Part shown: piece after piece, positions 1-64,000 of the stretch | How positions within the stretch are numbered: the first letter of the stretch is position 1 | How the letters are laid out: every line of letters begins with the position of its first letter | Assembly (NCBI GenBank): GCA_965261975.1 | Contig: CBDHEC010000036.1 | Location: forward strand, 1-64,000 | Direction: 5' to 3' | Source: Alphaproteobacteria bacterium | Lineage (GTDB): Bacteria; Pseudomonadota; Alphaproteobacteria; UBA6615 | DNA length: 64,000 nt | Position numbers and translations under genes: made by a program | Notes under the pieces: generated by a model | Database searches by the model: none | Told to the model about the DNA's origin: nothing | The model's input: the letters and a program-made list of their open reading frames with translations, nothing else

Positions 1-2
1 CG

Positions 3-362
3 CGGTTGATGCATATCGGCATCAAGGCCATGGCCGACCGGCGTTTCGATGATGCGGTAGAGGTTTATACCGCGTTGATCGACCAGGCGCCGGACTATGC
101 GGAGGCGTGGAACAAGCGGGCCACGGTCTATTTTATCCAGGGCAAGTTGGCGCTTTCATCGGCGGATGTGAAAAAGACCCTGGCGCTTGAGCCCCGGCAT
201 TTTGGCGCGCTTAGCGGCCTGGGACAGATCGAGATGCTGCGTGGAAACGGCGATGCGGCGCTCAAGGCATTCGAAGACGCGTTGAAGGTTCACCCCCGGT
301 TGCCGGGCATGCAGGCTCTCATTCGAGATCTGAAACAACGGGTGCGCGGCCAGGAACTTTAG
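3..362 (+). CDS. Tetratricopeptide-repeat protein, 5' truncated by window edge
   Basis: TPR-like helices (PDYAEAWNKRATVYF, LEPRHFGALSGLG); frame open to window start. Confidence 0.8.
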   Translation, partial: RLMHIGIKAMADRRFDDAVEVYTALIDQAPDYAEAWNKRATVYFIQGKLALSSADVKKTLALEPRHFGALSGLGQIEMLRGNGDAALKAFEDALKVHPRLPGMQALIRDLKQRVRGQEL

Positions 363-464
363 ATGCCGCGATTAACGTCGGGTTCGGGGCTCGACTTTTG
401 CGACCGCACAGCCGATGTTTCATGCATCAGCTAGTTTGAATTCCTCTCGCCGGAAGGTCGTCCC

Positions 465-1676
465 ATGTCTCAGGCACTTGGCCGAAAACAGCTAATCGTG
501 ATGGGCGCGGGCGCGGGCCTGCTCGCCGTTGCACTGGGGGTGCGCCAGGGCATGGGTTTCTTCCTGGTGCCGATGACGGTCGATCTTGAGTGGAGCCGGG
601 AGCTCTTCGGCCTCGCGATGGCGGTCCAGAACCTGATCTGGGGGGCTTTCCAGCCGCTCGCGGGCGGGCTCGCCGACCGCTACGGCTCTGGCAAGGTCAT
701 CATGGGCGGCGGGGCGCTGTATGCCCTGGGTGTCGTGGGCATGGCGAGTGCCGTGACACCGACGGAATTGCTGATTTCCGGCGGTGTGCTTATCGGTCTG
801 GGCATGAGCGGCGCAGGTATTTCCGTGGTGTATGGCGCGGTGGCGCGTCTCGTGGTGCCCGAGAAACGAACCTATGCATTGGCCATCGTCAGTACCATCG
901 GTGCACTGGGGCCGTTTGTGCTGCCCAAGGTCACCCAGGTCTTGATCGGGGGTTTCGGCTGGGAATGGTCGCTGCTGGCGACCGCGGCGGTCGTGGCCTT
1001 GATGATCCCGCTCGGCGGCATGATGCGCGGGAAAGCGATCGAAGAAGGCGGTGCCTCACCCCAGAGCTGGTCCCAGGCGCTGAGTGAAGCACGCAAGAGC
1101 CGCGGCTATCTATTGTTGGTGGCCGGTTTTTTCGTTTGCGGTTTCCACGTGACCTTCATCGGAACCCATCTGCCGGGATTTGTTGCCTGGTGCGGGCTTG
1201 CGGTCGGCGTTGGCGGCACGGCGCTGACGGTCATCGGCGGCGGCAATATCCTCGGCACCTACCTTGCCGGTGTCTTGAGCAATCGCTTCCGGCAGAAGAA
1301 TCTGCTCAGCCTGATCTATCTCGCGCGCGCGCTGCTCATCGCCTGGCTGATGTTGATGCCCAAGACTGAATTGACGATCTACATCTTCTCTGGCGTGTTC
1401 GGCCTGCTTTGGCTGTCGACGGTGCCGCTGACCAGCGGAGTCGTGGCCAAGATGTTCGGCGCGCGCCATCTGGGCATGCTGTTCGGGCTGGTGTTCTTCA
1501 GTCACCAGATCGGGGCGTTCCTGGGCGCCTGGCTCGGCGGCCTGAACTTCGATGTGACCGGCGACTACAATGCGGTCTGGTACACCTCGATCCTGCTGGG
1601 TCTGCTTGCGGCAGCACTCCACTGGCCGATCCGGGACGAGCCTGTCGAACGGCTGTTGTCGACACAATCGGCCTGA
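465..1676 (+). CDS. Major facilitator superfamily transporter
   Basis: 403 aa, about 12 hydrophobic segments, motif A GGLADRYGSG; GGAAGG upstream. Confidence 0.9.
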   Translation: MSQALGRKQLIVMGAGAGLLAVALGVRQGMGFFLVPMTVDLEWSRELFGLAMAVQNLIWGAFQPLAGGLADRYGSGKVIMGGGALYALGVVGMASAVTPTELLISGGVLIGLGMSGAGISVVYGAVARLVVPEKRTYALAIVSTIGALGPFVLPKVTQVLIGGFGWEWSLLATAAVVALMIPLGGMMRGKAIEEGGASPQSWSQALSEARKSRGYLLLVAGFFVCGFHVTFIGTHLPGFVAWCGLAVGVGGTALTVIGGGNILGTYLAGVLSNRFRQKNLLSLIYLARALLIAWLMLMPKTELTIYIFSGVFGLLWLSTVPLTSGVVAKMFGARHLGMLFGLVFFSHQIGAFLGAWLGGLNFDVTGDYNAVWYTSILLGLLAAALHWPIRDEPVERLLSTQSA

Positions 1677-1825
1677 TTTCTCGCTCTTTTCCGGGCGATA
1701 ACACCGCAGCAACTAGTTTATTCCGTTTCGCTGTTTTCAAGCAGCCGTGACTTGTTTTCGCGCGTGCGCATCCCCATCGTATGGGCACAGCGCATGGATT
1801 TGCGCAGGCACGAACGGAGAATGAC

Positions 1826-2803
1826 ATGCTGGTCAAGGTGAAGCGGGGCTGGGAACTGCCCGAGAGCGCGGTCACACCCGAGGACATCTATCTCAATCGC
1901 CGCCAGATCGTGAAAGCGCTGGGTATCGCCCCCGCCGTTGCGGCATCGGCGAGCGTGCTGCCGACCGGCACGGCGATGGCCGCGACGGATCCGTCCGCCG
2001 GCCTCTACCCGGTGCCGCGCAACGAGAAGTACACGGTCGAACGCCCGCTGACGACCGAGAAAGAAGCCACCTCCTACAACAATTTCTACGAGTTCGGCTC
2101 CCATAAGAAGATCTCGCGCGCCGCCCAGCGGCTCCAGACGCGCCCGTGGAACATCATCATCGACGGTATGGTCGAGAAGGAATTCGAGATCGGCATCGAC
2201 GATCTGCTCAAGCAGGTCCAGCTTGAGGAGCGTGTCTATCGCTTTCGCTGTGTCGAGGCCTGGGCCATGACGGTGCCCTGGTCGGGGTTTGCGATGAAGC
2301 AGCTGGTCGATCTGGCCAGGCCGACCTCGGGCGCCAAGTATGTGATGATGCAGACGATCGCGGAGAGCAAGGCGGAGATGCCCGGCCTGCGCCAGTTCTG
2401 GTATCCGTGGCCCTATCAGGAGGGCCTGACGATGGAAGAGGCGACCAACGATCTCGCCTTCATGGTCACAGGCCTCTACGGCAAGCCGGTGCCACCGCAG
2501 AACGGCGCGCCCCTGCGGTTGGCGGTCCCGTGGAAATACGGGTTCAAGTCGATCAAGTCGATCATCCGCTTCTCCTTCACGGACAAGAAGCCCAAGACCT
2601 TCTGGGAATCCCTGCAGGACAAGGAGTATGGCTTCTGGGCCAACGTCAATCCCGAGGTTGACCATCCGCGCTGGAGCCAGGCCACCGAGTGGCTGCTGGG
2701 GAGGCGTCAAAGCGATCGGGTCCCGTCCCAGCTATACAACGGCTATGGGGAATTTGTGGCCGGCATGTATCCGGCCGACGCGGACGATTCCTACTTCCGC
2801 TAG
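1826..2803 (+). CDS. msrP: Protein-methionine-sulfoxide reductase catalytic subunit MsrP (YedY), molybdoenzyme
   Basis: Tat motif NRRQIVK; YNNFYEFG, RFRCVEAW, NGAPLRLAVPWKYGFKSIK, NVNPEVDHPRWSQA; start at ATG 1826 after GGAG. Confidence 0.95.
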   Translation: MLVKVKRGWELPESAVTPEDIYLNRRQIVKALGIAPAVAASASVLPTGTAMAATDPSAGLYPVPRNEKYTVERPLTTEKEATSYNNFYEFGSHKKISRAAQRLQTRPWNIIIDGMVEKEFEIGIDDLLKQVQLEERVYRFRCVEAWAMTVPWSGFAMKQLVDLARPTSGAKYVMMQTIAESKAEMPGLRQFWYPWPYQEGLTMEEATNDLAFMVTGLYGKPVPPQNGAPLRLAVPWKYGFKSIKSIIRFSFTDKKPKTFWESLQDKEYGFWANVNPEVDHPRWSQATEWLLGRRQSDRVPSQLYNGYGEFVAGMYPADADDSYFR

Positions 2804-2868
2804 GCGCTTGCACGCCGCCGGGTCTGCACAGGTGCTTCGACCCGCGCTTTCGCAAAACTGACATACGG

Positions 2869-2900
2869 AAAAAATAAAGCCGGGCCCCGAAGGGCCCGGC
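2869..2900 (-). terminator. Rho-independent terminator of the putative sRNA
   Basis: GCCGGGCCC-UUCG-GGGCCCGGC followed by UUUAUUUUUU on minus strand. Confidence 0.85.
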
Positions 2901-3016
2901 AGTTGAACAGGGAGGCGTTACGTCTGGGAGACGCCGAGGCCATGTTCAGGGGCCTCGAAGCCGCTGGTTTACTGGGAGGGACAAACCAGCAGCGTGGTGC
3001 GTGTCGCACCGTGTGT
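2869..3016 (-). ncRNA. Putative AbcR/alpha-r15-like trans-acting sRNA (5' end approximate)
   Basis: Minus strand: hairpin 2963-2990 with loop GUCCCUCCCAGU, second CUCCCAG (2924-2930), CCUCCC (2910-2915), terminator with cUUCGg loop and U-tract; directly downstream of lsrB/vtlR-like gene as for rhizobial abcR. Confidence 0.7.
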
Positions 3017-3074
3017 ACCCGATAGATAGTGCGCCGACGCCCCGAGGAGGAGGCGGCTAAACCGTTAACCAGAT

Positions 3075-3089
3075 ATGCGCAAAACGCAT
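3075..3089. promoter_or_regulatory. LysR recognition box (T-N11-A) upstream of sRNA
   Basis: ATGCG-CAAAA-CGCAT interrupted palindrome about 60-70 nt upstream of inferred sRNA start. Confidence 0.55.
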
Positions 3090-3134
3090 GTCTAAAAACT
3101 GTTTGATTTCAGAGGTTTGTCGGAAAGCCGAATT

Positions 3135-4028
3135 CTAGAAGCGGGTTTGGGCAACCTTGCTCAGCAGAAAGTCCCGGAAAACCGCGATTCTCTGGGAACT
3201 GCGCATTTCCTCGGGATATACGAAATACGCATCGTTTCCGGGACCCTCGAGTTCGGGCAGGACCCGCACCAGATTCTTGGCTTCACGGGCTAGAAAGTCC
3301 GGCAATCCGGCAACACCGATCCCGGCCTCGACCGCACGGAACATGCCGTACAGGTTGTTCAGGGTCAGAACCTTGCGGGGTTCCTCGTTGGTTGCGTCGC
3401 GGACGGCATTTAGCAGCCAGTTGATATTCGGCGCGGGCATGGCGACATCCTCGCCATAGACCACGAGGTCGTGGTTCGCCAAGTCCCTGACCTTCTCCGG
3501 CATGCCCCGGCTTTGCAGATACTCAGGCGATGCAAAGACATGGGTGTGGACCCGCGTGAGGCGACGCTGGATCAGGTCGCCCTGGGTGGGTGGGGTCAGG
3601 CGGATGGCACAATCGGCTTCTCGCATGGACACATCGAGCTCTTCATCCGTGGTGATCAGGTTCACCTCGATATCCGGGTAGAGATCGATGAACTCGTTGA
3701 TGCGTGGCGTCAGCCAAAGCGACCCCAGCCCCACCGTCGTGGCAATCTTCAGTTCCCCTTGCGGGCGTTCCTGGGAATCCGTGAGACGGGCCTCGACCAT
3801 GGTGAGTTTGGCGAACACGTCATGCACGGTTCGATAGAGCAATTCGCCTTGTTCGGTCAGGATCAGGCCCCGGGCATGGCGGTGAAACAGGCGTGACCCC
3901 AGGCTGTCTTCCAGCGAACTGATTTGCCGGCTGACCGCCGACTGGCTTAGATGCAGGGTCTCGCCCGCATGGGTAAAGCTGCCGGCGTCCGCGACGGCGT
4001 GAAATATCCGCAGTTTGTCCCAATCCAT
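3135..4028 (-). CDS. lsrB: LysR-type regulator, LsrB/VtlR ortholog
   Basis: MDWDKLRIFHAVADAGSFTHAG...LFHRHARGLILTEQGE; downstream of trxB as in Rhizobiales; start 4028 or 4034. Confidence 0.85.
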   Translation of the reverse strand: MDWDKLRIFHAVADAGSFTHAGETLHLSQSAVSRQISSLEDSLGSRLFHRHARGLILTEQGELLYRTVHDVFAKLTMVEARLTDSQERPQGELKIATTVGLGSLWLTPRINEFIDLYPDIEVNLITTDEELDVSMREADCAIRLTPPTQGDLIQRRLTRVHTHVFASPEYLQSRGMPEKVRDLANHDLVVYGEDVAMPAPNINWLLNAVRDATNEEPRKVLTLNNLYGMFRAVEAGIGVAGLPDFLAREAKNLVRVLPELEGPGNDAYFVYPEEMRSSQRIAVFRDFLLSKVAQTRF

Positions 4029-4092
4029 GGCCATGTGGCCGTTCCCCCAAGGATTGCCCCCACGGGGGGCGTGCGCGCGGCGTGTGCGCTGT

Positions 4093-5064
4093 TTATTCGG
4101 CGGCGTCCTGTGCGACCTCATCCTCGTGCGCGGCGATAAACTTCTCGGCCTCAAGCGCGGCCATGCAGCCCATGCCGGCCGCTGTCACGGCCTGGCGGTA
4201 GATCTTGTCCTTGACGTCGCCCGCGGCGAAGACGCCGGGAATGTTGGTCGCCGTGCTGTCAGGCGCGGTGATCAGGTATCCCTCATCGTCCATGTCCAGC
4301 TTACCCTGGAAAACCTTCGTGTTCGGGTCGTGACCGATGGCGATGAACACGCCGTCGACCTCGAGATCGCTGTTGTCGCCGCTTTTGACGTTCTTCAGCT
4401 TCGCGCCGGTCACCCCCGGCGGGTCTTCGGTCCCCACCACCTCTTCCAGGACGGTATCCCATGCCACGTCGATCTTTTCGTGGCGCAGGAGGCGGTCTTG
4501 CATGATCTTCTCTGCCCGCAGCTCGTCGCGGCGATGGATCAGGGTCACCTTGGAGGCGAAATTCGTCAGGAACAGTGCTTCTTCAACCGCCGTGTTGCCG
4601 CCGCCGATCACCGCGACTGGCTTGTCGCGATAGAAAAAACCGTCGCAGGTCGCGCAGGCCGACACGCCGAAGCCAGAGTATTTCTGTTCGCTTTCGAGGC
4701 CGAGCCATTTCGCCGACGCGCCCGTCGCGACGATGACCGTGTCGCCCGTGTAAACATCACCGGAATCCCCGGTGCAGGTGAACGGCGTGGTGCTGAAGTC
4801 CACATCGACGATCAGGTCGTCCATGATTCTCGTGCCGACCTTCTCGGCCTGTTCGACCATCTGCTCCATCAGCCAGGGTCCCTGGATCACGTCGGCAAAG
4901 CCCGGGAAGTTCTCGACTTCCGTCGTGATGGTGAGCTGGCCGCCCGGCTGCATGCCGTGCACCATCATCGGCTGGAGGTTCGCGCGCGCGGCGTAGATGG
5001 CCGCGGTGCAGCCGGCGGCGCCGGAGCCGAGGATCAGAACCTTGGAATGATGGGTCTCGGACAT
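4093..5064 (-). CDS. trxB: Thioredoxin-disulfide reductase
   Basis: GSGAAG, CATC active site, GGGNTAVEEA, FAAGDV. Confidence 0.97.
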   Translation of the reverse strand: MSETHHSKVLILGSGAAGCTAAIYAARANLQPMMVHGMQPGGQLTITTEVENFPGFADVIQGPWLMEQMVEQAEKVGTRIMDDLIVDVDFSTTPFTCTGDSGDVYTGDTVIVATGASAKWLGLESEQKYSGFGVSACATCDGFFYRDKPVAVIGGGNTAVEEALFLTNFASKVTLIHRRDELRAEKIMQDRLLRHEKIDVAWDTVLEEVVGTEDPPGVTGAKLKNVKSGDNSDLEVDGVFIAIGHDPNTKVFQGKLDMDDEGYLITAPDSTATNIPGVFAAGDVKDKIYRQAVTAAGMGCMAALEAEKFIAAHEDEVAQDAAE

Positions 5065-5152
5065 GGTGTGGGCGTCCTCTGTGTTGTTCGTTGTGGCGGC
5101 ATGCGGCGGCGCGGATGCCTGCCTCGTTGCTGATAACTAGATAGTCGGGGCA

Positions 5153-5178
5153 CCGGCGGGTGGCAAGCCACCTGCCGG
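5153..5178. repeat. Intergenic inverted repeat between frmA and trxB
   Basis: CCGGCGGGTGGC-AA-GCCACCTGCCGG. Confidence 0.5.
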
Positions 5179-5225
5179 AAACTCACCCGTGAAGTCAGGT
5201 TCAGAATGCGATTCAGGCCATCACG

Positions 5226-6335
<1,110 letters not shown>

Positions 6336-6427
6336 GGCGTTCCTCCCGGATGTGCGGATGTTTTCGTTGCCTCGGAGTGTCCCAAGGCGGGGCGGGGAGT
6401 GCAAGTAAATCGGCGGCGGATTCGGGC

Positions 6428-7159
6428 CTACCCCAACACCCGCGCGTAGAGGTCGAACATCTTGCCCCAGACGATCTCGGCCGATTCCTCATGATAGACC
6501 GGGCGCTGGGGGAAGGCGAAGCCGTGTTCCGTCCCCGGAAAAGTCTCGATCTCGTGGGGCACGCCGGCATTGTCCAGCGCGGCGGTGAGATCGGGGATCA
6601 CGTTGTCCGGCACCCAGTGATCATGCTCGGCGAAGGCGTAGTACATCTCGCCCTCGATCCGGGGTGCGAGCAGGTGCGGGGAGTCGTCATGCTCGGTCAC
6701 GATCCAGACCCCGTAGAGCGAGACGTTGGCGGCGAAGCGGTCGGGGAAGCGCCCGGCGACGGTGGTGATGAAGGCGCCGCTCATGCAGTAGCCCACCGAA
6801 CCCATGGGCCCGTCCGACGCGTTATCGTCGTCGCCAAGCGCCGAAAGGATCGCGCCGGTGTCGCTCGCCACGCCCGCATTGGTCAGGCTGTGCCAGGCGG
6901 CGAAGATCATCTCGCCCATCTTCTCGGTGCGCTCGGCCAGGTTGAAGCGCAGCAGGCCGAGCCGGTAGTAGAGGTCCGGCAGAATCGCATAGTAGCCTTG
7001 GCTGGCGATCCGCCGCGCGAAGTCGTAGAGCTCCTCGCGGATGCCCGGCGCGTCCATATAGATGACGATGACCGGGTGGGGGCCGGGTTCATCGGGCCAG
7101 GCCGCGAAGCTGGGCATGACCCCGTCGGGGGTCGTGATGTCGAACTCTTTCTCGGCCAA
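6428..7159 (-). CDS. Dienelactone hydrolase family protein
   Basis: GYCMSG nucleophile elbow, [15 protein letters not shown]. Confidence 0.88.
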
Positions 7160-7170
7160 GGTCGCGTCTC

Positions 7171-8022
7171 CTACCTCGCGGGAAGCGTACGCAGATAGGC
7201 GACGATCGCCTGGAGGTCTTCCTCCTTGATTTTGGCGTAGTAGGGATACGCCATGGGTGGCAGCATCTTCGAGCCATCGGGCCGGGTGCCGGTGGTGATC
7301 GCCTGCCGGATCTCCTCATAAGACTTGTCGGCGAGGCCGGTCGGCGTGAGGTTCGTCGATACGCTGACGCCCCAGGGGCCATGGAATTCGAACCCGCCCG
7401 CGCCGGTCTGGTTCATCCAGTCCGGTCCCTTCGGGCCCATCGGCGAGTGACATTCGATGCAGTGGCCGGCAGGTCCGGCCAGGTAGGCGCCGTAGGCGAC
7501 CCTGTCGTCGGGTGAGACCGATGGTACGGAACCCACCGGCGGGCCATAGGCCGGCGGCAGCGGGATGCGGTAGACCGACTTGGGAATCTCGTTCTTCACC
7601 GGCTTGACCGTGCGCAGGTAGGCGACGATGGCCTGCACGTCCCAGTCGGACAGGCCGCGATACAGGCCGATGGGCATCGGCGGGCCGATGATCGAGCCGT
7701 CGGGACGTTTGCCTTCGCGGATCGAGGCGATGATCTGTTCATCGGTCCAGCTGCCGATCCCCATTTCCTTGTCCTGGGTGATGTTCGGCGCGTTCGCATC
7801 GAAAGCCGGGTTTTTCTCGAACGGCGACATGCCGGCCAGCTCCATGCCTGGAATCTCCCCATTCGGGCCCTTCGGCGTGTGGCAATTGCCGCACGCGACG
7901 ATCGATTCCATCAGATAGGTGCCACGCTCCAGCAGGGTTTCTGCAGATGCGTTCTGCGCGCCGGATATCAAGCCCAAAGACAGAGCCGCCGCGAACGCGA
8001 CCGCAAATGCTCGAATTTTCAT
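7171..8022 (-). CDS. Periplasmic diheme cytochrome c
   Basis: Signal peptide; two CxxCH motifs (CGNCH, CIECH); duplicated NITQD/NLTP...PPM halves. Confidence 0.88.
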   Translation of the reverse strand: MKIRAFAVAFAAALSLGLISGAQNASAETLLERGTYLMESIVACGNCHTPKGPNGEIPGMELAGMSPFEKNPAFDANAPNITQDKEMGIGSWTDEQIIASIREGKRPDGSIIGPPMPIGLYRGLSDWDVQAIVAYLRTVKPVKNEIPKSVYRIPLPPAYGPPVGSVPSVSPDDRVAYGAYLAGPAGHCIECHSPMGPKGPDWMNQTGAGGFEFHGPWGVSVSTNLTPTGLADKSYEEIRQAITTGTRPDGSKMLPPMAYPYYAKIKEEDLQAIVAYLRTLPAR

Positions 8023-8103
8023 GTAATCCCCCAAAAAAACAACTTGTCCCTCGAAACGAGGATAGCACCGGGACGGGGCGCGAGCGAGAGCCCTGGGGTT
8101 AGC

Positions 8104-10080
8104 TCAGAATCCGAACATGTGATCGAGCGAGAAGGCGTTGCCGTCGCGCGCGATCAGGCCGTGATAACCAAACAGACGACAGGTGGTGTCGCGGATCAGT
8201 ACGTAGCCTGTGCCGGCTGCGCCCGGTTCGGCTGCCGCCGCGCGGGCCTCGGCATCGAAGGTCTCGCTGAGGCGGAAATGGACCGACCCGCCACATGGGA
8301 TATGGAGGGTCTCCTCGGCCACAACATGACCGCTGCCGTCATGCAGCTGCAACTGGGTCTCGGATGTCGCATGCCATGGGGTCGAGGCGGGATAAATCAG
8401 GTGGCAGAAGGTGTCGTGGTCGTCGTCGGCGACGGCCATCGCCGGGTCGGTGCGCAGATACAGGCGCGTCGAGAGGCCCGGCGCGGCACCTGAATAGGAT
8501 TGCGGCTCATTGTTCCAGGTCAGGACGGTGTTGAAGATATGCGCGCCGAAGCTCGTCTCTGCCGCATGGCCAGACCCGCGCGCCTCGTATCGGAACAGCC
8601 CGTGCAGCCAACCGTCGACGCCGCGCGTCGCCACGGAGAAATCATAAATCAGTTCCATATGGCCGGCGGTCTCGCGCAGCGCGTCGGAACCGTTGAGGGC
8701 ATCATCCACGTCGAGCGCGACGCTGTCTGTGCGGGCCAACTCGCCGAAAGCGTGCTGGCCGACCTCCTGTCCGGCGGCGTCATAGAACAGCGCGCGCAGC
8801 GGCAGGGTTTCCTGGGTCGTCGACATCGGCGTGGGCAATGCGATGGACCGGAAGCTGTCACGCGGCAGGATCGGCGCGGGCAGGATGAAGCCCTTGCCCA
8901 TGAGGTTGCCGATCTCGGCGATCCGCGGGTCCGGCTCCAGGTCAACGCGCTCGACATTCACATGGGCCGTGCGCCTACGTTGGACCTTGTTTTCCGCACG
9001 GGTCTCGATCTCGTAACGCGGGCGCACGAAATGCTTGCCCGCCTGGACTTCGATCTGTGCGGGCCATTGCGCATCGGGCAGGAGGTCGGCGGCATCGAGG
9101 GCATAGGTGCCGAACGGCGCGATCTCATGGTCGAGCGAGGCGATCTGATCGTTGCCCATGAGATTGAGGCCAACGGCGCCGGCGGGAATGGGGCAGGGGT
9201 GGCTGTTCTGAATCCACAAGACCACCCGTTCATCGGGCTTGGGTGCCGGAAGGCCGGCAAAGAAGTCGGCAGGCCAGGCGTTGGCATCGTGGGTGCAGGA
9301 CAGGTCCCGGGGGTCGTCGCCAAAGGTGTCGAGCGCGTATTTGACGATGTCATGTCCGGTGGCGCCGATCGCATGGACGAACAACTGGCCGGTGAAGTCT
9401 TCGAGGCCGAACCGGGCACAGACGTCCGCACTGTCGATCGTCACGCCACCCGGTGCGTCGGGCAAGGCCAGATCCCATTCGGCACAGGTCTCGCCATGTT
9501 CGTCGATGAGTGTGAGCCACAGGGTGACATTCGCACCGCCATAGCGATGCCAGTAATTTGCTGTCGCGATGCGGGTGTGCAGTCGTCCGCCGCGCCCGTC
9601 GGGAACATCGCGGAAGAATGCGAAATTCGTCGCGAAATTCTGTGGGTCGAGATAGCGCCGCTTGTTGGTCAGCCGGTCCTTGGGCAGCCGGAGCTCATCG
9701 AGCGTGACGACTTCCATGCCGTCGGGGATGAGTTGCGAAATGTCGCGCAGCACCTTGTCGGCGTCGAAGGCGACGACCAGAAGATGCGACGCGTTGGAAG
9801 AGGCCAGATCGGTCACGGGCTGGGTCGTCTGCTCCAGCACCTTCTGGCCGAGATCGCCCAGGTCCTGGACCAGGACTTCGTGAATCGGGAGGGTGGCGAG
9901 CGGAAACAATTCCGCCAGCGCCGGTGCGAACCCGGACGGGTCGTAGACCGCGACCGCGCGGGCGTCGGCCAGACGCGCGATCATTGCCTTGGCCAGGGGC
10001 GCTACCGCGGGATGGCCGGCGGCCTTGAAGAAAGGAAAGCCGCCCTTGACGTTCGAGAAGGTATCGATGTTAAGCGTCAT
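8104..10080 (-). CDS. Large hypothetical protein (about 658 aa)
   Basis: Long ORF with coding-like composition; ATG overlaps stop of the upstream oxygenase (ATGA); no recognised motif. Confidence 0.75.
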   Translation of the reverse strand: MTLNIDTFSNVKGGFPFFKAAGHPAVAPLAKAMIARLADARAVAVYDPSGFAPALAELFPLATLPIHEVLVQDLGDLGQKVLEQTTQPVTDLASSNASHLLVVAFDADKVLRDISQLIPDGMEVVTLDELRLPKDRLTNKRRYLDPQNFATNFAFFRDVPDGRGGRLHTRIATANYWHRYGGANVTLWLTLIDEHGETCAEWDLALPDAPGGVTIDSADVCARFGLEDFTGQLFVHAIGATGHDIVKYALDTFGDDPRDLSCTHDANAWPADFFAGLPAPKPDERVVLWIQNSHPCPIPAGAVGLNLMGNDQIASLDHEIAPFGTYALDAADLLPDAQWPAQIEVQAGKHFVRPRYEIETRAENKVQRRRTAHVNVERVDLEPDPRIAEIGNLMGKGFILPAPILPRDSFRSIALPTPMSTTQETLPLRALFYDAAGQEVGQHAFGELARTDSVALDVDDALNGSDALRETAGHMELIYDFSVATRGVDGWLHGLFRYEARGSGHAAETSFGAHIFNTVLTWNNEPQSYSGAAPGLSTRLYLRTDPAMAVADDDHDTFCHLIYPASTPWHATSETQLQLHDGSGHVVAEETLHIPCGGSVHFRLSETFDAEARAAAAEPGAAGTGYVLIRDTTCRLFGYHGLIARDGNAFSLDHMFGF

Positions 10081-10706
10081 GGCGCCTGCTTGCCCGCGAT
10101 TTTCTTGAAGAAGGCGGATATCGAATGGCGTATCTGCTCGCGCAGCTTGTAGCGTCGGTTGATCACCCAATTCAGCTGGATGGTCCGGCGTTCGCCGTCA
10201 AAGGGCTGGTGGCCGTGCCAGGCATTGGGGATGCAGGGGAACGCCAACAGGGTTCCCTCGTCGGGTGGCACCTCGACGGCGTAATCCTCGAGATCGTCGG
10301 GGCTGCGCAGCAGACGGAGCTGTCCGCCGGAATCTTCCCATGAGGGGTTCATGTAGAGCAGCACCGTCACCAGCTTGCCGGATGAATCGGTGTGGATCTT
10401 TCCGTCCGTCGGCCGCGCGCGCCCACGCACCGTGACCATGGTCGGTTTATCGGTCAGATCGAGCCCCAGTTTGTCGCCCAGCGCGGCGGCCATCTCGGGG
10501 CCCTCGAGTGCCTTCAGCAGAGCCGCGAAGCCCGGTCCATATCGAAGTTGGGTGGTCGGAAAGCTGCCCGGACGTTCGATGGATGGAAAATCCTCATGGG
10601 CCGCGCGCAGCGCGTCTTGCGAAATGAGGCCCGGCACGAGGACATGAGCAAACGGGTCATGTCCGACGGGGGCTGACCCCAAGGCTGCGAAGTCGATGAC
10701 TGACAT
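10077..10706 (-). CDS. 2OG-Fe(II) oxygenase family protein
   Basis: HTD...WHGH...R facial triad and 2OG-binding Arg (GERRTIQLNW). Confidence 0.85.
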   Translation of the reverse strand: MSVIDFAALGSAPVGHDPFAHVLVPGLISQDALRAAHEDFPSIERPGSFPTTQLRYGPGFAALLKALEGPEMAAALGDKLGLDLTDKPTMVTVRGRARPTDGKIHTDSSGKLVTVLLYMNPSWEDSGGQLRLLRSPDDLEDYAVEVPPDEGTLLAFPCIPNAWHGHQPFDGERRTIQLNWVINRRYKLREQIRHSISAFFKKIAGKQAP

Positions 10707-10747
10707 ACATATTTCTTAGATCGCGACTCGCGCGAATGCAAACGATG

Positions 10748-11725
10748 CTAGGCCCGCTCGGATGCGGCCATACGACGCTGAATCTCGTCCACGACCTTCG
10801 TCATGTCATCCGGCGGTTCATAGCGCCATTCCTCCAGCGTGCCGGTGAAGGGCCGCGTGATGCCGCGCGCGGCCATCGCCTCGTGGAAGCGGTTGAATTT
10901 TTTCGACCCACCTTCGAGGTGGACCACGTGCACCGGCTTGCCGGTGGCGGCGGCCTCGCTGACCATGTTTACCGAGTCCCCGGTCACGATGAGCGAATCC
11001 GCGTGTGCCAGGAATCCCAGATAGGGGTTCGCGCCGGTTTCGTCCCAGATGTCGACATCCATCCCGGCGAGCGCGGCACCGATCGCGTCGAGGACAAAGG
11101 CGGGCGTGCGCCTGGATGGGGTGATCGCCAGGCCCCAGCCATGGTCCGCCGCCAGGCTGCGCAATTGCGCCGCCAGGGCATCCCCCAGAGCCCGCGTCAT
11201 TCGGTAGACCGCGTTGTCGCCCCCCAGGAGGACAGCGGCGAGCGGTCGGGGCAATGCGCCGACCCGATCGGCAAATGCCGCCCGCGCCGCCTCCAGTGCC
11301 GCGGGGTCGACGCCCTGCATCGCACCCAGCGTTGTCACCACATTGTCGCCGCGCAGCCGGTCATGCGCCGGTGCCACGACGAGGTCAAAGGCCCCGGTCG
11401 CAACACCGGGGTCCTGGATCTGGACGCAAAAGGTCTTGCCCGCGCTCGCGCGACGGATCGCGCGCGCCGGTGCCACGGACTTGCGGCCCGACGCGATCAG
11501 CAAGTCGGGCCATGGCGGTACAAGCGGCGTGGAACCGGCGGTGACCACATTGGTTCTCGCCGGGATCAATGTCGGTGGCAGCCATGCCCAGGGACGTCGC
11601 AAATCGACGGTTTTGGCGTCGGCTTCATGACCCAGTGCGCGGGCGAGGCCGAGGCACTGGTTCACCATGCCGATTTTGCCATCGGTGAGTATCCAGCAGG
11701 ATTGCGAGTTGGACGGCACGGTCAT
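10748..11725 (-). CDS. ELM1-like (DUF1022) protein, probable GT-B fold
   Basis: WILTDGKIGMVNQCLGLA, PPWPDLLIASGR, FDLVVAPAHD, VTGDSVNMVSEA. Confidence 0.85.
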   Translation of the reverse strand: MTVPSNSQSCWILTDGKIGMVNQCLGLARALGHEADAKTVDLRRPWAWLPPTLIPARTNVVTAGSTPLVPPWPDLLIASGRKSVAPARAIRRASAGKTFCVQIQDPGVATGAFDLVVAPAHDRLRGDNVVTTLGAMQGVDPAALEAARAAFADRVGALPRPLAAVLLGGDNAVYRMTRALGDALAAQLRSLAADHGWGLAITPSRRTPAFVLDAIGAALAGMDVDIWDETGANPYLGFLAHADSLIVTGDSVNMVSEAAATGKPVHVVHLEGGSKKFNRFHEAMAARGITRPFTGTLEEWRYEPPDDMTKVVDEIQRRMAASERA

Positions 11726-11776
11726 CGACAATGGTTATAGCGCCGGGAATTCGGCGAAAATTGAGCAAGCTTGCGT

Positions 11777-11793
11777 TTGAAATATAATTTCAA
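11777..11793. promoter_or_regulatory. AT-rich palindrome in divergent ELM1/lrp intergenic region
   Basis: TTGAAAT-ATA-ATTTCAA perfect arms. Confidence 0.5.
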
Positions 11794-11903
11794 TCTGCTA
11801 GCATCCGGATCGGTTTTGACGGCGACTATAAGCGGGGCGTTGGGTGATTCCCATTGCAGGTCCTGCGAAATCAAGAGCCGGGTGACCCTGGAGAGCGCAC
11901 AGA

Positions 11904-12419
11904 ATGCCGGACAGTGATCGGGGGGGCGAAGACGCCCTGAACCGCAAAGTAAAGCTTGATGCGATTGACCGGCGCATTCTCCGCAATCTTCGCGATGAAG
12001 GCCGCATCACCAATGTCGAGCTCGCGCGGCGGGCCGGTATTTCCGCTCCGCCATGCCTGCGGCGTGTCCGCGCCCTGGAGGCGGCGGGCTACATCACCGG
12101 CTATCACGCCGAACTCGAGGCCGAACAGCTCGGCTACGAGGTTGCGTTTCATGCTCTGGTGGGGCTCGACAGCCAGTCGGACGCGGTGCTGTCGGAATTC
12201 GAGAGGGTGGTCGCGGATTGGCCGGAAGTGCGTCGCTGCGACATGATCCGCGGCGGTGGCGACTTCATGCTGCGTTTCGTGGCACGTAACACCGCCCACG
12301 AGAACGAACTCACCACCCGCCTGACCGGCGTGGCCCATGTCTCGACGGTACAGACGTTCCAGGTGATCCGGAGTTCGAAATACGCCTCCGGCGTTCCGGT
12401 AGACGATCCGGCGGAATAG
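11904..12419 (+). CDS. Lrp/AsnC family transcriptional regulator
   Basis: LDAIDRRIL...GRITNVELARRAGISAPPCLRRVRALE. Confidence 0.92.
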   Translation: MPDSDRGGEDALNRKVKLDAIDRRILRNLRDEGRITNVELARRAGISAPPCLRRVRALEAAGYITGYHAELEAEQLGYEVAFHALVGLDSQSDAVLSEFERVVADWPEVRRCDMIRGGGDFMLRFVARNTAHENELTTRLTGVAHVSTVQTFQVIRSSKYASGVPVDDPAE

Positions 12420-12458
12420 CGCGGCCCGAGGGGCAGCGGTTTTCGTGCAAATTAGGGT

Positions 12459-12932
12459 CTAGCGGAAGCGGACCGACACCACTTCGAAATAGCGCACGCC
12501 GTTGGGTGTCGTGACCTCGACGCTGTCGCCCGTCTCGCGGCCGATCAGGGCCTTGCCAAGTGGCGACATGATTGAAATCTTGCGCTTCTCGATATCGGCC
12601 TCGAATTCGCCGACGAGCTGATAGGTCGCTTCCTCGTCGGTTTCTTCGTCCGCGAGTTTCACCTTTGCACCGAAGCGCACGGTTTTGCCCTTGAGCTTGG
12701 TCGTGTCGATAATCTCTGCGCGCTTGGTCGTGTCTTCGAGTTCGCCGATCCGACCCTCAACGAAACTCTGGCGTTCACGCGCGGCGTGATACTCGGCGTT
12801 CTCCGAGAGATCGCCATGTTCACGCGCGGCGGCGATGGCCTTCACAATCGCCGGGCGTTCGACGGTCTTGAGGTTTTTCAGCTCTTCTTGAAGGGCCTCG
12901 TGGCCCTCCGGAGTCATTGGGATTTTATCCAT
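12459..12932 (-). CDS. greA: Transcription elongation factor GreA
   Basis: [29 protein letters not shown]. Confidence 0.97.
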
Positions 12933-13057
12933 GGTCCGACCGCTGTTCGATCGCTTTCACAAACGAAAAAATTATTACGAATGAAAGACTAAAACACCCG
13001 CCTCGGGCCGCACCAGCCATTTTGGCATGACGCGGACATCCAGCGGGCCTAAGCCGT

Positions 13058-16324
<3,267 letters not shown>

Positions 16325-16326
16325 GG

Positions 16327-17499
16327 TCAGGCTTGTCCGTCAATCATCGTGACGAACCGCTCGAACAGGTAGTGGCTGTCATGGGGGCCCGGTGAGGCCT
16401 CGGGGTGGTACTGCACCGAGAAGATCGGCGCGTCTTTCACGCGGATACCTTCGAGCGTGCCGTCAAACAAAGACTGGTGGCTCATCTCGACATTCGCGGG
16501 CAGGGAATCCTTGATCACCACGAAGCCATGGTTCTGGCTGGTGATCTCCACCTTGCCGGTTGCCAGGTCCTTGACCGGGTGGTTTGCGCCGCGATGGCCG
16601 TGATGCATCTTCTGTGTCTTCGCGCCCAATGCCAGGCAGAGCATCTGGTGGCCCAGGCATATCCCGAATGTCGGCACACCGGCATCGACGACCGCCTTGA
16701 TCGTCGGCACGGCATATTCGCCGGTCGCGGCCGGGTCGCCCGGCCCGTTGGACAGGAACACCCCGTCGGGCTTGTGGCGCAGTATATCGTCGGCACTCGC
16801 ACTCGCCGGCACGACGGTGACCTTGCAGCCCAGCCCGGCCAGCGAGCGCAGGATATTGCGCTTGGCGCCGAAATCGACCGCGACGACGTGGCGGGTGGGC
16901 TCTGTCATCTCGCCATGGCCGCCGCCGAGCACCCAGGGGGTCTCGGTCCACGCATAGGTCTGGGTGCAGGAGACCTCCTTGGCGAGGTCCGCGCCTTCGA
17001 GGCCGGGCCAGTCGCTGGCGGCCGCGCGCAGGGTGGCCGCGTTGATCGGCGTGTCGGGTTGGTGGGCGATGGCGCCGTTGGGGGCGCCCGCATCGCGGAT
17101 ATGCCGGGTCAGGCGCCGCGTGTCGACGCCGGCGAGGCCGACCATGTCGTTCGACTTGAGCCAGGCATCCAGATGCTCGACCGCGCGCCAGTTGGACGGG
17201 TCGGTGATATTGGCGCGCAGGATGCACCCGCGTGCCGCCGGCGTGGTCGTCTCGATGTCTTCCGGGTTCGCGCCGACATTGCCGATATGGGGAAAGGTGA
17301 AGGTGATGATCTGCCCGGCATAGGACGGGTCGGTCAGGATTTCCTGATATCCGGTCAGCGATGTGTTGAAGCAAACCTCGGCGACGGCGACGCCGGTGGC
17401 GCCGATTCCGCGGCCCCAGAAAATCGACCCGTCGGGCAGGACCAATGCCCCGGTCGCCCATGCAGGCTGGCTCCGGTCTTGTGGCGCGTCAACGGCCAT
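16327..17499 (-). CDS. carA: Carbamoyl-phosphate synthase small subunit
   Basis: [30 protein letters not shown]. Confidence 0.97.
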
Positions 17500-17761
17500 G
17501 TCTTCAGTTCCTCGGGGTGGCGGGAACGCAATCGCGCGACCGCCGGGGCAAATGTGTTCCTGAGCCGATCGCTGCGCGACCGGAAGCACCCGTGTGGGGC
17601 GCAAATTGCCGCGTTGTTTACGGCACCCCGCGGGAGTCGTCAAGCATGCGTGAGAAAGAAAAAAACGTTAATAAACAATATGTTACGACCATCCCGATCT
17701 GATTGCGTTCCCAGCGCAAATCCTTTACCGTCTGCCGCTTCTGGAAAAGGCCCAAAAATTC

Positions 17762-18220
17762 ATGTTTCGCGATCAACTTCCCGACGCGCTGCGCGCGGCG
17801 TTGAAAGACAAAGACCAGCGTGCGGTCTCGACGCTGCGCCTCATCATGGCCGCGTTGAAGGACCGAGACATCGCGGCCCGCAGCAAGGGGAATGACGAGG
17901 GGATCGACGAAGACGAGATCCTTCAAATGCTCCAGACCATGGTCAAGCAGCGCCGTGAATCCATCGCCATGTACGAAAAGGGCGGACGCCTGGAACTGGC
18001 GCAACAGGAAACCGACGAGATCGAGATCATCGAACGCTATCTGCCCGCTCAGCTGGGCGATGATGCGATCGAGGCCGCCGTCGACAAGGTCATCGCCGAT
18101 GTTGGCGCGGGCGGGCTCAAGGATATGGGCGCCGTCATGGGCGCCTTGCGCGAGGGCTATGCCGGCCAAATGGATTTCGGCAAGGCCAGCGCCATCGTCA
18201 AAACGCGCCTCGGCGCCTGA
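17762..18220 (+). CDS. GatB/YqeY domain protein
   Basis: STLRLIMAALKD, KQRRESI..Y..GGR.ELA, KDMGAVM; upstream of dnaG. Confidence 0.92.
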   Translation: MFRDQLPDALRAALKDKDQRAVSTLRLIMAALKDRDIAARSKGNDEGIDEDEILQMLQTMVKQRRESIAMYEKGGRLELAQQETDEIEIIERYLPAQLGDDAIEAAVDKVIADVGAGGLKDMGAVMGALREGYAGQMDFGKASAIVKTRLGA

Positions 18221-18323
18221 CGGGGCCGACGAAACAGTCCCCGACAAAAATAATTATCCTCAGGGCCTGACTCTGAAGAGGGCGCTATTCTGTGGGCCGT
18301 TACAGTCCTGGAACAGATAGCTC

Positions 18324-20141
18324 ATGGCGTTTCCGCCGCAATTTCTCGATGAGTTGCGCGCGCGGCTTCCGGTGTCGGAGGTCGTGGGTAAGAAAGTGCG
18401 CCTGACCCGCAAGGGGCGCGAGTTCACCGGGTTGTGCCCGTTCCATAATGAAAAGACGCCGTCCTTCACGGTGAATGACGACAAGGCCTTCTATCACTGC
18501 TTCGGCTGTGGCGTGCATGGCGACGTCATTAGCTTTGCGATGGAGACCGACGGGCTCAGCTTTCCCGAGGCGATCGAACGCTTGGCAGCGCAGGCTGGTC
18601 TCGAGGTGCCGCAATCCTCGCCGCAAGAGCGCGAGCGCGCGAAGTTGCGCTCGACCCTCTATGACGTGGTCGAGCAGGTTTGCGGCTGGTACGAGGAACA
18701 GCTTTCGCAACCCGGCGGACGTGCGGCCTATGACTATCTGCGGGAACGCGGGTTTAGCGACGAGACGATCAGCAGGTTTCGATTGGGCTTTGCGCCCGAT
18801 GGGCGTGGCAGGCTCTTGCAGGCAATGGAGGCGCGCGGCGTGCGCCAGGACCAGTTGGTCGAGGCCGGGCTGATCAAGCTGCCGGAAGGCGGCGGCAATC
18901 CCCGCGACTATTTCTTCAATCGGGTGATATTCCCCATCAACGACAGCCGGGGCCGGGTGATTGCGTTCGGCGGACGTATTCTCGGTGACGGTCAGCCGAA
19001 ATATCTCAACTCGCCCGAGACGCCGCTCTTTCACAAGGGCCGCAGCCTCTACAATTTCACCATGGCGCGGGAGGCGTCGCGTGAGGCGGGCACGGTGATC
19101 GTTGCCGAGGGCTACACCGATGTGATTGCGCTTGCCCAGGCGGGGCTGCCCAACGCGGTCGCGCCGTTGGGGACGGCTCTGACCGAGGACCAGATGCGCC
19201 TGCTGTGGCGCGTCGCGGATGAACCGGTTCTGTGTTTCGACGGGGACAATGCCGGCGCGCGCGCGGCGCTGCGGGCGGCCGAGCGCGCCTTGCCATTGCT
19301 CCAGCCGGGCAAGACCTTGCGGTTTATGGCCCTGCCGTCCGGCGAGGACCCGGATACGTTGATCCGGGCGCGCGGCGCCGAGGGGTTCCGCAGCCTGCTC
19401 GGGGGCGCCCATCAGATGGTGGATGTCATCTGGAAGGCAGAGGTCGGTGCGGCCAAACATGACACGCCGGAACGAAAAGCCGATCTGGACCGAAGGATTA
19501 ATGTGCGATTGGCACAGATCGAGGACCCGGGGGTCAAACATCACTATCAGGAGACCCTGCGTCAGCGCTTGCGAGACCTGTTCGCGCCTGCACGGCGCTC
19601 GAATGCCGGAAACCTGCGCAGCGGCGGGCGTTTCGACGCCCCGCGGCGACCCGAAATCGCGCCGGGACTGCGCGCGCGCGGCGATATCGGGGCGATGAAG
19701 GCCCAGCAGGAGCGAATGCTGGTCGCAACACTGGTCAATCACCCTGACCTTTTGCACGACTCCCATGAGCAGCTGAACGAAATTTCCCTGAAAAACAAGG
19801 AACTTGACACCCTGCTCCGGGTGATTTTAAACCTCGCTGTCACGAAGCCGGTGCTTGACTCCAAGGACCTGCAACGCCATTTGACCGATAGTGGCCATGA
19901 AGCGTCACTCGGTCAGGTATTGCATTCGCAAGTGTATCGTCAGGCGTCCTTCGCGGCGCCCGATGCGACCATTGCGGATGCGCGTGCTGCGCTTGAAGAG
20001 ATTCTCGCGCGGTACGGACGGGAACGGCTGGTCGCCGATCGGGTGGCCGCGAAAGAGGAGCTTGCGGACGACAACAACGAGACGAAGAGCAAAAAACTTC
20101 TCGAGTTGGTCCGCGAAGAATCCGGCGCGGGCGGTCTGTAG
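18324..20141 (+). CDS. dnaG: DNA primase
   Basis: CPFH...CFGC zinc finger, [17 protein letters not shown] Toprim. Confidence 0.97.
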
Positions 20142-20200
20142 GAATAATTTGGCAAGTGCGCGATAGCGCGGCAAGATCCGCCGCCGCTGCGAGGGAAAAT

Positions 20201-22237
<2,037 letters not shown>

Positions 22238-22262
22238 GTCGTTTGCTGTATTGAACGAATAG

Positions 22263-22291
22263 AAAAGGCCGGCGATATCGCCGGCCTTTTT
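22263..22291. terminator. Bidirectional Rho-independent terminator (rpoD / tetR)
   Basis: AAAAGGCCGGCGA-TA-TCGCCGGCCTTTTT. Confidence 0.88.
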
Positions 22292-22312
22292 CGTTGCGCG
22301 ATTGCCGGTCCG

Positions 22313-22927
22313 TCATCCGCCGGCGAACAGCAGCTCCATGAAATCCCTGTAGAGGCCGACCTGGGCGGCGACCAGTTTCGGTTCCTTCAGGGTCTTCGAC
22401 ATGATGAAGGCGCCCTCGATGGTGCCGGTGAACATGTCCGCGAGATCGGCGGTGTTGACGGGCAACTTCGGCGGATGGGTTTCCGCGACCTTGTCGATCA
22501 TCGTGCCCAGCGTGAGCCGCCAGTCGCGATAGGTGTCGTCGATCACCTGCATCGTGCGGTCGTCGAAGAGGTTTGCCTCATAGAGATATGACGCGAACAG
22601 GCAGCCGGGATAGGGTTCGTCGAAACCCTCCATCATCTCTTCGTAGAGCCCGATGAAAATCAGGAGTTGCTGCAGCGGGTCGCGGGCGAGCTTCTGGGCT
22701 CGGGCTCGGAATTCCTCGCGCAGTTCGAGATCCGCCTTCGCGAAACGCTCGACCAGGGTGTAGGCGAGGGCGGCCTTGTTGTCGAAATGATAGAAGAACG
22801 CGCCCTTGGTGACCCCGACCGCGTCGATCAGCTTGTCGATCGAGGTGGCGGAATAACCCTGGTCCAGGATCAGGGCCTCGGCGGTGTCGAGGATCTTGTC
22901 GCGTGTGATGTTGCCGTCGCGGGGCAT
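22313..22927 (-). CDS. TetR/AcrR family regulator
   Basis: GYSATSIDKLIDAVGVTKGAFFYHFDNK; GCLF in C-terminal domain. Confidence 0.92.
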   Translation of the reverse strand: MPRDGNITRDKILDTAEALILDQGYSATSIDKLIDAVGVTKGAFFYHFDNKAALAYTLVERFAKADLELREEFRARAQKLARDPLQQLLIFIGLYEEMMEGFDEPYPGCLFASYLYEANLFDDRTMQVIDDTYRDWRLTLGTMIDKVAETHPPKLPVNTADLADMFTGTIEGAFIMSKTLKEPKLVAAQVGLYRDFMELLFAGG

Positions 22928-23103
22928 CGCTTCCTGCCGGTTCGAATTAACAACATCTAATATATACTATGTGGTTTGTTACGTGCAAGCCTGAATGAAT
23001 CATTTCAGATCTCATTGTGCCCGGAAGTCCGGATAATCATACGCCTTTCGTATGATACGCGTGATTGTGGCGTTGACTCTGTGGGCATCTATCCGTTTTA
23101 AAC

Positions 23104-23121
23104 ATACCAACTGGTCAGTAT
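23104..23121. promoter_or_regulatory. Candidate TetR operator
   Basis: ATAC-CAACTGGTCA-GTAT; related sequence ATACTATGTGGTTTGT near 22964 by the tetR start. Confidence 0.4.
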
Positions 23122-23159
23122 AGAAATAACTGACCTCAACACGAAACGGAGTTCGAAGA

Positions 23160-24281
23160 ATGTCTGCTGCTGAAATTCACGATATCGACGGGGCTACATC
23201 GGTCCAAGGAAGCTTCTCTGAAACCCGCGCCGAGGCGTTCGAGGAACGCTTCGTCGGCATGCTCAATGGCGCGGCGGCCGCCCTGATGGTCTCCATCGGC
23301 CACCGCACGGGCCTGTTCGATGCCCTCGAGGACGGGGCCTGGCTGTCGAGCGCCGAGCTTGCGGCGCGCGCCGATTTGAACGAACGCTATGTGCGTGAAT
23401 GGCTCGGCGCGATGGTGACGAGCGAGATCGTTGAATGCGACGGCATGAACGGGACCTTTCGCCTGCCGGCCGAGCATGCGGCCTGCCTGAACCGGGCCGC
23501 GACCCCGAACAATCTCGCCGTGTTTGCACAATACATTCCCGAGTTGGGCAGCGTGGAGGGGGACATCGTGCGCTGTTTCCGCGAAGGTGGCGGGGTTCCC
23601 TATGATCGGTTCGGACGGTTCCACGAGATCATGGCCGAGGATAGCGGCCAGTCGGTCCTGCCGGCGCTTGAAGAACACATCCTGCCGCTGGTTCGCGGGC
23701 TGCAGGACCGGTTGGTGGCCGGCATCCGGGTGCTCGACCTGGGCTGCGGGCGCGGGTTGGCGTTGCTGGATATGGCGGCGCGATACCCCGCCAGCCAGTT
23801 CACCGGCTATGACCTGTCGGCCGAGGCATTGGCCTGGGCAACCGCAGAAGCCGAGGAACGCGGCCTGGTGAATGTCAGGTTTGAGATGCGTGATCTGGCG
23901 ACGTTTGACGTCGAGGCCGAACCGGATGCTTTCGATTTCGTGACCACCTTCGATGCGGTCCACGACCAGGGCAACCCCCGTGCGATGGTGCGCGGCATCC
24001 GCAAGACCCTCGCGGAAGACGGCGTCTATCTGGCCCAGGACATCAACGGATGGAGCCATGTGCACGAGAATACCGATCACCCGATCGGCACCTTGCTCTA
24101 CACGATCTCCTGCATGCATTGCATGACGGTGTCGCTGGCCCAGGAGGGCGGCGAGGGGCTGGGTGCCATGTGGGGACGCCAGCAGGCGGTTGAAATCTTC
24201 ACCGAGGCGGGCTTCGGCTCGGTCGAGGTGAACGAACTCTCCCACGATGTGCAGAATTGCTACTACGTGTGCCGCTTTTAG
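23160..24281 (+). CDS. Class I SAM-dependent methyltransferase with N-terminal winged-helix domain
   Basis: GHRTGLF...LNERYVREWL; VLDLGCGRG motif I; FDAVHD. Confidence 0.9.
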   Translation: MSAAEIHDIDGATSVQGSFSETRAEAFEERFVGMLNGAAAALMVSIGHRTGLFDALEDGAWLSSAELAARADLNERYVREWLGAMVTSEIVECDGMNGTFRLPAEHAACLNRAATPNNLAVFAQYIPELGSVEGDIVRCFREGGGVPYDRFGRFHEIMAEDSGQSVLPALEEHILPLVRGLQDRLVAGIRVLDLGCGRGLALLDMAARYPASQFTGYDLSAEALAWATAEAEERGLVNVRFEMRDLATFDVEAEPDAFDFVTTFDAVHDQGNPRAMVRGIRKTLAEDGVYLAQDINGWSHVHENTDHPIGTLLYTISCMHCMTVSLAQEGGEGLGAMWGRQQAVEIFTEAGFGSVEVNELSHDVQNCYYVCRF

Positions 24282-24393
24282 ATCTTGTGGCACCGTGCGC
24301 CGTTGCGGCGGCGGCCCCCCGGTTGGGGCCCGCCGTCGCCACTCTTCAAGGAGTGATGGCCTGTGCTATAGGAGTTCCGCATCACGCATGCGT

Positions 24394-24470
24394 GGGCCCG
24401 TAGTTCAGCTGGTTAGAACGGACCGCTCATAACGGTTATGTCGCAGGTTCGAATCCTGCCGGGCCTACCA
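24394..24470 (+). tRNA. tRNA with CAT anticodon, most likely tRNA-Ile2 (lysidine-modified)
   Basis: 77-nt cloverleaf: GGGCCCG/CGGGCCT acceptor, GACCG-CTCATAA-CGGTT, GGTTCGAATCC, encoded CCA; no fMet hallmarks; near rpoD like ileX. Confidence 0.92.
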
Positions 24471-24644
24471 TTTTTTCAATGACTTGGCTGGCCGCTGCAT
24501 TCTGAAATCCCACCTCAAGTGCATCGTAAGTGCAGATGGAGCGGAAATTGTCGCTCTGATTTCCGCATTTCGAATCTGGTTACATCCCGGATACTGCTTG
24601 AGCGTGCAGCTTTCGCGAAGTCAAAAGACAGGCGGATTTCGACC

Positions 24645-25211
24645 GTGGCGAACTTGAAGGATTGGGTGACCACTTCCAGCGTGCCCGTGTTCGACGGGGC
24701 ACCCTGGGTCAGTGTTGCATCGGAAAATGTCCAGTTGCCCGACGGGCAGACCGTCGACGGCTTCTATCGAGTGACGATGCGTGACTTCGTGTGCATCTAT
24801 CCCGTGACGGAACAGGGGTCAGTCCTGATCATCAACCAGTACAAGCACGGACCCAAACGTGTAAGCCTGACGTTTCCTGGTGGCCATATCGAGGACGGCG
24901 AGGATCCCGTCGAGACGGCGGCGCGCGAACTGCTTGAGGAAACGGGCTACGAAGCCGGTGCACTCGATTATCTCGGCGGCTATACGATCAGCGCCAACCA
25001 GGAGTGCGGGACCGGGCACTTCGTGCGGGCAACCGGGTGCCGAAAGGTGACCGAGCCGGATTCCGGCGATCTCGAGGAAATGGAAATCGTCGAGATGCCT
25101 CTGTCGGAGCTTTGGACGAAGGCTCGGGCGGGCGATATTGTGTTGCTGAACCAACTTGCACTTCTGACCTTTGCCACCCATCCCGAGCTTTCCTCGGGCC
25201 CAATGGACTGA
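24645..25211 (+). CDS. NUDIX hydrolase (ADP-ribose pyrophosphatase-like)
   Basis: Nudix box GHIEDGEDPVETAARELLEETGY; start uncertain. Confidence 0.85.
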   Translation: MANLKDWVTTSSVPVFDGAPWVSVASENVQLPDGQTVDGFYRVTMRDFVCIYPVTEQGSVLIINQYKHGPKRVSLTFPGGHIEDGEDPVETAARELLEETGYEAGALDYLGGYTISANQECGTGHFVRATGCRKVTEPDSGDLEEMEIVEMPLSELWTKARAGDIVLLNQLALLTFATHPELSSGPMD

Positions 25212-25215
25212 ACAT

Positions 25216-26616
25216 ATGGCTGCCGCTGGAATTTCTGCAAACATCCTGCTGGTCGAGGATTCTATTTCCCTGGCTGAACTCTATGCGGAGGAGCTGCGTC
25301 AGGCGGATCTGCCGGTCACGCATGTGGAGCTGGGCAAGCAGGCGCTGGCTGCGATCCGGAAGTCGGTCCCCGATGTGGTTCTGCTTGACCTCGGCCTCCC
25401 GGACATGGATGGCCTCGATATTCTGCGTCTTATCGACGAGGAGCAGATTCCGACGACCGTGATCATCATCACGGCACAAGGCAGCCTGAATGTCGCGGTC
25501 GAGGCCATGCGCCTTGGGGCCTATGACTTCCTGGTGAAACCGTTCACGGGAGAGCGCCTGGCGGTTACCGTAAACAATGCGCTCGAGCGTTCCGAACTCA
25601 AGCGCACGGTCGAGGTTTTCAAGGAAGACTTCGCGCGAAACTCGTTCCATGGCTTCGTCGGAGAGTCACTGGAAATGCAGGCGGTCTATCGCGTGATCGA
25701 ATCCGCCGCCGCGAGCAAGGCGACCCTGTTCATCACGGGCGAAAGCGGCACGGGCAAGGAGGTCTGTGCCCAGGCAATCCATCGCTCGAGCCCGCGCGCC
25801 AAGGGGCCGTTTACGGCAATCAACTGCGCGGCGATCCCCAACGAGCTGATCGAGAGCGAGATATTCGGCCACGTCAAAGGTGCCTTTACCGGCGCCACCT
25901 CGGACCGTGACGGTGCCGCCACGCTGGCTGATGGTGGCACGCTGTTTCTCGACGAAATCTGCGAGATGGATATCGGCCTCCAGGCCAAGCTGCTGCGTTT
26001 CATACAGACCGGAACATTCCAGAAGGTCGGCAGCGGCAAGGAAGAGAAAGTCGATATTCGCCTGGTCTGCGCGACGAACAGGGACCCGTGGCAGGAGGTC
26101 GAGGCGGGTCGGTTCCGGGAGGATCTGTATTTTCGGCTCCACGTCATTCCCATGCATCTGCCGCGCCTTGCCGATCGTGGCGACGACGTCCTCCTGATCG
26201 CGGAGCATTTCCTGCGCACGATCTCCGAGGAAGAGGGAAAGGCATTTCAGCATATCGCCCCCGATGCCGCGGCCCTCATATCGTCCTATGACTGGCCGGG
26301 GAATGTGCGGGAGCTTGAGAACATCATGCGCAACGCGGTCGTTCTCCAGGATAGCGAGTAGCTGCGGGCAGACATGCTGGCCATACCGGCGGCCGGGGCG
26401 GCATCGCGCCGGCCCGCGAATCCTCAGCCGGCGGCGGCTCCCGCGGGAGGCAGTGCGCCTCTGGATGCCAATGTGCGGCCGCTCGCGGTCGTGGAGCGCG
26501 AGACGATCGAGCATGCGATCGAGGCTGCAGGCGGAAACATCCCGCGCGCCGCGGCGATGCTGGAGGTCAGCCCGTCGACGATCTATCGAAAAAAGACCCA
26601 GTGGGACCAGGAGTAG
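25216..26616 (+). pseudogene. LuxO-like sigma54-dependent response regulator with in-frame TAG at 26359-26361
   Basis: Receiver (LLVEDS, LLDLGLPD), GESGTGKE, GAFTGA, FLDEICEMD..LQAKLLRFIQTGTFQKVGS; same frame continues after TAG to Fis HTH GNIPRAAAMLEVSPSTIYRK. Confidence 0.8.
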
Positions 26617-26629
26617 CGGTGGGTCCGGT

Positions 26630-28107
26630 TTAGCCGGTCAGCGAGTCAAACACCGTCTGCGTGCTTTCCAGTCCCGATCTGATCTCGTCGATCTTTGCTC
26701 CATCGACATCATTCTCAGGCGTCGGTCCCTTTGCCGCGGCCTCGAGGTCTGCAGCCGCTCGTGACAGCCGGGGGGCGCCGTAGGTGGCGGCAATACCCTT
26801 GATCGCGTGAGCTTCGCGGCCGACCAGATCATGATCGCCGGCTGCAAACGCAGGACCCAGCCTCTCTGTTCTTTGTGCGACTTCTTTTAGGAAAGTTGCG
26901 ATGAGGCGCGGGAATCCTTCGCCTGCAGTCTCGCGTAGTTGCGCGACCACGGTCTCGTCAATCCAGTCTGTCGCGCCGGGGTCCGTATCATCTTGTTCGC
27001 TCGGGGGCTCAGACGCGATGAGCTCGAGGTCCAGCCATGTGCGTACGACTTCGAGCAGTCGCGGCATCGTCACGGGCTTGAGGAGATAGTCCTTCATGCC
27101 GGCCTTCAGGCAGGTCGTTCTGAAACCTGGTGCGGCATTCGCGGTCAGGGCAATGATGGGGGGAAGGTCTGCGTCGGGGTGCTTCTCGATGATTGTCTGG
27201 CTGGCCTCCAAACCGTCCATCTCCGGCATCGAGATATCCATGAGTACCAGGTCGTAGGGGAATCGATCGATCGCCTCGACCGCCTCGGCGCCGTTGCCCA
27301 CCACGTCGACGTCGATCCCGGCTTTCTCGAGATAGGTTCGGAACACCATCTGGTTCGACGGGCTGTCTTCGGCGAGCAACACACGCACGCGGCGGTCGTC
27401 GCGTGTGCGCAGACGCGGGGCCTGACCGGGTTGATCGGTCGAAGCGTTGAGCGCCGGTGCGCCCTTGGCGGTGGGAAGAGGTATCTCGAACCAGAACTCG
27501 CTGCCCAATGGCCCGCGTGAGTCGACGCCGATCTTTCCGTCCATCAACTCGACGAGCGTTTTCGAGATCGCCAGTCCCAGCCCGGTACCTTCGTGCTGGC
27601 GGCTGAGACGGTCATCGACCTGGGTAAATGGCTCGAACAAGTCGGCCCGTTTGTCTTCGGGTATTCCGATACCCGTGTCGACGACATTGAATCTAATGGT
27701 TCCGGCCTTCGCGTCCTCGTCACTTACCCAGACGGTGACGCCGCCGTCGTCGGTGTATTTCACGGCATTGCCGATCAAGTTGATTAGTACCTGGCGAATG
27801 CGCGTGGGGTCGCCGTGAACGAAACGCGCGACGTTCTGGTCAATCACGAGGTCGAACTGGAGGCCCTTTGACTCGGCCCGGAGCATGAACAGCTCCACCG
27901 ATTCATGCGCGAGAGCGTGCAAGTCGAAATCCGAATATTCGAGATCCACATGGCCGGATTCGATCTTGGCCATATCGAGTACATTGTTGATCACGGTCAG
28001 CAATGCCTCGCCCGACTTTCGGGATGTCTCGATGTAGCGGCGCTGTTCTTCGTCCAGTGTCGTCGCGTTCATGAGCGTGAGAGCGCCGAGGACCGCGTTC
28101 AGGGGTG
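26630..28107 (-). pseudogene. Hybrid histidine kinase (HATPase-REC-Hpt), 5' truncated, lacking the H-box His and sensor
   Basis: Homology begins at PLNAVLG with no SHExRT; has NLIGNAVKYT, DTGIG, GTGLGL, receiver MDISMP, Hpt HAIKG. Confidence 0.75.
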
Positions 28108-28110
28108 AGC

Positions 28111-28254
28111 AGCATATTCCGTTCGGCGGACATCCAGCGTTACTACCGGGATGTGAATTCAGGCGCGCAGCAGATATTTCTGAACTGGGATTCCAACGCC
28201 ACGATCTATGGCAAGGTCGCGCTGGGCATCGAGGCCCGCAACGTTCGTTGGTAG
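28111..28254 (+). pseudogene. 3' remnant of an acyl-CoA-dehydrogenase-fold flavin hydroxylase
   Basis: Frame reads SIFRSADIQRYYRDVNSGAQQIFLNWDSNATIYGKVALGIEARNVRW*, resembling the QRxxRD...YG...LG C-terminus of HsaA/C2-type oxygenases; no plausible start. Confidence 0.55.
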
Positions 28255-28357
28255 CCTCAGGCCCACTTCGCCTGTCGGTGAATGACACCATCTCCACCGT
28301 CCCGGGTCGGGTGTGCGTCTCGACGCACATCCAACGTCTTCATTGAACACTCAGTAG

Positions 28358-28477
28358 GTTGGCTGCTCGAACGAAAACACCGTCGCGGGCACCGTCATCA
28401 CGCTGGACGGGGATGACAGCCTGACCCTGATCGGTGTACAGGAAGGCGTCCTTCACGAGGACGACTTCCTGCTGTAG
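28358..28477 (+). pseudogene. 3' remnant of an RTX/type I secreted protein
   Basis: Frame reads ...GTVITLDGDDSLTLIGVQEGVLHEDDFLL*, similar to the C-terminus of the RTX protein at 50248; in-frame stop just upstream. Confidence 0.55.
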
Positions 28478-28530
28478 TCCTGCGGGAACGGACCTATCGG
28501 GCGCATCTTGCGCCGCCGGAGCCCATTTTC

Positions 28531-29292
28531 TTGGAATTTCTGCCCGCCGACATCGACACGACGGCTGCTGCCGCACTTATCGCTGCGACCTTCGTCGGTA
28601 ACGTGATTTCCGCCGCCACCGGGATAGGCGGCGGGATCATCCTCCTCGCCGTTATGGCGAACCTGATGCCGGCTGCCGCGATCATTCCCGTTCACGGGGT
28701 CGTGCAGCTCGGCGGCAACATCTTTCGCGGTACGATCCAACGCGCCCATATCGACTGGCTGACCTTTGCGTGGTTTGCCTTGGGCAGTGTTGCCGGGGTG
28801 GCCGTGGGTGGCAGCATCGTCGTCGCCCTGCCGTCCGATATCCTGCGCGCGGGTCTGGGGTTGTTCATCCTGTACACGGTCTGGGGACCGAAGCTGAAAT
28901 TCGTCAGCGAGGGGAACCTCATCTCGGTCGTGATGGGAGCAGTGTCGAGCGTCCTGACCATGTTCTTCGGCGCGACGGGGCCGTTCGCCATGGCATTGCT
29001 CGCACAGCGCGGCTACACCCCCCAGGGATTGATCGGCAGCCATTCGGCCTGCATGGCCGCCCAGCATGCCCTCAAGATTGTCGCCTTCGGGCTTCTGGGT
29101 TTCGCGTTCGCCGACTGGCTGGGTTTAATCGCCATGCTGCTGATGGCCTCACTCGCGGGCAGCCTGATCGGCAGCTATGCGCTGCGGCATATCCCGGCAG
29201 GCACCTTTGCAAGGGTACTGAAGGGGGTTCTGACCGTGCTGGCGGCGAACCTGCTGGCCGTGGCCTTCGGGCTCTACAGCATCACCGGATAG
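28531..29292 (+). CDS. TauE/SafE (TSUP) family membrane protein
   Basis: TGIGGGIIL, IPVHGVVQLGGN, GATGP; multiple TM helices; TTG start. Confidence 0.85.
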   Translation: MEFLPADIDTTAAAALIAATFVGNVISAATGIGGGIILLAVMANLMPAAAIIPVHGVVQLGGNIFRGTIQRAHIDWLTFAWFALGSVAGVAVGGSIVVALPSDILRAGLGLFILYTVWGPKLKFVSEGNLISVVMGAVSSVLTMFFGATGPFAMALLAQRGYTPQGLIGSHSACMAAQHALKIVAFGLLGFAFADWLGLIAMLLMASLAGSLIGSYALRHIPAGTFARVLKGVLTVLAANLLAVAFGLYSITG

Positions 29293-29426
29293 TCCCGTTT
29301 CGAAGAACGTCCATGTTCCGGGCGTCACAAGTCTTTGATTCCCCGGTCACGGCTCGTCGCTGGTCTGCGCCAGGAATCGCGTGTACGGTTTGTTCAGGTC
29401 AATACTGGCCGGACAGAGGGGTAAAC

Positions 29427-30071
29427 ATGAGTTTAGCAGAGAAGCTCGCGGAGATTAGTGCCGCGGGTGCCAAGCGGATGCCGGAAGAGGTGCGCGCGAC
29501 CATGGGCAAGGCGACCCAGGAGCTGCGTGAATCCGGCATCATGGATACAGTCGTAAAGGTGGGCGACACGCTGCCCGCCTTCAGTCTTCAAAATGCGAAC
29601 GGTGAGATGGTGAATTCCGCCGATCTTCTGTCGAAGGGGGCCGTTGTACTGACGGTGTTCCGCGGCCACTGGTGACCCTATTGCAATGCAGAGCTGTATG
29701 CTTTGCGCGATATCGTACCTGCCCTCGACGAAGCCGGCGCCACGTTGGTCGCCATCACCCCTCAGCTCGTCGAGCACAATAAGGCCATGACCGAAAAACA
29801 TGGTCTGAATTTCGAAATGCTTTCCGACCCGGGTAACTCCTACCTGGCCGAGTTGGGTCTCAAGTTCGAGATCCCGGCCGCGGTCAAGGAGATCTACCAG
29901 GGTTTCGGGCTCGATATTCCGGGCACCAACGGCGACGACAGCTGGACGCTGCCGATGCCGGGCCGGATTGTCGTCGATTCAAGCGGCGTTGTCCGTGCGA
30001 CCGACATCGACCCGAACTATGCCTCCCGGCCGGAGCCGGAGAAGACGCTGGCGGACGTTCAGGCGCTCTAG
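29427..30071 (+). CDS. AhpC/TSA-family peroxiredoxin-like selenoprotein (Sec at TGA 29673-29675, residue 83)
   Basis: Two ORF-track pieces are in the same frame; joined motif VFRGHW-U-PYCNAEL matches the family WCPYC; SECIS-like hairpin follows; GAGGGG RBS. Confidence 0.88.
29688..29706 (+). promoter_or_regulatory. Bacterial SECIS-like element
   Basis: GCAGAGC-UGUAU-GCUUUGC stem-loop starting 12 nt after UGA, with G at loop position 2. Confidence 0.65.
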
Positions 30072-30101
30072 CCGAACCGACAGCTTTTCGAAGTGTAACG
30101 G

Positions 30102-30140
30102 AACCCCATCCGCGATCTGCCGCGGGTGGGGTTTTGTTTT
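30102..30140 (+). terminator. Rho-independent terminator
   Basis: AACCCCATCCGCG-ATCTGC-CGCGGGTGGGGTT then TTGTTTT. Confidence 0.75.
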
Positions 30141-30174
30141 GCCTGTGCTACGATTTCGGCACGGGAGATGCATC

Positions 30175-31878
<1,704 letters not shown>

Positions 31879-31884
31879 GCGGTC

Positions 31885-32535
31885 TTACTGCACCGGCTTA
31901 TTCGGGTGGGCCACGTCGGGCTGGATGTACGGCGCCTTCATTTCATAGATATCGTGGGTCCGGCAGTAGCGCGGGCCGCCGAGGCGGCCGACGGGGTGGA
32001 GCGTGTGGGGATTGACGTATTTGTCGTCCAGCATCAGGTCTTCGCGCACGTGCCAGCGCAGCACCCGGCCGATCACCAGGTCGGTGACCCACTCATCGCC
32101 GAATTTGAGTACCTGCTCGAAGGTGCATTCCATGGCGACGGGGCAATCCTTGATGCGCGGGGCATCTACCAGGTCCGACGGCACGGTCTCCAGGCCGATC
32201 TCCGCGAACTCGTCCTGGTCGGCCTCGTAGTTGGCCGAGCTGGCGTTCATGGATTCCGCGAAGTCGTCGGTCACCGTATGGACCACGAAGCCCTTGGTGG
32301 CCTGGACGTTCGCCGAAGTGTGCTTGGGCGCATGGGTCTTCTCGCTCACGGCCATGGAGACAAGCGGCGGGTAGTGCGACACGATGGAGAAGAAGGAAAA
32401 CGGCGCCAGGTTGGGCACGCCGTTTTCGTCGATGGAGCTGACCCAGGCGATCGGGCGGGGCACGATCGAGCCGATCAGCAGCCGATAGCATTGCTGGTGG
32501 TCGATCTCGTCGGTGTTGAAAATCCTGTAGTCCAT
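31885..32535 (-). CDS. Flavin reductase-like (DIM6/NTAB) protein
   Basis: VPRPIAWVSS, NLAPFSFF, VGRLGG. Confidence 0.88.
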   Translation of the reverse strand: MDYRIFNTDEIDHQQCYRLLIGSIVPRPIAWVSSIDENGVPNLAPFSFFSIVSHYPPLVSMAVSEKTHAPKHTSANVQATKGFVVHTVTDDFAESMNASSANYEADQDEFAEIGLETVPSDLVDAPRIKDCPVAMECTFEQVLKFGDEWVTDLVIGRVLRWHVREDLMLDDKYVNPHTLHPVGRLGGPRYCRTHDIYEMKAPYIQPDVAHPNKPVQ

Positions 32536-32628
32536 CACTCTCTCCTGAGGGCCTCTGCATAAGAGGCCAGTTCGCATTGCCGTGACCCGAGCTTTGCACG
32601 TGTGCGCCCATGGTGTAAGCCCCGCGGC

Positions 32629-33222
32629 ATGTCCGATACGCCGACCGATTCCCTGTCTCTGACCGACCGCACCGCGCTGCCCGAGGGCTATGCGTTCTTG
32701 CTGGCGGAATACCCGCGTCCGGTCTGGGACGGGCACCCGAACAATGGTCAGTGGTGCCAGTTCTGGCTGCAGCGTCACCAGATGTTCCGGGATTATTCGG
32801 CCGCACTGACCGACGCCTGCGAACAGCTCGCCGACGGCAAGGTCGAGGCGGCGGCGTTTCACGAATGGTTCGTGCCGCGGGTCAATTTCTACTTCGGCGA
32901 GATCGATACCCACCACAAGGTCGAGGAGTATCACTATTTCCCGGCGCTCGCGCAGGCCGACATCAAGATGGCCCGCGGGATCGAGCTGCTCGAGGGCGAC
33001 CACAAAGTGGTGCATGACCGGCTGATGGCCGCGCACGGCGCGGTCGTGGCACTGGATGGGGCGATCCGCGAGGCGCCCGCCGATATTGCCTCGGCGGCGC
33101 CCGCCGCACGGGACGGGATCGACGCGCTGGGGACGGGGCTGGCGCGTCACCTCGATGACGAGGAGGACATCATTGTGCCGCTGATCCTCGACCGTTCCGA
33201 GCCGGTGCTCGGGATCGGGTAG
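32629..33222 (+). CDS. Hemerythrin-domain protein
   Basis: WLQRHQMFR, HHKVEEYHYFP, LEGDH, HLDDEE. Confidence 0.82.
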   Translation: MSDTPTDSLSLTDRTALPEGYAFLLAEYPRPVWDGHPNNGQWCQFWLQRHQMFRDYSAALTDACEQLADGKVEAAAFHEWFVPRVNFYFGEIDTHHKVEEYHYFPALAQADIKMARGIELLEGDHKVVHDRLMAAHGAVVALDGAIREAPADIASAAPAARDGIDALGTGLARHLDDEEDIIVPLILDRSEPVLGIG

Positions 33223-33225
33223 GGG

Positions 33226-34674
33226 CTATTCCAGCCGGTTGAGGCCGTCGAAGGCGGCCGTCTTGTAGCATTCGGCCAGGGTCGGGTAGTTGAACACCGT
33301 ATCGACGAAATAGTCGATCGTGCCGCTGTGGGCCATCAAGGCCTGGCCGATATGGATGAGTTCCGAGGCACCTTCGCCCAGGATGCTCACACCCAGAATT
33401 TCGCGGGTCTCGACGTGGAACAGGATCTTCAGCATGCCGGTCGCATCGCCGATGATCTGGCCGCGGGAGATTTCCTTGTAAAACGCCTTGCCCACCTCGT
33501 AGGGCACCCCTTTGGCTGTGAGTTCCTCTTCGTTGGCACCCACCACCGAGATTTCCGGGATCGTATAGATGCCGTAGGGGAAGAGTTGGGCGACGCCGGA
33601 CACCGACGCATCGAAGGCGTGGCAGGCGGCGAGGCGGCCCTGTTCCATGGATGTTGACGCGAGGCTGGGAAAGCCGATGACATCGCCGGCGGCGAAGATG
33701 TTGGGGACATTGGTGCGGTAGTTCGCGTCTACCGTCAGGCGGCCGCGTTCGTCGGCGTCGAGGCCGGCGGCATCGAGATTGAGCGCGCCGGTCGCGCCGG
33801 TGCGCCCGACGCTGTAGAGCGCCTTGGCGGCCACGACCTGTTTGCCGCTTTCCAGCACCACGCGCACATGCGCGCCATTGGCGCCGTCCTCACGGGCGAT
33901 GGATTCGACGCCTTCGCCCAGGCGCAGGGTGACGCGGTTCTGGCGCATCAGGTAGGCCAGCGCGTCGGTGATCTCGCCATCCACGAAGTCGAGCAGTCGC
34001 GGGCGCTTGTCGATCAGGGTCACGCGCACGCCGAGTGTGGCAAAGATGGTGGCGTATTCCAGCCCGATGACCCCGGCGCCGATGACGACGAGAGTGCGAG
34101 GCAACTCCTCCAGATCGAGGATGTCGTCGCTGGTGAAAATGGTTTGGCCGTCGAACGGGATATCGGAAGACCGGGTCGTCTCGGTGCCCACGGCGATGAC
34201 GATCCTGTCCGCGGTCACCGCGCGCTGGCCGCGACCGTCGAAATAGTCGAGGCGAACGGTGTTGGCATCGGCGAAGGTCGCCGTCGCCTCGATCACCAGC
34301 ACGCCGTTGCGGCGCAGTTGGTGGTGGGTGACGTCGATCTCGTTGCGGATCACATGGTCGGCGCGGAACAGCAGGTCCGACATGGCGATATCCTGCTTCA
34401 CCACATAGGACGCGCCATACACGTTGCGCTCGCGGTAGCCCGACAGGTGCATGGCGGGCTCGCGCAGGGTCTTGGACGGGATGGTGCCGGTGTTGATACA
34501 CACCCCGCCCACGACGGCACGGCGCTCGATGATGGCGGCCCTCTTGCCCAGCTTGGCGGCCTGGATCGCGGCGCGCTGACCGGCCGGCCCCGACCCCATG
34601 ACGATCAGGTCGAAATCATGACCCTTGCCGGTCGTCGATTGGCCGGCAAGCTCCGGTGTCGTCTGGTCGAGCAT
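33226..34674 (-). CDS. sthA: Soluble (Si-specific) pyridine nucleotide transhydrogenase
   Basis: GSGPAG, GGVCINTGTIPSK (CxxxxT), GIYTIPEIS, FNYPTLAECYK. Confidence 0.92.
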   Translation of the reverse strand: MLDQTTPELAGQSTTGKGHDFDLIVMGSGPAGQRAAIQAAKLGKRAAIIERRAVVGGVCINTGTIPSKTLREPAMHLSGYRERNVYGASYVVKQDIAMSDLLFRADHVIRNEIDVTHHQLRRNGVLVIEATATFADANTVRLDYFDGRGQRAVTADRIVIAVGTETTRSSDIPFDGQTIFTSDDILDLEELPRTLVVIGAGVIGLEYATIFATLGVRVTLIDKRPRLLDFVDGEITDALAYLMRQNRVTLRLGEGVESIAREDGANGAHVRVVLESGKQVVAAKALYSVGRTGATGALNLDAAGLDADERGRLTVDANYRTNVPNIFAAGDVIGFPSLASTSMEQGRLAACHAFDASVSGVAQLFPYGIYTIPEISVVGANEEELTAKGVPYEVGKAFYKEISRGQIIGDATGMLKILFHVETREILGVSILGEGASELIHIGQALMAHSGTIDYFVDTVFNYPTLAECYKTAAFDGLNRLE

Positions 34675-34780
34675 GTGCGTTCCCCGTTTCAAACGGCGCG
34701 CAGGCGCCGGACAGGGGACCAGAATCGCCTGTTTTGGTTAAGAAACCCTTGGTTGTGTGCAGATACCGCCGGGACGTTAC

Positions 34781-35602
34781 CTATCCCGGCTCGCGTTCGC
34801 CTCGCAAATAGACGAGCCAGTACACCAAGGCGACGAAAACGCTGCCGCCGATGATGTTGCCGATTGTGACCGAAACCAAGTTTGCGGCTATCGCGCCGAA
34901 CGCGACCCCTTCGGCGCCGAGCAGCCAGCCCAGCGGCCGGAGGTACATGTTTGCGACCGAATGCTCGAAGCCGAGAGCCACAAAGGCGGTAATCGGGAAA
35001 ACGATTGCCAGGATCTTGCCGGTGACGCGATGTGCGCTCATGGACAACCAGACCGCGAGGCAGACCAGCGCATTGCACAGAATGGCGCGCACGAAGGCCT
35101 CGAACCAGGTCGTGGAAACCTTGCCGGTCGCTATTGTAACGGCGGTCTCGGCGACCGCCCCGTCACCCAGGTCGAGGGTGCCGGACCAGAAGACCATGAC
35201 CGCTGTTGCCCCGGCGCCCACGAAGTTTGCGATATAGACGATCCCCCAGTTTCGCAAAAGTTTCCCGGTCGTGACCTTCCGGTCTGCCCAGGCCATGACG
35301 ATCAGGTTGTTTCCGGTAAACAGTTCCGCACCGGCGATGATCACCAGGATCAGTCCCAGTGAGAATACGAGACCGCCGATCAGGCGGGTCGGCCCGAATC
35401 CGAGCGTGCTGCCGGTGATCGAGAGCGTGAAGAACATCGCACCAAACGCGATGAAGGCGCCGGCGAGAATGCCGAGCACGACCAGCGGCAGCAGCGGAAG
35501 GTTCGCCTTCCGGACCCCGATGTTCTCGACCAGATGGGCGATTTCGGCAGGCGCATAAGGGTCGCGGCCGGTGTTTGGGGTTTCAGGCGTGATGCTCGTC
35601 AT
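34781..35602 (-). CDS. Formate/nitrite transporter (FNT) family channel
   Basis: LAGAFIAFG, GAELFTGN, GFEHSVANM, VTIGNIIGG. Confidence 0.92.
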   Translation of the reverse strand: MTSITPETPNTGRDPYAPAEIAHLVENIGVRKANLPLLPLVVLGILAGAFIAFGAMFFTLSITGSTLGFGPTRLIGGLVFSLGLILVIIAGAELFTGNNLIVMAWADRKVTTGKLLRNWGIVYIANFVGAGATAVMVFWSGTLDLGDGAVAETAVTIATGKVSTTWFEAFVRAILCNALVCLAVWLSMSAHRVTGKILAIVFPITAFVALGFEHSVANMYLRPLGWLLGAEGVAFGAIAANLVSVTIGNIIGGSVFVALVYWLVYLRGEREPG

Positions 35603-35636
35603 GGCGCAATCCTAGCGCGGCACCATGCATGGTCGT

Positions 35637-35650
35637 CTGACCTCGATCAA
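35637..35650 (-). promoter_or_regulatory. FNR/FixK-like box centred 41.5 nt upstream of FNT start
   Basis: Minus strand TTGAT-CGAG-GTCAG; -10 TAGGAT at 35614-35609. Confidence 0.5.
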
Positions 35651-35675
35651 ACCCTGGTTCCGATATGGCGGCAGG

Positions 35676-36881
35676 TCAGTCCAGCGCGTTTGCCGCGCGA
35701 AGGCCGGCGATCATCGACGATCCCATCATGAAGCCGTAGCTTTTTTGCGGGTTCTCGGCGGTCGCGCGCATCTCGTCCTGGTTCTTGAGGCGTTCGGCGG
35801 GGTCTTTCTCGGCGATGAACTTGGTATTCCGGATCGTCTGCAGGCGAACATCCTCCAGCGCGACGTGACGGCGTTGGCGGGTGTAGCGGTCGAGAATGTC
35901 TTCGTCGGCCTCGCCACGCCAGATCTGTCCCATCTTCTCGGCGAAGTTGACCGCGTCATGGACGCCGGAATTCATGCCCATGCCGCCCATGGGCGAATTG
36001 ATGTGGGCGGCATCGCCGCCGATGATCATTCGCCCCTTGCGGAAATCCTCCGCGACCCGCTGGTGGATCGCCCAGATGTTCCGGTGCAGTTCGACGACAG
36101 CGCCGGACTTGCCGAAGAAGGCGGCCATGCGGGCCTCGGCCACATCGTCGCGCACCGCCACGTCATCAGCCTCGCCCTCGCGGGCCGAGAAGGTAACGCG
36201 CCAGTATTCCGGCAGGTGCAGGATTACGCACCATTCGTCGGGGTCGGAGATATAGGCGACCCCGGCGATATCGGGCATGGCTTCGCTGACGTCGAAAGTC
36301 GTGCCGTACTGGACGACTTTTTCATCGTAGGTGAAGCCGTCGAAGCCGACACCCAGGGATTTCCGAATGCTGGAGCGCGAGCCGTCGGCGCCGAACACGT
36401 ACCGGCCGTCGAAGCTCTCCTCGCCGTCGGGTGTTCGTGCGCGCACGGAAACGCTGTCGCCATCCTGGGTTGCGCCCAGCACCTCATGGGAGAAGCGCAC
36501 GTCGACGTTGGGATGGGCTTCGAGCTTGCCGTAGAGGGCGCGGTTCAGCTCCATCTGCTCGCATTGCACACGGTAGGGGTATTTCGTCTCGTCCTTCAGG
36601 GCGGCCAGATCGAATTCGGCGACGACGCCGGTGTGCCGGTCGCGGAACTGCCAGACCGGGGTGATCCGCCCGTCGTTGAGCACCGCATCGACCATGCCGA
36701 GTGCGTCGAGATATTCCAGCGTCGGCGGGTGGAAGGTCGTCGCGCGACGGTGATCCTGCGGTGCGTCCTGCTGCTCCAGCAGCAGCACCGGAATATCCTG
36801 GTTGGCGAGTGATAGTGCGGCAATCAACCCGGTCGGGCCGCCACCGGCGACGATGATCCGGTCGTTAGGGTCTGTGGACAT
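35676..36881 (-). CDS. FAD-dependent monooxygenase (MhpA/PheA-like)
   Basis: VAGGGPTG, FGADG, GDAAHINSPMGGMGMNSG. Confidence 0.9.
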   Translation of the reverse strand: MSTDPNDRIIVAGGGPTGLIAALSLANQDIPVLLLEQQDAPQDHRRATTFHPPTLEYLDALGMVDAVLNDGRITPVWQFRDRHTGVVAEFDLAALKDETKYPYRVQCEQMELNRALYGKLEAHPNVDVRFSHEVLGATQDGDSVSVRARTPDGEESFDGRYVFGADGSRSSIRKSLGVGFDGFTYDEKVVQYGTTFDVSEAMPDIAGVAYISDPDEWCVILHLPEYWRVTFSAREGEADDVAVRDDVAEARMAAFFGKSGAVVELHRNIWAIHQRVAEDFRKGRMIIGGDAAHINSPMGGMGMNSGVHDAVNFAEKMGQIWRGEADEDILDRYTRQRRHVALEDVRLQTIRNTKFIAEKDPAERLKNQDEMRATAENPQKSYGFMMGSSMIAGLRAANALD

Positions 36882-36996
36882 GCATGTGCACCGCGAAAGT
36901 TTGATCGATGCGTAATTGTTACGCGATTGCCGGGTTTCGTAAAAGCTCGTGGGGTGCTGCTTGACCCCGGTGTTTCACACCGTCAAACTCAATTTC

Positions 36997-37752
36997 ATGA
37001 GTATGAATGATGGCGTGAAGACAGCGGTACGCACGGTCAACCTGTTCGAGGCATTTTCGCGTCGCAAGGGGCCGATGACCCTGACCCAGATATCGGAGGC
37101 CCTGTCGGCGCCGATCAGCAGCTGCCACGGTCTGGTCCGGACGCTCAGCGCCAAGGGGTATCTCTACACGTCTGAACGAAACCGGGCGATTTACCCGACC
37201 AAGCGCCTGCTTGAGGTCGCCAACACGATTGCCGCCCATGACCCGGTGCTGGAAAGCATTGTCCCGCAGCTTGAAGTGCTGCGCGACGAGACCAACGAAA
37301 CCATCCTGCTCGGTCGCCGCCAGGGGGAGACGATCCTTTATCTGGATGTGATCGAGGGCGGCCAAACGTTGCGCTATTCCGCAGGCGCGGGCGATATCAA
37401 GCCGATGCATTCGAGTGCCATCGGCAAGGCGTTTCTCGGCCGCCTGGACGATGCCGAACGCGCCGCGCTGGTGGCTCGCTTGCCCCTCGATCTGCACACG
37501 CCCAACACGATCACCGAGCGCGCGACACTGGAAGCGGATTTGGCGGAGGGAATTGCCAAGGGTTACTTCGTGACCCGTGGCGAGAATGTCGTCGATGTGA
37601 TGGGGCTGGCGACCACGGCGGATGTCTATGGCGAGGCCATGGGCATTGCGGTCGCGGGGCCGCTCGTGCGGATGGAGGCGGGCGAGATCGAGCTCGCCGC
37701 ACAGCTCCTGGCCGCGAAAGCGCGGCTCGAGGCTCTCGGAGACAGTTCATGA
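36997..37752 (+). CDS. IclR family transcriptional regulator
   Basis: N-terminal HTH, PMHSSAIGKAFL, GIAVAGP; start 36997 or 37003. Confidence 0.88.
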   Translation: MSMNDGVKTAVRTVNLFEAFSRRKGPMTLTQISEALSAPISSCHGLVRTLSAKGYLYTSERNRAIYPTKRLLEVANTIAAHDPVLESIVPQLEVLRDETNETILLGRRQGETILYLDVIEGGQTLRYSAGAGDIKPMHSSAIGKAFLGRLDDAERAALVARLPLDLHTPNTITERATLEADLAEGIAKGYFVTRGENVVDVMGLATTADVYGEAMGIAVAGPLVRMEAGEIELAAQLLAAKARLEALGDSS

Positions 37753-38300
37753 GCGACACGGTAATCAGACCCGACGCTGCCACACCCGATTGGGCCGATG
37801 CGCTCTATGACGTGCTGGTGCAGCAGAATATTCGCCAGGTTGCCTATGTGCCCGATGCCGGGCATTCCCGTCTGATCGAGCGGTGCGAGGACAACCCGGA
37901 CATGTGTGCGACCACTCTCACCACCGAGGAAGACGGTGTGGCAATGCTGGCCGGCGCCTGGCTGGGTGGTGATCGCGGTGTGTTGCTCATGCAGTCGAGC
38001 GGCGTGGGCAACTGTGTGAACATGTTCACCCTGATCGAGAATTGCCGGATCCCGCTTGTGGCGGTGATCACGATGCGCGGCGAGTGGGGTGAATTTAACC
38101 CGTGGCAGGCCCAGATGGGCCAGGCAACGCCCGACGTGCTCACCCGGATGGGGGTGCAGGCACATCGGGTCGATGCCCCCGAAGAGGCCGCACCGACATT
38201 GGACGCGGCGATCCGGCAATCCTTCGACGGGTCGCTCGCCTCGGCGGTGCTGCTTTCCCAGCGTCTGATCGGCCGCAAGGCCTTCACGGAGGAGGGATGA
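37749..38300 (+). CDS. ThDP-dependent decarboxylase alpha subunit (sulfopyruvate/phosphonopyruvate decarboxylase-like)
   Basis: YVPD, TTEEDGVAMLAGAWLGG, LLMQSSGVGN, RGEWGE. Confidence 0.85.
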   Translation: MSDTVIRPDAATPDWADALYDVLVQQNIRQVAYVPDAGHSRLIERCEDNPDMCATTLTTEEDGVAMLAGAWLGGDRGVLLMQSSGVGNCVNMFTLIENCRIPLVAVITMRGEWGEFNPWQAQMGQATPDVLTRMGVQAHRVDAPEEAAPTLDAAIRQSFDGSLASAVLLSQRLIGRKAFTEEG

Positions 38301-38301
38301 C

Positions 38302-38886
38302 ATGACAGGCCCTCTTCTCGACCGACGCGAGGCCGTCGCGCGGCTTCTGCAGGACCGCGGCGAACTGCTCGTGGTCTCCGGGCTCGGCTCGGCGACCTAT
38401 GACTGCGCGGCAGCGGGCGACGACCCGCGCAACTTCTATCTCTGGGGCGCCATGGGTGGGACCGCCGCCCTGGCGCTCGGGTTGGCGCAGGCCCAGCCGG
38501 ACCGGCCGGTCGCCGCGATAACCGGCGACGGGGACATGCTGATGGGGCTCGGCAGCCTGGCGACGATCGGTACCGCCAAACCGGCGAACCTGTCGGTGAT
38601 CGTGCTCGACAACGAGGTGTATGGCGAGACCGGCGCCCAGCCAACGGCCACGGCCGGCGGCGTGAGCCTCGTGGAGGTGGCACGCGGCTGCGGGATCGAG
38701 GCACTCGAGGATATCCGGGACATGAACGCGCTGGGTACGCTTGCAGGGCGCATGCAGCGCTGCGAGGGGCCGCTTTTCGCCAACATCAAGATCGAGGCGG
38801 GCGAGCATCCACGCGTGCTCCCCGCACGCGACGGGGCCTATCTGCGCTCGCGGTTCCGCGAGGCGGTATTGGGCACCGGCCCGTAA
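38302..38886 (+). CDS. ThDP-dependent decarboxylase beta subunit
   Basis: GAMG, GDGDMLMGLG...LDNEVYGETG ThDP motif. Confidence 0.85.
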   Translation: MTGPLLDRREAVARLLQDRGELLVVSGLGSATYDCAAAGDDPRNFYLWGAMGGTAALALGLAQAQPDRPVAAITGDGDMLMGLGSLATIGTAKPANLSVIVLDNEVYGETGAQPTATAGGVSLVEVARGCGIEALEDIRDMNALGTLAGRMQRCEGPLFANIKIEAGEHPRVLPARDGAYLRSRFREAVLGTGP

Positions 38887-38924
38887 GGCCGGGACATACC
38901 GAACAAATCCAGAGGGAGGACATC

Positions 38925-39809
38925 ATGGCTGAGAAGGTTGGAATTCTGGGACTTGGACTGATCGGCGGTATCACGGCCGAGATCCTGATGCCCGAAGGCT
39001 ACGAATGTGCAGCCGTTCGCCGCCCGAGCACGGAGAGCTTTCCCGACACTGGCGGCAAGTTGTTTGATACGGCACGCGAGCTCGCCGAATGGTCCGACGT
39101 GGTGATTTCGGCGCTCCCGAGCACCGACGCCTCCCGCACCGCGCTGGAAGGCCCCGACGGCTTGTTGGCAGGTGCCCATGAAGGCCTGACCATCATCGAG
39201 ATGAACACCTTCCCGGTGGGTGAGAAGGAACGTGTACGCGACCAGGTGGCTGACACGCCGGCGAAAATCATCGATTGCCCGCTCAGCGGTACCCAGCCGA
39301 TCATTCGCGCGGGCAAGGGTGTCATCATGATGAGCGGCGACGAGGCCTTGTGTGAATCCGTGAAGCCGATGCTGGAGCTCGTTTGCCCGAAGACGTTTTA
39401 TGTTGGCGAGTACGGCACGGGCATCAAGCTCAAGCTGATGATCAACTTCATGGTCGGCGCGAATACGGTGGCCTTGGCCGAAGGCATGCTGTTCGGCGCC
39501 CAGATGGGGCTCGATCCCGAGCAGATGATCGATATCGTGGGACCCAGTGCCGCCGGGTCGGTCGTGTTCGGCATGCGCGCGGGCATCATCAAGGACCGGT
39601 CATGGCAGCCCTGCGCGGGCCCCAGCAAGCTGCTGTGGAAGGATCTCGATATCGTCGAGGAACAGGCCGATGCGCTGGGCCTGTCCGCGCCGTTGCTGCG
39701 GATCTGCAACGACTATTACAAGAAGATCGAGAAGGCCGGGCGGCTCGAGGATGAGTGCTCGGTGGTCTACGAGATCCTCGAGAGCGAGATCAAGGCGGCT
39801 GCGGAATAG
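38925..39809 (+). CDS. NAD(P)-dependent beta-hydroxyacid dehydrogenase family protein
   Basis: GILGLGLIG, DCPLSG, KLMIN. Confidence 0.85.
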   Translation: MAEKVGILGLGLIGGITAEILMPEGYECAAVRRPSTESFPDTGGKLFDTARELAEWSDVVISALPSTDASRTALEGPDGLLAGAHEGLTIIEMNTFPVGEKERVRDQVADTPAKIIDCPLSGTQPIIRAGKGVIMMSGDEALCESVKPMLELVCPKTFYVGEYGTGIKLKLMINFMVGANTVALAEGMLFGAQMGLDPEQMIDIVGPSAAGSVVFGMRAGIIKDRSWQPCAGPSKLLWKDLDIVEEQADALGLSAPLLRICNDYYKKIEKAGRLEDECSVVYEILESEIKAAAE

Positions 39810-39836
39810 GTGCGGGCGGTTTTGTAAGCCGCCGTT

Positions 39837-40751
39837 CTACATATGCGAGAAGAGAACGCGACCGGCGGTCGGCATGTCGGCCGTCAGCACCTTTCCGCTC
39901 GATGATTCCGTGATGTAGAGGGTCTTGCCGTCGGGGCCGCCATAGGCGCAATTCGTGGTCAGCGGGCCGGCGCAGGAATTGATCCGGTGGATGGGTTCGC
40001 CATTGGCCGCGAAGACCCAGATCGCGCCGAACCCCACGTGACAAACGAGAATGCTGTCGTCCGCGCCCGCCGCCATGCCGTCGGGGCCGGTGCCGCCCGA
40101 CATCCGCGCGAAACGCCCGACCTGGTCGGCGCGGCCGCGGTCGGCCAGCCGCATGCGCCAGACCGCGTTGTCGCGAGTGAGGCCGACATACAGGATTTTC
40201 TCGTCGCTGCTCAGGACCAGCCCGTTCGGGCTCGGCAGGTCCGCACAGACGAGTTCGAGGCCGCCGTCCGCATGCAGGCAGAACACCCGGCCCGAACGGT
40301 CGATCAGGTCCGACGTGCCCTGGTCGGTGAAGTACAGATCGCCGTTCGACGCGAAGGTCAGGTCGTTGGTGCCGCGAAACCGCTCATTGGTGTTGCGCAC
40401 CAGATAGGGCTCGACGGTGCCGGCCTCGGGGTCGAGGCGCATCAGGCCGTGATAATGGTCGGCGATGATGCCGTGTCCGTCCTTGTGGAAGACCAGGCCG
40501 TTCGGTTCGCCGTCATAGGTGCAGGCGAGTTCGATGTCCCCGGCGGGGGATATCCGGAACAGCCGGCCCCAGGCGACGTCGACGAGCCAAAGATTGCCGG
40601 CGCGATCGAATGAAGGGCCTTCCAGGAAACTGGGCGTGTTCGGGCGGCCGAACAGGAGCTTTGCCCATTCGGACTCACGGTCGTTGATGCCGTGGATGGC
40701 ATTCACATCGGCGAACACCCGGGTTTCGATGACGGGGGGCGGAGCGAACAT
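39837..40751 (-). CDS. SMP-30/gluconolactonase family protein
   Basis: FLEGPSFD, PNGL, NDL, PDG, TTNCAYGG. Confidence 0.88.
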   Translation of the reverse strand: MFAPPPVIETRVFADVNAIHGINDRESEWAKLLFGRPNTPSFLEGPSFDRAGNLWLVDVAWGRLFRISPAGDIELACTYDGEPNGLVFHKDGHGIIADHYHGLMRLDPEAGTVEPYLVRNTNERFRGTNDLTFASNGDLYFTDQGTSDLIDRSGRVFCLHADGGLELVCADLPSPNGLVLSSDEKILYVGLTRDNAVWRMRLADRGRADQVGRFARMSGGTGPDGMAAGADDSILVCHVGFGAIWVFAANGEPIHRINSCAGPLTTNCAYGGPDGKTLYITESSSGKVLTADMPTAGRVLFSHM

Positions 40752-40756
40752 TCCGG

Positions 40757-41656
40757 TCAGGCCCCGTTCGTGCGGTTCAGGCGCGCCACGATCGCGTCGA
40801 ACAGGTCACCGGGGTTCTGGTCGAGGACATCTTCGCCGGCTGTCTCGAGCACCTCGTCGATGCGCCGGGAGATCAGCGACTGGGCTTGGTAACGCGCCCG
40901 CGCACGCCGCACTGCGTCGGCGTCGCCATGGTCGGCGCGCCAGGCAGTGTGGGCATTGATCGCGTCGTCGAGGGCTGCGAAGCCCTGGGGGTCGTCGCGT
41001 GATGTCATGATGACGGGGGGTGTCCAGCCGTCGGCGCTTTGATGGGCGGCCACTTGCTCGATCTCGGCGGCCATGAGGTCGGCACCCGGCAAGTCGGCCT
41101 TGTTCACCACATAGATATCCGCCATCTCGAGGATGCCGGCCTTCATCGCCTGGATCGCGTCGCCGGAATGGGGCACCAGGATGAGCACCACCGTGTCGAC
41201 CAGTGTTCGGATGGTGTATTCGGCCTGCCCGACGCCCACGGTCTCGAGAATAATCTCGTCGAAGCCGTGCCCTTCCATGGCGTTGAGCAAATCGGCGGTG
41301 TTGTCCGCCAGGCCATCATGGGCGCGGCGCGAGGGAATTGAGCGGATGAAGATATCCGGGTCGTCGGCGATGGCATCCATGCGGATACGGTCGCCGAGAA
41401 GCGAGCCCTGGGACACCGGGCTCGACGGATCGACCGCCAGGACAGCGACCTTCCGGTCGGTCCGTTTTCGAAGTTTGGTGAGCCGGGCGATGAGCGAACT
41501 CTTGCCGGCCCCCGGCGCGCCGGTGATGCCGATACGCGGCAGATCGCCTGCGGCACCCTCACTGTGTTGGGCCAGGGTCTCCGATACGTCGGCATTGGCG
41601 ATGCGCGACAGGGCGCGGCTGAGGTTGCGCCGCGGATTTCGTGAGGTGCCGCTCAT
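40757..41656 (-). CDS. meaB: MeaB/ArgK G-protein chaperone of B12 mutases
   Basis: GAPGAGKSS, AVDPSS...LGDRIRM, ETVGVGQ, NKAD. Confidence 0.88.
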   Translation of the reverse strand: MSGTSRNPRRNLSRALSRIANADVSETLAQHSEGAAGDLPRIGITGAPGAGKSSLIARLTKLRKRTDRKVAVLAVDPSSPVSQGSLLGDRIRMDAIADDPDIFIRSIPSRRAHDGLADNTADLLNAMEGHGFDEIILETVGVGQAEYTIRTLVDTVVLILVPHSGDAIQAMKAGILEMADIYVVNKADLPGADLMAAEIEQVAAHQSADGWTPPVIMTSRDDPQGFAALDDAINAHTAWRADHGDADAVRRARARYQAQSLISRRIDEVLETAGEDVLDQNPGDLFDAIVARLNRTNGA

Positions 41657-42795
41657 TTGGCCGCAGCGGCGGGCGGGGTGCCCAGGATTTCGTCGGTATG
41701 TTCGCCCAGAAGCGGCGGCAGGCCGTAGCGCGGCGGATGATCGGTCATCTTGATCGGGTTGCCCACCACCCGCAGCGCACCATCGGGCGTTGGGATCACC
41801 GCGATCATCTCGCGTGATGCGGCCATGTCCCCGTCGAGTGCCTGGTCGAGGGTTTCGACACCGGAAACCACAAGGCCCTCATTGCCCAGTATTTCAACCC
41901 AATGCGCGGTGGCTTGTTTCTTCATGAGGTCGCCGACGGCGCCAATCACGGCGTCGCGGTTCTCCGAGCGTGCGCTCATGGTCGCGAGGTTCGGGTCGCG
42001 CGCCTGGTCGTGCCAGCCGACAACCTCGCAGAATTTCTGCCAGAACTTGTCGGTCGAGATGAACAACATCAGGTGCCCGTCACGGGTCTCGAAGACCTGG
42101 GCCGGGACCATGTAGGGATGCGCGCTGTGCGACGTTCGCTGCGGCACGATGCCATGGTTGAGGTAGCCCGACGCCAGGTAGTTGAGCTGGGCAAGCATGG
42201 TGTCGAAGAGCGACACATCGACCTGGCCGCCCTTGCCCTCGATGATTTTTGCCAGCAACCCGATGGCACCCATCATGCCGGTGGAGTTGTCGACGGCAGA
42301 ATAGCCGGCCTTGGTCGGCGCGGTGCCGGGATCGCCGGTCAGGGTCATGACGCCGGTGAGCGCCTGGACGATGTAGTCATAGGCGGGTTTGTCGGCATAG
42401 GGGCCGTCGAGACCGAACCCCGTCAATGCCAGGCATACCAGGTTCGGATTGTGCGTTTTCAGCTCGTCATGGGTCAGGCCGAAGCGCCGAATGGTGGACG
42501 GGCGCAGATTGGTAATCAGGCCCTGCGCATCGGCGGCCAACGCGCCGAGTTGAGATTTGCCCGCCGGGGTGTTCAGGTCGAGGACGATGGATCTCTTGTT
42601 GCGGTTGAGGCTCGCGAAATAGTCGTTATAGGGCCCCGTGAACTGCTTGGTAATGTTTCGGGCCATGTCGCCGCCGGGCGGCTCGACCTTGATCACGTCG
42701 GCACCCAGATCGCCCAGAATCATGCTGCAAAACGGTCCCGCGAGGACGTGCGCGACCTCGATGATCCGGACGCCGGCGAGGGGGCCTTCGCTCAC
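41653..42795 (-). CDS. Family III CoA-transferase (CaiB/BaiF)
   Basis: PLAGVRI..LAGP..LGADVIKVEPPGGD, NRNKRS, PPLLGEHT. Confidence 0.92.
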   Translation of the reverse strand: MSEGPLAGVRIIEVAHVLAGPFCSMILGDLGADVIKVEPPGGDMARNITKQFTGPYNDYFASLNRNKRSIVLDLNTPAGKSQLGALAADAQGLITNLRPSTIRRFGLTHDELKTHNPNLVCLALTGFGLDGPYADKPAYDYIVQALTGVMTLTGDPGTAPTKAGYSAVDNSTGMMGAIGLLAKIIEGKGGQVDVSLFDTMLAQLNYLASGYLNHGIVPQRTSHSAHPYMVPAQVFETRDGHLMLFISTDKFWQKFCEVVGWHDQARDPNLATMSARSENRDAVIGAVGDLMKKQATAHWVEILGNEGLVVSGVETLDQALDGDMAASREMIAVIPTPDGALRVVGNPIKMTDHPPRYGLPPLLGEHTDEILGTPPAAAAK

Positions 42796-43190
42796 CCGCC
42801 GAGCTCCGCATCGAGGGCGTCGACCACATCATTGACCGCCATTTCGGCCGTGAAGATTCCCCGGGCACCGGCATCGCGCAGTTCGTCATGGTCTTCCGCC
42901 GGGATGGTGCCACCGACAAACACCCGAATATCACCGGCATCGAGTTCGTTGAGGCAGCGCACCGTCTCCTCGACCAGTTCCTTATGGCTGCCCGACAGGA
43001 TGGACAGTCCCACCGCGTCGACATCCTCGTCGACCGCGACACGGGCGATGTAGTCGGGCGTGCGGCGCAGGCCGGTATAGATCACGTCGGCGCCGGCATC
43101 ACGCAGCGCCAGGGCGATGATCTTGGCACCCACATCGTGCCCGTCGAGGCCCGGTTTCGCGATCAGAATGCGTTTTCCGTTCAGGCTCAT
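42792..43190 (-). CDS. Cobalamin-binding subunit of acyl-CoA mutase
   Basis: KPGLDGHDVG (DxHxxG), GLSILSG, VGG. Confidence 0.93.
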   Translation of the reverse strand: MSLNGKRILIAKPGLDGHDVGAKIIALALRDAGADVIYTGLRRTPDYIARVAVDEDVDAVGLSILSGSHKELVEETVRCLNELDAGDIRVFVGGTIPAEDHDELRDAGARGIFTAEMAVNDVVDALDAELGG

Positions 43191-43199
43191 GATGCGATC

Positions 43200-44843
43200 C
43201 TACAGCCTCACCGGTTCTTCGAATTCACCCCATTGGCGCTTCAGGGTGGCCACCATTTCACCGACGGTTGCATAAGCATGGCAGCAATCGATGAGGTACG
43301 GCATCAGGTTCTTGCTGTCGTCCGCCGCAGCGGCCTCCAGCGCGGCGAGTGACGTTGCGACCGCATCATTGTCACGGCTGTCGCGCACCCGCTCGAATTT
43401 CTCGACGACACGGGCGCTGGCGCCCGGGTCGAGCTTGAAGAGCTCGGCAACACCGTCGTTCTGATCCTCGCGGCGGAAGTGATTCTGGCCGACGACGACC
43501 GTCTCGCCGCTATCGATCTTGTGTTTGCGCTCGGATGCCCGCTGCGCAATCTTCATCTGCAGCCAGCCGTCTTCGACCGCCTTGGTCACGCCGCCATAGG
43601 TCTCGATATCGTCGATGACCTTCATGATCTCGTCTTCCATCTGGTCGGTCAGCCATTCCACATAATGGCTGCCGCCCAACGGATCGACGGTGCGCGCGAT
43701 GCCGGATTCATGAGCCACGATCTGCTGGGTGCGGACCGCGATCTCCGCCGAATGCTCGGTCGGGATCTGGTAGGCCTCGTCGAAGGCGGCGGTGAAGATC
43801 GATTGGGCGCCGCCCATCACGGCCGCCATGTTCTCGATGCCGACGCGGACGACGTTGTTGTAGGGCTGGGCGCCGACCAGGGACGAACCGCCGCAAACGA
43901 CGCCAAATCGAAACATAAGCGCCTTGGGATCCTGCACGCCGTAGCGATCCTGCAACAACTTGGCCCAAAGTCGCCGGCCCGCCCGGAACTTGCAGACCTC
44001 TTCGAAGAAATCCATGTGGACATAGAAGAAGAAACTGAGCCGGCGTGCGAACTTCTCGACATCGCCGCCCCGGCGGATCAATTCGTCGATATAGGCCAGG
44101 CCGTTGGCCAGGGTGTAGCCCATCTCCTCGACCGCCGTGCAGCCGGCGTCGCGCACATGCGCCCCGGCGATGCTGATAGCGTTGAAGCGCGGCGTCTGGT
44201 CGTAGGAGAAAAGAATCGTATCGGCGATAAGCCGCATGGACGGGCGTACCGGGAAAATCCAGGTGCCGCGCGCCACATATTCCTTGAGGATGTCGTTCTG
44301 GATGGTGCCGGTGAGTTTCTCGCGGGGCACACCCTTCTTGTCGGCCACGGCGCAATACATGGCGTAGATGATCGACGCGGTGCCGTTGATTGTGAAAGAG
44401 GTCGAGATGCCGCCGAGATCAATACCATCGAAAAGAATCTCGGCCTCCGCGAGGCTCGAGAGCGAGACGCCGACCTTGCCGACTTCGGTTTTTGCGATCG
44501 GGTCGACCGGGTCGTAGCCGCACTGGGTCGGCAGGTCGAGTGCGACCGAGAGGCCGGTCTGGCCTTGATCGAGCAGGAACCGATAGCGTTCGTTTGATTC
44601 CTCCGCCGTCCCGAATCCCGAATATTGCCGGATCGTCCAGAGCCGTCCCCGGAAACCGTCGGGGAAGATGCCGCGTGTGTACGGGAATTCGCCCGGCATT
44701 CCCTGATCAGGGTTACTGACCATGTCCGGTGTCACCACCGGCGGCACTTCGATGCCCGAAGGGGTCGCGGTGGAGGGTTTGGTCGGCGGTTCGCGCCGCG
44801 CCGCGTCGGTTTCGTTTTTCCGGGAGGCAGAGTTGTCGGCCAT
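43200..44843 (-). CDS. Acyl-CoA mutase substrate-binding subunit (MCM family, atypical active site)
   Basis: PYTRG, RQYSGF, GLSVALDLPTQ, QNDILKEY..R, RTQQ, DPLGGS. Confidence 0.92.
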   Translation of the reverse strand: MADNSASRKNETDAARREPPTKPSTATPSGIEVPPVVTPDMVSNPDQGMPGEFPYTRGIFPDGFRGRLWTIRQYSGFGTAEESNERYRFLLDQGQTGLSVALDLPTQCGYDPVDPIAKTEVGKVGVSLSSLAEAEILFDGIDLGGISTSFTINGTASIIYAMYCAVADKKGVPREKLTGTIQNDILKEYVARGTWIFPVRPSMRLIADTILFSYDQTPRFNAISIAGAHVRDAGCTAVEEMGYTLANGLAYIDELIRRGGDVEKFARRLSFFFYVHMDFFEEVCKFRAGRRLWAKLLQDRYGVQDPKALMFRFGVVCGGSSLVGAQPYNNVVRVGIENMAAVMGGAQSIFTAAFDEAYQIPTEHSAEIAVRTQQIVAHESGIARTVDPLGGSHYVEWLTDQMEDEIMKVIDDIETYGGVTKAVEDGWLQMKIAQRASERKHKIDSGETVVVGQNHFRREDQNDGVAELFKLDPGASARVVEKFERVRDSRDNDAVATSLAALEAAAADDSKNLMPYLIDCCHAYATVGEMVATLKRQWGEFEEPVRL

Positions 44844-44847
44844 CGGG

Positions 44848-45624
44848 TCAGCCTTTCTTCGCGGGAAGCACCTTTTCGGCGGCCTCCCAGTGGTCGTCAT
44901 GAACCCAGGTTTTCACGAACATGCGTGTCTCGGCGTCTTGCATCGTGGCACGTGAATCTCCGCGCCGGTGTGCATCGCTGACGGCCTTGAACGCGCGCAT
45001 GGACTGGGCCTTCTGCTTTCGGATCGGCTCGAGGAAAGCCTCGATGGTGTCGTCGATGTTTTCGGTTTCGGGCCCGATTGCGTCATACAGCCCGATATCA
45101 AGCGCGGTCGGCGCGTCGAGCATCTCGCCGGTGCTCATGAGTTTGAGCCCCCGCGCACGCCCGACCAGGTCGAGCAGGTCCGGCCCGCCGCCCCAGGCGG
45201 TGGCGAGGGCGAGACGACCCTGCACAAAGCCGATGCGCGCATGCGCTGCCGCGACCCGGAAATCGCAGGCGACGGCGAGTTCGGCACCGCCGCCGAAGGC
45301 ATTGCCGTTGAGGCCGGCGATCACGGGCACCGGGAAATCGCGGATCGCGTTGAACGCCGCCTTGGCATCGAGTGCCATTGTCTCCGCTTCCGCCTCGGTG
45401 CGAAGGCCGGCGAGTTCACGCAGGTCGCCGCCCGCGGCAAATGTCTTTTCGCCCGCGCCGCGCAAGACCGCCGCGACGAGACTCTCATCAGCCGCCGCCG
45501 CACGAAATGTTTCGCCGATCGCGGCGATGATCGAAATTGCGAGCGCGTTGTGTTTCTCCACCCGGTCGATGGTCACGTACAGGACGCGATCACGTGTTTC
45601 GCTCAGGAGATGTGCGTCGCTCAT
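44848..45624 (-). CDS. Enoyl-CoA hydratase/isomerase family protein
   Basis: FAAGGDL, PVIAGLNGNAFGGGAELAVACDFR. Confidence 0.9.
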   Translation of the reverse strand: MSDAHLLSETRDRVLYVTIDRVEKHNALAISIIAAIGETFRAAAADESLVAAVLRGAGEKTFAAGGDLRELAGLRTEAEAETMALDAKAAFNAIRDFPVPVIAGLNGNAFGGGAELAVACDFRVAAAHARIGFVQGRLALATAWGGGPDLLDLVGRARGLKLMSTGEMLDAPTALDIGLYDAIGPETENIDDTIEAFLEPIRKQKAQSMRAFKAVSDAHRRGDSRATMQDAETRMFVKTWVHDDHWEAAEKVLPAKKG

Positions 45625-45671
45625 ACCAATTCTTTCGTCACGGAAAACACCTTGCTGGTCGGCGAGGGCCG

Positions 45672-46709
45672 TTAGTCCTCGTCCATCTCCGCGGTGCGGT
45701 AGATGTAGTTGCCATCCATATAGGTGATGAAGAAATCATGGAACGACATCGGCTCGTAGACCGGTTCTTCGCCCGGGTTGATGCAGGTCGGGATCGGGTC
45801 GGCCACGGTTTCGTCATTGCAGTTATAGAAGAATGTCAGCGCATAGCGATGGTCGAGCGGCGGCACGACGCGGTGCGGTGTTGCGATGAAACGTCCGTTG
45901 GTCCAGCGATTGAAGAACTCGCCGGTGTTGACGACGATCGCGCCGCGCAAGGGCTCGATTTCCATCCATTTGCCCGATGGGCGCCATGACCTGCAGGTCC
46001 CGCCACGTCCATCAGGGGCAAGATATGTCATCGAGCTGTGATCGGAATGCGGCGAGAGGGAGAACTGCCCTTCCTCGGCATCCACGGGCGGATACCAGGC
46101 GCAACGGTTGTAGTATTCCGGGTGGGAGAACTTGTCGTCGAAATAGTCTGCCGGCATCTCCAGCGCCCGGGCATAGGCCGGCAGCATCCGTGTCGCCAGG
46201 ACCGCCATCGTCTCCTGATACTCGAGTAGGGTGGCTTGCGGAATTCGGGGAGTTCCTCGGGCCACTGGTTGAGGTTCCGGTGACGGATGTTGGCCTTCAC
46301 CTTGGGATCGTCGGCCGTCGCGTTCGCGCATGAACGCCCAGGCCTCGTTGAGGTCCTTCTTCTCGTTCTTTGCGATTTTCGACCAGCGCAGGATCAGTGA
46401 CTTGTTCGGGATGAAGCCCTGGTGGTGGAAATCCACCCGGTACTTCATCTTTGTCTCGTCGGAGAGTTTGAACAGTTCGGCGATCTGTTCGAAGCTGCGA
46501 TCGATCAATCCCTGGTCGATCCCGTGATTGATGATGCAGTAGAAACCAAGGCTTTCCTGTATGGCCCGCAGGTCGGTGGCGAACTGCTCGACGGCATCGG
46601 GGTCCCCTGACAGATAACCGCTGACATCGATGATCGGAATGCGTTCCTCAGCGATGCATTTCGCGACGTCGGGTGAAACCTGACGTTCCGATTCAGCGGC
46701 AACGGACAT
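45672..46709 (-). CDS. Isopenicillin-N-synthase-like 2OG-Fe(II) dioxygenase (internal compensated frameshifts)
   Basis: IPIIDVS, GFYCIINHG, HSD, WTNGRFIATPHRV; conserved NQWPEELPEF and LPLMDVAG lie in alternative frames. Confidence 0.8.
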   Translation of the reverse strand: MSVAAESERQVSPDVAKCIAEERIPIIDVSGYLSGDPDAVEQFATDLRAIQESLGFYCIINHGIDQGLIDRSFEQIAELFKLSDETKMKYRVDFHHQGFIPNKSLILRWSKIAKNEKKDLNEAWAFMRERDGRRSQGEGQHPSPEPQPVARGTPRIPQATLLEYQETMAVLATRMLPAYARALEMPADYFDDKFSHPEYYNRCAWYPPVDAEEGQFSLSPHSDHSSMTYLAPDGRGGTCRSWRPSGKWMEIEPLRGAIVVNTGEFFNRWTNGRFIATPHRVVPPLDHRYALTFFYNCNDETVADPIPTCINPGEEPVYEPMSFHDFFITYMDGNYIYRTAEMDED

Positions 46710-46791
46710 TTTGGCCTCCGTGATTCTTATGTTCGCCGGCCCCGCACCGCATGTGCGGTGCAGGGCGGGCCGAACAGGTCTTTGAGCCGGA

Positions 46792-47914
46792 CTACTGGGC
46801 GGCGGCGGCGGAATCCTCGTCTTCCGGCACCAGGTCGGCGAGGTTCGGCATGACTTCCTTGGCGAACAGCGACATGTTGTCGAGCCAATCCTGGAAGGGT
46901 TCGTAAACATACTGGACCTGCAGAACGGTGCCGAAGCCTCCCGTGTCGTCGTAGAGCTTGCGCAGTTTCTCGGTGACCGTATCGGGACTGCCGACGATCC
47001 AGATGTTGTCGCAGATATATTCCGCGGTCAGATCCTCGTCCTTGATGTCCTCGTTCTCCTTGTAGAGATCGACGACGCCGAGTGATTTGAGGACGTTGTA
47101 CATATAGTCGTTATAGGCCTTCGGGCCATGCCGCCGTTGAGCACATGGTCGCGTGCTTCCGCATCGGTTTTGCCGACATAGATCTCGCGCGCCACCCGCC
47201 AGTCCTTGCGGCTTGGCGTCCGGCCCGTTTCCTTGCCGCGCCCTGTTTCACCGCTTCCCAATGGGTGTTGAGGTTGGCGGCGGGCAGATAGTTGACGCTC
47301 ATCGGCATCCAGCCCTCGCGTCCCGCCGTCACCAGCGATTCCGAGTATTTGTGCAGTCCGGCCACGGCGATTGGCGGATGCGGGTCCTGATAGGGCCGGA
47401 TGTGATGGTAGAGCGGGATCTGCGGCATCGGTTCGGGCACCTTGAACTGCCAGAACTTGCCATTGTGTTCGAACGGGTCCTCTTCGGTCCAAAGACGCGT
47501 GGATGGCGTCGATCGCCTCGCGCATCCGCTCGCGATGCTCGCCTTCCTGATAGTCGATGTCGAAGAAGTGGAAATCGGTCGGGTGCGCCGCCCGCACCGA
47601 TGCCGAAGTTGAGGCGGCCTTTCGAGAGGTGATCGAGATACGCGATGCGCAAGTGCCACGAGACGCGGGTCGTGCATCGGCAGCAACACAACGCCGGTGC
47701 CGACCCGGATCTGCTCGGTCTGTGCGAATACGGTCGCGGCGAACAGGTCGGTCGCGGGAATGGGCTCCCACGGGATGGTGTAATGCTCGCCCATCCAGCC
47801 CTCGGTGTATCCGAGCTTGTCGGCATGGATATAGGTCTCGATGTCGCGGTGATAGTTGCCGTTCACGTCGCCCCCGGGCGGACGCAGAGGCATGCTGAAC
47901 ATTCCGTATTTCAT
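46792..47914 (-). pseudogene. Luciferase-like (LLM) flavin monooxygenase, multiply frameshifted (possibly assembly error)
   Basis: WMGEH, GTGVVLLP, LDHLSKGRLNFG, RPYQDPHPPI, IVGSPDTV spread over three frames, about 5 shifts. Confidence 0.75.
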
Positions 47915-48023
47915 CGTTTCATTCTCCCTAAGGTACCGGAGCCGTGGGCGGTATTTGAGCCGCTCTCATTCGTTAACGGGGTTTATTCTAGGCGCAGGGG
48001 CTTGTCGGCTGGAGTCAATCGGG

Positions 48024-48060
48024 TTCCATTACATAGAAAAATAATTCCCATGTATGTGAA
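48024..48060. promoter_or_regulatory. Tandem IclR-type operator candidates in divergent promoter
   Basis: TTCCATTACATAGAA and TCCCATGTATGTGAA, 22 nt apart. Confidence 0.4.
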
Positions 48061-48118
48061 ACATTGTCGGCGCGGTTGGTTTGACCCTATCGTCGCGCAG
48101 GACTTGGGGGAGAGGACC

Positions 48119-48907
48119 ATGCTGATTGGCAAGAAGGGCGAGGCGAAAACCGCTATCGAGACGGCCGACGCGAGCTCGATCACGGTGCGCGGCAAGGATT
48201 TGTGCAACGAGGTGATGGGCCATGCCTCGATCGCCGAATTCTTCTTTTTCCATCTCACCGGTCGCGAGCCGAGTGCCGATCAGGCCTTCTTCATGGATGT
48301 GCTGGTGGTCGCGCTGGCCGAACACGGGCTGACGCCGAGCGTCCAGGCTGCGCGCATGACCCTGGCGGCGGCCCCCGAAGCGCTGCAGGGCGCGGTGGCC
48401 GCGGGACTGCTCGGGTGTCGGATCGGTCATCCTCGGCAGTGCGGATGTGTGCGGGGACATGCTCGACGATGCCGCAAACGCGCATCGAAGGAGGCGAGTC
48501 ACGCAGAGGCCGCGGCACTGGCGATCGCGCAGGGAATATCAAGGACGGCCGGAAAATTCATCCCCGGTTTCGGGCACCCCATTCACCACCCCGTCGATCC
48601 GCGGGCCGTCCGAATCCTCGAGCTGGCCGATGAACGCGGGGTCTCGGGACGCCATGTCCATGCGTTGCGCGCGTTTCCCGACGCCGTTGCCGAAGTCTGG
48701 GGCAAGCCGCTGCCGATGAACCTGCAGGGACCCATGGCGGCCGTCTTGCTCGATCTGGACTATCCCGAAGGCGGCGATCCGCGGCATTCCCGATCCTGGC
48801 CCGCACCGATGGGACTGATCGGTCACCTGAATGAAGAGACCGAACGCCCGATCGGATTCCTGCTGGCCCATCACGGTGAAGAAGCCATTAGCTATGACGG
48901 GGACTAG
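48119..48907 (+). CDS. Citryl-CoA lyase / citrate synthase-like protein (internal compensated frameshifts)
   Basis: VRGKDL, AEHGLTPS, IPGFGHPIH..DPR; SVILGSADVCG lies in an alternative frame. Confidence 0.8.
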   Translation: MLIGKKGEAKTAIETADASSITVRGKDLCNEVMGHASIAEFFFFHLTGREPSADQAFFMDVLVVALAEHGLTPSVQAARMTLAAAPEALQGAVAAGLLGCRIGHPRQCGCVRGHARRCRKRASKEASHAEAAALAIAQGISRTAGKFIPGFGHPIHHPVDPRAVRILELADERGVSGRHVHALRAFPDAVAEVWGKPLPMNLQGPMAAVLLDLDYPEGGDPRHSRSWPAPMGLIGHLNEETERPIGFLLAHHGEEAISYDGD

Positions 48908-48912
48908 ACTAG

Positions 48913-50244
48913 ATGTCGGCTGCCGAGCTCTTTGATCCCGAGGCCGAAACCCGGGAATTCGCGGACCAGAAACAGAAAGACGAGCCGGTTTACCGCAGGC
49001 AGATTGAGTATCTGTTCGCGCGTTCCGAATTCTATCGCGAGAAGTTTCGCACGGCTGGTTTCAAGACCCCGGAATCGGTCGGTGGACTGGATGATCTGCG
49101 CCACCTGCCGTTCACGGTCAAAGATGAATTGCGCGCCAGCCAGGCCGACCATCTCCCGCTGGGCAACCAGCTGGCAGCACCGCTCGAAGATGTGGTGCGG
49201 ATCTATTCAACCAGCGGCACATCCGGTGCGCCGCTCTATATTCCGGTCACCCTGGGCGACCTCAAGCGATGGATTCACACGTCCAACCGCAGTTATTTCG
49301 CCGCCGGAATTCGGCCTCACCACCGGGTCGTCACCACCTACAATTCCGGGCCGTTTGCGGCGGGGGCGGTGCATGAATCCATGATCGCGCTGGGTGTATG
49401 CATGGTACCGGTGGGCAGCGGCAATACCGACCGGCTGCTGACCGCCCTGGAACGCTTCCAGGTCCAGGCGATGCCCGGGACGCCGTCGTATTTTCTGTAT
49501 ATCGCCGAGGCCGCGCGGGCCCGCGGCATCGATCCGGCGGCCTGCGGGCTGGAGACGCTTGTGGCCGGTGGTGAGCCGGGGGGCGGTGAGCCCGAAGTCC
49601 GTGCTCAGATCGAGGAGGCGTTTAACGCGAAAGTACATGAGGTCCTGGGGCTCGGCGAGCTGTCGATTTCCATGTTCGGGGAGGGGCCGGAACAGGACGG
49701 CATGAACTTCCTCGCCCGGGACTATATCCATATGGAGCTGATCGACCCGGACACCGAGGAACCACTGCCGTTCGAGGACGGGGTCCGGGGCGAGCCGGTC
49801 TACACCCATCTTCAACAGGAAGCTGCGCCGCTGCTGCGCTATCGTTCCCGCGACCATGTGACCGTGCGCATGGGCCCCGTCGCCAGTGGGCGCACCGGAC
49901 CGCGCATTCGCTGTATCGGCCGGACCGACGACATGCTCATCGTGCGGGGGGTCAACGTCTTTCCCAGTGCGATCCGGGAGGTGGTGAACCTGTTTCGCCC
50001 GGACGTGAGCGGAATCATGCTGGTGCGCCCGACCCAGGCAGGCGTGCAGCAATCACCGCCACTGCCGGTTCATGTCGAGGCGGCCGAGGGGGCCGAGCCC
50101 GGACCCGGGTTGGCGGAAGCGATCGAGAAGGAGATCCGCTCGAAGCTGGTGGTCACGACCAAGGTCGAGATCGTGACGTTCGGGAGTCTGCCGCGGACCG
50201 ACTACAAGACGAAGCTCGTGGACTATTCGGACGCCGCCGACTAA
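48913..50244 (+). CDS. Phenylacetate-CoA ligase family protein
   Basis: LPFTVKDEL, STSGTSG, GGEPG, PLLRYR, GRTDDMLIVRGVNVFP. Confidence 0.88.
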   Translation: MSAAELFDPEAETREFADQKQKDEPVYRRQIEYLFARSEFYREKFRTAGFKTPESVGGLDDLRHLPFTVKDELRASQADHLPLGNQLAAPLEDVVRIYSTSGTSGAPLYIPVTLGDLKRWIHTSNRSYFAAGIRPHHRVVTTYNSGPFAAGAVHESMIALGVCMVPVGSGNTDRLLTALERFQVQAMPGTPSYFLYIAEAARARGIDPAACGLETLVAGGEPGGGEPEVRAQIEEAFNAKVHEVLGLGELSISMFGEGPEQDGMNFLARDYIHMELIDPDTEEPLPFEDGVRGEPVYTHLQQEAAPLLRYRSRDHVTVRMGPVASGRTGPRIRCIGRTDDMLIVRGVNVFPSAIREVVNLFRPDVSGIMLVRPTQAGVQQSPPLPVHVEAAEGAEPGPGLAEAIEKEIRSKLVVTTKVEIVTFGSLPRTDYKTKLVDYSDAAD

Positions 50245-50247
50245 GCC

Positions 50248-51378
50248 TCAGAACAGGAAGTCGGTCGCCGACAGGTCTGCCATGGCGACGCCCACCAGCG
50301 TGATCTCGTCGTTGTTCCCGTAATCGATGGTGGCGTTCCCGCCGACGTCACTGGTGCTTGCGAGAAGATCCCCGAAGTTGGCGAACCCGAGTGCTGAGAC
50401 GTCGAGCGTGTCTTCGCCGGACGTGAAATCCTCGACCCAGTCGTCGCCGCCGTTGACGGAGAACAGGAACAGGTCGTCGCCGTCGCCGCCCCAGAGATGG
50501 TCTTCCGCGTTGTCGCCGTCACCGCCGTTGAGCGTGTCTGCACCGTCGTCGCCGAAGAGAAAGTCCTGATGCGCGCCGCCGTTGAGTGTGTCGTCGCCAT
50601 CACCGCCCTGAAGAACGTCGATGCCATTCCCGCCGGAAAGGTCGTCACTGCCGTCGTCGCCTGACAGCCCGTCATTGCCGTCTTCCCCGCGAAGCGCATC
50701 GTCGTCCTCGCCGCCGTGGAGCTTGTCATTGCCGTCGCCGCCCTCGAGAAGGTCGTTGCCGGTCCATCCGAACAGCCGATCGTCGCCATCCTCGCCGTAG
50801 AGGGAATCGTCGCCGGCGTTGCCGAAGAGCCAGTCGTTGCCGTTGCCGCCGTTGAGCTGGTCGTCGCCGTCACCGCCATGCAGTTCATCCTCACCGTCGC
50901 TGCCCAGCAGTCGGTCATCCCCGTCGAGACCCCACAGCGTGTCGTTGCCGTTGCCCCCGTGCAGCCTGTCGTCGCCCTGGCCGCCATGGAGCCAGTCGTC
51001 TCCGTTCTCGCCATGGAGTTCGTCGTCACCAAGGCCGCCGAGGAGTGTGTCGTTGCCGGCGTCGCCGGCCTGGTCTCCGTACAGCCAGTCATCCCCGGGA
51101 CCGCCATCGAGCCAGTCATCGCCGTCGTTGCCGTACAGCCGGTCGTCACCGCGACCGCCGAACAGGTGATCGTCTCCGTCTTCGCCGTAGAGTCGGTCGT
51201 TCCCGTTGCCGCCCCGCACATAGTCCTTGCCGCCGCCGGCGCGAATCTCGTCATCGCCGTCATAGCCGAAGATGATCTCGTTCTCATACGTGCCGTCGAT
51301 CAGGTCGCCGTCGGCGGTGCCGTAGACAAAACCGTAATCGAACGTGTTTCGGTTGTCGTTCTTGTCATGGTCGGACAT
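50248..51378 (-). CDS. RTX calcium-binding protein
   Basis: About 29 GGxGxDxLx-type nonapeptides; C-terminal ITLVGV...DFLF type I secretion-like signal. Confidence 0.9.
   Translation of the reverse strand: MSDHDKNDNRNTFDYGFVYGTADGDLIDGTYENEIIFGYDGDDEIRAGGGKDYVRGGNGNDRLYGEDGDDHLFGGRGDDRLYGNDGDDWLDGGPGDDWLYGDQAGDAGNDTLLGGLGDDELHGENGDDWLHGGQGDDRLHGGNGNDTLWGLDGDDRLLGSDGEDELHGGDGDDQLNGGNGNDWLFGNAGDDSLYGEDGDDRLFGWTGNDLLEGGDGNDKLHGGEDDDALRGEDGNDGLSGDDGSDDLSGGNGIDVLQGGDGDDTLNGGAHQDFLFGDDGADTLNGGDGDNAEDHLWGGDGDDLFLFSVNGGDDWVEDFTSGEDTLDVSALGFANFGDLLASTSDVGGNATIDYGNNDEITLVGVAMADLSATDFLF
50461..51270 (-). repeat. 27-nt periodic RTX nonapeptide repeats
   Basis: Recurrent gtcgtcgccgtcgccgcc-like units within the RTX gene. 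Confidence 0.8.
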
Positions 51379-51517
51379 CGTGCTCTCCGTTGGATGCGTC
51401 GTTGTCCAACAGATACGTATGCCCGCCGTGATCCGAAGTGATGCCGGTCACATGGTCTCGAAAAAATTGCGGCGGACCCGAAGATCCGCCGCTGAAAATG
51501 GCACTGTCAGCCTGAAG

Positions 51518-52150
51518 TTACCCGAGATCGGGGTTCAGGGTGTATTCCCCCGCCACCTGGCCGCTCGCAAGAATATGACCCTCCATCGCGGCCAGCGCGT
51601 CGGCACCGTTGAACACACCGCTCATGCCGAGTGTCTCGACATCCAGCGCGTACACGGTGAACACATACTCATGCATGATTTCGTCGTTCCATGGCGGGGC
51701 CGGCCCGTCATAGCCGCCATAGTCGCCCGCCATGTCCGGGTTGCCGGCCATGAACATGCCGAAGTCATTGGCGCCGCGAACGCCGTTGGAGGCAGGTCCG
51801 GTCGGCTTGCCTTTCGGCACGACAGAGTCGGATTCCGCGCCCTTCGGCAGGCTGGTCGTCGTCGCCGGTATGTCGACAAGAACCCAATGCATGAAGTCCA
51901 TCCGCGCCAGGTCTGCCGGGATTGTCTTGCCTTCCTGGTTGGCATCGTCGAACACGGTCGGCACGCTGCGATCGTGCATGATGACGGCATAGGATTTGGT
52001 GCCGTCGGGGCCGCTGCTCCAGTTGATGGCCGGGCTGATGTTCGCCCCGAACGTGAACGGCTCATCGTCTGTGCGAATGCCGAAGGCGAACTCCTCGGGA
52101 ATGCGCTGACCGTCGGCGATGCCGTCGATGCTGAGGTTGAGGCTCGTCAT
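51518..52150 (-). CDS. YbhB/YbcL (PEBP/RKIP-like) protein
   Basis: NISPAINW, FMHWVLVDIP, GYDGPAPP, HEYVFTVYALD. Confidence 0.9.
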   Translation of the reverse strand: MTSLNLSIDGIADGQRIPEEFAFGIRTDDEPFTFGANISPAINWSSGPDGTKSYAVIMHDRSVPTVFDDANQEGKTIPADLARMDFMHWVLVDIPATTTSLPKGAESDSVVPKGKPTGPASNGVRGANDFGMFMAGNPDMAGDYGGYDGPAPPWNDEIMHEYVFTVYALDVETLGMSGVFNGADALAAMEGHILASGQVAGEYTLNPDLG

Positions 52151-52239
52151 GATTCCTCCCCATGATCCTGATCCTGCAAGGTCGGGAAGCTTAACACGAG
52201 GCAATGGTCTGAAAAGGCCGGCGTGGGCGCACCGGGCGT

Positions 52240-53244
52240 CTAAAAATTTGCCGACAGGCTGATCGCACCGAACCGGTCTGCCTGACGCTGGCCATCGAAC
52301 TCCCGGGTCCGGAATATCTGGGTCACGGCAAGACGCACGCCTTCGTAGATGAAGGCAATCCCGACCTGGGCATCCCCGACCAACAGGCGCTTGTCGACAC
52401 TGTGGCTGCTGGCGAAAGTATTCCCGTCGAGGAAGATGTCATGGGCGACGCCGCGACCCTGGACGCCGGCGAACGCATACCAGGCGAGACCGGAGCGTTT
52501 TTCTACCGCCGCGAGACCGCTGAGCGACGGGCGAATAAGGGGCGGGCCATAGTCGACGTCCAGATTCTGGCCGATCCGCAGGATTGCACCAGCGCTGGCG
52601 AAGGTCATCACATTACCGACGCTGCCGCCGATATGGGGAATCGCCCCCGCCTCCAGACCGAATAATTTCCATGGGGCGGGACGCCAGCGGCGTTCGCCGA
52701 TCAGCATGATGCCCGGTTCGTTATCCAGTTGGTGGCCCCAGCCGTTCGATCGACCCACATTGATCAGATCATGTACGCCGTTCTGCACCTGACGGCCCAG
52801 GGCCCAGGGTCCGACGATGCCGAGGTTGAGCTCGACCGTGTCGAGGGTATCGGTGGCGGATACCGGTTGGCGATTTGTCTCGGCATGCACCGAGATGGCG
52901 CCGTACAACCAGCCGGCGTAGGGACGGTCGTCGGTGACGAGGGCCGAGGTGGCGGTGTTCTCCGGTGTAAAGATACTCTGGCCGAAAGCGGCACCAACCC
53001 GGCCCTGCCGAAGGTTCGCGAAGGGGTAAAGCGTCTCGAGCACGTCCTTGACCCATCGGGGGTCATTATCGCGCGCACCGGAGACCCAGGAGAGGCGAAA
53101 GCCGTTTGTGTAGTGCCGGTCGGTGTTGGCGATCCGGTCGTTTTCCCACTGGACGCTATAGGTGTCAGGGTTGGCGGCAACGTCATCGGCGACGACGGTG
53201 GCGACCCCGGTGAGGCAGGCCAGCAATATCGCTGCGCGACGCAT
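52240..53244 (-). CDS. lpxR: Lipid A 3'-O-deacylase LpxR family outer-membrane protein
   Basis: Signal peptide, END...DRHYTNG, GQSIFTP, DRPYAGWL, QNGVH, terminal Phe. Confidence 0.8.
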   Translation of the reverse strand: MRRAAILLACLTGVATVVADDVAANPDTYSVQWENDRIANTDRHYTNGFRLSWVSGARDNDPRWVKDVLETLYPFANLRQGRVGAAFGQSIFTPENTATSALVTDDRPYAGWLYGAISVHAETNRQPVSATDTLDTVELNLGIVGPWALGRQVQNGVHDLINVGRSNGWGHQLDNEPGIMLIGERRWRPAPWKLFGLEAGAIPHIGGSVGNVMTFASAGAILRIGQNLDVDYGPPLIRPSLSGLAAVEKRSGLAWYAFAGVQGRGVAHDIFLDGNTFASSHSVDKRLLVGDAQVGIAFIYEGVRLAVTQIFRTREFDGQRQADRFGAISLSANF

Positions 53245-53927
53245 CAGTCTTGCAGGCGCGTGACGGCGAACGGATTGAACCGTGTCTTGCGGTCGTAGTG
53301 ATCGATGCCTTCCGACCGTTTCAACCAGCCGATCACCGCATAGGTGAGGGGCGTGGCCAGGACCTCGTAAGCGATCTTGGCGAGGGCCTGCAGCACGATC
53401 GTACCCACCAGCACTTTCATGGGCAGGACGCCCCAGAACGCGACGAAGACGAAGACGACGGAATCGAGCCCCTGGCCCACCACGGTCGATCCGATGGTGC
53501 GCAGCCACAGCATGCGACCCGCGGTGATCACCTTCAGGCGGGCCAGTATGTAGGAGTTGGCAAACTCGCCGACCAGGTAGGCCAGGAACGACGCGGTGAG
53601 GATTCGCGGGGTCGCACCGAGGATCGTATCGTAGGCGGCCTGACCTTCCCAGAAACCCGCGGCCGGCAGGATTCCAACCAGGGCAAAAGTCAGGACCGCG
53701 AACAGATTGGCGCCGAACCCGACCCAAACAACCAACCGGGCCTTGGCGAAGCCGTAAACTTCAGTCAGAACATCGCCGATGATGTAGCTGATCGGGAAAA
53801 TCACGATGGCGCCTGTGAGAACATACCCATTTACGTCGATCAGCTTGACGGCCGTGATGTTCGAAACCATCAAACAGGTCACGAACAGGACGGTGATAAT
53901 GAGGAAACGCGTGGTTAATCCGGGCAT
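53244..53927 (-). CDS. yhhQ: Queuosine precursor transporter (YhhQ/VUT family)
   Basis: [32 protein letters not shown]; adjacent to queA. Confidence 0.88.
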
Positions 53928-54026
53928 CGAAGTGTCGCAGGTTTCGGGCTGGTACGTTTGGGTCAGGCTAATGGTAGCATGGTCCACGCGCTGTCAATCC
54001 GCTGCATCGCAATCAAGGCTTCGCGC

Positions 54027-55055
54027 ATGAAGACATCCGACTTCGATTTCGAGCTTCCGCCCGAGCGGATCGCACAACGGCCCGCAGAGCCGCGCGATTC
54101 GGCTCGCCTGCTCGACCTGCGCGATGGCATCGCGGATCGGGCCGTGGCGGACCTCCCGCAATTGCTCGCGCCGGGCAGTCTGCTCGTGGTCAACGACACG
54201 CGTGTGATCCCGGCACAACTCGAGGGACGCCGCGGTGAAGGCAGAATCTCCGTCACCCTGCACAAGCAGATATCGGAGACCGAATGGCTCGCATTTGCGC
54301 GCCCCGCAAAACGGCTGCGGCCGGGTGACAGGATCGAGTTTGCAGAAGGTTTCGCCGCCGAGATGGTCGAGCGGCGCGAGGGGGGTGAGGTGTATCTGCG
54401 CTTCGACATGGCTGCCGCTGCCTTTCACGATGCGTTGATGCGCCATGGCCGGACCCCGCTGCCGCCCTACATCAAGCGTGGCGACGGCCCGGACGGACGC
54501 GATACACACGACTATCAGACGATGTTTGCGGCGCGAGAGGGCGCCGTGGCGGCCCCAACAGCCGGTCTGCATTTCACACCCCAGCTAATGGCAGCACTGG
54601 ACAATGCGGGCATGGAGCTTGCGACAGTGACGCTGCATGTGGGGGCCGGTACGTTCCTGCCTGTGACGGTTGAGGATGTCAGCGAACACAAGATGCATGC
54701 CGAATATGGCGAGGTTGATGAGGAAACGGCCGAGCGGATCAACGCAGCACGGGCTGCCGGGCGGCCGGTCGTATCGATCGGGACGACGGCGCTGCGGGTG
54801 CTGGAATCGGCGGTCGATGCGGCGGGTCACGTCGCGGCGTTTCGCGGCGACACGCGGCTGTTTTGCGTGCCCGGGTACGAGTTTCGCGCCGTCGACCAGC
54901 TGTTCACCAATTTCCATCTTCCGCGCTCCACCCTGTTCATGCTGGTCTGCGCCTTTGCCGGGACCGGGCATATGCGGGCGGCCTACCGCCACGCGATCGC
55001 GGCGGAGTACCGGTTCTTCTCCTATGGCGACGCCACACTTCTCAAGCGCGCCTGA
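54027..55055 (+). CDS. queA: SAM:tRNA ribosyltransferase-isomerase
   Basis: [42 protein letters not shown]. Confidence 0.97.
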
Positions 55056-55121
55056 TATGTGGGGGCGGATGGTGATTTGTGGGATGATCGAGCCGCGGAC
55101 AGGCGTGAAGGGCCGAAGCGA

Positions 55122-56288
55122 ATGGGCGACGACATAGTTCAAGCTGCGTCCCCTGCTGCGGTGCGCGACCGCATCCAGGAGAAGGCGCATGCGCTGGGAT
55201 TCAGCGCGGTCGGGTTCGCCCCGGTGCACCTGGCACCTGAAATCCGCGATCATCTCGCACAGTTCATCGAGGAGGGCCGGCACGGCGACATGGACTGGAT
55301 GCCGGCGAAGGCAGACCGTCGAAGCGAACCGGCGGCACTCTGGCCGCAAGCGCGTTCCGTGATCGCGCTCGCGATGGCCTACACGCCCGACGATTCGGCG
55401 TTCGACAGCCTGGACCAGGACGGTGTGGGACATCTTTCGGTCTATGCCCGCGGGCGCGACTATCACGACGTGGTCAAGAAGCGCCTCAAGGCGCTGGGGC
55501 GCTGGATTTGTGATGAGTTCCCGGGCGACGTGAAGGTGTTCGTCGACACGGCACCGGTGATGGAGAAGCCGGTGGCCCAGATCGCCGGTCTCGGCTGGCA
55601 GGGCAAACACACCAATCTGGTGTCGCGCGAACACGGCTCATGGTTGTTCCTGGGCGAAGTGTTCACGACGCTCGAGCTGCCAGATGATCGCGGTATGAAC
55701 GATCATTGCGGCGGTTGCCGGCGCTGTCTCGATGCCTGTCCGACCGACGCGTTTCCCGCGCCCTATCAGATCGATGCGCGGCGGTGCATCTCCTACCTCA
55801 CCATCGAGCATAAAGGGCCGATCGATCGGGAACTGCGGCCCTTGATCGGCAACAGGATATACGGCTGTGACGATTGTCTGGCGGCCTGCCCGTGGAATAA
55901 GTTCGCAGCGACCGCGCCGGTGACCGAATTGCGGGCGCGCCCGGAATTTGCCAAGCCGCGACTGGCCGATCTGGCAGGCCTGGATGACGGCGCGTTTCGC
56001 AGTCTTTTCTCGAAGACGGCGATCAAGCGCGTGGGGCGCGACCGGTTCTTGCGCAACGTGCTTATTGCGATGGGCAATGTCGGGACCGAAGAAGACGCCG
56101 TCGTCGCCCGCGAGCGGCTCGACGATGCGTCTGCGCTCGTGCGCGGGGCGGCGGTTTGGGCGCTGTCCCGGTTGATGCCGGGCGACGCCTTTGCCGAGCT
56201 GCGGCGCCAACACATGCCCGGGGAGAGGGACAGCGATGTTCTGTCGGAATGGGCCGCAAGCGGGACGGACGACGGACGGTTGCGCTAG
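55122..56288 (+). CDS. queG: Epoxyqueuosine reductase
   Basis: YARGRDYH, VDTAPVMEK, CxxCxxC..CP, CISYLTIE, GCDDCLAACPWN; start uncertain. Confidence 0.95.
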   Translation: MGDDIVQAASPAAVRDRIQEKAHALGFSAVGFAPVHLAPEIRDHLAQFIEEGRHGDMDWMPAKADRRSEPAALWPQARSVIALAMAYTPDDSAFDSLDQDGVGHLSVYARGRDYHDVVKKRLKALGRWICDEFPGDVKVFVDTAPVMEKPVAQIAGLGWQGKHTNLVSREHGSWLFLGEVFTTLELPDDRGMNDHCGGCRRCLDACPTDAFPAPYQIDARRCISYLTIEHKGPIDRELRPLIGNRIYGCDDCLAACPWNKFAATAPVTELRARPEFAKPRLADLAGLDDGAFRSLFSKTAIKRVGRDRFLRNVLIAMGNVGTEEDAVVARERLDDASALVRGAAVWALSRLMPGDAFAELRRQHMPGERDSDVLSEWAASGTDDGRLR

Positions 56289-56324
56289 TCTGCGTCGCTG
56301 GACGTTCCAACGAAGGAAAACATC

Positions 56325-56819
56325 ATGGCTGAACCGTTAACCGACGTCGTGCACGAGTTTGTGGCGCTTCATGACGACGAAGTCGACTGGCAGGACGGAG
56401 AGGGTGCGAACGAAATTCTGGCGTTGCCGCCCGGCGTGCAGGTCAAGATCTTCAACTATGACGCGGCGATGGGCCGGGTCGATATGAAGGTCAAGTTCCC
56501 GCCGGGCTATGTGGAACCTGAACATAGCCATAAAAGTTGGCACTCGATCGTGGTGCTTGCCGGGCGAATGTGCGTGGCGGGGAAGGACCTGCGACCGGGC
56601 GACTATGTATTTGGCGGCAACATGCCCCACGGGCCCTATGAGTACCCCGATGGTTGCGAAGTTTTCATCGTCTTCATGGGAGAGGGAACCCAGCATGAAT
56701 GGGACGAGGAGAAACATCTCGCCCATGAAAACAGCTGGGAAGCCGAGACCGACGACGGCAAGGCCGGCGTCGCCCGGCAGGCGGCGGCACGCGCCGGCGG
56801 CAAGGTTAGCGCGGACTGA
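56325..56819 (+). CDS. Cupin-fold protein (ChrR/DUF4437-like)
   Basis: PEHSH...VVLAG...PGDY...PHGP; AAGGA RBS. Confidence 0.7.
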   Translation: MAEPLTDVVHEFVALHDDEVDWQDGEGANEILALPPGVQVKIFNYDAAMGRVDMKVKFPPGYVEPEHSHKSWHSIVVLAGRMCVAGKDLRPGDYVFGGNMPHGPYEYPDGCEVFIVFMGEGTQHEWDEEKHLAHENSWEAETDDGKAGVARQAAARAGGKVSAD

Positions 56820-56822
56820 GCC

Positions 56823-57428
56823 ATGCCGACATATTTCTTCTATTGCCGCGACAAACCCGACAGCCGCGATATCCGCAAGGCGGTTGTCGAGGAGCATTGG
56901 GCGTTCATGGACGGGTATGCGGACCAGATGGTGGCACGCGGTCCGAGTCTGGCCGACGATGGCGAGACGCCGACCGGCAGCATGCATATGGTTGAGTTGC
57001 CGGACGCGGAAGCGGCACGGGTGTTCGCCTATGAGGAGCCGTATGCGAAGGCCGGCGTGTTCGACGACATCATCGTTCGACGATGGCGTAACGCACTCGG
57101 GCGCACGATGTGGGATTTCGAGGGCGATCCGGACAACAATCAGCGTTTCCTGCTGATCGGTCACGGGCGACCGGATACGACCGAAGAGCGAGACAGCCTG
57201 CTCGAGGCCCATCGCGAATACTTCATCGATGGCGGGTATCTGCCGCGATTTATCGAGCGGGGGCCGCTGTACAACGACGACGAAAGCGAATGGGTCGGAA
57301 GTGCCATGCTGATCGAATTGCCCGATCGCGGCGCTGTCGAGGAAATGCTCGAGAACGAGCCTTACTGCAAGGCGGGTCTCTACACGAGCATCGACATTCA
57401 TCGCTGGCGGTTCGGCGGGCGACACTAG
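56823..57428 (+). CDS. YciI family protein (tandem YciI domains)
   Basis: Two R..H..RGP...GS...EPY.KAG units. Confidence 0.8.
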   Translation: MPTYFFYCRDKPDSRDIRKAVVEEHWAFMDGYADQMVARGPSLADDGETPTGSMHMVELPDAEAARVFAYEEPYAKAGVFDDIIVRRWRNALGRTMWDFEGDPDNNQRFLLIGHGRPDTTEERDSLLEAHREYFIDGGYLPRFIERGPLYNDDESEWVGSAMLIELPDRGAVEEMLENEPYCKAGLYTSIDIHRWRFGGRH

Positions 57429-57533
57429 TTCCGAGGCCTGCGTCGGCGACGGGTTGTCGACGAACCGTTGCGCCGGGCGCGCGGGCGGCTTACATAGACG
57501 CCCGACTGCCACCAACCTGTTGAGAGTGCGCCC

Positions 57534-59213
57534 GTGAACACCCCGCAGTATGTCTATGTCATGAAGGGCCTGACCAAGGCCTTTCCTGGCGGCCGCAAGG
57601 TCGTCGAAGATGTCTGGTTGAGCTTCTTGCCCGGCGCAAAGATTGGCGTCCTGGGACTGAACGGCTCCGGCAAATCCACCCTGCTCAAGATCATGGCCGG
57701 CCTTGATAGCGAGTATCAGGGTGAAGCCTGGGCTGCCGATGGCTTGAAGGTGGGTTTTCTGCCCCAGGAACCCGATCTCGATCCCGACAAGGATGTGATG
57801 GGCAATGTCATGGAAGGCGTTGCCGAGACCAAGGCGCTGCTCGACCGTTTCAACGAAGTGAGCATGCGCTTTGGCGAGGATCTCACCCCCGAGGAGATGG
57901 ATGCGCTGATCGCGGAGCAGGCCGAGTTGCAGAACGAAATCGACGCCAGCGATGCATGGGAGCTGGATCGCCAGATCGAGATCGCTATGGACGCACTTCG
58001 GTGCCCGCCCGGCGAGGCCGACGTCTCGAAACTTTCGGGCGGTGAGCGGCGCCGGGTGGCACTTTGCCGTCTGCTGTTGTCCCGGCCCGACATGCTTCTG
58101 CTCGATGAGCCGACGAACCATCTCGATGCGGAATCCGTTGCCTGGCTTGAGCGCTTTCTCGAGGATTATTCAGGCACCGTGGTGGCAGTGACCCATGATC
58201 GTTACTTCCTCGACAATGTCGCCGGCTGGATTCTCGAACTGGATCGCGGCAAGGGGCTTCCCTTCGAAGGCAACTACAGCGCTTGGCTTGAGGCGAAAGA
58301 GAAACGTCTGGCCCAGGAAGAGCGCGAGGAAACTTCCCGCCAGCGCACGATCAAGCAGGAGCTTGAGTGGGTGCGCCAAAGCCCACGAGCCCGCCAGGCC
58401 AAGAGCAAGGCACGCGTCGATGCCTATGAAAAGTTGGTTGCCGCGAGTCAAGACAAGGCGCCTGAACGCCAGCAGATCACGATCCCGCCGGGCCCGCGTC
58501 TCGGCGACCTGGTGATCGAGGCGGAGGGCATTCGCAAGGGTTTCGGAAATCACCTGTTGATCGACGATCTGAGCTTCAAGATGCCGCCGGGCGCGATCGT
58601 CGGTGTGATCGGGCCGAATGGCGCGGGTAAAACCACCTTCTGCCGCATGGTGACGTCGCAGGATACGCCCGATTCAGGAGATTTTCGGATCGGCGATACC
58701 GTGGTGATGGGATATGTGGACCAGAGCCGCGACGCCCTGTCAGATGAAAAGACTGTCTGGGAGGAGATTTCCGACGGTATTGATGTGATCGAGCTCGGCA
58801 AACGCAATGTGCAGAGCCGCGCCTATGTTGCCGGGTTTAATTTCAAGGGATCGGATCAGCAGAAACCTGTCGGCCAATTGTCCGGCGGCGAGCGCAACCG
58901 GGTGCATCTTGCGAAGGTTCTGAAGTCCGGTTCCAACTTCCTGATGCTGGATGAGCCGACCAATGATCTGGACGTCGATACGTTGCGTGCGCTCGAGGAG
59001 GCGTTGCTGGAGTTCCCCGGTTGCGCGATCGTGGTGAGCCATGACCGTTGGTTCCTCGACCGGATCGCGACCCATATTCTCGCGTTCGAGGGAGACAGCG
59101 AGGTGGTGTGGTTCGAAGGTAACTACGATGCCTATACAGAGGACCTGAAGCGCCGGAAGGGAGCCGATGCCGATCAGCCTCACCGGATCAAGTACAAGCC
59201 TCTCCAGCGCTGA
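57534..59213 (+). CDS. ettA: Energy-dependent translational throttle protein EttA (ABC-F)
   Basis: [16 protein letters not shown], two LSGGE, DEPTN, ELEWVRQ, C-terminal HRIKYK. Confidence 0.96.
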
Positions 59214-59256
59214 GTTCGCTAATCGTTATCTGGATGTCGGGCCGAGGTCTGGCGGA

Positions 59257-59874
59257 CTAGCTGTCTCGCATCTTGCGCAACTGCTCCAGCAGTGACGACA
59301 ATTTTCGACCGTTGTTGCGAATGAAAGAGTTGAACTCGTCACGTTGCGTCTGCGCCATGCTGAAGCCCGCAACATTCACATCGGTAATCTTGATTACGTC
59401 ACCCAGGCTCGCGACCCGCCATTCGATCAGAACGGGTGACGTCGGGCTGGTGAAAAACTCGCTGGACACCAGCGCCACCTTTTCCGGGCCGTTACTCGGA
59501 ACATTCGTGGCGCCACGGACTTCGAATGCCTGACCGGAATACTGTGAAAACCGGTCCGCCCATGTGGTGACGATCACGTCTTCGAAGAGCACGAGATATT
59601 CCTCACGCTCCTGCTTGGACGCGCCCCGCCAGTAACGGCCCAGCGCGAAGCGCGCAACGCCGTCGACGGCGAATCCTTCGCGGAACAGATTTCTGAACTG
59701 CACGCGCCGTTCGTCGGTGGTGATATCGGAATCGGTCAGCGTCGTGATCGCGCGATCGGACAGCGTCTTGATGAATTTGACGGACGTGTCCAGATGATCG
59801 TCAGCCTGCACCGACGGGGCGGTGAAGAACAATGCGAGGACAACAACGAACGCCGTTGTGAAGCGCACGGTCAT
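59257..59874 (-). CDS. mlaC: MlaC/Ttg2D phospholipid-binding periplasmic protein
   Basis: RFALGRYWR, KITDVNVAGFSMAQTQRDEF; next to mlaA. Confidence 0.85.
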   Translation of the reverse strand: MTVRFTTAFVVVLALFFTAPSVQADDHLDTSVKFIKTLSDRAITTLTDSDITTDERRVQFRNLFREGFAVDGVARFALGRYWRGASKQEREEYLVLFEDVIVTTWADRFSQYSGQAFEVRGATNVPSNGPEKVALVSSEFFTSPTSPVLIEWRVASLGDVIKITDVNVAGFSMAQTQRDEFNSFIRNNGRKLSSLLEQLRKMRDS

Positions 59875-59885
59875 GGGCCCCGGCC

Positions 59886-60683
59886 TTACTTTCCTGACGC
59901 GGTTTCTTTGGCGTCCGATTTCTCTTCCAGGTCCAACCCAAGCGTCGGAGCGGGCTGAACTGGAACCGATCCACCATTCCGAACCTGAGCCTCGCGCTGC
60001 TGGCGATACAAGCTGCGTACGGCCGCATAATAGTCGAGCGAGTTTCGCTGCAGATCCCGGACCTGGTCCACGTTGTTGGAGCGCACGACAACAGCGTTGC
60101 CGGCAGCACGACCGATGGCCACCGGAGTGTCCGTTACCCATCCCACCGGATCGAAGAAGAAGTCGCCGATCGCGCCGAAGGTTCCGCGGACCGAAGACGG
60201 TCCGAGCAAGGGCAGCATGACGTAGGGGCCAGGCTCGAAGCCCCAGACGGCAAGTGTCTGGCCTGCATCTTCGTATACGGGCTCCTGGTCCGGCATCGTG
60301 TTGCCGAGGAGAAATGTCGGGAGTGCGGTGAAGAAACGCGTCGCCGCGAGATTTGCCCGATCCATATCGCCCTGCAGGAGCGAATACAGGAAGCTCATCG
60401 GCATGAAGAGATTGGTGATGAAGTTCTCGACCGGCGGTTTCAGCTCATCAGGAAACAGATCGCGGTAGGTGACAGCCGTAGGCTGCAGAACCAATTGGTC
60501 GACTGCGACATTGGCCGAGAAGATCAGACGGTTCGCCGGTTCGAAGGGATCATTCGCTTCTTCGTAAGCGGCCATCGCCTCCTTGTCGCCGGTCGGCGGA
60601 ATCGCACATGCCGTCAGCGCGCCCATCAGCAGCGCCGCAAACAAGAACCGAGAAGGTCGTAGGTCAGTAAGTGTTTTCAACAT
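59886..60683 (-). CDS. mlaA: VacJ/MlaA lipoprotein
   Basis: Lipobox LTAC, DPFEPANR, EDAGQTLAVWG..GPYVMLPLLGPS. Confidence 0.9.
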   Translation of the reverse strand: MLKTLTDLRPSRFLFAALLMGALTACAIPPTGDKEAMAAYEEANDPFEPANRLIFSANVAVDQLVLQPTAVTYRDLFPDELKPPVENFITNLFMPMSFLYSLLQGDMDRANLAATRFFTALPTFLLGNTMPDQEPVYEDAGQTLAVWGFEPGPYVMLPLLGPSSVRGTFGAIGDFFFDPVGWVTDTPVAIGRAAGNAVVVRSNNVDQVRDLQRNSLDYYAAVRSLYRQQREAQVRNGGSVPVQPAPTLGLDLEEKSDAKETASGK

Positions 60684-60978
60684 TATCTCTATTCTACATC
60701 TCAAGTTCGGCTCCCTTACCCAGGAAACAAAGCCGAATGCGTGACCTGCACACAAAACAACCGCCTCACCATGCCCTGATGCCCTTGAGGGAACCTTAAC
60801 GTGCCGCCCCCGCGACAAGTCTCGGTCAGGTCGTGTGATGAATTTGCTACCACAGCCCTTGGTACAGCGCCACACGGCAAGCAGGAGATCAGAACAGTAC
60901 TCGAAAAATGTTGCAAAAAGATACAGTTTTCAAAGACGAATCGAGCACAGCCACGAGAAATTTGTGGCAAACATAAAG

Positions 60979-60998
60979 ATATAAATATATGTTTATGT
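60979..60998. promoter_or_regulatory. Candidate SahR operator
   Basis: 20-bp imperfect palindrome ATATAAATATATGTTTATGT (16/20) upstream of sahR-metF-metH. Confidence 0.55.
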
Positions 60999-61093
60999 CA
61001 ATGGGCGTGCGAATCGACGACGTTCGTCCCGATTCGTCTCAGTTCCAACGACAACCAAATCCCGACAGATACTGGAAAGAGCCCGGCACACTC

Positions 61094-62062
61094 ATGGACC
61101 AAGTCCTGGCAATACTGCGTGCGGCCGGAGAGCCAAACCGCCTTCGGATTCTGGCCCTGTGTGCCCAGGGCGATCTGACCGTCAGTGAACTGACCCGAAT
61201 TCTCCGGCAAAGCCAGCCCAGCATTTCCCGGCACCTCAAGGTCTTGTGTGACGCCGGGCTGCTGGAGCGCCTGCAGGAGGGCAGTTGGGCATTCTTTCAT
61301 CTCGCGGCAGGCACGCCGACAGCGGATATTCTGCGTTCTCTTATTGAGGAAATCGACGATACGGACGGGATTATTGCGCGCGACAGGGTGCGCCTTGGCG
61401 AAATCAAGGATGCCCGGGCCCGGCTTGCCGAAGCCTACTTCCGAGAAGCCGCCGGTTCCTGGGACCAAATCCGGGCGCTGCATGTCGATGAGGGGGTGGT
61501 CGAGGGCGCGATCCAGGATCTTCTGGCGGGTGAAGTCCATGACAACCTGCTGGACGTCGGGACCGGGACAGGTCGCATGCTCCAACTGCTCGGGGGACGT
61601 GTGCGTGAGGCGGTGGGGGTCGATCAGTCACACGATATGCTCGCCGTCGCGCGGACCAACCTTGCCGAGGCGCAATATCGCAATTGCAACGTGCGTCAGG
61701 CAGACATGTATCAGCTGCCGTTCGAAGACCAGTCATTCGATCTCGTCATTCTGCATATGGTGTTGCATTTCGCCGACGAACCCGGTGATACGATCCGAGA
61801 AGCCGCGCGCGTCCTCAAGTCGGGCGGTACTTTCGTGGTGGTGGATTTCGCGCCCCATGCCATGGAGGAGCTTCGGGACAACCACGCGCATCGCCGCCTG
61901 GGCTTTCGGACCGAGGAAGTCGAGCATTGGGCGGCGGAGCAGGGGTTGCAAACGACCGACATACGCACCCTGCCGGGCAACTCGCTCAACGTCACACTAT
62001 GGAAAACCCGACGGCCGGCAGACGTGCAGGCTATCGACACACGCCCTCGGGCCAGCGCCTAG
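61094..62062 (+). CDS. sahR: ArsR-HTH / SAM-binding methyltransferase-fold regulator (SahR)
   Basis: LTVSELT..QSQPSISRHLK; LLDVGTGTG; HAHRRLGF; precedes metF-metH. Confidence 0.85.
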   Translation: MDQVLAILRAAGEPNRLRILALCAQGDLTVSELTRILRQSQPSISRHLKVLCDAGLLERLQEGSWAFFHLAAGTPTADILRSLIEEIDDTDGIIARDRVRLGEIKDARARLAEAYFREAAGSWDQIRALHVDEGVVEGAIQDLLAGEVHDNLLDVGTGTGRMLQLLGGRVREAVGVDQSHDMLAVARTNLAEAQYRNCNVRQADMYQLPFEDQSFDLVILHMVLHFADEPGDTIREAARVLKSGGTFVVVDFAPHAMEELRDNHAHRRLGFRTEEVEHWAAEQGLQTTDIRTLPGNSLNVTLWKTRRPADVQAIDTRPRASA

Positions 62063-62070
62063 GAACACTC

Positions 62071-62979
62071 ATGGGAACTCAGTCAGACAATATCGAACAG
62101 GCCGGTGAAGACCGACAGCTATCCGTCAGCTTCGAGTTCTTTCCGCCGAAAACACCGGAGATGGAAGCCTCGTTGTGGGACACCATCTGTGACCTCGCGC
62201 CGATCGGCCCGTCCTTCGTCTCGGTGACGTATGGCGCCGGCGGTTCGACGCGAGAACGAACCCATGCGACGGTTTCGCGGATCGTCAACGAAGCGGGGCT
62301 CACGGCAGCGGCGCATCTCACCTGCGTCGCCGCCACGCGGGACGAGATCGAGAGTGTGGCACGAGATTACTGGGCCGCGGGCGTTCGCCATATCGTTGCT
62401 CTGCGTGGCGACCCGCCGGAAGGCGAGACAACCTATACTCCCCATCCCGACGGCTATGCCTACGCCGCCGACCTGGTGGCGGGACTGCAGTCGGTCGCGC
62501 CGTTCGAAATATCGGTGGCGGCGTATCCTGAGACCCATCCCGAGGCGCCCAGCCCGGCATTCGATATCGAAAACCTGAAGCGCAAGGCCGATGCGGGCGC
62601 CACCCGGGCGATCACGCAGTTTTTCTTCGAGAACGGCGCGTTTCTGCGGTTCCGGGACGAGGTTGCCACGGCCGGGATCGATATCCCCGTGGTGCCGGGA
62701 ATCATGCCGGTCGGCAATTTCAAGAGCATGACCCGGTTTGCCGCCATGTGTGGCGCCAGTGTGCCGGCATGGCTGGCCAAGGCATTCGAGGGCCTCGATG
62801 ACGACCCGGCGGGTCGGGTCGAGGTCGGGGAACGCCTCGCGAGTGAGCAATGCCTCGAACTTCGGTCTCACGGGATCGACAACTTCCATTTCTACACATT
62901 GAACCGCGCGGACATGACCCATGCGATCTGTCGCAATCTGGGCGTGGCCGAAGACGGTTCGGAGATAAAGCCGACATGA
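62071..62979 (+). CDS. metF: 5,10-methylenetetrahydrofolate reductase
   Basis: SFEFFPPK, SVTYGAGG, ALRGD, ITQFFF, HFYTLN. Confidence 0.97.
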   Translation: MGTQSDNIEQAGEDRQLSVSFEFFPPKTPEMEASLWDTICDLAPIGPSFVSVTYGAGGSTRERTHATVSRIVNEAGLTAAAHLTCVAATRDEIESVARDYWAAGVRHIVALRGDPPEGETTYTPHPDGYAYAADLVAGLQSVAPFEISVAAYPETHPEAPSPAFDIENLKRKADAGATRAITQFFFENGAFLRFRDEVATAGIDIPVVPGIMPVGNFKSMTRFAAMCGASVPAWLAKAFEGLDDDPAGRVEVGERLASEQCLELRSHGIDNFHFYTLNRADMTHAICRNLGVAEDGSEIKPT

Positions 62980-64000
62980 TTCAGATGCGAAGCAAGAAGG
63001 CACTCGTCGACGAACTGACGGAACGCATCGTCGTTCTGGATGGGGCGATGGGAACCGAGATTCAGGCCTTGAACCTGGTTTCGGCCGACTATCACGGCAA
63101 GCATTTTGAAGGTCTGGGGAACGACCTGACGGGCAACAACGATATCCTCAACCTGACCGCCCCCGACGCCATCCGCGATGTTCATCTGAGTTATCTGGCG
63201 GCAGGTGCCGACATCGTGGCCACCAATACATTCAACGCCACCACGATTTCCCAGGCCGATTACGCGATGGAAGAATATGTGGTTGAGATCAATTCCGAAG
63301 GCGCGCGGCTGGCCCATGAGGCGTGCGACCAGGTGATGGACAGCGAACCCGGGCGTACTTGCTGGGTTGCCGGTGCCATTGGACCGACGAACAAGACGAC
63401 CTCCATATCACCCGACGTGAACGACCCCGGTTTCCGCGCGATCGATTTCGACACGCTGAAGGAGTCCTACAAGCAAGCGGCACGCGCACTGCTCGTCGGC
63501 GGCGTAGACCTGTTTCTCATCGAGACCATCTTCGACACGCTGAATGCCAAGGCCTGCATCTTCGGGCTCGAGGAGTTGTTCGAGGAAACCGAGGAACGTC
63601 GGCCCATACTCATTTCGGGCACCATCACCGACCTGTCCGGCCGGACCCTGACCGGCCAGACACCCGAGGCGTTCTGGAATTCGGTCCGCCATGCCCAGCC
63701 GCTGACGATTGGTTTGAATTGTTCAATGGGCGCCGAGGGCATGCGGCCCTACCTCGTCGAGCTGTCCCGGATCGCGGATACCTATATCTGTGCCTATCCC
63801 AATGCCGGCCTTCCGAATGAATTCGGTGAGTATGACGAGCAGGCCGAGGAAACGGCCGGTTTCTTGGGCGAGTGGGCCCAAGAGGGCCTGTTGAATATCG
63901 TCGGAGGCTGTTGCGGCACGACGCCGGCGCATATCGCGGCCATCCGTAAGGCCGTCGACGGGGTGGCACCACGCGCCGTGCCGGAGCGTCCGACGGCGAT
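62976..64000 (+). CDS. metH: B12-dependent methionine synthase (homocysteine-binding domain), 3' truncated by window edge
   Basis: Not in ORF track; reads MIQMRSKK...VLDGAMGT, TNTFNA, ETIFDTLNAKA, GLNC, PNAGLP, GGCCGT. Confidence 0.95.
   Translation, partial: MIQMRSKKALVDELTERIVVLDGAMGTEIQALNLVSADYHGKHFEGLGNDLTGNNDILNLTAPDAIRDVHLSYLAAGADIVATNTFNATTISQADYAMEEYVVEINSEGARLAHEACDQVMDSEPGRTCWVAGAIGPTNKTTSISPDVNDPGFRAIDFDTLKESYKQAARALLVGGVDLFLIETIFDTLNAKACIFGLEELFEETEERRPILISGTITDLSGRTLTGQTPEAFWNSVRHAQPLTIGLNCSMGAEGMRPYLVELSRIADTYICAYPNAGLPNEFGEYDEQAEETAGFLGEWAQEGLLNIVGGCCGTTPAHIAAIRKAVDGVAPRAVPERPTA

Follow-up and report, generated by a model that had tools for sequence, protein, structure and literature searches.

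The E. coli sbm operon (scpA-argK-scpB-scpC), which converts succinate to propionate, brings together a B12 mutase, a G-protein chaperone, a crotonase-fold enzyme, and a CoA-transferase. The same four functions are encoded in a minus-strand operon at positions 39837-45624 of the window (the whole 64,000-nucleotide stretch analyzed here; Table 1). In contrast to the sbm operon, the window crotonase is no orthologue of ScpB, the mutase has a different pocket, loci of its clade use a family III CoA-transferase rather than one of the ScpC family (with one exception, G164), and the clade's module comes with an IclR regulator and a transporter.

Methylmalonyl-CoA mutases (MCMs; P. shermanii 1REQ, human 2XIJ, M. 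tuberculosis 6OXC, and E. coli ScpA) share with the window mutase the fold, the B12 and CoA machinery, the carboxylate clamp, and service by MeaB, and solved MCM structures match it with 383-457 bits. However, the window mutase fails the MCM equivalog cut-off (NF006944, 567 versus 876), differs at eight fixed positions, and coexists with a canonical MCM in its genome. Its top-scoring solved structure (480.7 bits) is the 2-hydroxyisobutyryl-CoA mutase HcmAB (4R3U), which has the same split architecture; Hcm nevertheless has Ile and Asp/Gln where the window mutase keeps Tyr93, Ala120, and Arg211, and it keeps the GYH, HCQT, and HTN motifs that the window mutase has replaced. Ethylmalonyl-CoA mutase (Ecm/MeaA) is what we take to be the identity of a clade that co-occurs with Ccr, an ECM-like label inferred from Ccr matches above cut-off in three of the clade's five genomes and fragments in a fourth. 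Like the window clade, these proteins have the Tyr89/Arg207 clamp, His244, and W214, and the polar HxQ and HTN residues are gone from the same two strands. Unlike it, they retain Tyr243 and Glu247 and have the strand sequences IAGGGG and ALCC, where the window clade has Ala243, Asp247, GxV, and F; they are also fused (~655-690 aa) and travel with Ccr, whereas the window clade is split and sits in a catabolic operon, with no Ccr found in the window's genome. Finally, IaaGH has been proposed to act as phenylsuccinyl-CoA/benzylmalonyl-CoA mutase when indoleacetate is degraded anaerobically (PMC8360864). As described there, IaaGH resembles the window system in pairing a mutase with a family III CoA-transferase and in the bulky substituted succinyl-CoA proposed as its substrate, but the window is without the iaa neighbors (IaaF, IaaCE, and the Mo-hydroxylase).

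Active-site residues and phylogeny of the mutase

All five motifs quoted for the large subunit in the initial annotation were located in its 566-aa ORF (RQY at 91, KEYVAR at 206, GAHVRD at 246, GVVCGG at 333, and SIFTAA at 367), the likely start being M20 at 44843 because relatives are ~547 aa long. The second, canonical mutase of the same genome reads GYHMQE, HCQTSG, and SLHTNS at the sites aligned with the last three. Equivalents of Tyr89, Gln197, Arg207, and His244 are kept in the window mutase and in 27/27 clade rows of the alignment (which include the window's own protein twice), confirming that the carboxylate clamp, Tyr89 and Arg207, is retained as first proposed; the Glu370 equivalent (FDEA) is likewise present in the window mutase and the displayed clade rows. 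Replaced are Tyr243 (by Ala), Glu247 (by Asp), the HxQ strand (by GxV), and the HTN strand (by FTA).

All 27 clade rows agree on one residue at each of eight positions (W214, A245, A247, D251, F330, G333, V335, and F369), where 93-101 of the 101 MCM-type rows share some other fixed residue. Five of the eight are invariant in 101/101 MCM-type rows, and the MCM-type residues listed are S245, Y247, E251, H333, Q335, and H369. Given this fixation on both sides, the alignment indicates that the motif differences are not chance. Seven of the eight positions lie in or directly beside the three altered motifs of the initial annotation, and W214 follows KEYVAR by three residues. The pocket roles given to Q330, N366, and the other replaced residues are assumed. 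The larger, more hydrophobic pocket predicted at the outset is supported, in that changes on the strands remodeled in ECM-like proteins, together with the loss of Tyr243, would fit it. The small subunit carries the DxHxxG His-on motif (DGHDVG).

The tree groups the 26 terminals of the mutase clade as a monophyletic unit with support 1.0, and the clade's nearest labeled relative is the ECM-like group. Tree and signature residues agree with the original claim that the mutase stands apart from the MCM-, ICM-, HCM-, and ECM-like groups, and we place it in a conserved branch of B12 carbon-skeleton mutases known from sequence alone. The clade ranges over Proteobacteria, Actinobacteria, and Methylomirabilota, yet it is rare: it was counted in 7 of 401 alphaproteobacterial genomes and, for the order Burkholderiales, in 2 of 301. 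Public sources name the relatives "methylmalonyl-CoA mutase". Single genomes hold a clade mutase together with MCM and ECM-like (G147), ECM-like and HCM-like (G164), HCM-like (G161), or MCM paralogues (G263 and the window's own genome); because of this coexistence, we consider the clade, judged by gene content, not redundant with the other mutases. In Billgrantia pellis, the clade mutase is the sole PF01642 match of the genome.

Operon structure and conserved neighborhood

The tight coupling initially proposed for the six genes is borne out by ORF positions, profile matches, and junctions that point to translational coupling. Gaps of 4 nt (crotonase to large subunit, assuming the M20 start), 9 nt (large to small subunit), and 5 nt (MeaB to lactonase) separate three of the gene pairs, while the small subunit and CoA-transferase genes overlap by GTGA and the CoA-transferase and MeaB genes by ATGA.

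Table 1. Features of the mutase operon and adjoining genes in the window
Feature	Position	Strand	Evidence
IclR-family regulator	36949..37752	+	Pfam HTH_IclR and IclR_C; divergent from operon
Sulfopyruvate/phosphonopyruvate-decarboxylase-like TPP enzyme, alpha	37749-38300	+	match below equivalog cut-off
Sulfopyruvate/phosphonopyruvate-decarboxylase-like TPP enzyme, beta	38302-38886	+	match below equivalog cut-off
HIBADH-like dehydrogenase	38925-39809	+	match below equivalog cut-off
SMP-30/gluconolactonase-family (SGL) lactonase	39837-40751	-	PF08450 140.7 bits
MeaB-type G-protein chaperone	40757-41656	-	PF03308 243.6 bits; TIGR00750 252 (equivalog cut-off 240.75)
Family III CoA-transferase (CoA_transf_3)	41653-42795	-	PF02515 364.6 bits
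B12-binding small subunit	42792-43190	-	PF02310 77.5 bits; TIGR00640 139.3 bits
Acyl-CoA mutase large subunit, "AHD / GxV / F" clade	43200-44843 (ORF to 44900)	-	PF01642 649.7 bits (cut-off 22.1); TIGR00641 647.4 bits, also above cut-off
Crotonase-fold protein	44848-45624	-	ECH_1 129.8 bits
2OG/Fe(II) oxygenase, isopenicillin-N-synthase type	45672-46709 (ORF to 46910)	-	DIOX_N and 2OG-FeII_Oxy

Synteny defines a conserved core of IclR, crotonase, both mutase subunits, CoA-transferase, and MeaB; a carboxylate transporter frequently comes next. Among 17 proteobacterial-type loci, the small subunit is adjacent in all, the crotonase present in 15, the family III CoA-transferase adjacent in 13, and MeaB present in 9 (four of the loci without it being short contigs). 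In 10 of the 17, the mutase has an IclR homologue (44-52% identity) no more than 2 kb away, and the window's IclR-family protein likely regulates the mutase module. A TRAP, TAXI-TRAP, TctC, or LIV-type transporter stands directly downstream in Sulfitobacter, Paraburkholderia, Diaphorobacter, and Ramlibacter loci and in genome G129; in several genomes, the core is accompanied by a transporter alone. The family III CoA-transferase is absent at three loci (L005, L114, and L115) and is replaced in G164 by a family-I, ScpC-type enzyme (26% identity to ScpC). The actinobacterial subclade (53-60% identity) has the crotonase replaced, with a luciferase-like oxidoreductase between small subunit and CoA-transferase in 4/4 order-resolved loci. 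Because the non-core genes vary between genomes, they indicate no single substrate. From the oxygenases in their neighborhoods, clade carriers appear to be aerobes.

The six genes of the initial inventory are all there in the window, but none of 29 related loci has a homologue of the lactonase, and the inventory omitted IclR and the frequent transporter. Comparative gene content marks the SMP-30 lactonase as a lineage-specific accessory gene outside the core; the same-family genome G133 has an amidase in its place. G133 alone carries homologues of the TPP alpha/beta and HIBADH-like genes (56-75% identity, 4-6 kb from the mutase), which are accessory genes common to it and the window. The 2OG/Fe(II) oxygenase is also accessory, with homologues adjoining the operon only in G133 (67% identity) and on a Diaphorobacter plasmid (44%, 5 kb away). 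The window's oxygenase ORF matches Pfam from residue 91 onward, and its start is likely the Met at ~46709.

The label "enoyl-CoA hydratase" was not upheld. Aligned to E. coli FadB, the crotonase has E115 opposite E119, so the first catalytic Glu is kept, and Q135 opposite E139; Gln occupies the Glu139 position in 13/13 operon-linked orthologues. With the second catalytic Glu missing, the protein is probably not a hydratase. We regard it as a candidate (substituted) malonyl-CoA decarboxylase, although its match to ScpB (24% identity, 45 bits) is no better than those to ordinary hydratases, which reach 114 bits, and it has Gly and Thr at the sites that we take to be decarboxylase His66 and Tyr140. 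The best NCBIfam matches of the CoA-transferase are succinate-glutarate and succinyl-CoA:mesaconate CoA-transferases, both under cut-off, and its best PDB relatives are formyl-CoA transferase (10uh, 203 bits), a CaiB/BaiF family protein (4ed9), YfdE, SUGCT, and Rv3272; benzylsuccinate CoA-transferase reaches only 79 bits. It is probably of the succinyl-CoA:dicarboxylate type.

Proposed function and alternative readings

The rebuilt pocket suggests that the mutase rearranges a bulky substituted succinate-type acid. We give about an even chance to the reading that it is, with MeaB, an AdoCbl-dependent acyl-CoA mutase of a distinct clade working in a self-contained, sbm-like catabolic module for bulky substituted succinate. 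The family III CoA-transferase would activate an imported dicarboxylic acid with succinyl-CoA as donor. Going by its retained and replaced residues, the mutase, loaded with B12 and repaired by MeaB as its chaperone, would then shift the thioester carbon between adjacent carbons of a succinyl/malonyl-type substrate whose substituent is bulky and mostly hydrophobic (alkyl, aryl, or 2,3-disubstituted). In the weakest step, the crotonase-fold protein may process the product, most likely by decarboxylating a substituted malonyl-CoA to a monocarboxylic acyl-CoA; because the crotonase is replaced in the actinobacterial subclade, this third step would not be universal. The IclR regulator would control the module.

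Several observations could instead describe a small-substrate C5-dicarboxylate mutase with ECM-like chemistry on methylsuccinyl/ethylmalonyl-CoA or an analogue (e.g. dimethylmalonyl-CoA), serving methylsuccinate-type catabolism with the crotonase as a real hydratase or epimerase: the nearest labeled clade is ECM-like, shares W214, and has also lost the HxQ and HTN polar residues, and the CoA-transferase is most like short-dicarboxylate enzymes (succinate-glutarate and mesaconate CoA-transferases, SUGCT, and YfdE). We consider this unlikely, since A247, D251, G333, V335, and F369 are clade-fixed and different in ECM-like rows, ECM-like paralogues coexist in G147 and G164, the window's genome (94.6% complete) yielded no Ccr, and the crotonase is without the second hydratase Glu. 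That the mutase is simply a second MCM isozyme would agree with the public names of its relatives and with Billgrantia pellis, where it is the only PF01642 match, but the failed NF006944 cut-off, the eight clade-fixed differences from 93-101 of 101 MCM-type rows, and the canonical MCM already in the window's own genome make this highly improbable.

An aerobic counterpart or orthologue of IaaGH, acting on an aryl-substituted succinate (phenylsuccinyl-CoA to benzylmalonyl-CoA), would fit the aromatic residues gained at W214, F330, and F369, the PaaK-like ligase and FAD aromatic-type hydroxylase near the operon in the window, the G133 amidase standing where the window has its lactonase, and the VanA-like oxygenase at locus L005; the Iaa pathway also pairs a family III CoA-transferase (IaaL) with its mutase (PMC8360864). 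It seems rather improbable, however, as the operon and its flanks lack an IaaF-type acyl-CoA dehydrogenase, a hydantoinase-like gene, and a molybdenum hydroxylase, the CoA-transferase reaches just 79 bits against benzylsuccinate CoA-transferase, and several genomes have the core and a transporter alone. The Tyr/Arg clamp might also bind another anion, a sulfonate, such that a sulfo-acyl-CoA (e.g. 3-sulfopropionyl-CoA) is rearranged in organosulfonate catabolism; we know of no precedent. Sulfopyruvate-decarboxylase-like TPP subunits in the window and G133, an Ldh_2/ComC-family dehydrogenase near the G161 mutase, TauD in the Ramlibacter neighborhood, and luciferase-like oxidoreductases in Actinobacteria and G263 lean that way. 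Yet all sulfonate-type matches fall under curated cut-offs, none is conserved across the clade, and a pocket shifted toward hydrophobic residues is ill-suited to a larger polar anion, so we hold this reading to be very doubtful.

A second proposed bulky-substrate mutase, absent from the comparison in the initial annotation, is ActD or MatB with MatQ, for which conversion of (2R)-hexylmalonyl-CoA to 2-pentylsuccinyl-CoA has been proposed in actinonin and matlystatin biosynthesis (PMC5719088). As described there, these systems differ from the window operon in being biosynthetic and lying in actinomycete gene clusters alongside Ccr, an epimerase, and NRPS genes, and only a few close actinomycete orthologues of ActD/MatB are reported there. 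By the same description, they resemble it in having a split mutase and a proposed long alkyl substituent on the malonyl/succinyl-CoA (PMC5719088).

Operon layout and family membership

Six minus-strand genes surround and include the mutase, and the ORF listing and family scans bear out the tightly coupled operon described in the initial annotation: all six families lie in the expected order, and every junction is either a gap of at most 9 nt or an overlap. Because the large subunits of relatives are ~547 aa, we take translation of the 566-aa mutL ORF to start at M20 (44843), which is probably the true start. A contig from sequencing run X1 is identical to the window over 39837-45550.

Features of the operon, of its surroundings in the window, and of a related plasmid locus
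Feature	Coordinates	Strand	Remark
Crotonase-fold protein	44848-45624	-	4-nt gap to mutL (start taken as M20)
Acyl-CoA mutase large subunit (mutL)	43200-44900	-	9-nt gap to mutS
B12-binding small subunit (mutS), separate, 132 aa	42792-43190	-	GTGA overlap with CoA-transferase
Family III CoA-transferase	41653-42795	-	ATGA overlap with MeaB
MeaB	40757-41656	-	5-nt gap to lactonase
SMP-30-type lactonase	39837-40751	-	
2OG/Fe(II) oxygenase	45672 to about 46709		47 nt upstream of crotonase
Luciferase-like (LLM) gene, broken	46900-47914	-	upstream of 2OG oxygenase
Citryl-CoA-lyase-like gene, then directly PaaK-like acyl-CoA ligase	48140-50244	+	adjoin operon, transcribed away
IclR regulator, two-subunit TPP decarboxylase, HIBADH-like dehydrogenase	36949-39809		divergent from operon
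FAD aromatic-type monooxygenase	35679-36974	-	
Formate/nitrite-family transporter	34784-35611	-	
Pyridine-nucleotide disulfide oxidoreductase	33229-34737	-	
Flavin-reductase-domain protein	31888-33225	-	
Molybdopterin-domain gene, the only one in the window	1751-2800		
Mutase cassette L124, Marinobacter sp. M3C plasmid NZ_CP092285.1	11204-16865		between IS5/IS630 and IS21 elements

By its domain content the window protein is a true member of the AdoCbl-dependent acyl-CoA mutase superfamily, with such an activity predicted for it. The large-subunit domain scores 649.7 bits on PF01642 (cut-off 22.1) and 647.4 bits on TIGR00641 (cut-off 303.8), and the small subunit, at 77.5 bits on PF02310 and 139.3 bits on TIGR00640, carries the DxHxxG His-on motif as DGHDVG. 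The equivalents of Tyr89, Gln197, Arg207, and His244 of MCM are kept, as the signature YAQR.H in all 27 rows of the window mutase's own clade and in alignments to 4R3U and 2XIJ, and both the window's protein and the displayed clade rows retain FDEA with the Glu370 equivalent; we assume the functional roles of these residues from the MCM literature. Tyr93 and Arg211, the carboxylate-binding pair that the initial annotation had recognized, are thereby present throughout the clade, and every mutase motif that it quoted can be read in the protein.

A clade with its own active-site signature

The pattern AGAH[VF]RDA / RFG.V.GG / QS[IM]FT[AC]A was found in 18 of 80 loci from species genomes, the other 62 having the canonical GYH / HxQT / HTN. 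We aligned 262 sequences, comprising the window protein, the mutases of loci L001-L112, and, from a 1.84-billion-protein search, 150 sequences each representing a cluster at 50% identity, and computed a midpoint-rooted FastTree phylogeny (LG+gamma) on the 226 rows left after removal of 36 with >12% gaps. The YAQR-AHD signature marks 26 terminals, which group together to the exclusion of all other sequences (support 1.0). This clade is followed, as successive sisters, by two sets of unassigned, divergent representatives and then by a group with CGYHIRES / IAGGGG / ALCC. We infer the label ECM-like for that group because crotonyl-CoA carboxylase/reductase (Ccr) is above cut-off in three of the five carrier genomes and, in a fourth, broken by contig ends; the remaining one is 71% complete.

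When 27 clade rows, two of which are the window protein itself, were compared with 9 ECM-like and 101 MCM-type rows, eight positions emerged that are fixed within the clade and at each of which 93-101 of the 101 MCM-type rows carry another, fixed residue. In the numbering of the 566-aa ORF, the clade has W214, A245, A247, D251, F330, G333, V335, and F369 where MCM-type rows have Y, S, Y, E, L, H, Q, and H, respectively. The ECM-like rows, like the clade, have W214 and lack H333, Q335, and H369 but keep Tyr247 and Glu251 (Tyr243 and Glu247 of MCM), where the clade has Ala and Asp. Because Tyr243 is lost on top of an ECM-like remodelling and a Trp and two Phe are gained, the substituent on the substrate would be bulky and hydrophobic.

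To our knowledge, assays cover only a few acyl-CoA mutase specificities (MCM, ICM/IcmF, HCM, ECM, and PCM), and we weighed the window mutase against these types by model scores, motifs, and tree position. NCBIfam offers generic models only for ECM, HCM, PCM, and Iaa mutases, which is what 13 of 13 representatives matched. As an MCM (EC 5.4.99.2) the protein falls below the equivalog NF006944 (567.4 bits vs a cut-off of 876), and the MCM motifs SGYHxxE / HxQT / HTN, which read S,Y,E,H,Q,H in 101 of 101 MCM-type rows, are replaced by A,A,D,G,V,F throughout the 27 clade rows. The single other mutase of the window's genome is a canonical fused MCM (contig C50, 44% identical) with GYHMQE / HCQTSG / SLHTNS. 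Against assignment to ECM (Ecm/MeaA), the window mutase lies in its separate clade with support 1.0, its signature differs from CGYHIRES / IAGGGG / ALCC, and the Ccr model TIGR01751 has no match at E≤1e-30 in the genome (94.6% complete). Among solved relatives Hcm scores best (4R3U, 480.7 bits), followed by human MCM (456.6 bits), with IcmF at 215.8 bits. Where the Hcm Ile/Asp/Gln and Icm Phe/Gln patterns are observed, replacements that presumably have the corresponding functional roles, the window mutase has the Tyr/Arg clamp, with Tyr93, Ala120, and Arg211 all kept, and it scores 253 bits on the IcmF equivalog, for which the cut-off is 1500. The initial annotation had assigned the mutase to a pathway distinct from MCM, ICM, HCM, and ECM, and phylogeny and alignment do place the protein apart from all four types.

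Two bulky-substrate mutases, IaaGH and ActD/MatB, have been proposed from genetics or pathway logic. IaaGH is reported as a phenylsuccinyl-CoA/benzylmalonyl-CoA mutase working with the CoA-transferase IaaL (PMC8360864), and for ActD/MatBQ a conversion of hexylmalonyl-CoA to 2-pentylsuccinyl-CoA has been proposed on the basis of deletions and 13C labelling (PMC5719088). Compared by gene context, both systems differ from the window operon. IaaGH is set in the iaa cluster, whereas none of its companions (an IaaF-type dehydrogenase, hydantoinase-like IaaCE, a Mo-hydroxylase, IaaL) turned up beside the operon or in a scan of ~59 window ORFs; ActD/MatBQ sits with Ccr, epimerase, and NRPS genes, whereas none of these occurs in the window and no Ccr in the genome. 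A full-text search of the open literature, judged mainly at title and abstract level, found no description of the clade or operon. We conclude from sequence comparison that the clade is a real, conserved specificity class apart from the assayed types, within a known enzyme family.

Conserved neighbours and a proposed pathway

Across 17 proteobacterial-type loci, the mutase is accompanied by the small subunit in 17, a crotonase in 15, a family III CoA-transferase in 13, IclR in 10, and MeaB in 9, four of the loci without it being short contigs. The lactonase, counted as an operon member in the initial annotation, does follow MeaB in the window and has no homologue in any of 29 related loci. A 5.9-kb contig of a relative (run X4, ~91% alike) has the same MeaB-to-crotonase block and skips 342 nt (window 39998-40341) and 29 nt (at 40538) inside the lactonase gene, which fits with a dispensable lactonase. 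Among related loci, only G133, a genome of the same family as the window's, and Diaphorobacter have the 2OG oxygenase as well, and the TPP decarboxylase and HIBADH-like gene are shared with G133 alone. Loci of Sulfitobacter, Paraburkholderia, Diaphorobacter, and Ramlibacter, as well as genome G129, have a carboxylate or LIV-type transporter directly after the core; the Paraburkholderia DctP-type binding protein scores 185 bits against 4MCO, the TAXI binding protein scores 97 bits or less, and neither gives a usable lead on the ligand. Other neighbours vary (FMN 2-hydroxyacid dehydrogenases, TauD, 2-oxoacid:ferredoxin oxidoreductase, Ldh_2, P450s, thiolases, a VanA-like oxygenase). In the Marinobacter locus L124, crotonase, mutL, mutS, CoA-transferase, and a MeaB-like gene are followed by a cob(I)yrinic acid a,c-diamide adenosyltransferase, and the bracketing of this cassette by IS elements on both flanks suggests that the module moves as a unit. 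Four of four resolved loci of an actinobacterial subclade run mutL, mutS, luciferase-like oxidoreductase, CoA-transferase, and none of them has a crotonase next to the mutase. These luciferase-like proteins are 73-85% identical among themselves, and the window's LLM fragment has no match to them at 1e-3, so it is not a shared partner. The architecture around the clade mutase is that of an ordinary catabolic operon.

The crotonase-fold protein, labelled an enoyl-CoA hydratase in the initial annotation, is unlikely from its alignment to be a standard hydratase, because Gln (Q135 in the window) stands opposite E. coli FadB Glu139, as it does in 13 of 13 operon-linked orthologues; E115 lies opposite FadB Glu119, and we take Glu119 and Glu139 to be the catalytic pair of FadB. 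A non-orthologous Mycobacterium crotonase has Glu at the position aligned with Q135.

E. coli scpA-argK-scpB-scpC likewise unites a mutase, a G-protein, a crotonase-fold enzyme, and a CoA-transferase, and for this reason, and because genome G164 has a ScpC-family CoA-transferase in place of the family III enzyme, we read the core as Sbm-like. The likeness does not extend to orthology of the crotonase: against ScpB (methylmalonyl-CoA decarboxylase) the window protein shows 24% identity and 45 bits, and generic hydratases score higher. In the Sbm-like scheme, a substituted succinate would be imported, receive CoA from succinyl-CoA, and undergo a B12-dependent shift to a substituted malonyl-CoA, which the Glu/Gln crotonase would decarboxylate or convert by some other single-base step; we infer every catalytic step. 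A more specific version, to which we attach only tentative and rather doubtful weight, is a self-contained substituted-succinate decarboxylation cycle. Here the mutase would carry out an undescribed 1,2-rearrangement of a succinyl-CoA with a bulky group or two substituents (alkyl, aryl, or cyclic, as in cycloalkane-1,2-dicarboxyl-CoA) to a geminal substituted malonyl-CoA, the Glu/Gln crotonase would decarboxylate the product, and the CoA-transferase would recycle the CoA. If true, this would be a new aerobic route by which imported dicarboxylic acids lose tertiary or quaternary branch points.

Distribution and adjoining genes

The best 120 public relatives of mutL, none below 73% identity, have generic names only. 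Orthologues (at least 69% identity) were found in 7 of 401 alphaproteobacterial genomes, the window's own counted and the unpublished G240, which has a canonical-type match only and enters no other result, included among those searched; the next matches are at most 47% identical. In Ramlibacter's order, 2 of 301 genomes have an orthologue, the centre genome counted, and no Iaa-like locus was recognized in a search of the same 301. Clade mutases lie on 7 of 393 matching plasmid/chromid records (Marinobacter, Sulfitobacter dubius, Diaphorobacter, and four Paraburkholderia), and a 53-60%-identical subclade spans Mycobacterium, Nocardia, Acidimicrobiia, other actinobacterial MAGs, and Methylomirabilota. 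The clade mutase occurs alongside MCM and ECM-like mutases in genome G147, ECM-like and HCM-like mutases in G164, an HCM-like mutase in G161, and MCM in G263. In Billgrantia pellis (G402, locus L003) it is the sole PF01642 match, and that search found no canonical MCM.

The clade combines tight conservation across several phyla with a compact operon that has its own regulator and often its own transporter. Three enzymes and one binding protein would in principle suffice for finding the substrate, the transporter binding proteins and the regulator being the cheapest way to it. Its identification would establish a new B12 rearrangement, fill a gap in aerobic branched-dicarboxylate degradation, make a mutase whose pocket is large and hydrophobic available for engineering, and correct the widespread "methylmalonyl-CoA mutase" annotation of clade genes.

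Further variation was seen among the 150 cluster representatives (P0123-P0272), whose 14 active-site positions yield well over 100 distinct signatures; in many the Tyr/Arg clamp persists with Tyr243, His244, or the two strands altered, and the clade's direct sisters lack His244. From these signatures, several further specificities probably exist beyond the assigned types, the direct sisters included. At an alphaproteobacterial locus (L096, G388:C1:391692-395004), two large-subunit genes lie in tandem, both with the Ile/Asp/Gln signature of the Hcm type.

Around the operon, the LLM gene is broken, with profile positions 1-86 and 89-116 in different frames. Relatives' contigs differ there by 1-2-nt indels at five places, and the contig of the run that covers the region best differs from the window by 59 letters, 5 gaps, and a replaced 71-nt stretch while being identical over 39837-45550; the gene is either a pseudogene or a product of mixed-strain assembly. 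The ORF of the citryl-CoA-lyase-like gene (NF004868, 242 bits vs a cut-off of 193) runs from 47645 and overlaps the LLM remnant, its start probably lying near 48140. On the other side, a run of redox genes (31888-36974) adjoins the IclR gene.
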